From the NCBI RefSeq assembly GCF_001194135.2, contig NC_068989.1:96822158-96881196 (forward strand): 59,039 nucleotides of DNA, in the 5' to 3' direction. Shown piece after piece: positions 1 through 59,039 of this stretch. Source of the DNA: Octopus bimaculoides (Eukaryota). Position 1 is the stretch's first letter; each line of letters opens with the position of its first letter. The notes below the pieces were generated by a model that worked only from the letters and a program-made list of their open reading frames with translations, was not told where the DNA came from and did not search any database. Made by a program: the position numbers and the translations under genes.

Positions 1-156
1 TTTCCATTATTTTCAATTATGCAGATTTTCCATTATTTTCAATTATGCAGATTTTCCATTATTTTCAATTATGCAGATTTTCCATTATTTTCAATTATGC
101 AGATTTTCCATTATTTTCAATTATGCAGATTTTCCATTATTTTCAATTATGGAGAT
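1..156. repeat. 26-bp tandem minisatellite (TTTCCATTATTTTCAATTATGCAGAT)x6, open at the window start
   Basis: Five identical units plus a sixth with one substitution (GGAGAT), read directly. Confidence 0.95.
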
Positions 157-870
157 TTTTTTGCATTATTTAGAAATGATATTCATTATGCTTAAAGTGT
201 AACTGAGAAGCCGTTTGAATATTCAATAAAATATGACGACAATATCCCAGGAGCGTCATCTGGTCTTTCGCTTTAATGGCCATATGTAAAAAGCATAATG
301 TAATTGTTACTATCATATAAACAAAATCAAAAAAATTATTTTATTGAATTATGATTATAAAAAAAACTGAAAGAGTTTTTTTTTTTTTAAGAAAGAATAA
401 AAGTAACAAGAAATAAAATTTCAAAATAATATTCTGCATTGAAGTCCAATTATTTTGAAATTATTTTTTTAATGGTTCAGAACTTTTTCATTTCCCCACA
501 TTTTATGTCTTTCCTACATTTTGTGATCTTAAAAAACAAAAACAGTCTCATGTTTGACCAGAAAACTAGTTGAGAAATTACCAATTTGTATTCTCTTATT
601 GTCTTTATTATCAAGACACTAAACTCACAACAGATAAAAAATATTTCATCTTTTTTCCAAAGTAAGATTCTGCTAGAAACATAAGAGTTCTTGTCTTCCT
701 CATAAGAAAGTAATTTATTCCAGTTTGTAAACTGCTTGTTGCTACTTTTCACTAATATCATTTCAATTTTACCGTTTCACTCTCAACAATACAACCTCTC
801 TTGTGGATGTCTACATATGACCAGCTGCCTCATTCAAATGTATATAAATTTCTTTCATCACAATTTGAAT

Positions 871-1230
871 GCAGGCATGGCTGTATGCTAAGAAGTTTGC
901 TTCCCAACCACATGGTTCTAGGTTCAATCCTATTGTACAGCAACTTGGGTGAGGGTTTTCTATTATAGACCCTGGCCAACCAGCACCTTGAGAGTGAATT
1001 TGTTTGACATGAACTGAAAGAAGCCCATAATGTCTAATATATATTTTTTACTTGTTTCAGTCATTAGACTGCAGCCATTTTGAGGCCCTGATTTGAAGAA
1101 ATTTTAGTCAAACGTATCAACTAGTACTTATCTTTTTTTTAGCATGGTACTTATTTTATTGGTCATTTTTACTGAACTGCTAAATTATGAGGATGTAAAA
1201 ATGCCAGCACCAGATGTCAGGTGGGGGTGA
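871..1230. mobile_element. Decayed SINE family A: 5' half on +, 3' half on -
   Basis: Matches the head (ggctgt..gtaagaagtttgcttcccaaccacatgg) and the reverse-complemented tail (cttgtttcagtcat) of the clean copy at 17895-18272. Confidence 0.7.
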
Positions 1231-1251
1231 GAACAAAGACAGACACACAGG

Positions 1252-1282
<31 letters not shown>

Positions 1283-4200
1283 CATCGTCATCATCATCCT
1301 CGTCACCATCGTTTAACATCCACTTTTCATGCTGGCACACGCACAAACAGGATTGTTTCAGTTTCCATCTTCCAAATTCACTCAGAAGGTTTTGGTCTAC
1401 CCAAGGCTATAATAGAAGACACTTGATCATGGCATCATACTGTAGGACTGAAGCCAGAACCATATGGTTGGAAGTATATAAACATATATATATACATGTG
1501 TGTGTGTGTGTATATATGTGTCTCTCTCTATATATATATATGTATATGTATATGCATTTATATATGTATATACGTACATATATATTTTTTCGCTGTATTG
1601 CATATTCGTTTCATTTTTGCGTCTGTTATTTTATTATCAATCTTCTATAGAAATAAAGCGATATCCATCACTTTGTTACTTTTCTTTACATGAACTGAGA
1701 AGATACATTGCAGAACTGTTATTTTAATGAGATGTATTTATTTATCACCTGAAGTGACACATCTGCACTGTCAGATGCTGCTGAACCAATTGTTAAGCAT
1801 TCCACCCATGAGGGAGGATCGATGCTAGAAGGTGGGGGGGTGAAACAATTGTAATGATGACCATCTATCCTAACTACATACCCCATCATGATTATAATCA
1901 CCAGTCCCCCACAGCTTTGGTCATCCCTACACCAATATCTGGGAATGCAGCAAAGAGTTTGACCAGAGCATGCACAAACACAGACACATGCCCTAGCATT
2001 GTGGACATCCACCCAAAAGACTGTTTTCCACCCCACCAATATAAGCCCCCTCATGCATACATAAATGCCTTAAGAATTTAACCAAAACATAAAAGAAAAC
2101 ACTAATGAACACACATGTGCCACTTCCGCCCCACACCACAGAGGCTATACATATCGTACCACTATACACATTCCATTAAAGATACATATATTTCTCAGAA
2201 AATCTTTTCCAGAAAACTCTCGTCAACTTGCACCCCCCCCCCCCCAGAGATGGTGTTTTTGGTACCAAGGGACATAAACTCTTAACTAACCTTTACTCAG
2301 TTCATATTGTCTTTTTCACAGCAACCACAAACTGGATGTCTGTTCACCTCTAACTCTGTTGAATCCCTAATGCAAAACCAATTGTTAAGATTGGCCAGAA
2401 TGGATTAATACATATATATATATATANNNNNNNNNNNNNNNNNNNNNNNNNNNNNNNNNNNNNNNNNNNNNNNNNNNNNNNNNNNNNNNNNNNNNNNNNN
2501 NNNNNNNNNNNNNNNNNNNNNNNNNNNNNNNNNNNNNNNNNNNNNNNNNNNNNNNNNNNNNNNNNNNNNNNNNNNNNNNNNNNNNNNNNNNNNNNNNNNN
2601 NNNNNNNNNNNNNNNNNNNNNNNNNNNNNNNNNNNNNNNNNNNNNNNNNNNNNNNNNNNNNNNNNNNNNNNNNNNNNNNNNNNNNNNNNNNNNNNNNNNN
2701 NNNNNNNNNNNNNNNNNNNNNTCGTCTTTGGTAAGTTTAATTTGAAATTAATGAGTAGTAGCCATATTTTCACTTCTCTGCAACAATCAGTTTAAAAAGA
2801 CCCTAAATTTTGTTTCAAATTTTCAAAAACTAAAAAAAAAAAACCCTTTTTCCACTTTGATGGCACCAAGCAAATTCCTGGTGCAGCTCCCAAGCTTATC
2901 AGGTTTCAGTCAAACCATCCAACCCATGCTAGCATGGAAAAGGGACATTAGATGATGATGATGATATATGTGTATATATATGTATAGAAATATGTGTATA
3001 TATAAATGTGTGTTAGTCTCTCCTTGCTTTGACTTTGTATGATTGTTCTTAACAAATGTTACCATCATGCAATCTCTGTTGTTTCTTACCAACCTTCCAT
3101 GTCTGGTAGGAATAGAGAAAGATTGCGTTGCTTGGAAAGAGGTCAGGGTTGGGGTCAGGAAATCTTGAAACAAAACTGAATACTGGCATACATAGATACA
3201 CACACACATATATATAGAGAGAGAGCTACATATATACATGTGTGTGTTTGAAATTCTAAGCATGCTTTTGTAATGGTCTGCCAGCAAATGACACCATCTG
3301 GACACCCTTGTTTACAAACCAGTGACCACAGGGGAAATATGAAGTCACGCACACACACACAACAGACTTCTTTCAGTTTTTGTCTAACTGATCCACACAC
3401 AAGGTTTCCTATTCTTTCTCTCTCTTTGTATATGTATGTATACATATTCATGCATACATACAAACATACATACATGCATATGCCCATGCACATATGTGTG
3501 TATACACACATATATAAGCATATCTACTCACATACACACACATATACAGTGTGAGAGGGGGATGAAGGAGAGAGAATTGATTGAGGTGTAACATCATTAA
3601 AAATAAACATGAAATTTATGTTTATTTTATTTAAGGAAATCATTTATTGGTAAAACCGTATTTAGCCTTAAGATATATCTTAAAAGATTTCAGTCACAAG
3701 CATAATCACAATGACTGACCAATAAACTTTCAATATATACACTCCCTTTTTAATTTTTCTCACATTCATTCTTTCTTTCTTTTTATTTGGGTGGGGGGGT
3801 AGAGTTGGGTGAGGCTGGTTGACTTTTCATTTCCAGTGAATGTTAGATATATTTATTTTCATTATTAATAATAACAAAAACAGAAAAAAAATAATGATAG
3901 CTGACAGACAAAAAGGTCTGAAAAACATCTCCAATAATGATTCTACATACAACTGTCTTCTATTAAAATAAAAGAGTAATTCTTAGAAGCCTTGACAGTC
4001 TCTTGCTTCTAAAATATTTGTGGATGTGTAGATATATTTGCATGTGTGTGTGTGTGTGTGTGTGTGTGGATAGATAGATAGATACATATATGGACAGACA
4101 GACAGACAGATGGATATGAGCGTGTGTACTGGAAATTTGAAATATAAGTGAAATATTAAAAAGAAATGATTATTTATTTCTGTATTTTTCCAATATTTTA

Positions 4201-4961
4201 CCTCAAAGTCTGCCAGCCATTTATGAAGAAGTGTTGTTATCACAGAATTAGCTCTGGTTTTCAAAACTTAAAAATGAAGTCCATTCCCAACTATTTTCAA
4301 TTATTATTTTCCATCATTATCTTATTACATTCATAAAGACAGATATTTAACATGTTCAAACATTCTTAGCGTTGCCTTTCTCCTCAAGCATATTTTATCA
4401 TTCATCATAGAATAATTTTTTTTGCTTCCTATGAAAGGATTAAAGTTTTCAAATTAAATTATATATAAACTATTTTCTAAATTTTTTGTTTTCGTACAAT
4501 TTTTCACCAGAAATTTAGCGTTTATATTTCTTCTATTTGCAAAAATTATATATTAGAAAAAAATGAACTGTTTTGACAAAATAGGGTACACAATCTTTAT
4601 ATTATATGAAAAGTTATGTGTCATCCAAAAAGCTTTTCAACTTTCAAATTATTTCTGTGTAGAACTTTTATACGAAATCATTTTTGTTACTATTTAACCC
4701 AGATGTTGATGGCATTTATCTTGTTGCCAGAGCTGATCTGTGACTGTGGTACACTCAATACACAGCTGTAACTAGATACCACGGTATCAGAACAACTCCA
4801 AGTGGGATTGTAGATATGTCCATGATGTTCTTTATTTGATTTAATTTGTGAATATACAATTATATTGTTTAGTACTGAGCATACATATTGATGTAAACAT
4901 GTGCATATAATTTTGCACATTGAAATTAATACTACAGGGAGAAGGTTACAAAACAGCTATC

Positions 4962-6190
4962 ATCATCATCATTGTCGTTTAACGTCTGTTTTCTATGCTG
5001 GCATGGGTTGGACTGTTTGACTGAGGGCTGGTGAGCCAGAAGGCTGCACCAGGCTCCAATCTGATCTGGCAGAGTTTCTACAGCTGGTTGCCCTTCCTAA
5101 TGCCAACCACTCCAAGAGTGTAGTGTGTGCTTTAACGTCCCACTGGCATGAGGGCCAGTCAGGTGGTACTGGCATCAACCACACTCAAATGGTGCTTTTT
5201 ATGTGCCACCTGCACAGGAGCCAGTTAGGCGGCACTGGCAACGTTCACACCTGAATGGTGCTTTTAATGTTCCACTGCCACAAGTGCCAGTCAGGCGGTA
5301 CTGTCATCGATCACAACAATGATTTCTCTTGCCTCAACAGGTCTTTGCAAGCGGAGATTATTGCCCAATGTTTGAAGGGTACTCTTAAATGGGCTGGTTA
5401 TGCAGCACTGGCCACAGTTATGGTCTCACTTCGCTTGCCAGGTCTTCTCAAGGACAGAATATCTCCAAAAGTGCTGATCGCTTGTCATAACCTCGGAGAG
5501 GCCCAATGTTCGAAGGTCATATTTCACCACCTCATCCCAGGTCTTCCTGGGTCTACCTCTTCCACAGGTTCCTTCAACTGCTAAGGTGTGAATCTTTTTC
5601 ACACAGCTGTCCTCATCCATTCGCAACACATGACCATACCAGCTCAGTCGTCTCTCTTGCACTCCACATCTGATGCTTCTTATGTCCAACTTGTCTCTCA
5701 AGGTGCTTACATTCTGTCGTGTCTGCACACGGACATTACACATCCATCGGAGCATACTGGCTTCATTCCTTGCAAGCTAACACATGTCCTCAGCAGTCAC
5801 AGCCCATGTTTCACTGCCACATAGCATGGCTGTTCACACACATGTGTCATACAGTCTACCTTTTACTCCGAGTGAGAAACCCTTTGTCATTAGCAGAGGT
5901 AAGAGCTCTCTGAACTTTGCTCAGGCTTATTCTAGCAGCTACACTCTCAGAGCATCCCCCCCCTACTAACTTGGTCACCTAGGTAATGGAAGCTCTCAAC
6001 TATTTGTAGTTTTTTCCCCTGGAATGTGACGGAAGCTGTTCTCTGCACATTTTCAGTATTCATTGCTCCTAAGCATCTGCCACACACAAAAGTTATCTTC
6101 CTAGTTAGCCTTCCTTTGATATTGTTGCACCTCTTATGTGTCCATAGCTTACACTGGGTACATCTTATGGCTCTCACACTTCCTGACTTT
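4962..6190 (-). mobile_element. 5'-truncated RTE-like LINE (PHD finger, C-terminal domain, 3' UTR ending in (GAT)n)
   Basis: ORFs 5947-6213 (IRCTQCKLWTHKRC...FVCGRC...FHYLGD) and 5426-5755 (RRLSWYGHVLRM...GRGRPRKTW) are typical RTE ORF2 C-terminal motifs; the tail is shared with many copies in the window. Confidence 0.9.
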
Positions 6191-6207
6191 GTTTTATATG
6201 AATATAC

Positions 6208-6265
<58 letters not shown>

Positions 6266-6412
6266 TATTCATGTAAAATAGTGTACATTTAATACACATT
6301 AGAGATGCCCATAAAGGGCATCTAACTCGCTAGAAAGAGCAGCCAAAGCTCTGCACCACAAAAATGGGATAATTTTCGAAAAGGAATGAAAAATAAAAAC
6401 ATTTACCATCTA

Positions 6413-6463
6413 TATTTCGAACCGGGTTTCAAGTTATTTTAGCAAACTATCATCAGCGAAATA
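6413..6463 (-). ncRNA. Minimal type I hammerhead ribozyme motif (Penelope-type)
   Basis: Minus strand reads TATTTCG-CTGATGA-T AGTT tgctaaaat AACT T-GAAA-C CCG GT T-CGAAATA: 7-bp stem I, intact CUGAUGA/GAAA core, 4-bp stem II, short near-palindromic stem III, GUU triplet. Confidence 0.75.
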
Positions 6464-6589
6464 GCCTAGAGCGACAATATATGCACGAGACACTCCATCT
6501 GACTTATGCATATATGTCTAATTTTTCAAAATTACTGTGCATGTGTGGAATACCTAATCAGCAGCAAATACAAAAAAAAAAAATTGTTG

Positions 6590-7241
6590 GAATTCCTGAA
6601 GTCTTGCATGTGTGGCATGCTTGTTGCCTGCAGCCTACAGTACCATGCTATCTGTTCTTTTCATCTATCTAATACTTTGCTGATTATTCTGGCCATGTCA
6701 AGGAGGCAAACATTTCTACTGGCCACTCTATTCCAATTTCTTTTATATCGATGTCTTCTGATACTCTTCGCAAGGACCCAACAATAATTGGCACTATCTT
6801 CACCTTCTTCATTTTCCATAGCCGGGCTATTTCGTACTTAAGAGGGTTGTATTTATATATTTTTTTGCCTTCCTTCTTGACTATTTGTGGATCAAAGGAG
6901 CGCATGACATCAGCTACATAACACATTTGGTACATCTTGTCAACCACCACTGGTATAGTCTGTTATGCTGAAGCACCTGATCTGTTTGGATTAAGAAAAC
7001 CCCTAGAATTTTGCAAGTCTCCAACTCCATCACTCTCTGCAGTTTGTGCTCATATCATGCCTTGCTTCTTTCTAGCCCCCACTTTTTGGACAGTTTGCAA
7101 TGTAGCACTTTCGCTACCTTATCATGTCACCTCAACTAGTAGGGGTTTGGGGCAAGTCTAGGGCATTCGTTCATGATATGGGCAATGGTTTCATCCACTC
7201 TGTTACAGATGTAGCACAGCTGAGACACTTGTTCATTCCTC
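6590..7241 (-). mobile_element. R4/Dong-like RLE-type non-LTR retrotransposon, 3' fragment
   Basis: ORF 6684-6950 (VVDKMYQMCYVADV..SFDPQIVKKEGKKIYKYNPLKYEIARLWKMKKVKIVPIIVGSL) is the restriction-like endonuclease C-terminus; a decayed CCHC knuckle region lies upstream. Confidence 0.8.
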
Positions 7242-7273
<32 letters not shown>

Positions 7274-7660
7274 GTTTTACTTATCAGAGTGCTCAATCTT
7301 GTTTACTCTTGCAGATTCTGTGAGAGCAGACAGTAGCCTGCTGTCAGAGGTCTCACGGGGTCTCTTTCCACACAATACAAGCTTTGATACTTGGTTGTTA
7401 ATTATTGTGGGAGACACTGAACATCTAAATACCAATCTCAAAATCCTAGCTGTCCCCGGCAGAGCAGTTTTTGGGGGCTTGCTCTGCTCTCCTGTCAATT
7501 CGGATTTCTCTTATATATTTCTCAAACCTGGTTGTTAGTGCTCCAAGGGTCCCTACAACTACTGCAATGACAGACACTCTCCTTATAGTCCACATTCTTG
7601 CGATTTCGTCTGTTAGTAGTCTGTACTTTTCTATCTATTCTAGTTCTTTGTCATTTACGC
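7242..7660 (-). mobile_element. Second R4/Dong-like element: ORF end, 3' UTR and (AAT)n tail
   Basis: KTALPGTARILRLV C-terminal motif (ORF 7277-7498), then a UTR ending in (TTA)~10 at 7242-7273 on the + strand. Confidence 0.75.
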
Positions 7661-7850
7661 AAATGGCACCCATGCCAGTGATATGTAAAAGCACCCATTA
7701 CACTCTCAGAGTGGCTGGCATTAGGGTAGGCATTCAGAAAGCATGCCAAATGAGAATGGAGTTTGCTGCAGCCTCCCAGTTTACCAGCCCTGGTCTCAAC
7801 CATCCAACCCCTACCATCATGGACAATGGACATTAAATGATGACAATGAT
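7661..7850 (+). mobile_element. RTE-tail repeat (LINE 3' end or tail-sharing SINE)
   Basis: gtaaaagcacccattacactctcagagtggctggc...ccatccaaccc...aaatgatgac; the same tail recurs more than 12 times in the window. Confidence 0.8.
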
Positions 7851-8646
7851 ATATATACACACACACACACACACAATTACATATATATGTGTGTGTGTGT
7901 GTGTGCATGTATGTTTGTGCATGTGTTCATGCAAATGCTTGTGAATGTTTCTATATTCTACGCTCATCACCACAAGAATGAAGAGGTCCCAAAGTTGATA
8001 TCACATGTACTTTTAGAGAGACCTGCATAATAAAATTATCCCTTACTTGAAAAACAGGGAAGTATTGATGAAAGGTAAAACATCCAACCCTAACACCCTG
8101 TTTCAACTCAATCTGCAAATGAAACCCATGGTAGCATGGAAAAAAAAAGAACATTAAGCAAATGAACAAATGAGTGAATATACAAAGTGTTCCACTGAAT
8201 CTTCAAGCACCAACAAGCTTAAATTCTCGTAATTCTAGCTCTAACCAAACTTGATTCGTTATAGTGAAATACATCTTTTTATATCCTCTCCCCAAAACTT
8301 GTGACTACTTTATAAAATACTCCAATATTTAAAGATAACTATTGATAAAAGAACCCTTGCTTATTCCTTTGGTTTCTTTGAAAGAAAATACAGTGCTTAC
8401 TGCAATAGCTACTGGGGAAAAAAAAGAATATCAAACCATCAGAATGTGGGGAATTATTTGCTAGACTGTTTCAAATTGTTTTTAGCTTAAACCTATAAAC
8501 CAAAATTTCAAAGAAATAGTCCAAGGAGATAAACCACTTCTCAACTGAAGGAGGAGGAACTATTTTTTTTTTGTTTTGTTTTGCTTTTATTTTTCTTGAA
8601 TATTTTGGTGTTGATATACATATAGTTTTTCTTGAGTCAGTTGTTG

Positions 8647-8705
<59 letters not shown>

Positions 8706-9494
8706 CACACACATATACATAATACACACATATTTTTACTTCTACATGTGTGTGTGTATATATGTACATGTGTATATATATGTGTATGTGTGTGTAAGTT
8801 TTATTCAAAACAAGAGAAGCAAAAAGAAAAAAAAAACAATAATTTTAAGAAATCGATTAGAGAAGTCGTGTTGTAGGATATTGAATTTGTGTGTCTATTA
8901 CATTGACACCACAGAGATATGTTAATGTCAAAGGAAATTGGAAATAAAATGAAACCGAATTACTGCTGATAATAAATATCTCATTCATAAAGAAAACAAG
9001 CCATGAAAAAATCAAAAGCCATAGAGAGAAGCCAGTTATGGCCAATATTTTATGGATTGTCATTTATGGATTGCATCTGAATCTTTTGCAATAAGTAGTC
9101 TTTGTTGTTGTGTTTTTTTAAAAAAATGAAAAAAAAAAACACAGACATATTATGTCATTAAAAGTGATTCAAGCTACATCATCATCATCTATTTTCCATG
9201 CTGGCATGGGTTGCACAGTTTGACAGGGTCTGACACACTACGGAACTGCATCAGTTTTGCATGTTTTTTTACAGCTGGATGCCCTTCTAGCACCAACCAT
9301 TTCACAGAGACAACAGGGTCCTTCTTTTACGATACTGGCACTAGTGAGGCTGATAAGTAACTTGCAAGACAAAATAATGGAAGGAGGAAGAGAAAAGCCC
9401 TCAACTGAGTGGGAGTATATTGAAATGACATTGAAATCATTGTAATTTCTTATTTTCTTAAGAATATTTTAGCCCATGTTCTTGTATGAATGTT

Positions 9495-9960
9495 TGTGAA
9501 TGAATCAGCAAGTAGAAAAATCTAAGGGGAGGTAATTGGTGATAATTATTACTTGGGACAGAGGAGGTAATTGCTCATTTTGGGGTTGGGATAAATAAAC
9601 ATACAAAATCTTAAATTGTTTCTTTGCACTGGTAGATGGGGAAAACTGAAATTTGGTTGGAGATTTTCTGCACATCTCTCTGTGTTCACTCAAAGGTATC
9701 TATCTATACCTTGATAAATGGCTCTGTTCCTTATGTAGTGTGGTTATCCATCTATGTGACATACTTGTCTGCCCTCTATAGTTGTGTCCATAACCTGAAC
9801 AAGCTATAGCATAAATTAAATTCTCAGATGCACAAGTGAAGTTGATCTTAATTGTGAACCTCTCTCCTTGTTTGAATTGGAATTCCATGCCTTACTGTTG
9901 GTTGGGGTATGTTTCACAGTTTGGATGTTCACATTTTTTTAACCATTGGTTTTGTGGTTG
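9495..9960 (-). mobile_element. Penelope-like element, GIY-YIG endonuclease remnant
   Basis: VKKCEHPNC...EFQFKQGERFTIKINFTCASENLIYAIACSGYGHNYRGQT (LIY..C..C..YxGQT GIY-YIG signature) with frameshifts. Confidence 0.85.
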
Positions 9961-10103
9961 GTGTTAGGAAAGGCACTAAGTAATAGAAACCAAGCCAAAA
10001 CCAGTTCCAGTCAAACCATCTAACCCATGCTAGCATAGAAAGTGGATGCTAAATGATGATGATGTTGATGTGTGTGCGTGCATTTATAGTAAAGGATCAA
10101 GTT

Positions 10104-10388
10104 CTGATTGGTTGTAAATTTAATGATGTCATTTGTTTTTCTCAATCTTGCTGGCCACCTTAATATGTCACTTGGTTTCCGGATGTTTTGACAGAAGTCT
10201 AGCAATCTGGTTGGTTGACTTCCAGGTGATGTCATTTATTTGTTGAACATTTTGATCCCTTGTCTTTGACCAGTAGAAATCCAGTACCCTGATTGGTTGA
10301 TTTTCTGCTAACATGTTTGCTTTTGTCAAAGGGTTTGGTAACCTGTTTTTGTCTGTCTGACGGTCATCTCCAGCATTCTGATTGGTTG
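10104..10388 (-). promoter_or_regulatory. Array of four CAACCAA(T/C)CAG CCAAT-box-like motifs, 82-103 bp apart
   Basis: CTGATTGGTTG at 10104, 10289 and 10378; CTGGTTGGTTG at 10207. Function is inferred only. Confidence 0.35.
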
Positions 10389-10559
10389 ATTTCCTTCAGA
10401 AGCTACTGGTTCGGTTTGTTAAGTGTCTATTTGTTTTTTTCCTGGGGGTTCAGTTTTAATCAGAAAACAATCTATTTAAGTTCAACCCAAGGTGACATCA
10501 GTGACTGGTGTTTGAGAGGGTGTAAGGTGTTATTATACAGTAGTTTGGAGTTTGAACCC

Positions 10560-10900
10560 CTGATTTTGAATTCCTCGATGTATAGGTGGAGTGATGTTTT
10601 ATGTGAATGTTTGACCTGACTTCAGTTCATATGTTGACCCTTCCATAAGGTTGATGCATGTTCCGCAGTTAGGGTGATCACATTTTTTGACTAGTGGGGT
10701 TGTATTTTTTGTGGGTAATTTGGTGCTAATAAATAACTGTTTTAGGGATTTAGGATGTTTTTTACTTTTAATAATATTTTATGCATTTTGAGTGTTTTTT
10801 TGTCATTCACAGGTCAGTCATCAGAAATGGTATTTTCTGATTTCCAAGCCTTTTGGCTCGAGTGTTCCTTAGTGACTGTCAACTTCCAAGTTGAACTCAG
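10560..10900 (-). mobile_element. Second Penelope-like fragment (RT-to-endonuclease linker)
   Basis: Minus-strand translation KHPKSLKQLFISTKLPTKNTTPLVKKCDHPNCGTCINLMEGSTYELKSGQTFT, paralogous to the 9495-9960 fragment. Confidence 0.75.
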
Positions 10901-11057
10901 CCCATCTAAATTTTGCAAACTATCTTTGAACGATTGATTCCCCTACAGCCTCTTCACCATAAACACAAATGATTTTACATGTTTTCAGAGCATTCTTCAC
11001 CCTTTTCAATGAAGAAAGGCATTATGTGGTAAATGTGCAACTTTTGCCTATCCATTT

Positions 11058-11103
11058 CAAAGGAGTAACAAAGGAGTAACAAAGGAGTAACAAAGGAGTA
11101 ACA
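11058..11103. repeat. 11-bp tandem repeat (CAAAGGAGTAA)x4
   Basis: Four identical units, read directly. Confidence 0.95.
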
Positions 11104-11777
11104 GGCTGACTTTTAATGTGGAATTTAGCTGATAGGCTTTAATACTGCATCCAAGTAGTTCTGAAATAGGAGTCATACTAAGATTAGGCTTGTTGCATGA
11201 AGGGCTTAAAGACACCAATAGTTACTAGTCATTAGATGCCGTTGTAGTATCTCTTCATACCATAATAGTCATACACTAACTTCTTCTGTCTTACTATTGT
11301 TGATAGCTCCACAAGACACCAACTAAAACCATTGACTCCCAATCCTCTCTTGAAGACCGGTTTCTTTATAAGGACTCTTTCCTACTACTTTTTACCAGAT
11401 GGAGTATACAGTTTCACTCGACTACAAAATGATAATCACCTTCCCCAATTTTATCTGTTTCTAGTAAAAAATACTGAATAATTCATTTTTTTATGTCAAT
11501 TTCTAATTTTGAACAGTTCTATATGAAGCATACTTTGAATATGTTAGTTTTACTTTTCTTTTTCCTGCCTTTCCTTTCTTTTCTAATTTCTTTCTTTCTC
11601 TATATTGTATTGGATATTTGTTCTTAAGAGGCATTTCTGTTGTCAAGGAGACAGTGTTAATAAGTGCATGAAACTAATCAATATGTAATGCCACATTGTT
11701 TTATATTGCACTTGAAACGTACCATCATCTGTTTAGCATGTCTTTCTTCTATACCTTTTTTTCTTTTCACTTTCTAG

Positions 11778-11865
11778 GCCTCAGCTTGGTATCGATGTTT
11801 TCAAATGGGATGCTTGTCATTTGCCACTTGCCAGTCACAGTGTAGATGTTTTCATCACTGACTTG
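11778..11865 (+). CDS. THUMPD3: THUMPD3-like tRNA (guanine-N2)-methyltransferase, internal exon (88 nt; phase 2 in, phase 0 out)
   Basis: ttttcactttctag|G...TTG|gtagga; encodes PQLGIDVFKWDACHLPLASHSVDVFITDL, matching the WD..LPL...SVD...TD(L/M) motif of the UPF0020 methylase domain. Confidence 0.9.
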
Positions 11866-13544
11866 GTAGGAAATAATTATTTTTTCCCCTTTTCTAAATC
11901 TAAATCAAAAAAATATTTTCCAAAAATTTTTATAGTATTTTTTATTTTTCAAGAATTCTTTGTGAATAACTGGCTAAATTTCTTAGACAGTGTAACCATA
12001 ATTCTCTCATGAGAAATGCCATTCACTAAAGCAGCAAAATTATAGCCTTCGTTCATCTATTAAAAAGCTATAAATTTATTCATGAAAAATTACGAAACAG
12101 TTTTTATTGAGTTTCTTCATAGAATTAGTTCACTATAAATTGTTATCAGGTTTCAGTTGATTGAAGTGAAAAGAAAGAAACATCTTTTCACTGTCACATT
12201 ACAATTCAAGAGAAACAAAAAAAAGAAAGAAAGGAAAATCTATCACTTTTATTCAATAATTGGGATCTTCAAATAACTGAAAATGAAATTTTTTACAAAA
12301 AAAGCAAAATAAAACAAGATATAAAAAGAAGATAGTTGAAATAACTACTANNNNNNNNNNNNNNNNNNNNNNNNNNNNNNNNNNNNNNNNNNNNNNNNNN
12401 NNNNNNNNNNNNNNNNNNNNNNNNNNNNNNNNNNNNNNNNNNNNNNNNNNNNNNNNNNNNNNNNNNNNNNNNNNNNNNNNNNNNNNNNNNNNNNNNNNNN
12501 NNNNNNNNNNNNNNNNNNNNNNNNNNNNNNNNNNNNNNNATATATATATATATATATATACATATATATTATCATCATTATTATTACTCTAGAGGCCTAT
12601 TTTCATTTAAATATAATATGAATGATTTCAACAATATTTTCTCTAAAAAATCTTAATGATTTTAGTACAACTAATTTCAAATTTATAATATTTTTTTGTT
12701 CTGTTTTATTTTTGAGTCTGATTTTTTTTTCGGCCTCATTGTGGAATTTATTATGAAAAGAGTAAATCTTTAATTTCTCTGCAAAAAAATCTAACTTGTA
12801 AGAGGCAAACTTAACCCCATCACAGATTAAAATTCCATGAATACTTTCTTGTTTATTACTTTTTTGTCTTTCTCTTTTCTTTTATTCTTTTAGTGCTAGT
12901 CTGTTTATTCTATTATTTGTTTATATTAACAAATCGTTAAAAATCCATTTTGAACTTGAATTTTTATTGGAAAATTATAATTTTCACTTGGAAATTTTAC
13001 TTGAAAAAATTATATATTGCTAATCTGACATTTGTTTTGTTTTAATTCTTCATGTTTGTTTCCATTTTCTTTAAAAAAAGAGTTCATATGGTACATCTAT
13101 TAAGAACTACTATTATATATGTATCCACACTGTCCTATTAATATACTTCTGTACTTTTCTGTTTCTTTCATTCCTGCTGTATTAACTGACTATAATTACA
13201 CTTAGAAATACGATATTTTATAAGCTGACATCAAGTTTTACCATTATTTTGACATTCACCACTCACTGTTTCATTACTCATGCTATATTATTGTTATCAT
13301 GTTTACAATCTTAACATTAGTTTAAATGCTATTTACTTTCATATTACATACAAAATCTCCAAGTATAATATGCCCCCTTTTCACCAAAATAAGGATTAAA
13401 TACATATTTTTTCCCTTTTAGTCAGGAGGGATGGGCAGGTTGAACTGGATTGTAGAATTTCAGGTGCTGGCATTGTAGCACTCCAGCTTCAACATTTGAT
13501 CCTCAAAAGAGGAGAGGTTGATAAAAAAAGCCAAACTCATTATC

Positions 13545-13838
13545 TTTAATTCAGTTTTTATACCTTTCCTCACTTTTGATCGAATGTACAATGAGGAATA
13601 CAAGTGGCCGAAATGGGGTTACCATGAAGGATGTCTAGAGTAATGCTACTTGATGGGGCACAACTCAGAGACCAAAGAATCTCTCCAGGTCAACTTGCTA
13701 CTTATTCCATATTGGAAAGTCACAGCTCTGATACGATGGACATGTGGTTTGAATATTACAGGAAATAATCACAGGATGGATTCTTCAAGCTGAGCTAACC
13801 AGCAGGAGACGTAGGGATAGACCAAGAACAAGATGGTT
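13545..13838 (+). mobile_element. Decayed LINE (RTE/L2-like) C-terminal fragment, cut by a gap
   Basis: Translates to ...SQL*YDGHVV..ILQEIITGWILQAELTSRRRRDRPRTRW, a WxGHV..GRPR.RW-type motif. Confidence 0.65.
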
Positions 13839-14591
13839 NNNNNNNNNNNNNNNNNNNNNNNNNNNNNNNNNNNNNNNNNNNNNNNNNNNNNNNNNNNNNN
13901 NNNNNNNNNNNNNNNNNNNNNNNNNNNNNNNNNNNNNNNNNNNNNNNNNNNNNNNNNNNNNNNNNNNNNNNNNNNNNNNNNNNNNNNNNNNNNNNNNNNN
14001 NNNNNNNNNNNNNNNNNNNNNNNNNNNNNNNNNNNNNNNNNNNNNNNNNNNNNNNNNNNNNNNNNNNNNNNNNNNNNNNNNNNNNNNNNNNNNNNNNNNN
14101 NNNNNNNNNNNNNNNNNNNNNNNNNNNNNNNNNNNNNNNNNNNNNNNNNNNNNNNNNNNNNNNNNNNNNNNNNNNNNNNNNNNNNNNNNNNNNNNNNNNN
14201 NNNNNNNNNNNNNNNNNNNNNNNNNNNNNNNNNNNNNNNNNNNNNNNNNNNNNNNNNNNNNNNNNNNNNNNNNNNNNNNNNNNNNNNNNNNNNNNNNNNN
14301 NNNNNNNNNNNNNNNNNNNNNNNNNNNNNNNNNNNNNNNNNNNNNNNNNNNNNNNNNNNNNNNNNNNNNNNNNNNNNNNNNNNNNNNNNNNNNNNNNNNN
14401 NNNNNNNNNNNNNNNNNNNNNNNNNNNNNNNNNNNNNNNNNNNNNNNNNNNNNNNNNNNNNNNNNNNNNNNNNNNNNNNNNNNNNNNNNNNNNNNNNNNN
14501 NNNNNNNNNNNNNNNNNNNNNNNNNNNNNNNNNNNNNNNNNNNNNNNNNNNNNNNNNNNNNNNNNNNNNNNNNNNNNNNNNNNNNNNNNNN

Positions 14592-14659
<68 letters not shown>

Positions 14660-14799
14660 CACAAGGAGAGAGAGAAAGAGAGGGTTAGATATATTGTATA
14701 CATGACTGAGTTCTACCTTTATAATATAATCTTTGTATGAGTCCTTTGCAAATCTGTTTCATGTAGCAAACTTTCTGAGTCCATTACAGAGTCGATGTG

Positions 14800-15250
14800 C
14801 AATACAGTTGTTGTTCTTGTTATTGTTGTTTAGCCCAAGGTAGGGCCCAATTGAGCAAATCTGTGGTGAAAGGCATTCCAGCCATAATCTTCCAACCAGT
14901 TTCTCCTTTTGTATCTCAGATTGCATTATCTGATGTATTCTTCCATTTTCAAAATAGAAGACTGAGATTTCAAAGAGATTTAATTGCTATATTTAAGCAG
15001 CTGAAGACCCTGCTGAAGCTCCTTCATTATAGTTGTTATTGTTTAAACCCAGATTAGCCTTAAGTATTTCTATGACCAAAGGCATTCCAGCTATTGTCAT
15101 CCCAACGTATACCTAAAACTAGATTATCTATTGTCCTCTTATTGAAGCTTAATCTTCAAATTACCTTCTGTGTGATTTGAGGGAGATTTAGCTGTTGTTT
15201 CTACTAGCCTGAATGTTCACCTAGAACTTCCCTCGCAGCTGACTGTAATA
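14800..15250. mobile_element. Decayed SINE-like repeats (ttgctgctatttctagcagg family)
   Basis: Internally duplicated segments (tttagcccaagg..aaaggcattccagc; gatttagctgttgtttct) that also resemble 28730-28950. Confidence 0.5.
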
Positions 15251-16649
15251 TCAATGATGAGATTATGAGGTGTAATTAAAATGTAGGGTGTTTTGGAGGT
15301 TTCGGGCCAGATATTGTAGAGGTATTAGGGATCGAGGGACAGGTGTAGTATTTGCAAAAAGGACATTTGAATATGTTTGGCTGGATGCAGTTAGGGGCTA
15401 AGGAATTTATATATATATATATNNNNNNNNNNTAAAATAGTGATCTCAAAGTTTTTTTCTGTTCTGAAGGAAGAAATCAAATGCAGGGAAGAGTAATGCA
15501 GTTAGAAAAAAGGAAATGAAAACTCTTGAGAAGCATGCAGAAAGCTAGTAGTGAAGAAGTAAAAGAAAAAGGAAACCTGGTTTTCAGGTGTCCATGGCTC
15601 TGTAAAAGCTTTGTTATTCTGTGCTCTGCTTATAATTCAAGCTTAGGAAATGTGGAGTTCAGAACCACTTGGAGGCTCCCAAAAGAAAAAAATGTATTTC
15701 CTCCAATTTTTAAACAGAAAGCTCCAATGTTTAGCTATTCTATATACATATTATGTTGAATTCCTCTAACAATCATTTTTGAGAATATTTTTTGTGAAAC
15801 AGTTCTTTGATAGTAGATGGAAAATTGTATATAAAGTCTTTGAAGCATTGTATTTTGGGGATTATTATTTTGTCTTTGCTGAGACAAGCTGTATCTTTTT
15901 TCTGCTCCAATGCCATCATTGCATAACTATTTTTTTTTAAATAGATTAGAGAATATTAACTTCTTTATATCCTGGAGAATTTCCAAAGAAAATAGAATGA
16001 ATAATTATTGAATAATTAAACAGTTTTAAGAATAATATTGACAACTATTGGGCTCTTGTGAGTAAATAAATGGATAGGAAAATATATAGTTAGAGAAATT
16101 GTCAAAATGTTAGGATTCCCAACTCTACCTCTTAAAAAAAAAGTATCCATAGGTTAAAATAATACATTGTGATGTTAAGCAATATTAAAGATTTTGTCTC
16201 CATCCAATGATTCCAAGGATAAATTCAGGTTTTTCTCATGTTCAACCCATGTCACCAAGGAATACTGATGCAAAATGTTGATGATCATATCTCTGTCCAT
16301 CTGTTTATCTGTGCATGTATGTGTGCATGTGAATTGGCAGAAGGAAAGAGGGAAATAAGAAATGGACAATATCAGAGGTTACAACAGAATAGACGAAAGC
16401 TTTAAAAGTGATGGACAAAATGTAAACACACCACGCACACACAAAAAAAGAAAAGAACAACCACAAAGGTTGTGCACAGTGGATAATAATGCTAGAAGAG
16501 GAAAAAGGGCAAGAAGCAGAGTGATGCTTCAGGTGAACCCTTGGTCAAAGTAGAATAAGAAACAAGATAAAAGATATCTGTTTGAAGCACATGTGTATCC
16601 TTCTGCTACATGTTGGAGAGAGAGGGAGAGAGAGAATGTGTGTGTAATG

Positions 16650-17073
16650 GGCTTCTTTAAGTTTCCATCTACTATATCTACTTAAAAAGCTTTGGTCGGC
16701 CTTGGGCTATAGTAGAAAACACTTGACCAAGATGTTGTACAATGGAACTGAATCCAAAGCCATATTGTTGCAAAATGAACCTCTTACTCATGGAACCATG
16801 CTCTGTCCTGGCTCCTGTGCAGGTGGCACGTAAAAAACACCATTTTGAGCATGGCCATTGCCAATACTGCATGACTGGCCCTCGTCCTGGTGGCACGTAA
16901 AAGCACCTACTACACTCTCAGAGTGGTTGGCATTAGGAAGGGCATCCAGCTGTAGAAACTTTGCCAGATCAGATTGCAGCCATCTGGTTTGCCAGTCCTC
17001 AGTCAAATCGTCCAACCCATGCTAGCATGGAAGGCAGACGTTAAACGACGATGATGATGATGATGATGATGAT

Positions 17074-17075
<2 letters not shown>
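16650..17075. mobile_element. SINE A 5' half (-) fused to an RTE-tail repeat (+)
   Basis: tttcagtttccatctac..ctttggtcggccttgggctatagtagaa on -, then the standard tail ending in (GAT)n at about 17075. Confidence 0.8.
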
Positions 17076-17117
<42 letters not shown>

Positions 17118-17156
17118 CACACCTAAGCATACATATATCCTCAGAAACTCTTATTT

Positions 17157-17195
17157 GTCTCTGATGATGGACTATTCCAGAAAAAGCTCCAAGAC
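17157..17195 (+). ncRNA. Degenerate minimal hammerhead motif (probably inactive)
   Basis: GTCT-CTGATGA-TGGA ctat TCCA-GAAA-A AGCT CC A-AGAC: stems I and II and the core are intact, but the triplet is CCA (not NUH) and stem III is broken. Confidence 0.55.
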
Positions 17196-17894
17196 TGAAT
17201 TTTTTCCAATAATAATAATGTATAGTCTACTCTGCATTGTTGTACCATTCCAGACATGTTACATTTCATTAACAATACACAATATTTCCATCAAACTACA
17301 ATACTTTCATATATATCTATATATCTATATCTATATCTATCTATCTATATATATATATATATACACACACACATACACATACATACATACATAAACACAT
17401 ATTCACATGCCCAAATACATGCAGATACAGGCATGCATGTGCACCCATATATGTCCAAATATATATTTTTGCGTAATATATATCTTCATAAATACATAGC
17501 TGTAGAGGTGTTTGCAGGTCTAAATATTTCTTTAATTTCATGCTTACATGGATCCCATATAAATATACATACATACATGCCCTGATATACATAGACACAT
17601 ATATACCTCTATATATATAAATATATATATATAGAATATATGAGGAGTTTTTGTCAGGGTGACTCAAACTTAAAGGTACGCACTCTGAGTGCTCAAATCA
17701 GTATGCCACTAAAATTCTGGTTTGAATTGCAGCCAAACATTGTGATTTTGTGACTGCCTTTTTAAAGTGGCAATAAGGGGGCTTTCCTTTCAGCAGGTAG
17801 ATATAGATTAAAGCAGAAATGAAAAGGCAAATGGTTTTGCAAGACTTGACAAGGATATTCGACTTAGCTATATGATAAAAAGGTATACATAGGT

Positions 17895-18054
17895 GCAGAA
17901 GTGGCTGTGTGGTAAGTAGCTTGCTTACCAAGTACATGGTTCCAGGTTCAGTCCCACTGCATGGCACCTTGGGCAAGTGTCTTCTACTATAGCCTCGAGC
18001 CAACCAAAGCCTTGTCAGTGGATTTGGTAGACAGAAACTGAAAGAAACCCATCG

Positions 18055-18089
<35 letters not shown>

Positions 18090-18272
18090 TTACCCCCCAA
18101 CATCGCTTGACAACTGATGGTGGTGCGTTTACGCCCCCATAACTTAGCGGTTCGGCAAAAGAAACCGATAGAATAAATACTAGGCTTACAAAAAATAAGT
18201 CTTGGGGTCGATTTGCTCGACTCAAGGCGGTGCTCCAGCATGGCCGCAGTCGACTGAAACAAGTAAAAGAAT
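17895..18272 (+). mobile_element. SINE family A, full-length copy with an internal (TA)n/(TG)n tract
   Basis: tRNA-like head (gtggctgtgtggtaag...ggttcagtccc) and gactgaaacaagtaaaaga tail; near-identical copies at 32107-32625 and 54876-55285. Confidence 0.9.
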
Positions 18273-18784
18273 AGTATCTAACAGTTGTTTCTAGAATATT
18301 CCAACTATTGGAATCTAAGTCAAGCAAGCATTCCATAGGCCAAGTATAGCATCATCAGAGAGGGAGAGGTTAAACAGATGTAAAAGTGGAGAAACATTGT
18401 TCATCAATGGTATCATTGTGGTTCATTTTGTGAAGAAAGAGAGGAGAAATCCAATTAAATGTTCAATTAAAATAGATAATAATTAGGCAAATCTATGAAG
18501 AAATGAAGAAAAGCAGTAATGTCCATTCATAGAATGAAAACAGAGAGAATGGCTTGATTAGAATCGATGGCAAGTGGAAATGGATATTAGCAGTTTCTTT
18601 GTTAGATAAAGAACGAATCCATGAAGTGAATCCAGTGGCATGTGCCTCCTGTTGATGACATCAGGTAGCTCAATACTGTGAATAGGCTTTAAACATCATC
18701 GTACTCCCAATCTATAATATAATAAAATTCTGAAGCATCTGTGCCAGTGACATGTAAAAGCACCGATGCTGATGACATGTAAAA

Positions 18785-18810
18785 GGGTTAGGGTTAGGGT
18801 TAGGGTTAGG
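18785..18810 (+). repeat. Interstitial telomeric repeat (GGGTTA)4GG inside an RTE-tail copy
   Basis: Read directly. Confidence 0.9.
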
Positions 18811-19873
18811 AAGGGGCTGCAGCCATAGAAAGCAAGTCAGGACCAGGCCGGAACCGGGTACAGCTCTCCAGTTGACCAGTTCCAGTCAAGCCATCTAACC
18901 CATGCCAGCATGGAAAGCAGATGCTAAATGATGATGATGATGATGATGGTGATGGTGATGGTGATGGTGATGATGTAGTAGTAGTAGTAGTACAAGGGGG
19001 TGCTGAAAATGTTCTGGCTTTAAAGGTTTGTGAAAGGCCTGGTTGGAGGCCCAAACTGCTGAATTCTTTTGCAGAGCCTAGAAAAACTGAAGAACCACTA
19101 AAAAATGTGTGTGAATCTGAGAGTGGTGGGGGGGATATGTTGAATAAAATCATAATTAACTGATTCTCCTGTATTCTCTTTTACCTAAAGCCAGGAACTT
19201 TTCATCACCCCTCCCCCCTCATATGTGTGGGAGTGTTTGTATATACGAGTGTCTTCTATATATCAATATATGTTTATCTATGCATCATTTCATGTTTAGA
19301 TATCTGTTTATACATACTCTTGCCTAAAAATTTACAGATATATTCAGTAGTACAATATAGCATTGAAACTAAAAAACATGGTTAATGCACAATGAGCTTA
19401 TTAATTGGCTGAATCAGTTGACATAAGCTTTTAGGAATAATGGATTTATAAGCAGTGTTTCTGTGGACAGTCAAAGTGTAGACTTAATCCCTGATGAAAT
19501 CCCAACAGTACGAACAACCCTTTTGCTTCCAACCCACATCAGACCACTTTTGATTGTAGAAACTTCCCTTTTTAAAGTGATCTAAAACCCTCCGTCAAAT
19601 TTTCTTATGTTCCTAACACCAACTTCAGTAAAATTATTTCAGTAAATTCTTTGTTATTTTAAAAATCAATTAAGTAAAAGCATTGTATTTCAAGAGAAAT
19701 ATGGAAACAAAATGATTAAAACCAGTTCAGTAGAACCCTCGTTTTCTGCCCATAAAGTTATTGTATATAAAGACAAGGTGTTTGCATCTGCCTTTGCATA
19801 GTAGTGTTGGGTAGAAGTGATCACATTTGTTTCCCATGCTGGTATGAGTTGCCCTGTTTGACAGAAACTGACA

Positions 19874-20008
19874 TGCCAGGGGACTATGCCAGGGGACTGT
19901 GCCAGGGGACTATGCCAGGGGACTGTGCCAGGGGACTGTGCCAGGGGACTGTGCCAGGGGACTGTGCCAGGGGACTGTGCCAGGGGACTATGCCAGGGGA
20001 CTGTGCCA
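19874..20008. repeat. 13-bp GC-rich minisatellite (TGCCAGGGGACT[G/A])x10
   Basis: Ten units plus a partial unit, embedded in a minus-strand RTE-tail copy (about 19800-20130). Confidence 0.95.
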
Positions 20009-21670
20009 AGCTCACCTGCCTCATATGGCATTGTTTCTACAGCTGGATATCATTCCTAATGCCAACCACTTTACTGAGAGTGTACTGGATGTCTTTTACA
20101 TGACGCCAGCACTAGTGAAGTGAAATAACTCATGAGACAAGACCTCCCCCCTCCACAACTGAGTGGGAGTGAGGAGAGAGGTGGCTCTATGGTAGGTGAG
20201 GAGAGATGAAAGTATTGTAACAGGATGTCTTGCTGTAAGGGAGACACATGTTTATCCTAGTTGGAAAAGCAAGAAGATGGCAGTGTGTCAGGCTACAAGA
20301 AAGTGACTCTAAGAGAAGGGCAGAGGGATAGAGATAGAGATAGGGGGAAACGCAAGAGGCAGATATAACATCAGCAACATATTCAATAGGTGCAATACAA
20401 TAAACTTTATTACAAAACTGGATCCATGATCTTTCCCCCCCCCCCCCAAAAAAAAAGAATGAAAAATATTTGCAAATGGCGGTGCCCCAGCATGGCCACA
20501 GCTCATGAGCTGAAACTAGATAAAATGAAATATGCCAACCAATTGGCAAAACAAAACAACAAAAAGAACCAATCATATCTTTTTCCTTTCCCTTTCTTTT
20601 TTTTTTCAGCGTATTTGTGTGGGTGGGTTTATAAGTATATAAATAGGTAAGTTCATTGTGAAATATAGAAATCTAATGCTTTAAAACAATGAAATATTTG
20701 GGAATAGTAAAAATTGGTTATTCAGCATGGAAGTATATTTTTACAATTTAATATTAAAACTAATTGTATTTTTTTTAAAATATACCTATTGAACTATTAT
20801 AACAGTTGGGTTTACTTGTTTGTTTGTTTGGGTTTGGTTTTCTTTTTCTCCATCAAAAATTTTCTTTCATATTTATGCATTCATTACTATATTTTTGCAA
20901 TATATGTGAGTGAGCATGTGTGTGTACCTAAACATGCATATTTGTGTGTGTGTACACACGCACACACATATGCATGCATAAATACACACACACACACACA
21001 CATATATATATATCACTACATTTTGCTATATATATATATATATATATACACATACATACATTCCCATATATATATAGATATANNNNNNNNNNNNNNNNNN
21101 NNNNNNNNNNNNNNNNNNNNNNNNNNNNNNNNNNNNNNNNNNNNNNNNNNNNNNNNNNNNNNNNNNNNNNNNNNNNNNNNNNNNNNNNNNNNNNNNNNNN
21201 NNNNNNNNNNNNNNNNNNNNNNNNNNNNNNNNNNNNNNNNNNNNNNNNNNNNNNNNNNNNNNNNNNNNNNNNNNNNNNNNNNNNNNNNNNNNNNNNNNNN
21301 NNNNNNNNNNNNNNNNNNNNNNNNNNNNNNNNNNNNNNNNNNNNNNNNNNNNNNNNNNNNNNNNNNNNNNNNNNNNNNNNNNNNNNNNNNNNNNNNNNNN
21401 NNNNNNNNNNNNNNNNNNNNNNNNNNNNNNNNNNNNNNNNNNNNNNNNNNNNNNNNNNNNNNNNNNNNNNNNNNNNNNNNNNNNNNNNNNNNNNNNNNNN
21501 NNNNNNNNNNNNNNNNNNNNNNNNNNNNNNNNNNNNNNNNNNNNNNNNNNNNNNNNNNNNNNNNNNNNNNNNNNNNNNNNNNNNNNNNNNNNNNNNNNNN
21601 NNNNNNNNNNNNNNNNNNNNNNNNNNNNNNNNNNNNAAGACTAACTTTTGTTTCTTTATCATTATTATTG

Positions 21671-21718
<48 letters not shown>

Positions 21719-22317
21719 TTATTTATATATATATATATATTATATTTATTTATTACAGTACACATATATGAGTAATTAAAATTTCAACCTCTAGAGATTG
21801 TATTGTAGCAGCCTTATAATATTGCTTTTAATAGTTTCAATCTCTGCCTCCGGAAAGATATATCTCTATTTTACAAAAAGCAATGTGAGAATAAAAATAT
21901 ATAATAATAATAATAATATAAATAACATATATAAGAAAATATAAATGAAGAAATTTTTTGTGAAAAAGAAACACAGCAAGAGAAATGCTATCCTTATGAA
22001 ACACATGAGTGATTAGTTGTTTGGGAATTATGAAAAGAAGTAGGACTCTTATTAGGTTCACACAAATAGAACAAGACACACACACACACACATGTGTCAA
22101 TAATAATGATATGTAAAGGAAAACATACCTGTTTATGTGTGTGTGTGTGTGTGTGCGTGTGTGTGCGTGTGCGCACCTGAAATATAAGGTCATTGTATTT
22201 ATGTGTATATAAATACACACACACGCATTAGGATTATGCTCATCTATTATATTTGTACATATATATATATATATATACACATACACACACAAACACGTAC
22301 ACATATACTCACGCATA

Positions 22318-22358
<41 letters not shown>

Positions 22359-23322
22359 NNNNNNNNNNNNNNNNNNNNNNNNNNNNNNNNNNNNNNNNNN
22401 NNNNNNNNNNNNNNNNNNNNNNNNNNNNNNNNNNNNNNNNNNNNNNNNNNNNNNNNNNNNNNNNNNNNNNNNNNNNNNNNNNNNNNNNNNNNNNNNNNNN
22501 NNNNNNNNNNNNNNNNNNNNNNNNNNNNNNNNNNNNNNNNNNNNNNNNNNNNNNNNNNNNNNNNNNNNNNNNNNNNNNNNNNNNNNNNNNNNNNNNNNNN
22601 NNNNNNNNNNNNNNNNNNNNNNNNNNNNNNNNNNNNNNNNNNNNNNNNNNNNNNNNNNNNNNNNNNNNNNNNNNNNNNNNNNNNNNNNNNNNNNNNNNNN
22701 NNNNNNNNNNNNNNNNNNNNNNNNNNNNNNNNNNNNNNNNNNNNNNNNNNNNNNNNNNNNNNNNNNNNNNNNNNNNNNNNNNNNNNNNNNNNNNNNNNNN
22801 NNNNNNNNNNNNNNNNNNNNNNNNNNNNNNNNNNNNNNNNNNNNNNNNNNNNNNNNNNNNNNNNNNNNNNNNNNNNNNNNNNNNNNNNNNNNNNNNNNNN
22901 NNNNNNNNNNNNNNNNNNNNNNNNNNNNNNNNNNNNNNNNNNNNNNNNNNNNNNNNNNNNNNNNNNNNNNNNNNNNNNNNNNNNNNNNNNNNNNNNNNNN
23001 NNNNNNNNNNNNNNNNNNNNNNNNNNNNNNNNNNNNNNNNNNNNNNNNNNNNNNNNNNNNNNNNNNNNNNNNNNNNNNNNNNNNNNNNNNNNNNNNNNNN
23101 NNNNNNNNNNNNNNNNNNNNNNNNNNNNNNNNNNNNNNNNNNNNNNNNNNNNNNNNNNNNNNNNNNNNNNNNNNNNNNNNNNNNNNNNNNNNNNNCATAC
23201 ATATATATATATACACATACATATACATACATATGTATATACATACACACCCACATACCTACATACATATATATCTATACACATATATATACACACACAT
23301 ACAAAACATTACCCACACACAT

Positions 23323-23355
<33 letters not shown>

Positions 23356-23589
23356 CATATCTACATATAAGTACATACACACATATACATACATACACAC
23401 ATACATATACATACACATACCCATATACATATATACACACACATATACATACATACATACATACACATAAATACACACATTTTTCCACGTATACCTATGC
23501 ATATGTATATACACTTGCATATATATATTATTCTTGTTTCAGTCATTTGACTCTGGCTATGCTATCTCATATAATATATAATACATGTA

Positions 23590-23810
23590 GAACAAAGACA
23601 GAGTTCAAAAGTCATTCTTGAGCCATAGGCTCTATTCTGTTCTGGATAGGATGCCTGTTCATTGCAGGATTGCTCATTTCTGCAAGCTGAGTGGACAGAA
23701 ACAAGATAATCGGAAGCATTTTTCTCAAGAACACAATGCATCTTCCACTCCAGGAATTGAAACCACAATCTTATGATCATGAGTGCAATACCCAAGCCAC
23801 TAAACAATAC
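23590..23810 (-). mobile_element. tRNA-derived SINE (family C), decayed
   Basis: Minus strand gtgtattgtttagtggcttgggtattgcactcatgatcataagattgtggtttcaattcctgg has A/B-box-like segments; related copy at 36108-36290 (+). Confidence 0.65.
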
Positions 23811-24034
23811 ACCATCACATATTATGCATATATATCTGTTTTATATAAATGAACAAGCTGTTTGTACATTCACAAAATTGTACTTGACAAGTTCTAGAGA
23901 GGAATGAAAGCGCTAATAATAATGAAGAAATAAAAGGATTTTTTTTTTCCAAAATTCTGATGACTTTTTTTCTCAATATTCAATTCTGTACATCACACCT
24001 AATGCTCTATACATACATACATACATATATATCA

Positions 24035-24634
24035 CATCGTCGTTTAACGTCCGCTTTCCATGCTGGCATGGGTTGGACAATTTGACTGAGGATTTGTGAA
24101 ACCAGATGGCTACACCAGGTTCCAATCTGATTTGGCAGAGTTTCTACACCTGGATGCCCTTCTTAACGCCAACCACTCTGAGAGTGTAGTGGGTGCTTTT
24201 ACGTGCCACCGGCACGAAGGCCAGTCGGGCGGTACTGGCAACGGCCACGCTCAAAATGGTGCATTTTACGTGCCACCCACACAGGAGCCAGTTCAGCGGC
24301 ACTGGCAACGATCTCGCTCAAATGTCTTTACACATGCCATCTGGCACAGGTGCCATGACGATTTCGCTTTCGCTTACTTCAACAAGTCTTCACAAGCTGA
24401 GTTTTGTGTCCAATGAAGGAGACAACGTTGGCATGGGTGCCAGTTGTCGAATTTATTTCGATTTCGATTTCACTTGCCTCAACAGGTCTTCGGAAGTGGA
24501 GTTTTGTGTCCAATGAAGGAAGGTACGCATAAGTGGACTGGCTGAGGCCTTAGATTTAGGTCTCACTTGGCTTGCCTGGTCTTCTCACGCACAGCATATT
24601 TCCAGAAGTCTCGGTCAGAAGTTATCGCCTCGGT
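24035..24634 (-). mobile_element. RTE-tail repeat with an internal duplication, cut by a gap
   Basis: Standard tail reversed; gagttttgtgtccaatgaagga occurs twice. Confidence 0.9.
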
Positions 24635-25114
24635 NNNNNNNNNNNNNNNNNNNNNNNNNNNNNNNNNNNNNNNNNNNNNNNNNNNNNNNNNNNNNNNNNN
24701 NNNNNNNNNNNNNNNNNNNNNNNNNNNNNNNNNNNNNNNNNNNNNNNNNNNNNNNNNNNNNNNNNNNNNNNNNNNNNNNNNNNNNNNNNNNNNNNNNNNN
24801 NNNNNNNNNNNNNNNNNNNNNNNNNNNNNNNNNNNNNNNNNNNNNNNNNNNNNNNNNNNNNNNNNNNNNNNNNNNNNNNNNNNNNNNNNNNNNNNNNNNN
24901 NNNNNNNNNNNNNNNNNNNNNNNNNNNNNNNNNNNNNNNNNNNNNNNNNNNNNNNNNNNNNNNNNNNNNNNNNNNNNNNNNNNNNNNNNNNNNNNNNNNN
25001 NNNNNNNNNNNNNNNCTTCCTAAAAATATATTACTGCTCTAATATTTTAGAGTGTGCTTCTTTTTCACATGTATATATGTGTGAGTGTGTAGTGGATGTG
25101 TGTATGTGTGTGTG

Positions 25115-25149
<35 letters not shown>

Positions 25150-25150
25150 T

Positions 25151-25435
25151 AGAAAATAACATAGACAGCTATACACAATGTAAATCCACAAAGGAGAAAT
25201 TCACTCATCACTAAATGTGACTGATGGTGCTGGTTAGTACCTGTATTGTTAGAAATAAGTATTGGGGCATTAATCCCCCTTGTCAGTATGAAAATGTGTT
25301 TCCTTGAAGTTGTAAGGGTTTTAACTCTTATTTCTAGCAATATAGGTACGACCCAGCACCCTCAGTCACATTTAGTGACAATTGAATTTCTCCTTTTCGG
25401 TTTTATATTGCACAAAGCTTTTTACGTCATTTCTT
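25151..25435. repeat. About 285-bp foldback (arms of about 110 bp), MITE-like
   Basis: Left arm 25151-25259 is the reverse complement of right arm 25327-25435 with scattered mismatches; the ORF track shows mirror-image ORFs at 25149-25340 (-) and 25246-25440 (+). Confidence 0.9.
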
Positions 25436-25540
25436 GGTAATTTTCAGATTAGCATTTCGCTAACTCAGCCTTAAATCTATATGGTAACTCTATATGCTGA
25501 CAGCCTGGATTTAGCCAAACCATTTGACAATGGAATAATG

Positions 25541-25573
25541 ACTGCTGATGAGTCTGCAATCTTACAGACAAAA
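25541..25573 (+). ncRNA. Truncated hammerhead 5' half
   Basis: CTGATGA-GTCTG caatctta CAGAC-AAAA: perfect 5-bp stem II, G12 replaced by A, 3' half replaced by a SINE A fragment. Confidence 0.45.
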
Positions 25574-25577
25574 TCTA

Positions 25578-25780
25578 ATGTGTTTGTCTCCCCACCACCA
25601 CCATCGCTTGTCGACTGATGTTGGTGCATTGATGTCCCAATAAGTTAGCAGTTTGGCAAAGAGACTGAGAGAATAAGTGCTATACTTACAATAAGTCCTG
25701 GGGTTGATTTCATTGACTAAAACTCTTTAAGGCAGTGCTCCAGCATGGCCACAGTGAAATGACTGAAACAAGTAAAAGAA
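25578..25780 (+). mobile_element. SINE A 3' half
   Basis: tgtgtttgtctccccaccaccaccatcgcttg...gactgaaacaagtaaaaga. Confidence 0.85.
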
Positions 25781-26567
25781 TATATAAACATATGAGTATA
25801 TATAAAATACATATATAGTTCTTATCGATAGTTTCATCCTTCTTACTTATTTTAGTTATTATTATTATTATTTTTTTCACCATGACATTCTCTCTCATCT
25901 GCCTACAATCACCCAGCTTAGCATTTACCTTTTACCTTGGCAATAACAATAATAGTAATTATCATTATTTTAAATTTATCTTTTTAATATTTATTATAAC
26001 AATAACAAGAATAATATCATTAAAATATTATCTTAAATAATAATTACATCAGACTCCAACGCCAGTTGTTTTTACTTTTCCCCTTCCTTGGTTCAGCAAA
26101 TCTTTCCCAGTAAATCTGCATTCACTGGGTAACTTCACTTACATTTTTTCGATCTATTCCTTGTGAACATGTTTATTATTTCATCACATGATAGTTTTGT
26201 ACATTACGTCACCATTTATTTAGGTTCATAACCGTATATTAATATGATACAATACTATGGGTGTTTAATTTTTATTTATTATATTTACATTCTCCACTTA
26301 GTTTTACCTCAGTTTGTTTAAATAAGGAGTTAGAAAATATAATGAATTCATTGGATCCTCTCCCTTCCTCCTTTTCTGGTTTTTAGTTTGGCCCTCCATT
26401 TTGCCTTCCTCTAATTTAAACTTTTAGTATAGCGTTCATAGCCTCTCTCCCTTAATAATGCCCTGTAAACCAGCGTCCTTGTTTCTAACGGTCACTTACT
26501 TTACTATAAAATGTTATAACCCACACGTAACCTTAACATTTAGCATAAGTCTTGCTTTTTGTATGTT

Positions 26568-26658
26568 GGTTCCCTGAAGATGAATTTATGTGCAATTCCA
26601 GCAGCTCTTATTTCTTTGGAGTAGAGTGCACATATATTTTGAAACATATGTAGGAATT
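26568..26658 (+). ncRNA. Minimal type I hammerhead ribozyme with an extended stem II, sense to THUMPD3
   Basis: GGTTCC-CTGAAGA-T-[gaatttATGTGCA..attcca..tggagt..TGCACATatattt]-T-GAAA-C ATAT GT A-GGAATT; palindromic ACATATGT stem III, GUA triplet (predicted cut after 26652), stem I with 4 Watson-Crick and 2 GU pairs. Confidence 0.8.
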
Positions 26659-26897
26659 AAAGGAACTTATTGATTATATGCGTTTTGCTCCATTTATTAA
26701 TATTCTTCATAAAATACATATATATATATATCTTCATCGTCATCATCATCATTTAACATCTGTGTTCCATGCTATGTATGTATGTATGTATGAAATGCAC
26801 AGGTGTAGTATCAAATATATTTGTGAATACATTGCAAACAGAAAAAAATAAATGATCCCAAGTAATGTTAAATGTCTATTTTTCTTTCTAATTTCAG

Positions 26898-26911
26898 CCG
26901 TTCGGGAAAAG
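26898..26911 (+). CDS. THUMPD3: THUMPD3 14-nt microexon (PFGK + AG of Arg)
   Basis: ttttctttctaatttcag|CCGTTCGGGAAAAG|gttagt; supplies the conserved PFGKR motif, and its phases (0 in, 2 out) join the flanking exons exactly. Confidence 0.9.
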
Positions 26912-27087
26912 GTTAGTAGATCTTACTTTACTAAAATCCTCTTCCTTATTTATCATCCAACTTAGGCCACTGGAAATAATAACCAGAAACAGAAAGTAAT
27001 TAGTAGAATGTCATTTTTATTTACATTATCATAATTTTAACCCCCTTTGTTCAGAGTTCTCATCTTGTTAAAATAAGCAGCAAAGCT

Positions 27088-27131
<44 letters not shown>

Positions 27132-27213
27132 CAATTGCAGCGTGGAAGGTGTTTATAAGCCATTTAAAATAACACACAAAAACCGTTAGATTCACTTCAA
27201 CATTTAAATTTAA

Positions 27214-27264
27214 TTTGTCAAAATATTTTCGTCGCTTTCAGACTGCGACCTGTTCACTGACAAA
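27214..27264 (-). ncRNA. Variant minimal hammerhead with a G3:C8 swapped core
   Basis: Minus strand TTTGTCA-GTGAACA-G-GTCGC agtctgaaa GCGAC-GAAA-A TA TT T-TGACAAA: 7-bp stem I, 5-bp stem II, palindromic AATATT stem III, UUU triplet. Confidence 0.7.
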
Positions 27265-27687
27265 ATTCTGTGCTGCATCTGAGAAAGTAACATTTAGTTC
27301 ATGATATATATGTACGTATGTGTGTGTGTGTGTGTGTGTATGTCTGTATGTATGTATGTACGTGTGTATGTATGTATGTATGTATATATGTATGTATGTG
27401 TGTGTGTATGCATCTGTGTACATGCGTTTGCATGTGTGCATGCCTATACACATGTATGTGTGTAAAGTATGCATGTATGTACTTATGGATGTACGTGAGT
27501 AATAGGGTAAGTGTGAAGACGTGTTTGTGTGTGTGTACATGTGAACGTATGTTTATGTACTGATATGTGTGTGTCCAAGTTGTATATATGACTGTTACTT
27601 TGTTGAAGGTTGTATACACACACATATACATATATGTAGACACACACACATATATATGTGTGTGTGCGTTTGTCCCTCTCACCACCA

Positions 27688-27827
27688 TATAAACAAGTGG
27701 AAGGCGGTGCTATTGGAGTAGGGATCGCCGGTGATGTTGCTAACCTCTTCATGGTATGGGGGACAAACATTTTAAACAGTGCTTTGCGACCCGTAACATC
27801 CACTTAGCCATGTACTCTCGATACGTC
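27688..27827 (+). mobile_element. Penelope-like reverse transcriptase core fragment (one frameshift, cut by a gap)
   Basis: YKQVEGGAIGVGIAGDVANLFMVW-(1-nt deletion)-DKHFKQCFATRNIHLAMYSRYV; ends just before the expected DD, at the N-run. Confidence 0.8.
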
Positions 27828-28346
27828 NNNNNNNNNNNNNNNNNNNNNNNNNNNNNNNNNNNNNNNNNNNNNNNNNNNNNNNNNNNNNNNNNNNNNNNNN
27901 NNNNNNNNNNNNNNNNNNNNNNNNNNNGAAGAATATGTGAAACATTTTTCAAATTTTTACTTTATTTTTATTTATTGTTTGAAAACCCCTAAAGTTATAA
28001 TCCTAATCTTTAATGGCTGGGTTGGAGATGAAAGCTTGTTGTTATGTCTTCTTGGTTCAGCCATTTCAACTAGTTCAGCTTTGTGGTTTTATTGTTAATC
28101 TTTAAGCATGTTAGGCTTCTTAGAATGGGAGAAAAACTTCATAAATGAAGTCATTCCGGAATAATTAATAAGTTTGCATCAATTCCAAGATTTCATGAAT
28201 AGTTTGAAAATTAAATTAGAAATAATTCTGAATCTTGCTCCACATTAAAAGCTTAATTTTCAGCAAAGTGTAACCCCTGCAATGAAGTTGATGCATCTAT
28301 GTTTAATTAAACCGGTTATAGCTGTATTCCAACAGAAGAGAATTCA

Positions 28347-28619
28347 CCAGTGCTGCTGGACTGGCTCCTGTGCAGGTGGCACTTAAAATACACCATTTTG
28401 AGCGTGGCCGTTGCCAGTATCGCCTGACTGGCCTTCGTGCCAGTGGCACGTAAAAGCACCCACTACACTCTCGGAGTGGTTGGCGTTAGGAAGGGCATCC
28501 AGCTGTAGAAACTCTGCCAAATCAGATTGGAGCCTGGTGTAGCCATCTGGTTCACCAGTCCTCAGTCAAATCATCCAACCCATGCTAGCATGGAAAGCGG
28601 ACGTTAAACGATGATGATG
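28347..28619 (+). mobile_element. RTE-tail repeat, low divergence
   Basis: Standard tail ending ggaaagcggacgttaaacgatgatgatg; inverted relative to 24035-24305. Confidence 0.9.
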
Positions 28620-30141
28620 AAGAAAGAAAAGAAGAGGAACTTTCATTCTTTTTCTCTTTTGTCTTTTAGTTCATTTTTTTGTTTGTTTGTTTTCTTTATG
28701 AGGGTTTTCTAAAAATCTTTTTAGTTAGGCATTGCAGACACCCTGTTAAAGACCTCTGAAACTGGTAAGAGGGAGCAAGATATCCTCAAACCAGAAAGAA
28801 GCCTGGCCTGGAGACTGCAATAGAGCTGACTCAGACTTTGACAATTCCTCCAACCAAACAGCTGCAGTAGTGGTGTTTGGGTATAATAATAGGGAAATTT
28901 TGCTGCTATTTCTAGCAGGTTGAGTGATCATATAGAGATGTCTTTAATAACTTGCTTTCTCTAAAATTAATGAAATGAGGGGAGGATTAGTCAAAATAGA
29001 AATTGTAAAATTAAAATCCCAAGTAATTGCTAGTTCAGTGGTTTTAGATGAAGGATAAGACAGGCACAAAAAACCAAAATCCACTAGGAGAAAGAAAATA
29101 TCAAAGTAGAAAGATCCTTTTGTCAAGTTTCTTATAAGAAAAGATTTTACTTTGGTGCTTATGACATCATTGAACAGGGAATAGAGAATTATCAGATCTA
29201 GAACAGCTGAGTCAAGACCAAACTCTGCAAGCTGAACCGAAGCCAGGGTGGTGTGTTCTGTTGTTAAATGACAAAAAGTAGACAGAGCCTTGAGAATGGA
29301 AATTAATCAGTCGCAAGTAGTGATATCAAATTTTGCTGCTGGATGCAAAAGTACAATTGTGGGAGGTTAACTTACTGTACAAACATTTCACATAAAAAAT
29401 GTGAAATGTTCTGAATTGCAAAGTCTGTCATTTTCTGTGAATTTGTAAGGAATCAGGATGTTATCAAGAAGTGTATCTGAAATAATAGAGAAACACAAAG
29501 GTTTTTCTTTGTTTCTCTTCTCAATGTGATGTTTGTGTTGACTAGTAAGGTTAATTTACTTAAGCCTTACGGAGCATAAGCCATCAACCACTTTCCTCTG
29601 TTGTTCTCCATTCTGGGCTGTCTTTTCTACTTCTCTTCCACAAGATCCTTGCTTTTCTTTACAGTTTCCTTTTTGATTTAGTCGCACTGCTTCATATAAG
29701 TTCCCTGAAGGAAGACCCTTCTCTTTCAGGTACAGTTGGTTTTGAATTATCATTAATGTTTCTGTAACTTTGAATTTTTTATTCTAAGTAGGGTTTGTTG
29801 GCCCTATGCAAACTCATTTTTACCCATGAGAAGTTAGTCCATGTCAGCCTGACCTTTATCTTTTGGTCTATGCAGCATGGGATGCACTACTATGAGCTTG
29901 CACTCCATAGGAATAGCGATCTGGGCCACTGAGGCACAGAAGCCACCACACCACATCAAGGAGTACACCTTGAATGATAAAAGGACTATCCCAAGTCATA
30001 TGAATAGGGGACCAACTATCAAGGTTAGCATGGTTAGAGAAGCGAAGTTAAATGAAGATAAGAAGAGCAGCTGGTTTAACAGATATAGTAGTTGAAGACC
30101 TCAAGATATGTGTCATATGTTATACGATAAAACCTTTACAG

Positions 30142-30362
30142 CAGGGAGCTGGCAGAAACATTAGCATATCGGGCGAAATGCTTAGCAGTATTTCGTCTGA
30201 GTTCAAATTCCGCCGAGATCGACTTTGCCTTTCATCCTTTCGGGGTCGATAAATTAAGTACCAGTTATGCACTGAGGTCAATGTAATCGACTTAATCCAT
30301 TCGTCTGTCCTTGTTTGTCCCCTCTATGTTTAGCCCCTTGTGGGCAAGAAAGAAATAAGATA
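30142..30362 (+). mobile_element. SINE family B
   Basis: gagctggcagaaac.ttagc..cgggcgaaatgctt...gagttcaaattccgccgag...ccccttgtggg..aagaaata; copies at 37395, 43490, 46695 and 48130. Confidence 0.9.
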
Positions 30363-32106
30363 AAACCTTTGTTAGTGGCTTGCTATGTTCACCAGAGAAT
30401 TTAATATTGTAAAAAAACAGTTTCGTTATTAGCCATTTCAAGAGCAAAGAAAAATCACTGGAATGGAATAATTCTAAAAATCTCAAATTGATGGAGCAAA
30501 AGTTAGAAATGGCCGACAGTGACAGCGTTTAAACAAAGCTAATTCTAGGTAAGATGTAGTTGGGTTTCGTGCCAGCACTTGGAACCTGAGATGCCATATT
30601 TAAAGGTTATTCTTAAGTAATAATCAACTACTTTACTAAGGATTTTGTGATCTAAAGTGGCCTTTAAGAGAGTCCTCTGCCCTTTTCTTCTTCTTTCACT
30701 CTCTCTCTCTAACTTTTTGTTACTTTCTCTTTGGGTGGATGCTAACAGAACTTGGCATAGATAAATGACAGGTAAGCCATGATGACTTGTTGGCAACAAA
30801 TTTATTGAAATATTTAGAGAAATGAGGCAAATATAATTCATTGGACAGAAAATATGAGCCTGCATGAAAAGATTGGCTGCTTTACATATTTGATGAGTGC
30901 TTACTGCACATACAGTACAAAATGGCCTCTATGAACACATGGAGTAGAAGAAATTAGATGATTGCCTTTCTAAGCAAATCTAATTACTCTACTAAAGCTG
31001 TTTTAGTCATTTAATTATTAATTTATTTTAATAAGCCAATTACTAAATGCAGTTTGTGGATTATATAAATTGCCATATCTAAAGGGCTAGTATTCAAATT
31101 AATATTTGCATCCCTGTTTTCCATTGGACAAATCTTGTGAAATTGTGTTATAGATTAAAAAGAGGTTAACACAGGAGCTGAAAGGAAAAAAGTTCAAAAG
31201 AGGCGAAAATTGAATAACATTAGATGTGTTTGAAAATTGGAAACTAAATTATTGATATTTGTTTTTCAGTTTTTCTATTTTTCAATATAACTTTTTCTTT
31301 ATATGATGTAAAAATAGTAAAAAAGAATTGTCTATGGCAATCTTTTTAACATCATCTCACCTGAGCCCATCCATATTTGAGTGTCCATATTTAAATCTAA
31401 ATCATAACTTTATTAAAACAGGGAAACTATTGCAAGAATTCAGTTGGTCAAAACCACTTTATATAACAATGTATAATGTTTAAGATATTTTACTAGATCA
31501 CTCCAAAATAATTATCATTATTATAGAAAATTAATTGAAATGTATAAAGTCTACTTAAATATACTCATGAAATTTTGTTTAATTCTTTTGTCTTTTTTTT
31601 CTGTGTTCAATGAAGCCATCATTTGTGTGTGTGTGTGTGTGTGTGCATGCCTTAATACTTCTCCTCACTCACCCAAAGTAATCTAGCTTTTTATTGTTTC
31701 ACTCATCACATTCCAACTATGCTGGGCACTGACTTGAAGGGTTAAGTTGAACAAATTAGCCACAGTACTTGTTTTTTTTATTTTTTAAGTTTAGTATTCC
31801 CTTGATCTCTTTTGGCAAACTGCTAAATTATGGTGATGTAAACTAAACAACATTGGTTGTCAAGTGGTGGGGAGCTTCTGCACAGTTTCCATCTACCAAA
31901 TTCTCTCACAAAACCTTGGTCCACCCAAAGCTATAGTAGATGGCACTTGCCCAAGCACCCTGCGATGAGACTGAACCTGAAATGATGTTGTTGTAAAGCA
32001 AGTTTTTTAACCACACAGCGATACTTTTTTTAATGTTTTCTGGGAAGTTATCCTACATTCTATTCTTTAGTTCAGCAATACCTCTACAATATAGTTCAAC
32101 AATACC

Positions 32107-32625
32107 TTGGACCGACCAAAGCCTTGTGAGTGGATTTGGTAGACGGAAACTGAAAGAAGCCCATCGTATATATGTATGTGTATGACATAGTGTGTCATAT
32201 GTGTTTGTAAAAATAAACGGATTAATTAATTAATTAATTAATTAACAGAGTACAGTGTCTGCAAGTTGATGAGTATCTCATATTCCCCTCCATTTTCTTA
32301 TTGCTATATATATATATATATNNNNNNNNNNNNNNNNNNNNNNNNNNNNNNNNNNNNNATATGTATGTATATATGCATGTATGTATATATGCATGTATGT
32401 ATATATATGTGTATGTATTTGTGTGTCTATGTTTCTCCCCCCAACATTGCTTGATATGCAATGCTGGTGTGTTTACGTCCCCATAACTTAGCAGTCCAGC
32501 AAAAGAGACCGATAGAATAAGTACTAGGCTTACAAAGAATAAGTCCTGGGGTCGATTTGCTCGACTAAAGGCGGTGCTCCAGCATGGTCGCAGTCAAATG
32601 ACTGAAACAAGTAAAAGAATAAAAG
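32107..32625 (+). mobile_element. SINE A, 5'-truncated, spans a gap
   Basis: gaccaaagccttgtgagtggatttggtagacggaaactg...gactgaaacaagtaaaagaataaaaga. Confidence 0.8.
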
Positions 32626-33564
32626 AAAAAAAACGAATGAGTTATTTAAGCTCATGCAACAGCATCCTTGGTAATTAGATTGTTTACAATTTAGGATCTG
32701 TGCCTTTCAGAAATAATTAGAGCTACCATCAGTCATCTGTTTCCTCAAAGACTCACTTGTGTCATAATACCATAATTTTACGATTTATGACAAACCACTG
32801 ACCAAGAGAGATCAGCAAAACTCTCTTGAAGAGAGATAATCAAAGTAGATGATAACATTTTAGTTAGCAATTTCAAATAATTAGCAACATCTTGCAAGAA
32901 TTTTTACATTTCTGGAAAAGTATTTGCCAGCTCATCTACGTCTTCCATTTCATGCTCCAATGAGCAGATACCAAGTTCTCATGAGTTGCTTTTGCATTGA
33001 TAAGGGTTGTCAAATATTAAACTTAAATATTAATACAAAGTGCAGGCATGGGGTGTGGTTAAGAAACTTGCTTTGTAACTACAAGTTCAGTCACACTGCA
33101 TGGAACCTTGGGGCAGCTGTCTTCTACTAGAGCCCCAATACTTTGGGAGTGAAGTTGGTAGACTGAAATTGTATATAAATGTGTGCGTGTGTGTTTGTGC
33201 TTATCCCTGCTTAGATGTTGTCCAATGACTGAAACAGGTAGAAGATATAAGACACGTAAGTGGATCTTTTAGCCATTAGAAGTGTGTCTGGTTGCAAGCT
33301 AGGTTAAACCTTCTCCTTACTGATGCATGATGACCCACTGAAAAAATTTCTTTTCATCCACCTGTCTTTAAGAAGTCTGCTTTGCAACTACATTGTTCTG
33401 AGTTGAATCCTAACACACAGCACCTTGTGCCAGTGTCTTCTGCTGTAGCTTCTGACTCATCCAATAGTTTGAGACTGAAATTTGGTAAATGGAATCTCTG
33501 TAGAAAGCCAGCACACACACACATTGCAATGAATCTATCATTAGCATCAATGGCTATTTCAGTA

Positions 33565-34080
33565 TGAGCTCAAAAGCATTGACATGCCCGAACCAGATAA
33601 CTTTTATAGATTTTTGACACAGTGCTGCTTTTGGCAGGCTTGAGAGATTGTATGGTGTTACGGGAGTGTTGATTGACCTCTCTCTTGACTACACCCCATA
33701 CATAATAGTCCAGTAGATTGAGGTCTGATGAGTTAGAGGTCCATGTGTCTGGGAGAACAGGATCATGGAGATTGGCATTCATCCATGCTTGGGTTGTCCT
33801 AACCTCATGGGACAGTGCAGAGTCTTGTCGGATGACCATGGTCTTCTCAGTTGGATGACCATGGTCTTCTGAGTAGACAGTAGCATTGACTCTTAGGCCC
33901 TGTCAAAAGAAGTAAGGAGGCAGGGCATCTCTCACATTGCTGATTACTCTAAGAACCAATACAATGGCTAGGAACTTAGTACGCGTGATCATTGGAACCT
34001 CCTTCCTGTCTCTGCATAATCATTTGTTGTCACTTCAGTTTATCTTTTGGTCCTGGAACACTTCCATCAGAGGTGTCTGA
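33565..34080 (-). mobile_element. Tc1/mariner transposase remnant (DDD catalytic region)
   Basis: VFQDQKIN*SD..LCRDRKEVPMITRTKF..VLVLRVIS...QDSALSH..TTQAW...WTSNSSDLNLLDYYVWGVVKREVN (WPxxSPDLNPLDY-type motif); has stops and frameshifts. Confidence 0.9.
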
Positions 34081-34519
34081 GATACATTCTGAATATTGGT
34101 TGTTCCTTGCAGAAGTCTTCAAGGGAGTAAACACAATAAGCATTGAGGCAATAGGTATTTACCCTCAAAACCAAAGTGCACCGGTTGTCATTGGAATAAA
34201 TGTGAATTTATAATATAGAAGGAGCTGGAGGTTTCGAAGCAGTCCTCCATTATTAAGCTCTTTCTCTTTGATTTTTCAAGAGATATTCACATCATCACAC
34301 TGACACTGCATACGATTTCTTGTCTGTCCCAAACAACAATATTCAGCCTGTTATGTTTTGCACTTGGTACAAATTTTGTGTTTTATTGTTTACATATGTA
34401 TTTAATAAGAGAGGGCATCTCTATATTAATCCCAAGACAGTTCTCTTTTGAGATGGTATTGTATATTGTGTTAGTGATGACAGTATAAGGAAGCTTGCCT
34501 GCACCACTCTCATATGTAG

Positions 34520-35745
34520 CATCATCATCATCAATGTCCGTTGTCCATACTGGCATAGGTTGGATGGTTTGACCAGAACCATTAGGCTGAAGGACTGCAC
34601 AGACTCCATCCTGATTTGGCATGGTTTCTATGGCTGGATGCCCTTCTTAACGCCAACCACTCTGAGAGTGTAATGGGTGCTTTTACTTGCTACTGGCACA
34701 GGTGCCAGTTGCATGACAGCAGTATCTGCCATGACTATGATTTCACTTGGCTTGATGTGTTTTTTATTCAAGCACAGTATAGGTCTGTCTGTCTGCTGAA
34801 GGTCTCTGTCATTTATCGTTGCCTGTTTGAGGCCCAATGCTCAAAAGCTGCTTTTATGTGTCACTGGTTCAGGTGCTAGTTATGCAACACTAGCATCAGC
34901 CACATTGCCTCCATGAGGCCCCACACTCAAAAAGTACTAGTTATTTGACACCAGCATTCGCTATGTTGCCTCCATGGGGACCTACACTCAAAAGGTGCTA
35001 GTTACGTGACACTGGCGTCAGCCACATGGCCTCCATGAGGCCCAGTGCCTGAAAGGTACTTTTTATGTACCACAGGTGCTAGTTACATGACACTGGTGGT
35101 ATGAGTCATGACTACGGTCTCACTTGGCTTGATGAGTCTTCTTCTCAAGCACGGCATATTGCCAAAGGTCTCGGTCATTCGTCATTGCCTCCATGGAGCC
35201 GAACATTCAAAGATCATGCTTCACCACCTCATCCCATGTTTTACTAGGACTACCTCTTCCACAGGTTCCCTCCACAGTTAGAGATTGGCACTTCTTTACT
35301 CAGCTCTCTTTGTTCATACGCATCACATGACATGCTAATGCAGTGGTCTCTCTTGCACACCACATCTGATGCCTCTTATGCCCACCTTTTCTCTCAAGAT
35401 ACTTCTACTCTGTTGTACAGGCACACTGACATTGCACATCCAGCAAAGCATACTAGCTTCATTTTTTTCAAGCCTATGCATGTCCTCGGTGGTCACAGCC
35501 CATGTTTCATCACTGTGTAGCAAAGCTGTTTGCACACAGGCATCATACAATCTACCTTTCACTCTGAGCGAGAGGCCCTTTCTTGGCAACAGAGGTAGGA
35601 GCACTCTAAACATTACCCAGTCTATTCTTATTCTTGCAGCTACACTCTCAGGGAATCCACCTCCACTACTAACTTAGTCACCTAAATAATGGAAGCTATC
35701 AACTACCTCCAGCTTTCCTTGCTGACATTTGATGGAGTCTATTTT
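34520..35745 (-). mobile_element. 5'-truncated RTE-like LINE with 3' tail
   Basis: ORF 35335-35613 (FRVLLPLL..KGLSLRVKGRLYDACVQTALLHSDETW), same family as 4962-6190. Confidence 0.9.
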
Positions 35746-36107
35746 CTGAACACTTTTAGTAGAAGACTCTTGCCCCTGATGTTATGTTACACAGTGAATT
35801 AGAACTCAAAAGGCATCTATAAACAACTGACAGTAAGTAGCATGTGTGTAAATAACAAACGTAAATTGAAGGACTCAATGGAATACTGAACTGACAGAAT
35901 GTAAAGACGTCATCGGTGCTGGGTTTCCATGACAACAGACACAAATGGTCAAAATAGTTCTCCCCACTGTTTGTCACAAACTTTCCTTGACCATGTATAG
36001 ACAAGTTAATTTAGGATACTGAAAAATATATGCTTGCTTATTTCTTTGCTATGGATTTACATACTCATATTCATTAAGATGGGATTAGTGAACAGAAAAA
36101 ATATGTG

Positions 36108-36290
36108 AAGGCACATGGCCTAGTAGTTAGGGTGTTGCACTCACAATTGCCAGATTGTGGGTTCAATTCACAGACTGGAAGGCATGTTGTGTTCTTGAGC
36201 AAAACACTCCCTTTTGTGTTGCTCTAGCACTGTGTCAAAACAAGCGTGTTAAAGAATAGACCCAATGTTTCTTCTGCATGTCATAAAAAG
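36108..36290 (+). mobile_element. tRNA-derived SINE (family C)
   Basis: ggcacatggcctagtagttagggtgttgcac...gggttcaattc A/B-box-like head. Confidence 0.65.
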
Positions 36291-36334
36291 GCAAAGCGAT
36301 GACTACCTAAAACAGACCGATGGGTTAGAGTGAT

Positions 36335-38650
36335 GCCAAAGTATCATCTGTCAAGAGTAGTAAGGAATCACCAACAAATGGTGGATACAGCAATGCACTG
36401 AGTGTATTCTCTACAGGAAAAGATAGAGGTGATTCCAGAAGATGTGTCATGATGAAAGCTTCACTGCTGTGAGCTGTAGGGTTGGTTTCAATGAATCTAC
36501 CATTCATTCTAACACAAAGGCATCTGATCCTAAAAAAAAAAAAAGACACAGATGAGTGTATACGCTACAGGAAAAGTCAGAGATGATCAAGAAAATCCAT
36601 GCTAATGGAAGGTTTGCTGCTGTAGGGCGTGAGTTTGATATCAATTAATCTACAATTTGTTCCGTGTAAGGTGAGGGTTGGCAATGAGTATAATGAAGAG
36701 TTCTGGGTAGAAGTAGGGGTTCACCAAAGATCAGTCTTCAGCCCACTCTTATTCATTATAGTCCTCCAGGCATTAACAGAGGAATTCAAAACAGGCTGCC
36801 CCTGGGAGCTCCTCTATGCTGATGACATTGCTCTAATAGCTAACTCATTGCCAGAACTGGAGACAAAGTTTAGGGTGTGGAAGCAAGGTCTAGAATCGAA
36901 GGGCTTTAGGATTAACTCGGCAAAAACCAAAGTCTTAGTAAGTAGGAAGGCAGTCAAATCACAATCCCCTTCAGGTAGATGGCCCTGCTCAATCTGTAGA
37001 AAAGGTGTGGGTAGAAATTCCATACGATGTACCCAGTGTAAGCTATGGACACATAAAAGGTGTAGCAATATGAAAGGTTAACCAGGAAAATAGTTTTTGT
37101 GTGTGGCAGATGCACTGGAGCAATAAACACTGAAGATGTACGGAAAACAGATTCCATCACATGCCAGGGGGAGAAACTAGAAGTAGTTAATAGTTTCCGC
37201 TACCTAGGCGAGCAAGTCTGCAGTGGGGGTAGTTGCTCTGAGAGTGTAATGACTAGAGTAAGAATAGCCTGGGCAAAGTTTAGGGAGCTCCTACCTCAGC
37301 TGGCAACTAAGGGCCTCTCATTCAGGATGAAAGGTAGACTGTATGATGTATGTGTGCGAACTGTCATGCTACCCGGCAGTGAAACCTGGGCTGTAAGGCA
37401 GCGATTTGGCAGAAACGTTAGCACGCTGGGCGAAATGCTTATCAGGATTTCGTCGTCTGCCGCTACGTTCTGAGTTCAAATTCCATTGAGGTCGACTTCA
37501 CCTTTCATCATTTCGGGGTCGATTAAATAAGTACCAGTTACACACTGGGGTCAGTATAATCGACAATCCGTTTGTCTCTCCTTGTTTGTCCCCTCTGTAT
37601 GTAGCCCCTTGTGGGCAGTAAAGAAATGAGAAACATGGGCTGTGATGCTGATGACATGTGTAGGCTTGAAACAAATGATCCGCTGGATGTGTAATGTCAG
37701 TGTGCATAAACGGCAGAGTGTAAGAGGCCTGAGAGGAAAGCTGGGCATAAGAAGCATCAAATGTGGTTTGCAAGAGAGGTGACTGCGCTGGTATGGTCAT
37801 GTGTTACATATGGATGAGGACAGCTGTGTGAGGAAGTGTCACACCCTATCTGTGGAAGAGGCAGACCCAAGAAGACATGAGATGAGGTGGTGAAGCATAA
37901 CCTTTGAATGCTGGGCCTCACAAAGGCAATGACAGGAGACCGAGACCTTTGGAGATATGCTGTGATTGAGAAGGCCAAGTAACTAAAGTGAAATCGCAGC
38001 CATGGCTGATGCCAGTGTTGCATGTCCGGCCCATTTAAGAGGACCCTTGATGCGTCAGGTGATATGATATGTTTGAGAAGACCCGTTGAGTCAAGTGAAA
38101 CCAATATCGTAGCTGTGGCCAGTGCTGCCTGGCTGGCTTCTCTGCCAGTGGCATGTAAAATGCACCATCCAAACATGGTTGATGCCAGTGCCCTCTGACT
38201 GGCTCTCACGCTGGTGGCACGTAAAAAGCACCATCTGAACATGGGCAATGCCAGATCTGCTTGACTGGCTCCCATGCTGATGGCACATAAAAGGCACCAT
38301 CCGAATGTGGTCAAATCCAGTCCCCACAACTGGCTCCCATGCTGGTGGCATGTAAAAGGCACCATCCAAAAGTTGTCAAGGCTAGTGCCTCCCAGCTGGT
38401 TCCCATGCTGGTGGCATGTAAACAGCACTGTTCGAATGTGAAAAATGCCATGGCTGCTTGACTGGCTCCCATGCCGTTGGCACATAAAAAGCACCCACTA
38501 CACTCTTGGAGTGGTTGGCGTTAGGAAGGGCATCCAGCTGTAGAAACATTGCCAGATGAGGTTGGAGCCTGGTGCAGCCACTGGCTTTCCATACCTTAGT
38601 CAAACCATCCAACCCATGCCAGCATGGAAAATGGACATTAAACGATGATG
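36335..38650 (+). mobile_element. RTE-like LINE: RT domain, PHD finger, C-terminus and 3' UTR; interrupted by SINE B
   Basis: ORF 36629-37081 (GVHQRSVFSPLLFIIVLQAL...LLYADDIAL), C4HC3 finger, then RWYGHV and (GAT)n tail. Confidence 0.95.
37395..37629 (+). mobile_element. SINE B inserted into the LINE with a 14-bp target site duplication
   Basis: GAAACCTGGGCTGT (37381-37394) and GAAACATGGGCTGT (37630-37643) flank the SINE; the LINE frame (ETWAV) resumes afterwards. Confidence 0.9.
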
Positions 38651-39654
38651 ATTATCAATAAACTGATGCAATTTCTGCTGTTTTGCCATCCATATTTGCT
38701 TCTTTCCCTAAAATTTGCACTGGTACTCACTTATTCACAGATTTATTCTTCCAAAAGGTTGTTGAAATATGAAATGTATTTAAAAAAACATACAAAAGAA
38801 GAAAAAATATTTATTTTTAAAAAAATATTTTATTTGAGTGATTGATTCTTAAATATGACGTTTTTTTTTTCGTTTTTTTTTTTTCATTTAATCAGTTGAA
38901 GTAAAAGGAGATAATGATAGTTTGATTGTTACTCGCTGCGATGTTTCTTTATTTCTGATGCAAACAAAAATATTCTTCTTGAACAACTAGAGACAATAGA
39001 TATTTCAGAACCAAACAAAACAAGCCAGAAACACTCTCCATTTTAAGAAGTATAACAATGAAAGCTTTGAATAGATTGAAGATAAATGAGATATCAGAGT
39101 GTGTAAATTTAAACAATTCAGCACAAAAAAAAAAAAAGAAAAAAGATAAATTTTGCTTTCCTTTATTTTTCTTTTTTTCTTTTTTAGTTCTGCAGTCTAT
39201 GATAGTTTAGATGTTATACAAACATATAAGTCTCTAATTTCTTATTTAGCAATGTCTTTATTGTCTTCAATTAGTATATCTAATGTTTTATTTAATAATT
39301 TAAGTCCTAAGCATTTCTGCTCTTTCTTTTTTTATTGACTTTCATTATTGTCTTTAGCATCTATTTTTACATGGTATTTTATAGTAGATTCTGGAAATTT
39401 TAGAGATGCACAGAATAGAATATTGTTGGAAACAAGTGTTTATTATATGAATGACTTTCTCAAAACTAAACCATTTATCTATAAAGTGATTGCAGTTATA
39501 TATATATAAATTATATCTATATATATATATTTTTTTTTTTTTGCTAAATAGTTTAATAATATTAAGTATTGTACATTAACAGCAAACACAATGACCAAGC
39601 AGTTTAAGCACTAAACTAATGCATCTTTTATTTCTCTGTGATTTTCTTTGTCAC

Positions 39655-39820
39655 TCATCATCATCATCATCATCATCGTTTAACGTCCGCCTTCCATGAT
39701 AGCATGGGTTGGATGATTTGACTGAGGACTGGCGAACCGGAACGCTGCACCAGGCTCCAATCTGATCTGGCAGAATTCCTACAGCTGGATGCCCTTCCTA
39801 ATGCCAACCACTCCGAGACG
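39655..39820 (-). mobile_element. RTE-tail repeat, truncated
   Basis: (CAT)n-cgtttaacgtccgccttccatg...ccaaccactccgag. Confidence 0.85.
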
Positions 39821-40081
39821 TTAGGAAGGTGAGACAATATTAATATCATTATATTGAACACTAACATATTGTCGTCATCATCATTGTCATTCACTTTTCT
39901 CTTTTGACAGATGTGACTTTAGGAAGTAGTGTCTTATGACTGAATGCGTCTTGCAGAAATAGGGTCTGCCTATTCCACAAAAATTGGAATACACACTGTA
40001 TAGAATACTGGTATGTGTGTGTGTTTGAATGTATGCATCCGTGTGTGCATATAGGTGGAAGATAGGTCTGTATGTATAGAT

Positions 40082-40124
<43 letters not shown>

Positions 40125-40169
40125 GCATTCAGGTTTCATTCTGCAAACTAGAGCAGAATTAGGCTAGTA

Positions 40170-41550
40170 TGCTTCAGTGAGTGTGCATGTACAAATGTGC
40201 AAGATTAGTGTGCATGTACAACAAAGTGCAAATGTATTGTGAGAAATGTTAGGTGTGAGAGGAATCAGATGTAGTGTGCAAAAGAGGAGACTGCATTCGT
40301 TTGGTCATGTGATGCATATTACTGAGGACTAATGCATAAGGAAATACTCATCATTTAACGTGGATGGAAATTATAGAATAGGTAGACTCAGGAGGACATG
40401 GGATGAGGTATTGAAGGCTGATCTCAATATGTTAAGCGTTACAAAGGACTGTGAAGACTGGTACCTTGCTGTGCTCAAGAAAACCCACCCATTACAGCCA
40501 AAATAATATCCTAAAACCACTCAGATATATTTGTATGTGCAAGACCATGTCCCTCCTCCTCTCTCTTTGACAGATCAACCATTTCCCTCCACAACATCTA
40601 TAGTACTACGTGGCTGCTATACTCGCTGCTGAGCAATGTTGCACATATTACATACTTCCATTCCTCATCATCCCTACCATTTCAACCAATCACCCACTTT
40701 TCATGCTTTCATCCACCATCCTTTTCTGCCTTTTGTTCTAGACACCTCTTGTGTGCTATCGTTTTCATTACCTTCCCAAATTTACCATCATAACCATCTA
40801 CAATAGACTCTTATGTATCCCTATCTCCTTCCTCTCTACAGCCCCTACACCATACACATTGTTCAACTACCTTTTGTTCTATTCTTCCTCAGCCACTTCT
40901 ATATCTCCCATCTCATCCCTCTGCATACTAGCATTTCCCATCATCTGTACCTCACCCTTGTCCAGGATTATCCTTAGAAGTAGTTGATAGCTTCCATTAC
41001 CTCGGCAACCAAATTATCAATAGAGGAGGAAGCTATGAAAGCATAGTTGCTAGAATAAGAATGAACAGGGCAAAATTCAGAGAGTTATGACCTTTGTTAG
41101 TAACAAAGGTCATAACCCCTAGTGTGAAAGGTCGATTGTATGATGTCTGAGTATGAACAGTTATACTACATAGCAGTGAAACACAGCTAGAGAGAATATG
41201 CGAAGGCTTGAAAGAAATGAAACCAGCACTGCACTACTGGGTCGGCAATGTCAGTGTGTGCATGTACAACAGAGTGCAAACGATTTAAAAGAAAAATTGG
41301 GTACAAGAAGCATCAGGTGTAGTATGCAAAAAAGAAGTTTGTGCTGGTTTGGTCATGTGATGCATCTGAATGAGGACAGCTGCATTGAGAAGTGCCAATA
41401 TCTAATTGTAGATGGAACCCATGGAAGAAGTAGATGTGGGATGAAGTGGTGACAAATGATCTTCAGATGTTGAGCTTCACAGAGAAGATGGCAAAGAACC
41501 TGAGATCTCTGGTGATTTGCTGTGCTTGAGAAGACACATCAAGTTAAGTA
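40170..41550 (+). mobile_element. Two decayed RTE-like C-terminal fragments (about 40170-40490 and 40960-41550)
   Basis: MRRLERNE...IRCSMQKRSLCWFGHVMHL motifs (ORF 41198-41452); a similar decayed copy lies upstream. Confidence 0.75.
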
Positions 41551-43809
41551 AGATCATGGCCATCCATACATACAGGCTTGTCCTTTGCAATCATGCCTTC
41601 CACTCATACATACATAATCTGTCCTCTACGAAAACACCCCTGCAACCCATCTTCCCAACATCCGCATTCCACTATAAGCCCCCACCACTCTCCCTCATGT
41701 GGCTCTCTGTACACTCTCCATACCCCACCCCTCTCCCAGCCACCCTGCTTTCTCTCTCCATTACTTGCTATGTCTTTCCTATCTCTAAACTTCTCCCTTT
41801 ACATTCTTATGAACATTCCCTCTCTATCACTTACAGTCCCCATTCACTGTTCCTTGTGGGGAGGTCCTGATGCATCTCCAACACTCTCTATCTTTCTCCC
41901 TAACCTCTTTTCTCTCCTTCCTGTCCTACTGGGGTATCCAAGTTTCCCCTCTATAATCAAACAACCATCTCTATCCCTTTATAATCTCTCACCTGGCACA
42001 AAGCCACGTCCCTCAGTTTGAATCCTTCTTCCAGCTGAGATGTCTTTGTCTTGCAAGCCACTTGGTGACCCTGTTGGTGTCACATAAAAAAAGCACTTTT
42101 ACTGTAAAGTGTCTATGTTGGTGCCACACAAAAAGCACCCAATTCACTCTGTAAAGTGGTTGGCATAAAGAAAGGCATCCAGCCATAGAAGCTATTCCCA
42201 AAAAGAGAAATAATGTCTGGTCTAGCTCTTTGGCTTGTTAGCTCTGGTCAAACCGTGCAACCCATACTAGCATAGAAAATGGACGATGATGATGATGATG
42301 ATGTTTAAAGTTGATGGTTAAACCAATCACTGCTTAGAGTTTCCCACCTGTATGTGATCATGCAAGGGATTTGCATAATTCAAGGTTCCACTCCATGTAT
42401 TGACTTTCTTATTCTTCTCCTGCATTTCTAAATGTAACAATTTCTGTAGACATAATTTAAAAAAAAAATTTTTTATTGACCTTTAAATATTTCTGTTTGA
42501 TTAGCTGACTTTTAATTTTCATCTCTCCTTTCTTTGTATTGGTTTGTCTTCACCAGTAATTACTATAAAATTGTCAATATTCTAAAATTGCCTCAGCTGG
42601 CAGAGAAGAAAACTCAAAAGATTAATTTTCCAAATTAGCTGCATTTGACAATTAACAAAACTCCACTGTTCCAAAAAAAAAATTTTTTTTAAACAATAAA
42701 AAAACCTAATAATAAATACACAGAAAATAGAGAAAAAAAAGAGCTAAAACTTCCTGTTTAAAATGAAAATTCTGTGGTTGACAATTGCAAGTTAAGTGTA
42801 TTTCATAAGGGTTGTGTGTTCATGTGTTTAAACATGAAATAATTCTGTGTTTGACGACCACAAACAAAATGTTGTTAGCATAGGGAAATATCAGAGCTAA
42901 AAGATTCTACTGAAACTATCCAAAGAGGAATTCTATTTGGCAATAGTAGTAAACTCACTGGCTTTTTTATCTGAAATTGGCAGCTATTGTTAGAAAAGAC
43001 CATCTAAGTGCAGCTTTTTTTCCAGCAAAGAAAGCTTGTGGGATTAGCTATGTACGAAATGAGAGAAAATGAGAGAAACTGTGTTGAAACTTCGTTTGGA
43101 TTAAGAATTCTGCTGCTTGCTTCTATGTGAATTCAGCTGGCATTTTTTGATGTAAATTCTTGTTTATTTATTGGGGGTTTTTTTTCTCTTAAAGAACGTA
43201 AATTGATAAATGTTAGATGGATATTGAATAAGTACTAACATCAGAAAGATGAGGATGAATCTTACTTTGTATACATATACACATTTCCATACACTCTCTC
43301 ATGTTCACACACACACAATATAAAGATGTAGGTAAAGAAAGTTTTATAAGATCTAACATTCTGTGGATATTCAAGCTCCACATCTCTTAAAGTATGAGTC
43401 TCAAGTGTTCACATATGTTACTATTTGTATGTGTATGTGTATTATTATTATCATTGTTGTTGTTGTTATTGTTATTATCACTATTAAAGTAAGGTGATGA
43501 GCTAGAGGAATGGTTAACACGTTGGGCAAAATTTTGTCTGTCTTCATTTTCTGATTTCAAATTCTATCAAGATCGATAAAATAATTAATAATTAAGAACT
43601 GGAGATCAATGAAATCAACTTACCCCTCCTCTAAAATTGCTGGCCTTGTGTCAAAATTAAAAATCATTATTATGATTTTTAAAAAGGTGTACTAACAGTT
43701 ATTAGAACACTAGAAAAATGCTTTCCATTGAGGGGTCAGTTACGCCCTTCACCCTTTCAGGGTCAATGAAGTAAAGAACCATTGAAACACTTACCCCGCC
43801 CCGCCTACA

Positions 43810-44330
43810 ATTGCAGGCATAAGAGGCATCAGATGTGTCGTGTACAAGAGAGACGACTGTGCTGGTATGCTCATGTGATGCCTATGGATGAGGACAGTTA
43901 TGTAAAGAAGTGCCGATCTCTGTGGAGGGAACCTGTGGTAGAGGTAGGCCCAGGAAGAGATGGGATGAGGTGGTGAAGCATGATCTTTGAACTTTGAGCC
44001 TCACAAAGGCAATGACTGGTGACCAAGACCTTTTGGTGATGTGCTGTGCTTTAGTGGACCCGACAAGACAAGTGCACCCGTGCTGGTGGCATATAAAGAA
44101 CATCGTTTGAACATTGGGCCTCACAGAGGCAAAGTGACTGAGTTCCTTTTGAGTGTTGGACCTCATAGAGGCGAAGTGGCTGAGTTCTTTTCGAATGTTG
44201 GGCCTCACGGAGGCAATGACCAAAACCTTTCACATTATATTGTGCTTGAGAAGAGAACCTATCAAGCCAAACAGAATCGCAGTCATGGCAGATACCAGTG
44301 TCATATAAATTGGCACCCATGCCTAAGGAA
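43810..44330 (+). mobile_element. RTE-like LINE 3' fragment with internal ~38-bp repeats
   Basis: CRVQERRLCWYAHVM (ORF 43782-43976); ggcctcac.gaggc repeated. Confidence 0.8.
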
Positions 44331-44544
44331 CAAACTTTAGGAGTTTTACTGGGCATTTTATTTCAATCTACTTCAGCCATTTCTCTATATCTTTGCTTAC
44401 TGTTCCCAATGCACCAATTATTATAAGCTCAACCATTATAGGTTCATGTGAACCGTTACAGGTTCACATGCTCCAAATTCTTCCTATTTCAAATTTTAAG
44501 GGATAGCATTTTTGGGGGTTTTTTTTTTCTTTTTTCTTTATGAT

Positions 44545-45830
44545 CCTGGAATTGAATGGCCATGATGGGTCAATAAGTAAGCAACTTCACTTTTCCCTAT
44601 CTATAATTGTTATGTCGTTTACTTTGCCTGTGACTTTCTCACTTGTTTTTTGTCCATATATCTTTCATTTCATGGTATTTCATTGTTCACATCAGACATT
44701 TTACCTCACAACATTTCTAAAATCTCCTTCTCTTCATCAGTCATCTAGATCATCGTCATTAGTTACTTTATCAGTATTCTCTGGTACTCTGCAGTTTCCA
44801 TCTATTTCATGTTCTTCATCTCTTACCCCTTCACTACCACATTCTACGACTGCTGTTTCATTCTCCTTCTGCTTTTTTCTTTACCTTTCACTGAATTTCT
44901 TCAATCTCTACTCCCATAATCTAGTCATTCCTATGGATTGTTCTTGCTTGGTCTATCAGTTGTTGGGCAGATGCTTCAAAACCTCCTATTTCATCCCATA
45001 TTCTCTTCATTTGATTCATTATTACTATTCTATAATTGTTCAACACTTGCTTGTTTGAGGCAAATTTCTACTACACTACTACACTTCTGTGTTGCTGCTC
45101 TATGTGAAGCGTTGTGTTTCCTTTTCTGTTGTTGAGAATGCACAAATTCTTTCCAATATTGTACTGCATTAATTTTCTTCTCTTGAGGTCTGGTTCAGTC
45201 TTTTGTTGTATTACTGCTTGTATTGTGTGTTGAGTATGTAATGCATTGGTTATTTGACTTGCTGGTGGAAGTTTATTTTACTGGATAATTGTTGTATAAA
45301 GTGTGTCTTGTGTTTGTGGGTTATTTTGTTTAGGTTGTATTATTGGATCAATAGTGTCTTGCATAGGATGTGGGTTGTTCCTATCAGGGCTATTTTTTTG
45401 GATAGTGATGATGATGTGTAGTGTTGAAGACCCAGGTATAGCTTGTATGTCTTTATTTATATGCTTTTTAATCATGTTACTATTTTTTATCCAGTTATTA
45501 TTGGTATTGTTTTCACCTTCATGTCCCACATCTTGAATATTTCAATTTTGAGGTCTTTGTACTTTGACAATTTCTCCACTTCTTTTTGGACAATATTTTG
45601 ATGAGAAAGGACTACAACATCTGACAGTAAGCAGGTGTTTTTTTTCCCCAATCCTTGATTATTATGTCTGGGTGATTAGCTTTTATTTCTTTGTCATTTT
45701 GAACCAGCATATCCCAGATGATTCTGGCTTGGTCATTGTCTTGTACCTTGTTTGGCACATGTTTATACCACCTCTTGTCAGTTTTGATGTCATAATCCTG
45801 GCATATAGTCTAGTGGATATAAAATAATTA
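44545..45830 (-). mobile_element. Composite of decayed R4/Dong-like RLE LINE fragments
   Basis: RWYKHVPNKVQDNDQARIIWDMLVQNDKEIKANHPDIIIKD (about 45640-45800) and NDITIIDREK*SCLLIDPS (about 44550-44620) are PD-(D/E)xK RLE motifs. Confidence 0.75.
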
Positions 45831-46721
45831 CTTGGCTGTGTCTGTATATATATTTAGATTTGCAGGTGGAATCCAGTTAAAATTTTCTTCAGGTCGAGTA
45901 GCCCATCGTGCTCCAAAGGTTCCTGAATAAGGATTGTTTAAGGATGTTGAAGGAAACACCCATATTTTCAGAGGTGAATTATCCAAACCCCAAAGAATTG
46001 CTCTCAACGCATGGCTGTGATGTTCCCCCACTACTTCAGCTTATGATCAGAGATACACATATCGTCAGCCACTAAAAGATGCTCAACTGGTTGAGGTCAA
46101 ACAACTGACAAGCAAATCTCTGGTATTGAGCAGAATATTTGCTTATACCAAGACAAAACAATGTAAATGATAACACTTCCAATCAATTGTTGTTGTTCTT
46201 CTTCTTCTTCCTATTGTTATTGTTATTTTAATTTTTAAAGAATTGAACTTACAAATTTCCCGATAAGCAAGTGGTCATATTATTTTGTTCACTTTCTTTT
46301 TCATATGTATCGACCCTTGTCTACGTGTGTATAGATCATGGTGTATCTATGCACATAGATGCATGTGTGTACATACATACATAAATACATAGATATNNNN
46401 NNNNNNNNNNNNNNNNNNNNNNNNNNNNNNNNNNNNNNNTGTGTGTGTGTGTGTGTGTACAGTGATGGATTCAAGGGTTTCATTTATTTATGAGTTGATT
46501 TCTTAATTTCACCAGAGTGTAAATACCTTTAATAGTGATACTAAAAAAAAAAATTTTTTTAAATTAATTCAGTTCAATTAAAAAGCATAAATAAGCAATG
46601 CACTGTAATCCACAATTTGTGAAAAAATGTATCTGAACACAGGGTATGCATTTCCCTGCCGATGCCATTTTTTTTTTTTTTCATTATTATTAATAAGGCG
46701 GTGAGCTGGCAGAAAAGTTAG

Positions 46722-47465
46722 CATCATCATCATCGTTTAACGTCCGCTTTCCATGCTGGCATGGGTTGGACGGTTTGACTGAGGACTGGCAAGCCAGGAG
46801 ACTGCACCAGGCTCCAATCTGATCTGGCAAAGTTTCTACAGCTGGATGCTCTTCTTAACACCAACCACTCCAAGAGGAAAAATGCTCAGCACCATTTCGT
46901 CCATCTTTGCATTCAGTGTTCAAATTCCACTGAGGTTGACTTTGCTTTCCATCCTTTTAGGGTTGATAAATTAAGGACCAGTGAAAATCAAAAGCAAATC
47001 AAGATTGAAATCAAAATGGAAATTGTAGTTGTGGCCAATGGCCAGTGCTGCCATCTGTGCTTCTTATGTGCTGCTTGCACATAATAAGCACCATTCAAGC
47101 ATGGGTCAATGCCAGTGCCGCCTGACCGGCTCCCTGTGCCTGTGGCACGTAAAAGGCACCATCTGAACGTGGTCGATGCCAATAACACCCCTCCCAACTG
47201 GCTCCTGTGCCGGTAGCACATAAAAGGCACCATCCAAACATGTTAGATGCCAGTGCTGCCTGACTGGTTCCCATGCCGGTGGCATGTAAAAAGCACCCAT
47301 TACACTCTTGGAGTGGTTGGCATTAGGAAGGGCATCCAGCTGTAGAAACCTTGTCAAATCAGATTGGAGCCTGATGCAGCCTACTGGCTTGCCAGTCCTC
47401 AGTCAAACCGTCCAACCCATGCCAGCATAGAAAGCGGACGTGAAACGATGATGATGATGATGATG
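46722..47465. mobile_element. Inverted pair of RTE-tail copies (46722-46876 on -, inserted in a SINE B; 47030-47465 on +)
   Basis: About 155 bp of reverse-complement match between 46722-46876 and 47305-47460. Confidence 0.9.
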
Positions 47466-47617
47466 AAACACTGGATTTGAATGTAATCGACTGGTCCCCT
47501 CCCCCAAAATTTCAAGCCTTGTGCCTTTAGTAGAAAGGATCATTATTATTATTATCAATATTACCATTATCACCATCTCAATATCTTTTCTCTTTCTTTT
47601 ACTTTTATTTTGTTTAG

Positions 47618-47741
47618 AAGTGGCTCAAAGAAAAACAACTGGAAATTATATCCGGCAGTAATGTATGAAATGGCACGGGTTGCCAAGCTGAACACTGGTC
47701 GGGCCTGTCTTCTTACCCAGGACAAAAAGTGCATGTTTAAG
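47618..47741 (+). CDS. THUMPD3: THUMPD3 internal exon (124 nt; phase 2 in, phase 0 out)
   Basis: ttttattttgtttag|A...AAG|gtaaga; encodes (R)SGSKKNNWKLYPAVMYEMARVAKLNTGRACLLTQDKKCMFK, matching the THUMPD3 GSKK.NW.LYP..L.EM.RV....GRA.LLTQD motif rather than THUMPD2. Confidence 0.95.
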
Positions 47742-48096
47742 GTAAGATTTTTGCTCTTTGCATAAATTGAAAAAAGATACAATTACATTACAATCGTCAT
47801 AGAGACTATGATTTTAGTATTTTTGCTATTATTGAACATCAGTCTTTCATCAAACATCTATAGACCTGCTCACTGACATTCTTCTCCATCCAGCTGAGAA
47901 GTTATCTTTTCTTTTTGTTTGTAGAATTGTCAGAGCATTGGAAATGCCTTGTAATATTTCTCCTAACACTTTACATTATGAGTTCAAATCAAACTCAGCT
48001 CAGCTTTACCTTTGATCTTTTTGTGGGGTTAATAGCAGCAACTAATTCGTCCCCCGCCACACCAAAAATCAGTGACTCACTGCCTAAATTAGAAAC

Positions 48097-48129
<33 letters not shown>

Positions 48130-48441
48130 CAAAGAATCATTAGCACCCCAAGCAAAATGCTTAGTGGCATTTTGTCCATCTTTAGGTACTGAGTTCAAAT
48201 TCTGCCAAGGTTGACTTTACCTGTCATCTTTTTGGTGTTGATAAAATAAGTACCGGTTGAACTCTGGAGTCGATGTCATCAACTCATCCCCTCCCCCCAA
48301 ATTAGTGCCCTTGTGGAAAAATTTGAAGCCATTATCATTATTATTATTCAAATCAGTAAGCTTTGTATTTCATTCTTGTAGGGTCTGTGTGGTGTATTAA
48401 ACTGATTCACGCTCTACCCATAAATTCCAAGCCTTTGGCCC

Positions 48442-48513
48442 ATGTTAGAAGCAATGATCATTGTTGTTGTCAGCAATAACAATGGTGACAACAATGACCA
48501 TTGCTTCTAACAT
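48442..48513. repeat. 72-nt near-perfect hairpin
   Basis: ATGTTAGAAGCAATGATCATTGTTGT pairs with ACAACAATGACCATTGCTTCTAACAT: 26 positions, one A-C mismatch. Confidence 0.9.
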
Positions 48514-49789
48514 CTGCACAAATATGTGAATGATCCCTACATGGAACATCTCTAAGAAATAGTTATCTGGTTTGTTGTTTGATACACACAGGTTTCTTTT
48601 AGTTTTCATCTACCAAATCCACTCCCAAGTCTTTGATCGGACTTGGGCTATAGTGGAAAACACTTGCACCAAGTTGTCTAGCAGTGAGACTGAACCTGAA
48701 ACCATATAACTGGGAAATGAACCTCTAAATCACATGCCTATATCTTCCATATAATGGTTATATATTCTATATAAATTCTACATTGCATGTAATGCAGAAA
48801 TTAAGGAGGAAACTGATATATTCTTATACAAATTGATATTTCTGTGGATTTATTGATCATTAGCAGAGGTTTCATGAAAGGTTCCATTTAAATATATTTT
48901 TTAAAAAAAAACACAAAAAAGCAAAAGTAAAAGTAAAATAATAAAATAATTGAAAATAAAAAGGTGCAATTATGATTTATTACAGCTATTTCTGCTCAAT
49001 TTATCTAAGGTTATTATTAAAAGGGAATACCTTATCCTTTATTTTCTACTTAATACTGCAACAGAGATGTCAGTTTTGTCTATTAAATAGCAATAAGCTT
49101 AAAGCAACCAATAAAGAGAAAGATTTTGTATTTGTTCAGGATACTTTATTAAATTAATGAAAACAAATTGAAGATTGTTTCTTATTTTTAATTGCTCTCT
49201 GCTTAACTTTTTGTATTTATTTATTTATTTAATTATAGACAGTAAGTAAACAAATATTTGGATTAGAATTATGAAAATTTAAAAATAAAAACATTTCCAA
49301 ATTATGCAACAAGGAATATCATTTGGTTGTTCATTTAATTGGAATAAATATTCATTATTTTTACATTTCCCATCATTAGTTCTAAGTATTTGTGGGGGTT
49401 CTTTTTTCTGTTTACTTTCCTCTCTACATAGGATTTATTTTTCTAATTTACTGGTTCCAAGTCAGTAGTTTCTATGTTTTGGCAGAGTTTTGTGTGTGTA
49501 TGAGAGAGGGATGAAGAGAAAGAGGAGAGTGTGGTGGGGTTCCCAGTTACTTCTCATATCCAGCCTCTCATTAGTTGTATTGAAATAGTTCTTTATGAAG
49601 CTATTAGACATCACGACATTACCTACAACATAGACTGAGATTTATCATTGATTTCAGCCTCCTTTCTAATGTAATTAACGAGAATAGTGGTCATTGAGCC
49701 GTCTGAAGTAATGAGAGAAAGAAGTTATGGATAATCTTAGTATTCTCTGTTCATAAAGCAAATTGAAAGGCTGTAGGTGGCTGGAGTGC

Positions 49790-49985
49790 TAAGAGTGTTG
49801 ATCGACTTGCTCAAGGCTCTTGTTACTGTATTTCTCTTGAAATACACTGCTTTTATTTCAATTAATTTTGAAAATCATGAAGAATTTAGTGAAATTACTT
49901 TGTCATAATAAATCTGGTATTTGGAACATAATTTAAAATTAAGATTTTAATTTGGATTACTTTTTAAAGCATGAAATTTGCATCA
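49790..49985. mobile_element. Probable MITE or DNA transposon end (AAAAGGGTTAA terminus)
   Basis: Ends in aaaagggttaa (TTAA-type terminus); the body resembles 19570-19690 in reverse orientation. Confidence 0.4.
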
Positions 49986-50755
49986 TGTATCCACAGTTGT
50001 CTAGAGTCAGTAATAAAAGGGTTAAAAATATGATTCATTTCCTGTCTCTAGTACTATGTAGCAGTCAGGGCTAAGTTATTTAACACTGACTGGCTCAATC
50101 TTATTTGGCAGAGGTCATTCCTTTCTAATCATATCAGGAAAAATTCATCTCAACTCTGCAGGCTGAGAAAACATTCAGAAGTGTTATAGTGCTGCTGGTT
50201 CTCAGGTATTTATTTACTATCAGTTACCTGGTTACACTGAGAAATAAGTATCTCCTCTTTAAATTTAACTTTTATGCCCTGAATTTTGTGAATCATAGTT
50301 ATAGATTTCTGTTTAACCATTCACTGATTCATTCCATTTCTAGTGGTGAGAACGACAGAATGTGTCTGTCCAACTTGACAAAATCAATACCATCATCATT
50401 TAAAGATCAGTTTTCCATGCTGGCATGGGTTGGACAGCTTGACAGGAGCTGGCAAGGCCAGGGGCCACATTAGGTTCCAGATTCTGTTTTGGCTTGGTTT
50501 CTACAGCTGGACTCCCTTTTTAATGCCAACCACTTCACTGATTGTACTAGGTACTTTTTATTTGGCACCATAACTAGTGCTTCTTACATGGCGCTAGCAC
50601 CAGCACTTTTTTATGTAACACCTTGATTTTAGGATATCAACAAGGCATTTTTTTTATGTACCAGTTTATGTTCTGTCTAGTTGGTTTATCTGGCATTTCT
50701 TTACCCACCTGTTACCCTTTACTGTTAATTTGGTCACTTAAGTAACATATTAACT

Positions 50756-53707
50756 TGGTGAGGAGGGCGTTGTTGGACATCCTGTGGGATGAAAAATAAG
50801 ACCCATCAAAGGGCAGATGAACTCCTGAACAGTCAACGGCCAGCCAACAAAATGTTGGCCTGCCTGCCCAGCCAGTGGGATGGCGTCATCTTATGGCTAA
50901 AACAGCACAAAGATCGAAGAGAAATGGAAAAGGGCCTCATTCCCCTGCATGTCAATCGGGCTACGCCATGACGGTGGAGTGCAACCCGAGTGATGAGAGG
51001 CTGCTAAGAATCACAGGTTCCCGTGGGCCATCATGGAACAGGGCTAACTAACTGCAGGTCCTTGACAGGGTGGCAAGAATTGAACCACCTAATGGAGGAG
51101 AGGAAGAAGATCAGGTGCGACGTGTTAGGGCTGTGCGAGACCCACCAGAAGAAGGGGGTGAGTCTACGATGGCAAAACGGATATGCTGTGAGATTAGGGA
51201 AAGCAGAAGGTACTAGATTGGTCGGAGGTATCGGATTCATCGTAAGTAAGGAATGGGCTTCAAGGGTTGCTTCTTGCCAGTTCATATCATCACGGATTGG
51301 TGTACTAAACGTAAACCTCTCTCAGAGAAGGCCACCCTCAAGATTGTGCAGACCTATGCTCCCACAAGTGCCAGCTAGACAAAGGGCTGGCTGTGAAGTC
51401 CACTTACACTGTCGTGATGGGAGACTTCAATGCAGAGGTTGGACATGGACGACAAGGGGAAGAGAAACGAAAGAGGAGAACGTTTGGTTACCATGGCAGA
51501 GGCGAGGCAGCTCTACATCGGAAACAGCCTATTCAGGAAGAAGGACAAGAAGAGATGGACTTGGGTATCACTGAACTCTGAGCACCAAAACGAGATCGAC
51601 TACATCCTGGTCGATAAGCAACGCATATTACATGACGTTTCCGTCGTAACACCATTCAACACCAGCAACGATCATTGTCTGGTGAGGGCGAGGGTCGTCA
51701 TCAACGGGATGAGGGAGAAGAAGGCACTGCATTTGGCGTGGAAAGGAAAACGCGTCCGAGTCTTCAACAGGTGAAGCTGCAGGAAACCTGGTGCAAAGGA
51801 GATGACATAAACGATGACTACAGCTCATTGATAGGGAAACTGAAGGAGTGTTTAAGCAAGGCTAAGGGAGAAGAAGGGGAGAGTCTGGGAGGAAAGTACG
51901 AAGTTACTCGAGAAGAGGAAAAATATGAAGAGGACTATTGAAGATCACCATGAATATTCCCTTCTCAACAGAGTGATTTGTCAGCAACTAAAGAGAGACT
52001 TTGAGGCATAACGGATGGAGAAGGCCGCAGAGGAGAAGAAGAGCCTCAAGAAATGCAAGAAGGACATGGCGCAATATAGATCGGAGGTGACAGCCCTGAA
52101 GAATACAGATGGAGTACTGGTCAACGATAAAGGTGAGATGGAAAAAGTTTACGAAGACTTCTACACCAAGCTCTTCAAGTTTACCGGAAATGTCCAGCCA
52201 TTACCACCACTTTGACAAGAAGAAAATGTGCCACCTATCCTTGTCAGTGAGGTCGAAAGAGCCATCGGCTTGACGAAAAACGGAAAGGTGCTATGGAAAG
52301 ACGTTATAACATCGGAGGTGTTAAAGTCAGGCAGAGAGCAGGTCCGGAAAATCTTCGCCAAGCGATTCATGCACTATCTAGACGAGGGAAGAATTCCCTT
52401 GCAGTGGAAAGGGTCAAATACCATCCTGCTATATAAGAAGGGCAATAGAGAAGAGCTAAAGAATTACTGACCCATATGCTTGCTGTCTCATGTGTACAAG
52501 CTGTTCACAAAGATAATTCTGAACAGGTTGTCACGTTATCTCGACGAACAACAACCGAGGGAGCAAGCTGGCTTCCATAAGAACTACAGCACGATGGACC
52601 ATATATTTACTCTAACACAACTGCTTGAACGAGCGAATGAGTACAAGCTGCATCTTTGCATTTAAACCAACGCAGTGTTGAACTCACTGCAGAGGCAGGG
52701 AGTCGAGGCACAATATGTGCAACTGCTCAGGGAGGCAAATTCCGGATGCACCACGAACATAGCTCTGCTGCCATCACCTGTATGAGTGCTGGTCAAGAAG
52801 GGATAGAAGCAAGGAGATACGATATCTCCAAAACTTCTCACCGCATGTCTCAAGCAGATCATCAGAGGCATCGACTGGCAAGGCGGTGTCAACATCAATG
52901 GCGAGCTACTCACCCACCTCCGTTTCACTGATGACATCGTAATCATCATAGAAACCACGGATCAGCTTCAGACCATGCTGACGGAGCTCGACATCAAAAG
53001 CTCTGAAGCAGGCCTCAAGATGAACCCCATGAAAACGAGGGTCATGCAGTCCGATAACGTACCAACAGGTTGAATGGTGGTCGGCAGTGATGAAATAGAG
53101 GAGGTAAAGGAATATGTCTACCTGGGACAGGAAGTGAATATGTGCCGAGACATTGAAAAGGAGATCTCACAGAGAATAAGGGCCAGATGGAAGGCGTTAA
53201 ATGACATAAGGGATGTGCTCAAGGTAAGGTTGGACAGGACCACCTGTGCCAACCTCGTAAATAGCACAGTTCTACCTGCAATGTTATATGGTAGTGAAAC
53301 AATGGCTACAACAAAGAGAGAAGAACAGAGATTGGTAATGGCTGAAAGAGCCATGGAGAGGTCAATGTTTGGAATCTCGTTGAGAGAGCACATTAGTAGC
53401 GAGGTCATCAGACAGAATTCCGGCCTGAGGGATGTCAACGTAGAATATACACGCAGCAAGTTTAGATGGACACGTCACCCGGCTCACCGATAATCGGTGG
53501 ACCAGGCGGAGTTGTCGAGAGGTAACCCCCGCAATCGGAAACGACCACTCGGAAGGCCTCCACGATGGTGGAGTTACAATTTGAGGAGGGGGATTGGGAC
53601 CACGTGGATGAGGAAGATGTGATCCAGAGAAGAGTGGGCAGTATGCTGTGACCAGTGGTGCCAAATGGATGCCCAATGGACTGGTCGGTCAAGGTGATCA
53701 AGGGGAT
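50756..53707 (+). mobile_element. Near full-length RTE-clade LINE (APE endonuclease + RT), inactivated by stops and frameshifts
   Basis: CDVLGLCET, VVMGDFNAEVG, NEIDYILV, DHCLVRA (APE); NY*PICLLSHVYKLFTKII, EQAGF..DH, QGDTISPKL, LRFTDDI, YVYLGQ (RT); candidate TSD TATTAACT at 50748-50755 and 53708-53715. Confidence 0.95.
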
Positions 53708-54129
53708 TATTAACTACTTGTAAGAGTCCTCCAAACAATTAAAAGAATTTATTTTATTAGTGCTTGTACTGTTAAATACTTCTTCTTGTCTGTTATATAT
53801 GAAGTCACACACACACACATATATAGATATAGATATATATGCCAGAGTAAGCACATGTGAAACAAGGTGGAAAAAAACAGTACTCGAATACCAGAGGTAG
53901 AACAACATGCTTTATCATTAAAGCTGCAAAAACATCACAAAAACACTCAGAGTTTCACGTTCTTATTTGTCAGGGGTTTCTTTTCAGTTTCCATCTACTA
54001 ATTTTTCTTACAAGATTTTGGCACAGAACAATTATCTTGAGTGTCACACAGTGGAACTGAACCTGAAACCATGTGGTTACAAAGTGGACTTTGTAACCAT
54101 ACAGCCATACTGGCATGTGTGTGTAAAGT

Positions 54130-55030
54130 AAAATAAGCAGACAGGAAAACTTAGAAAGCTTAGATCTTTTGTTGACAATACTTTCTTGCCAGAAATGTTT
54201 TTGTTTGACCGACCTTCTTTTTTGCTGTTTTGCTCTACAATTTGAGCTTTTATGTCTGATTTTTCCACACTCAAAATATGTTTCCACACCCATAGCATGG
54301 ATTGGATCTCGACATTTGTTTGTTTTTTTTCTTATCTGTTATAGATTGATACATTCACGAACATGAGTCCAACCCCTTTCTTCAGCCTTATCCATGTCAT
54401 ATCTTAAATTTATAATCCTCTGCCACTGCCTGTAGAGTTAATTTTTGGTCTTGTTCTAATTTAGTTAATACCTGGGAAAGTGTAGCTGCATCTTTGCTAG
54501 CAGTTAGCACTTGAACAAAAATTAGACATTTGAACATGTCTGGGGTTAATTCATTTAATTTGAATTTTTCACATTCTCTGTTTACCACCCAAGCATGGTG
54601 ACAAAATTTTTATCTTTTTTTTAACCAAATTTAAGCACTGCCAGCAAGTATTGAACTGGAAACTTCTTTCACTGAAAATCTTTGATAAAATGTTGTTTCA
54701 TGAAAACAAATCTCACCTGATTTCTTTGGCAAAATATAATTACAATAGCTTTCATGTTCGGCAGGGGAAAACTTTCTTAAAAGTAGTCACACTTTTTTCT
54801 CATTAGTCCAATTGTTACATTTTTCTTTGAATCTTCAAAAATATGCAAAGAAAGTAATATCTTCTTCTGGATTATAAGTGGCTGTGTGGTAAGTAGCTTG
54901 CTTACCAAGCACATGGTATCGGGTTCAATCCCACTGCATGGCACCTTGGACAAGTGTCTTCTACTATAGCCTCGGGCTGACCAAAGTTTTGTGAGTGTAT
55001 TTGGTAGACGGAAACTGAAAGAAGCCCATC

Positions 55031-55074
<44 letters not shown>

Positions 55075-55700
55075 GTATGTGTGTCTGTTTTGGTCCTCCC
55101 AACATTGCTTGACAACTGATGCTGGTTTGTTTATGTCCCCGTAACTTTGCAGTTGAAGAAAAGAGACAGATAGAATAAGTACTAGATTTACAAAGAATAA
55201 ATCCTGGGGTCAGTTTCCTCAACTAAAGGTGGTGCTCCAACATGGCTGCTGTCAAATGACTGAAACAAGTAAAAGAATAAAAAAGAATAAACTCTCCAAT
55301 CAAATTTGGCATGAACGACCAAGAAGTACTTTCAGCTTTCTTCAACATTAATTCCAGCAACTGTTGCTATTGTTGTTGTTGCTGTTTCAACTGCACCATG
55401 CGAGTCAATAAATCCTCTATGCAAACAATTCTTTTCTTTGGTTTCCATACCAAAAATTCAACCGTCTGATGCAAGCTTTGAATATCTTGTCACCACGTTT
55501 ATATCTTTGGTTGCAGATATATGATTTTAACTAAGGGCAGGGCCAAAGCAATGTAGTCACAAATGTAACTTCTGACTACCAACACTCAACATTCCAATGT
55601 TTTCTTCTTTACTCCAACAAAACACACGTTACTCTTTATAAGAGTTCAACGAGTCACCTTGTAATCACATAGAGGTATTAATGTCTATCATCAAACCACT
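54130..55700 (-). mobile_element. Gypsy-type LTR retrotransposon 5' remnant (K02A2.6-like gag, probable PBS/LTR), split by SINE A
   Basis: EDLLTRMVQLKQQQQ...IGE / YNPEEDITF / RLLLRK..PAEHESYCNYILPK / VNRECEKFKLNELTPDMFKCLIFVQ, then a Cys knuckle remnant; TGGTGAC PBS-like motif near 55490. Confidence 0.85.
54876..55285 (+). mobile_element. SINE A nested in the Gypsy gag
   Basis: Full head and tail; gag translation continues on both sides. Confidence 0.9.
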
Positions 55701-56150
55701 TTTTAAAGCACAATGAATCACCAATCATCTTCTTCCTTTGTTATCTCTGAGAGGCTCAACATCTGAAGGTCGTTTTTCACCACTTCATCCCATGTCTTCC
55801 TGGCTCTTCTATTTCCACAGACTCCATCCACATTTAGAGATTGATACATCTTTATATGGCTGTTCTCATTCATATGCATCATATGACCAATGCATTTTTC
55901 TTTCAAGCACACTGCATCTGATACCTCTTATGCCCAATTTTTTCTCTCAGCACATTTACACTGACATTGCACTTCCAGCAGAGCATACTAGTTTCATTTC
56001 TTTCAAATCTTTGCATGTCCTCTGCATTCACAGTCCATGTCTCACTACCATGTGGCATTGCACTTTCTACAGAAGCACTATACAACCTACCCTTCGTTGT
56101 GAGGGAGAGGCCCATTATTACCAGCAAAGGTAATAGCTCTCTGAACTATT
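55700..56150 (-). mobile_element. RTE-like LINE C-terminal fragment
   Basis: ORF 55903-56127 (GLSLTTKGRLYSASVESAMPHGSETW..DMQRFERNE). Confidence 0.85.
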
Positions 56151-56318
56151 TCTCATGTCAAAGTCTGCCTACATCCTGTATGATATCACTGCTGTCTTCC
56201 CAGCAAATTCTGTTCCTTTGTTCTTTGCCTGTGAGGAAACTGACTGACAGGTTCCTCCCGCACTTTCCTTCATGCACACAGCACACTTCTCTACACACCT
56301 CCATTCTGATGTACTTAC

Positions 56319-56375
56319 ATTGACTGTGCCTGTTGTAAGGAAGTGAATGGGAAGATGGGGAACAGAATTCAACAC
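56319..56375 (-). other. Candidate 57-nt exon on the antisense strand (unidentified)
   Basis: aaaatttctcctttacag|GTGTTG...GTCAAT|gtaagt; open in two frames (VLNSVPHLPIHFLTTGTVN or VEFCSPSSHSLPYNRHSQ); no protein recognised. Confidence 0.25.
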
Positions 56376-57789
56376 CTGTAAAGGAGAAATTTTGCAGTGA
56401 CATTTACCAGCAGGTATATCAATCCACCGATTGCCCAGATCTGTAACTAGTTGCATTCAAAGCCAACTAGATACAATTAGTGACTGACAAAAGAACAGAA
56501 GTTACATAATCACCTTCATTAACTAACAACTGTTTGTGTTATAAGAAGCATTGCACTAAGAACAAAGTGCTTGTGCATATAGGTAGTTTGTAGTGAAGAA
56601 AATTGTATGTGTGAATGTATATATGTATGTATAATATACATACATATATATACAAACATATATATACATACATGTACTATATATACAAACACATGCATAT
56701 GTGTGTGTGTGCATATTTCATTAAACATTAGGTCAATTGATGAACAAAAAAATCTTATCTCTTTGCTTTAGTGTTCATAGTTATAAATAAGTGACATAAG
56801 GAGACACTGCTCACTGTTGTAAGCATCAATGCCATCACACAGCTGTTATAAGTTTTTGTCAGTGCTTAATACAAATACTGGTTATAAACACTGAAAGAGG
56901 TTACAGATGCCTTCAAAAGTAATATTGTACATTCTACAAGACATGCTAAGTACATTGTTCTCCTACACGTGTTTAATTATTAATAAAGTCAAACTAATAA
57001 GCATTATTTTTTTAGATTGAAATTAATTGATAAGTAGGAAGAAAATAGCCTTGAGAAAGGTAGTGTCAGATTTGCTATAATGCATCTTGTATTCAAATTA
57101 TACTCCTGGCATTTTCTTGAAATTCTGCTCTAAAACTGTATTTTATGATTAAGCAGACGGTTCAGTCTACTGCATTGTTATGGGCTTTCATTTTGAAGAA
57201 TATTACTTGCAACAGACTTGTACATCGTGCATGGAGAACATTTTATCTCTCATCTACTTAATGCTGCAAAAACGAAAATTGAATATGAATCTTTGTAATT
57301 CATAGAAAGATTAACAAGATTTCTTTCTTGCTCTCTCTCTTTTCTGTTTTCTTCTCTTCAAATATAAAATAGTTTCTAGCTTCTGAAAGAATGATTTGAT
57401 GCCAAATGGCAGAACTTTCTGATGAGGAATAATGAGCTGTTGGAATAATGCTTTAACCTTTAAACCTATACACCTCTTTATATTTAACTTACAGCTATTT
57501 TATATAAAGTTTAAAAGAATACAGTGCCAAAGAATCAAAGAATATGAGATTATTTCACTGAAATTTTTCTCTTACATAAACAGATACTTGTTTAATATCT
57601 TCTTTTTTTTTTTTTTTTTTTTTCAAGACTACCTCTGCTTGAATGTCTCCAAGATGCTGTTGATATTTGCTCTGTTTAAAATCGTGTCTTTAAAAGTCAT
57701 GTATGTAATATATAAAAAAAAAAGAACTAGTTTCATGTTTAAGCATGTTATTGAACATGACAATAGTCAGACAAGTTAATAAGGTAACC

Positions 57790-57900
57790 AATGTTCCCAG
57801 TAAATCTCTTCAGGTTATTTATTTGCTCCAACATATAGTAACAACTTCCAGTGCCTTGCTCTATTTCAAGCAAAAGATTTGAGAAACTTAACATCCAGTA
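57790..57900 (-). mobile_element. Possible hAT transposase remnant
   Basis: ...SCYYMLEQINNLK resembles the hAT TRWNSxYxML motif if a frameshift is allowed. Confidence 0.3.
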
Positions 57901-59039
57901 TACCATCAACTTCCATCTTACACATTCAAATTTCGTGATCAACTTCTAATTAAACTGTCTTCTTATCCTCTAATAGTCATAAAGTTATAATTTACAGACA
58001 TCAGGGTTCACAAAATATACATTTAGGATGTATACAGTCAAAATGGAAACACACACACACACACACATATATATANNNNNNNNNNTGGCACACATGTAGA
58101 GACAGGTGCATAGATTGGAATGCGGTTTGTATTTTTTCCTAGCCCCCATAGTTACCGCGAAAATAAATTAAAACAACCTGCGTGTGTGAGTGTGTCACTG
58201 AAGCCATTCATACATACATAACCACTCTCTCTCTCTCATTCACTCACTACAAAAACTGAATGACATTTCAGTTCTGTCTTCTGTCTGTCTGTCTCTCTCT
58301 CATACACACACACCATCAACATTACTCTCTCTGTCTCTTCACACACACTCACAAAAGCAATTCATATATACACCACACATTCTGTCTTGCACACCTCATC
58401 AAACACACGCACGCACATCAATTCTTCTGTCTCATGCAACTTCAAAAGAACGTCACTCATACAACCTTCTCTCTGTGTCTCTTTTGCTTTCACACCGACT
58501 TCAAAAGATCCCCTTTTTTCCCCAAATACATATCAAAAAAATATTTTCACTTGTCTGGGCATTGCTATTACAGACAAATTTACAACAATTCGACTCGAGA
58601 GATAAACACAAACCACCTCGTGCTGACTGCAAAATTCCTGCCAAATTATATGAAAAAAACACACACATACACATCCATTTCATGTATCTTCTTTCAATTT
58701 CTGCTCTCTGATTAGACAAACATCTAATACAATAGCTTTCAGCTATATTTTGTTCTCTAAAAAGGTACGTGTCTATTTTTTCTATAAGCGTATAACAATG
58801 ACTTATTCTATACTCCTCCACTTAGCTTTTATGTTCACTTTTCTTAAATTGGATATGTCTGCTATTCAGTTGCAGAACTTTGGCAGTACAGTTACAAATC
58901 ATTTCTGCTTTACTTCTTACATACAATTTCCCCGTAAATTCTTACGGCTTCATTTTTTGGTGATGATTTGAAATGTCAAACATTTTCTGACTGTTAAAGC
59001 AATTCTTAACGTCAACTTCTTAATGCCTCTTCTATTTTT

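What the first reader, a model, noticed from the sequence alone, without database searches (positions are those of the whole stretch)
26568..26658. Sense-strand intronic hammerhead about 240 nt upstream of the THUMPD3 microexon
Seen: intact CUGAAGA/GAAA core, GUA triplet, palindromic ACATATGT stem III, 6-bp stem I and an unusually long two-part stem II, all in the pre-mRNA orientation. The predicted cut after 26652 is 245 nt before the microexon acceptor. Established: Penelope-associated minimal hammerheads cleave mainly as dimers, and intronic hammerheads have been retained in some vertebrate genes. Inference: cleavage here could affect recognition of a frame-shifting microexon, or release the end of the 15-kb intron. 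A lone copy may be slow or inactive.
Basis: partly seen in the sequence, partly recalled or inferred. Interest (0 to 1): 0.75.

Follow-up and report, generated by a model that had tools for sequence, protein, structure and literature searches.

The report
Lone hammerhead-like motif in THUMPD3 intron
A 91-base stretch in an intron of a THUMPD3-like gene has the layout of a small self-cutting RNA (a hammerhead ribozyme) and is unlikely to be pure chance, but it looks like a single weak leftover of a mobile element, not a regulator of the nearby 14-base exon.

Summary
The gene context also holds: the motif lies sense-strand in a ~15-kb intron of a THUMPD3-like gene. The predicted cut is 245 nt before a 14-nt microexon that encodes PFGK of the catalytic DLPFG motif.

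Rfam finds no hammerhead there. The hammerhead fold is at most 1% of the predicted ensemble. The first helix II pair (10.1/11.1) is a U.U mismatch, and helix II is 60 nt long.

A profile built only from four experimentally cleaving animal type-I hammerheads scores the motif 26.4 bits. That is p~0.005 per window under two different nulls. Its architecture matches axolotl HHR_Amex2: U.U at the helix II base, an 8-nt palindromic helix III and a GUA triplet.

I found a second, compact hammerhead at 6413-6463(-). A covariance model built from the same four ribozymes ranks it top in the window (22.9 bits, E~2e-4).

Best reading (~0.55): a genuine type-I hammerhead by descent, a solo retroelement-derived copy that is weak or inactive alone. 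Chance remains plausible (~0.3). A role in microexon splicing has no support (~0.05). Orthologous introns could not be fetched.

The parts
26566..26573 (+).
   Evidence: It pairs with 26653-26660 as 8 bp, two of them G.U.
26574..26580 (+). Core C3-A9: CUGAAGA
   Evidence: Exact match to CUGANGA.
26581..26640 (+). Helix II, a 60-nt imperfect hairpin with a U.U mismatch at its base (10.1/11.1)
   Evidence: 12 of the 14 core-proximal positions pair. The length is atypical for animal type-I hammerheads, which have 4-8 bp (PMC4209133).
26641..26644 (+). Core G12 A13 A14 A15.1 (GAAA)
26644..26651 (+). Minimal helix III, the palindrome ACAUAUGU (A15.1-U16.1 and C15.2-G16.2 closing an AUAU loop)
   Evidence: It has the same length and form as ACACGUGU of axolotl Ax353 and ACGCGCGU of mussel Mg353.
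26652..26653 (+). Predicted cleavage site, after A17 of the GUA triplet
   Evidence: Position follows from the motif geometry. Cleavage itself was not tested.
26653..26660 (+). Helix I, 3' strand (GGAATTAA)
26898..26911 (+). 14-nt microexon CCGTTCGGGAAAAG, encoding PFGK plus two bases of Arg (methyltransferase motif DLPFG)
   Evidence: It has an AG acceptor and a GTTAGT donor. The frame is kept only if it is included.
11778..11865 (+). Upstream exon of the THUMPD3-like gene (...PQLGIDVFKWDACHLPLASHSVDVFITDL)
47618..47741 (+). Downstream exon (SGSKKNNWKLYPAVMYEMARVAKLNTGRACLLTQDKKCMFK)
6413..6463 (-). Second, compact type-I hammerhead motif (UAUUUCG CUGAUGA U-AGUU-loop-AACU-U GAAA CCCGGU U CGAAAUA). 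It is antisense to the gene.
   Evidence: It is the top hit in the window for covariance model R1, which was built from four verified ribozymes: 22.9 bits, E~2e-4, with the next hit at 10.9 bits. The profile score is 32.7 bits.

Best explanation
The motif is a real type-I hammerhead ribozyme motif by descent. It belongs to the animal class carried by non-LTR retrozymes and Penelope-like elements. It has a perfect catalytic core, a minimal palindromic helix III, a U.U mismatch at the base of helix II and a GUA cleavage triplet.

It sits as a single copy in the sense strand of a ~15-kb intron of a THUMPD3-like gene, most likely left there by a retroelement insertion (inferred). Alone it should cleave very slowly or not at all, for three reasons:
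- Helix III is too short to hold the active fold in a monomer.
- No partner copy is present for the dimeric form.
- Helix I and the 60-nt helix II show no loop-loop contacts.

Any slow cleavage 245 nt upstream of the microexon would come after spliceosome commitment and would not change splicing (inferred from published intron-cleavage experiments). It is a passenger, not a regulator.
For: 1. All invariant hammerhead positions and all three helices are present. They align column for column with four ribozymes shown to self-cleave: coral Amil224, mussel Mg353, axolotl Ax353 and Ax330 (sequences from the PMC7229834 supplement).

2. The unusual traits have an experimental precedent. Axolotl HHR_Amex2 (~60,000 copies) has a U.U at the base of helix II and a 2-bp helix III with a tetraloop. 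It cleaves 22% in 1 h as a monomer and much better as a dimer. Its ...U GAAAC ACGU GUA reads as ...U GAAAC AUAU GUA here.

3. A profile made only from those four ribozymes, with loop length left free, scores the motif 26.4 bits. The best background score in the window is 18.1. P(max>=26.4) is 0.0053 in 3000 Markov-3 windows and 0.005 in 400 scrambled-core profiles on the real window.

4. Scrambled-core descriptors on the real sequence give 0.0046 hits per window with a helix III this short.

5. The same window holds an independent second hammerhead at 6413-6463(-). An Infernal model of the four ribozymes ranks it first: 22.9 bits, E~2e-4 (rough), 12 bits above the noise. It shares the U.U mismatch. 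None of the 400 scrambled profiles had a second-best score of 20 or more. Hammerhead motifs of this style therefore do occur in this genome.

6. Low activity is expected.
   - The hammerhead-competent fold is 0.03-0.9% of the ensemble in four of five contexts of 91-491 nt, and far lower (7e-9) in the 291-nt context.
   - Single minimal Penelope-type motifs show no detectable cleavage (PMC4209133).
   - The homodimer does adopt the classic dimeric hammerhead fold, but with ddG of only -8.8 kcal/mol, about 0.6 uM, which is far above pre-mRNA levels.

7. Introns cut by a slow hammerhead still splice normally (Dye et al. 2006, as cited in PMC2995048).
Against: - Rfam reports no hammerhead family here, even at E<=10 on a 103-nt slice.
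- Infernal model R1 does not recover the full motif. It gives only a 7.3-bit partial alignment at 26610-26657, because helix II plus its loop is 60 nt.
- A helix II this long is atypical. It is also what chance hits look like: the median spacer among decoy hits is 36 nt.
- G10.1-C11.1, described as highly conserved in Penelope-type hammerheads, is absent.
- Nothing marks a retroelement around the motif. There is no tandem repeat, no other copy in the window, no flank similarity to the second motif or to the mussel and coral retrozymes, and no Penelope-style hit.
- The 3' half resembles the CA/TA microsatellite sequence that fills this window (repeat D3). ACATATGT occurs five times per strand.
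- A p of 0.005 per 59-kb window still means hundreds of chance hits in a gigabase genome (inference), and the window was picked because of this motif.
- Conservation and cleavage are untested.
Confidence: 0.55

Rival explanations
1. The motif is a chance match. An AT-rich inverted repeat in microsatellite-like intronic sequence happens to be flanked by CUGAAGA and GAAA and by a short complementary pair of flanks. It has no ribozyme ancestry or activity.
For: - There is no Rfam hit, and Infernal model R1 gives only noise-level scores.
- The fold energy is not unusual (z = -0.58), and the hammerhead fold is at most 1% of the ensemble.
- The U.U at 10.1/11.1 and the 60-nt spacer are within what decoy hits show.
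- The 3' half is 75% identical to a (CA)n(TA)n tract.
- A relaxed descriptor gives 0.04-0.06 hits per window.
- There is no retroelement context.
- The finding was selected by eye from raw sequence.
Against: - Two independent nulls put the score at p~0.005 per window, and the short helix III form at 0.0046.
- A second motif, significant on its own and sharing the U.U, lies in the same window. No scrambled profile gave two scores of 20 or more.
- The architecture is identical to the verified HHR_Amex2.
Confidence: 0.3
2. The motif is a domesticated intronic ribozyme. Co-transcriptional self-cleavage 245 nt upstream of the microexon would tune recognition of the 14-nt exon, or speed turnover of the 15-kb intron, as proposed for the amniote intronic hammerheads.
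For: - It lies on the sense strand close to an essential microexon whose skipping destroys the frame.
- The catalytic core is perfect.
- Intronic type-I hammerheads conserved in amniote genes such as RECK are a precedent (PMC6155905).
Against: - There is no conservation or expression data.
- A minimal helix III without a partner copy predicts little monomer activity.
- The amniote intronic hammerheads match curated Rfam models, whereas this motif matches none.
- Slow intronic hammerheads do not alter splicing.
- Vertebrate retrozymes are depleted from introns, which suggests that active copies there are selected against (preprint 10.64898/2026.07.22.740005).
Confidence: 0.05
3. The 60-nt hairpin at 26581-26640 is the real feature, for example an intronic microRNA-like precursor or a splicing-related structure, and the hammerhead core around it is incidental.
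For: The hairpin dominates the predicted fold.
Against: The energy is ordinary for the composition (z = -0.58), there is no Rfam match of any kind to the hairpin, and the stem is AU-rich and weak.
Confidence: 0.02

Closest known systems
Type-I hammerheads of animal non-LTR retrozymes, especially axolotl HHR_Amex2 (construct Ax353) (PMC7229834)
   Same: Both are open at helix I (type I) and have a CUGANGA / GAAA core. Both have a U.U mismatch at the base of helix II, an 8-nt palindromic helix III (ACACGUGU there, ACAUAUGU here), a GUA triplet and a 6-bp helix I. Both are expected to work mainly as dimers.
   Different: The retrozyme copies sit in 330-350-bp tandem repeats and have a 3-4-bp helix II with a 5-nt loop. 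This motif is a lone copy with a 60-nt helix II, shows no tandem repeat and no similarity outside the motif, and comes from a different phylum.
Minimal hammerheads of Penelope-like elements (Cervera and de la Pena 2014, PMC4209133)
   Same: Both have a very short palindromic helix III, a helix II longer than usual and an extra U after A9. Both are expected to be inactive as a single motif.
   Different: Penelope-type motifs lie in the element's flanking repeats and come in pairs a few kb apart. They keep G10.1-C11.1 and have a 4-5-bp helix I. None of these was found here.
Conserved intronic hammerheads of amniotes (HH9 and HH10; RECK, CTCL, DTNB introns; PMC6155905)
   Same: Both are type-I motifs in the sense strand of an intron of a protein-coding gene.
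   Different: The amniote motifs are ultraconserved, match curated Rfam families and show conserved tertiary loop-loop interactions. This motif has a minimal helix III, no Rfam match and unknown conservation.
CPEB3 HDV-like intronic ribozyme
   Same: Both are small self-cleaving motifs in an intron of a host gene, where slow cleavage competes with splicing.
   Different: It is a different ribozyme class (a nested double pseudoknot) and is conserved across mammals. This comparison rests on background knowledge and paper titles and abstracts, not on a test made here.

Membership tests
Hammerhead ribozyme (any type) | Invariant core: C3 U4 G5 A6 N7 G8 A9, G12 A13 A14, the A15.1-U16.1 pair, and H17 (any base but G) at the cleavage site | tested here: met
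   CUGAAGA at 26574-26580, GAAA at 26641-26644, U at 26651 and A at 26652. These align with four verified ribozymes.
Hammerhead ribozyme (any type) | Three helices radiating from the core | tested here: met
   Helix I is 6-8 bp. Helix II pairs at 12 of 14 proximal positions and has a distal stem. Helix III is 2 bp with a tetraloop. The fold constrained to this shape is -16.6 kcal/mol against a minimum free energy of -18.7.
Hammerhead ribozyme (any type) | G10.1-C11.1 pair closing helix II | tested here: not met
   It is U.U here. The same mismatch occurs in the active axolotl HHR_Amex2, so this feature is common but not obligatory.
Hammerhead ribozyme (any type) | Match to curated covariance models (Rfam Hammerhead_1, _3, _II, HH9, HH10) | tested here: not met
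   There is no hit at gathering score or at E<=10 on 401-nt and 103-nt slices.
Hammerhead ribozyme (any type) | Core-dependent self-cleavage at the predicted site | not testable with these tools
   This needs in vitro transcription or mapping of RNA ends.
Hammerhead ribozyme (any type) | Conservation with compensatory changes in related sequences | not testable with these tools
   No DNA from a close relative could be reached. The metagenome pattern scans found nothing, including a control for the window's abundant SINE. Exact look-ups of window ORFs found nothing. The nearest exon relative is 83% identical, on a 1.2-kb contig.
Animal type-I hammerhead (retrozyme class) | Significant score against a model built from experimentally cleaving members | tested here: inconclusive
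   Infernal model R1 (four seeds) gives only a 7.3-bit partial match, because of the 60-nt helix II. A profile from the same seeds with loop length free gives 26.4 bits, p~0.005 per window. The second motif at 6413-6463(-) passes R1 at 22.9 bits, E~2e-4.
Animal type-I hammerhead (retrozyme class) | Short helix III (1-2 bp) capped by a small palindromic loop | tested here: met
   ACAUAUGU is an 8-nt palindrome. Only 8.7% of chance descriptor hits have a helix III this short.
Animal type-I hammerhead (retrozyme class) | Location in short tandem repeats (about 170-400 bp), each with one ribozyme | tested here: not met
   There is no tandem array and no second + strand copy in the window.
Animal type-I hammerhead (retrozyme class) | Loop 1 - loop 2 tertiary contacts (helix I about 6 bp with an internal loop; helix II about 4 bp with a loop) | tested here: not met
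   Helix I is a plain 8-bp stem with no internal loop, and helix II is a 60-nt hairpin. The mussel retrozyme ribozymes also lack most of these contacts.
Penelope-like element minimal hammerhead | Location in the flanking repeats of an element encoding RT plus GIY-YIG endonuclease, usually as two copies a few kb apart | tested here: not met
   The six-frame listing shows no RT-like ORF near 25-28 kb. A Penelope-style descriptor found nothing in the window, and there is no second + strand copy.
Penelope-like element minimal hammerhead | An unpaired base between A9 and 10.1, followed by a conserved G10.1-C11.1 and a 6-8-bp helix II | tested here: inconclusive
   The U after A9 can be read as the unpaired base, with G10.1 then pairing to U as a G.U wobble. 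That register gives only 3 bp before a bulge (reading; features).
Domesticated intronic hammerhead (amniote HH9/HH10 type) | Sense-strand intronic position in a protein-coding gene | tested here: met
   The motif lies in intron 11866-26897 of the + strand THUMPD3-like gene.
Domesticated intronic hammerhead (amniote HH9/HH10 type) | Deep conservation at the orthologous site | not testable with these tools
   See the conservation row above. In one distant relative (L001) the intron that creates the microexon does not exist.

The most novel reading that the evidence does not exclude
This genome may carry a lineage-specific family of type-I hammerheads with a U.U at the base of helix II. One copy would have been retained in the sense strand 245 nt upstream of an essential 14-nt microexon because slow co-transcriptional cleavage there helps define the microexon, or frees the 15-kb upstream intron for degradation. 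That would be a domesticated ribozyme acting in splicing of a tRNA methyltransferase gene.
Probability: 0.05. Interest if true: 0.75.

Novelty: new member of a known kind. Interest (0 to 1): 0.35.

Why it matters
If it is a true hammerhead, it adds one more solo type-I motif to the many thousands already catalogued in animal genomes. It would also extend the U.U-at-helix-II variant, so far described in axolotl retrozymes, to another phylum.

It would matter far more if the motif were conserved and active. Sense-strand intronic ribozymes with a host function are known only from a few amniote genes, and none sits next to a microexon.

The practical lesson concerns detection. Rfam missed both motifs in this window, while a small model built from four verified ribozymes found one of them clearly. 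Curated models may therefore undercount such ribozymes in AT-rich invertebrate genomes.

Tried and rejected
- **Rfam.** I ran it at gathering score on the whole window and at E<=10 on slices of 401, 301, 103 and 68 nt. No hammerhead family appeared for either motif. The only hits were weak C/D-box snoRNA look-alikes for the second motif, which has no D box.
- **Strict descriptors.** Requiring a paired 10.1-11.1, or the Penelope style with a bulge plus G-C, gave 0 hits.
- **One core mismatch allowed.** This added no further motif.
- **Very relaxed stems.** These added one noise-level hit at 18358(-).
- **Other copies and tandem repeats.** There are none in the window. The only repeats near the motif are a truncated SINE piece and microsatellites.
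- **Flank similarity.** There is none between the two motifs or to the mussel and coral retrozymes.
- **Retroelement context of the second motif.** It lies about 200 nt downstream of a non-LTR RT remnant (zf-RVT, E=3.5e-4, below Pfam's cut-off). Three other remnants of that kind in the window have no hammerhead downstream.
- **Protein search with that remnant.** It returned nothing at my E<=1e-10 threshold, which was too strict, so the search was wasted.
- **Orthologous DNA.**
  - The exon search found only short contigs (83% identity at best) and no close relative.
  - The metagenome pattern scans were empty, including the SINE control, so that negative says nothing.
  - Exact look-ups of two window ORFs were empty.
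- **Other negative checks.**
  - A PDB sequence search with the exon peptide found nothing.
  - A 15-nt direct repeat that brackets the motif and the microexon (26495 and 26922) is at chance level by my estimate.

Full report
**What is in the sequence.** On the + strand, 26566-26660 reads TTGGTTCC / CTGAAGA / a 60-nt hairpin / GAAA / CATATGT / A / GGAATTAA.
- It has the CUGANGA half of the core, a long helix II and the GAAA half of the core.
- Helix III is minimal: A15.1-U16.1 and C15.2-G16.2 close an AUAU loop, which makes the 8-nt palindrome ACAUAUGU.
- The cleavage triplet is GUA, with the cut after 26652.
- Every item in the finding is at the stated coordinates.

**Gene context.** Six-frame reading and splice-site inspection give three exons:
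- An exon at 11778-11865 that ends ...VDVFITDL|GT.
- A 14-nt exon at 26898-26911 (AG|CCGTTCGGGAAAAG|GT).
- An exon at 47618-47741.

Spliced together they read ...VDVFITDLPFGKRSGSKKNNWKLYPAVMYEMARVAKLNTGRACLLTQDKKCMFK. Leaving out the 14-nt exon shifts the frame into a stop codon. The 75-residue peptide finds relatives that carry Pfam PF01170, one of them named THUMPD3-like by NCBI (66% identity).

The microexon therefore encodes PFGK of the catalytic DLPFG motif and is essential. The motif lies in the pre-mRNA sense, and the predicted cut is 245 nt before the acceptor. The upstream intron is 15,032 nt as assembled and includes 2,724 N, so its true length is uncertain. In one distant relative (ENA contig L001) DMPFGKR is continuous with the preceding exon. 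The microexon thus exists because of an extra intron at DL|PF in this lineage. My tools could not verify the organism.

**Model-based tests that failed.**
- Rfam 15 reports no hammerhead at gathering score over the window, or at E<=10 on 401-nt and 103-nt slices.
- The 91-nt RNA does not fold preferentially as a hammerhead. The minimum free energy is -18.7 kcal/mol (z = -0.58 against shuffles), against -16.6 for the hammerhead-constrained fold.
- The hammerhead-competent shape is 0.03-0.9% of the ensemble in four of five contexts of 91-491 nt, and far lower (7e-9) in the 291-nt context.

**Chance tests.**
- Markov shuffles give 0.04-0.06 hits per window.
- Scrambled cores run on the real sequence, which keep its hairpins and microsatellites, give 0.03-0.05. 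Two or more hits occurred in 0.5% of 4000 decoys.
- Only 8.7% of decoy hits have a helix III as short as the animal type-I form. That gives 0.0046 such hits per window, or 0.0005 if the U.U is also required.
- Against this, decoy hits often have long spacers (median 36 nt). The 3' half of the motif resembles CA/TA microsatellite sequence, and ACATATGT occurs five times per strand.

**Comparison with verified ribozymes.** The literature changed my reading.
- Penelope-type minimal hammerheads keep G10.1-C11.1 and do not cleave as single motifs (PMC4209133).
- The axolotl retrozyme ribozyme HHR_Amex2 has a U.U mismatch at the base of helix II and a 2-bp helix III with a tetraloop, described as similar to invertebrate HHRs. 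It cleaves 22% in one hour as a monomer and much better as a dimer (PMC7229834).
- That paper's supplement gives four cleaving constructs. Ax353 reads CTGATGA-T-GCC...GGC-T-GAAAC-ACGT-GTA. The window motif reads CTGAAGA-T-GAAT...ATTT-T-GAAAC-ATAT-GTA (alignment A2).

I built Infernal model R1 from those four ribozymes alone and searched the window with filters off.
- The second motif, 6414-6462(-), is the top hit at 22.9 bits, E~2e-4 (rough calibration). Everything else scores 10.9 bits or less.
- The reported motif is not recovered in full. R1 gives only a 7.3-bit partial alignment, because a 60-nt helix II is heavily penalised.

I then built a position- and pair-specific profile from the same four seeds, with loop length free up to 70 nt.
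- It scores the second motif 32.7 bits and the reported motif 26.4 bits. The best background score is 18.1.
- P(max>=26.4) is 0.0053 in 3000 Markov-3 windows and 0.005 in 400 scrambled-core profiles on the real window. None of those 400 had a second-best score of 20 or more.

**What kind of element.** Nothing marks a retroelement around the reported motif.
- There is no tandem array and no other copy in the window.
- There is no Penelope-style hit and no RT-like reading frame nearby.
- There is no flank similarity to the second motif or to the mussel and coral retrozymes.
- The second motif lies on the same strand as a non-LTR RT remnant, about 200 nt downstream of it, and about 140 nt before an (AT)n tract. 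Three other remnants of that kind have no hammerhead downstream.
- A retroelement origin is therefore an inference from what is known of animal type-I hammerheads. It was not shown here.
- Orthologous or paralogous DNA from relatives could not be obtained.

**How it most likely behaves.** The architecture is shown. The rest is inferred.
- A monomer with a 2-bp helix III, a U.U at the helix II base and no loop-loop contacts should cleave slowly at best.
- The predicted homodimer is the classic dimeric hammerhead, but with a ddG of -8.8 kcal/mol (about 0.6 uM). That is irrelevant at pre-mRNA concentrations, and there is no second copy in cis.
- The acceptor, microexon and donor are transcribed a few seconds after the motif (my estimate). 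Introns cut by a slow hammerhead splice normally, and only fast ribozymes abort splicing (Dye 2006 and Fong 2009, as cited in PMC2995048).
- An effect on the microexon is therefore unlikely.
- Vertebrate retrozymes are reported to be depleted from introns (preprint 10.64898/2026.07.22.740005). This fits the view that tolerated intronic copies are the inactive ones.

**Verdict.** My estimates are:
- About 0.55 that it is a genuine type-I hammerhead by descent, a solo and probably inert copy.
- About 0.3 that it is a chance motif.
- About 0.05 that it has a host function.

It is a new member of a known kind and of modest interest. The second motif at 6413-6463(-) is the better-supported hammerhead in this window.

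Noticed in passing
window 6413-6463, minus strand: A second, compact type-I hammerhead motif: a 7-bp helix I, CUGAUGA, U.U plus a 4-bp helix II with a 9-nt loop, GAAA, ACCCGGU, and a GUU triplet. It is antisense to the THUMPD3-like gene. It is the top hit of a model built from four verified ribozymes (22.9 bits, E~2e-4). Rfam misses it.
   Followed up: yes
window 26898-26911; L001 9689-9712: The 14-nt microexon encodes PFGK (plus two bases of Arg) of the catalytic DLPFG motif. It sits between introns of about 15.0 and 20.7 kb, and skipping it causes a frameshift. In a distant relative (ENA contig L001) the same residues are continuous with the upstream exon, so the intron at DL|PF is lineage-specific.
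   Followed up: partly
window 6650-7240, 7482-7649, 44338-44511, 45490-45588, all minus strand: Decayed C-terminal remnants of non-LTR retrotransposon ORFs, with a zinc-knuckle zf-RVT match (E=3.5e-4) and a conserved ...KY..L..EI..W....VP.IVG.LG... tail. One ends about 200 nt upstream of the second hammerhead motif. The others have no such motif downstream.
   Followed up: partly
window 51008-53490 (+), 36626-37470 (+), 5130-6170 (-): LINE-type ORFs. There is a long stretch that looks by eye like an endonuclease plus RT, with an FTDD box (51.0-53.5 kb). There is an RT fragment with YADD (36.6-37.5 kb), and its 5'-truncated inverted relative lies at 5.1-6.2 kb (72-79% DNA identity).
   Followed up: no
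window about 4959-5310, 16808-17064, 24031-24355, 28347-28623, 38381-38655, 39660-39818, 46710-46876, 47106-47464: At least eight copies of a SINE-like repeat that contains TTTGACTGAGGACTGG. It includes a CUGAGGA heptamer but no GAAA half or helices, so it is not a hammerhead. A truncated piece lies at 26733-26775, just downstream of the reported motif.
   Followed up: partly
window 2427-2721, 12351-12539, 13839-14591, 15423-15432, 21083-21636, 22359-23195, 24635-25015, 27828-27927, 32322-32358, 46397-46439, 58076-58085: There are eleven runs of N (assembly gaps). Six fall in the '15-kb' intron (2,724 N), so intron lengths are approximate and sequence near the motif could be missing. The nearest gaps are 1.5 kb upstream and 1.2 kb downstream.
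   Followed up: no
window 11887-11916 (+): Just past the donor of the upstream exon, the intron translates in frame to FFPFSKSKSKKY. This loosely resembles PFGKRSGSKK, which the microexon and the next exon encode. The stretch is A/T-rich and low in complexity, so this is probably chance.
   Followed up: no
window 26495-26509 and 26922-26936 (+): A 15-nt direct repeat (CTTACTTTACTATAA / CTTACTTTACTAAAA, 427 nt apart) brackets the hammerhead motif and the microexon. By my rough estimate this is at chance level for AT-rich sequence.
   Followed up: no
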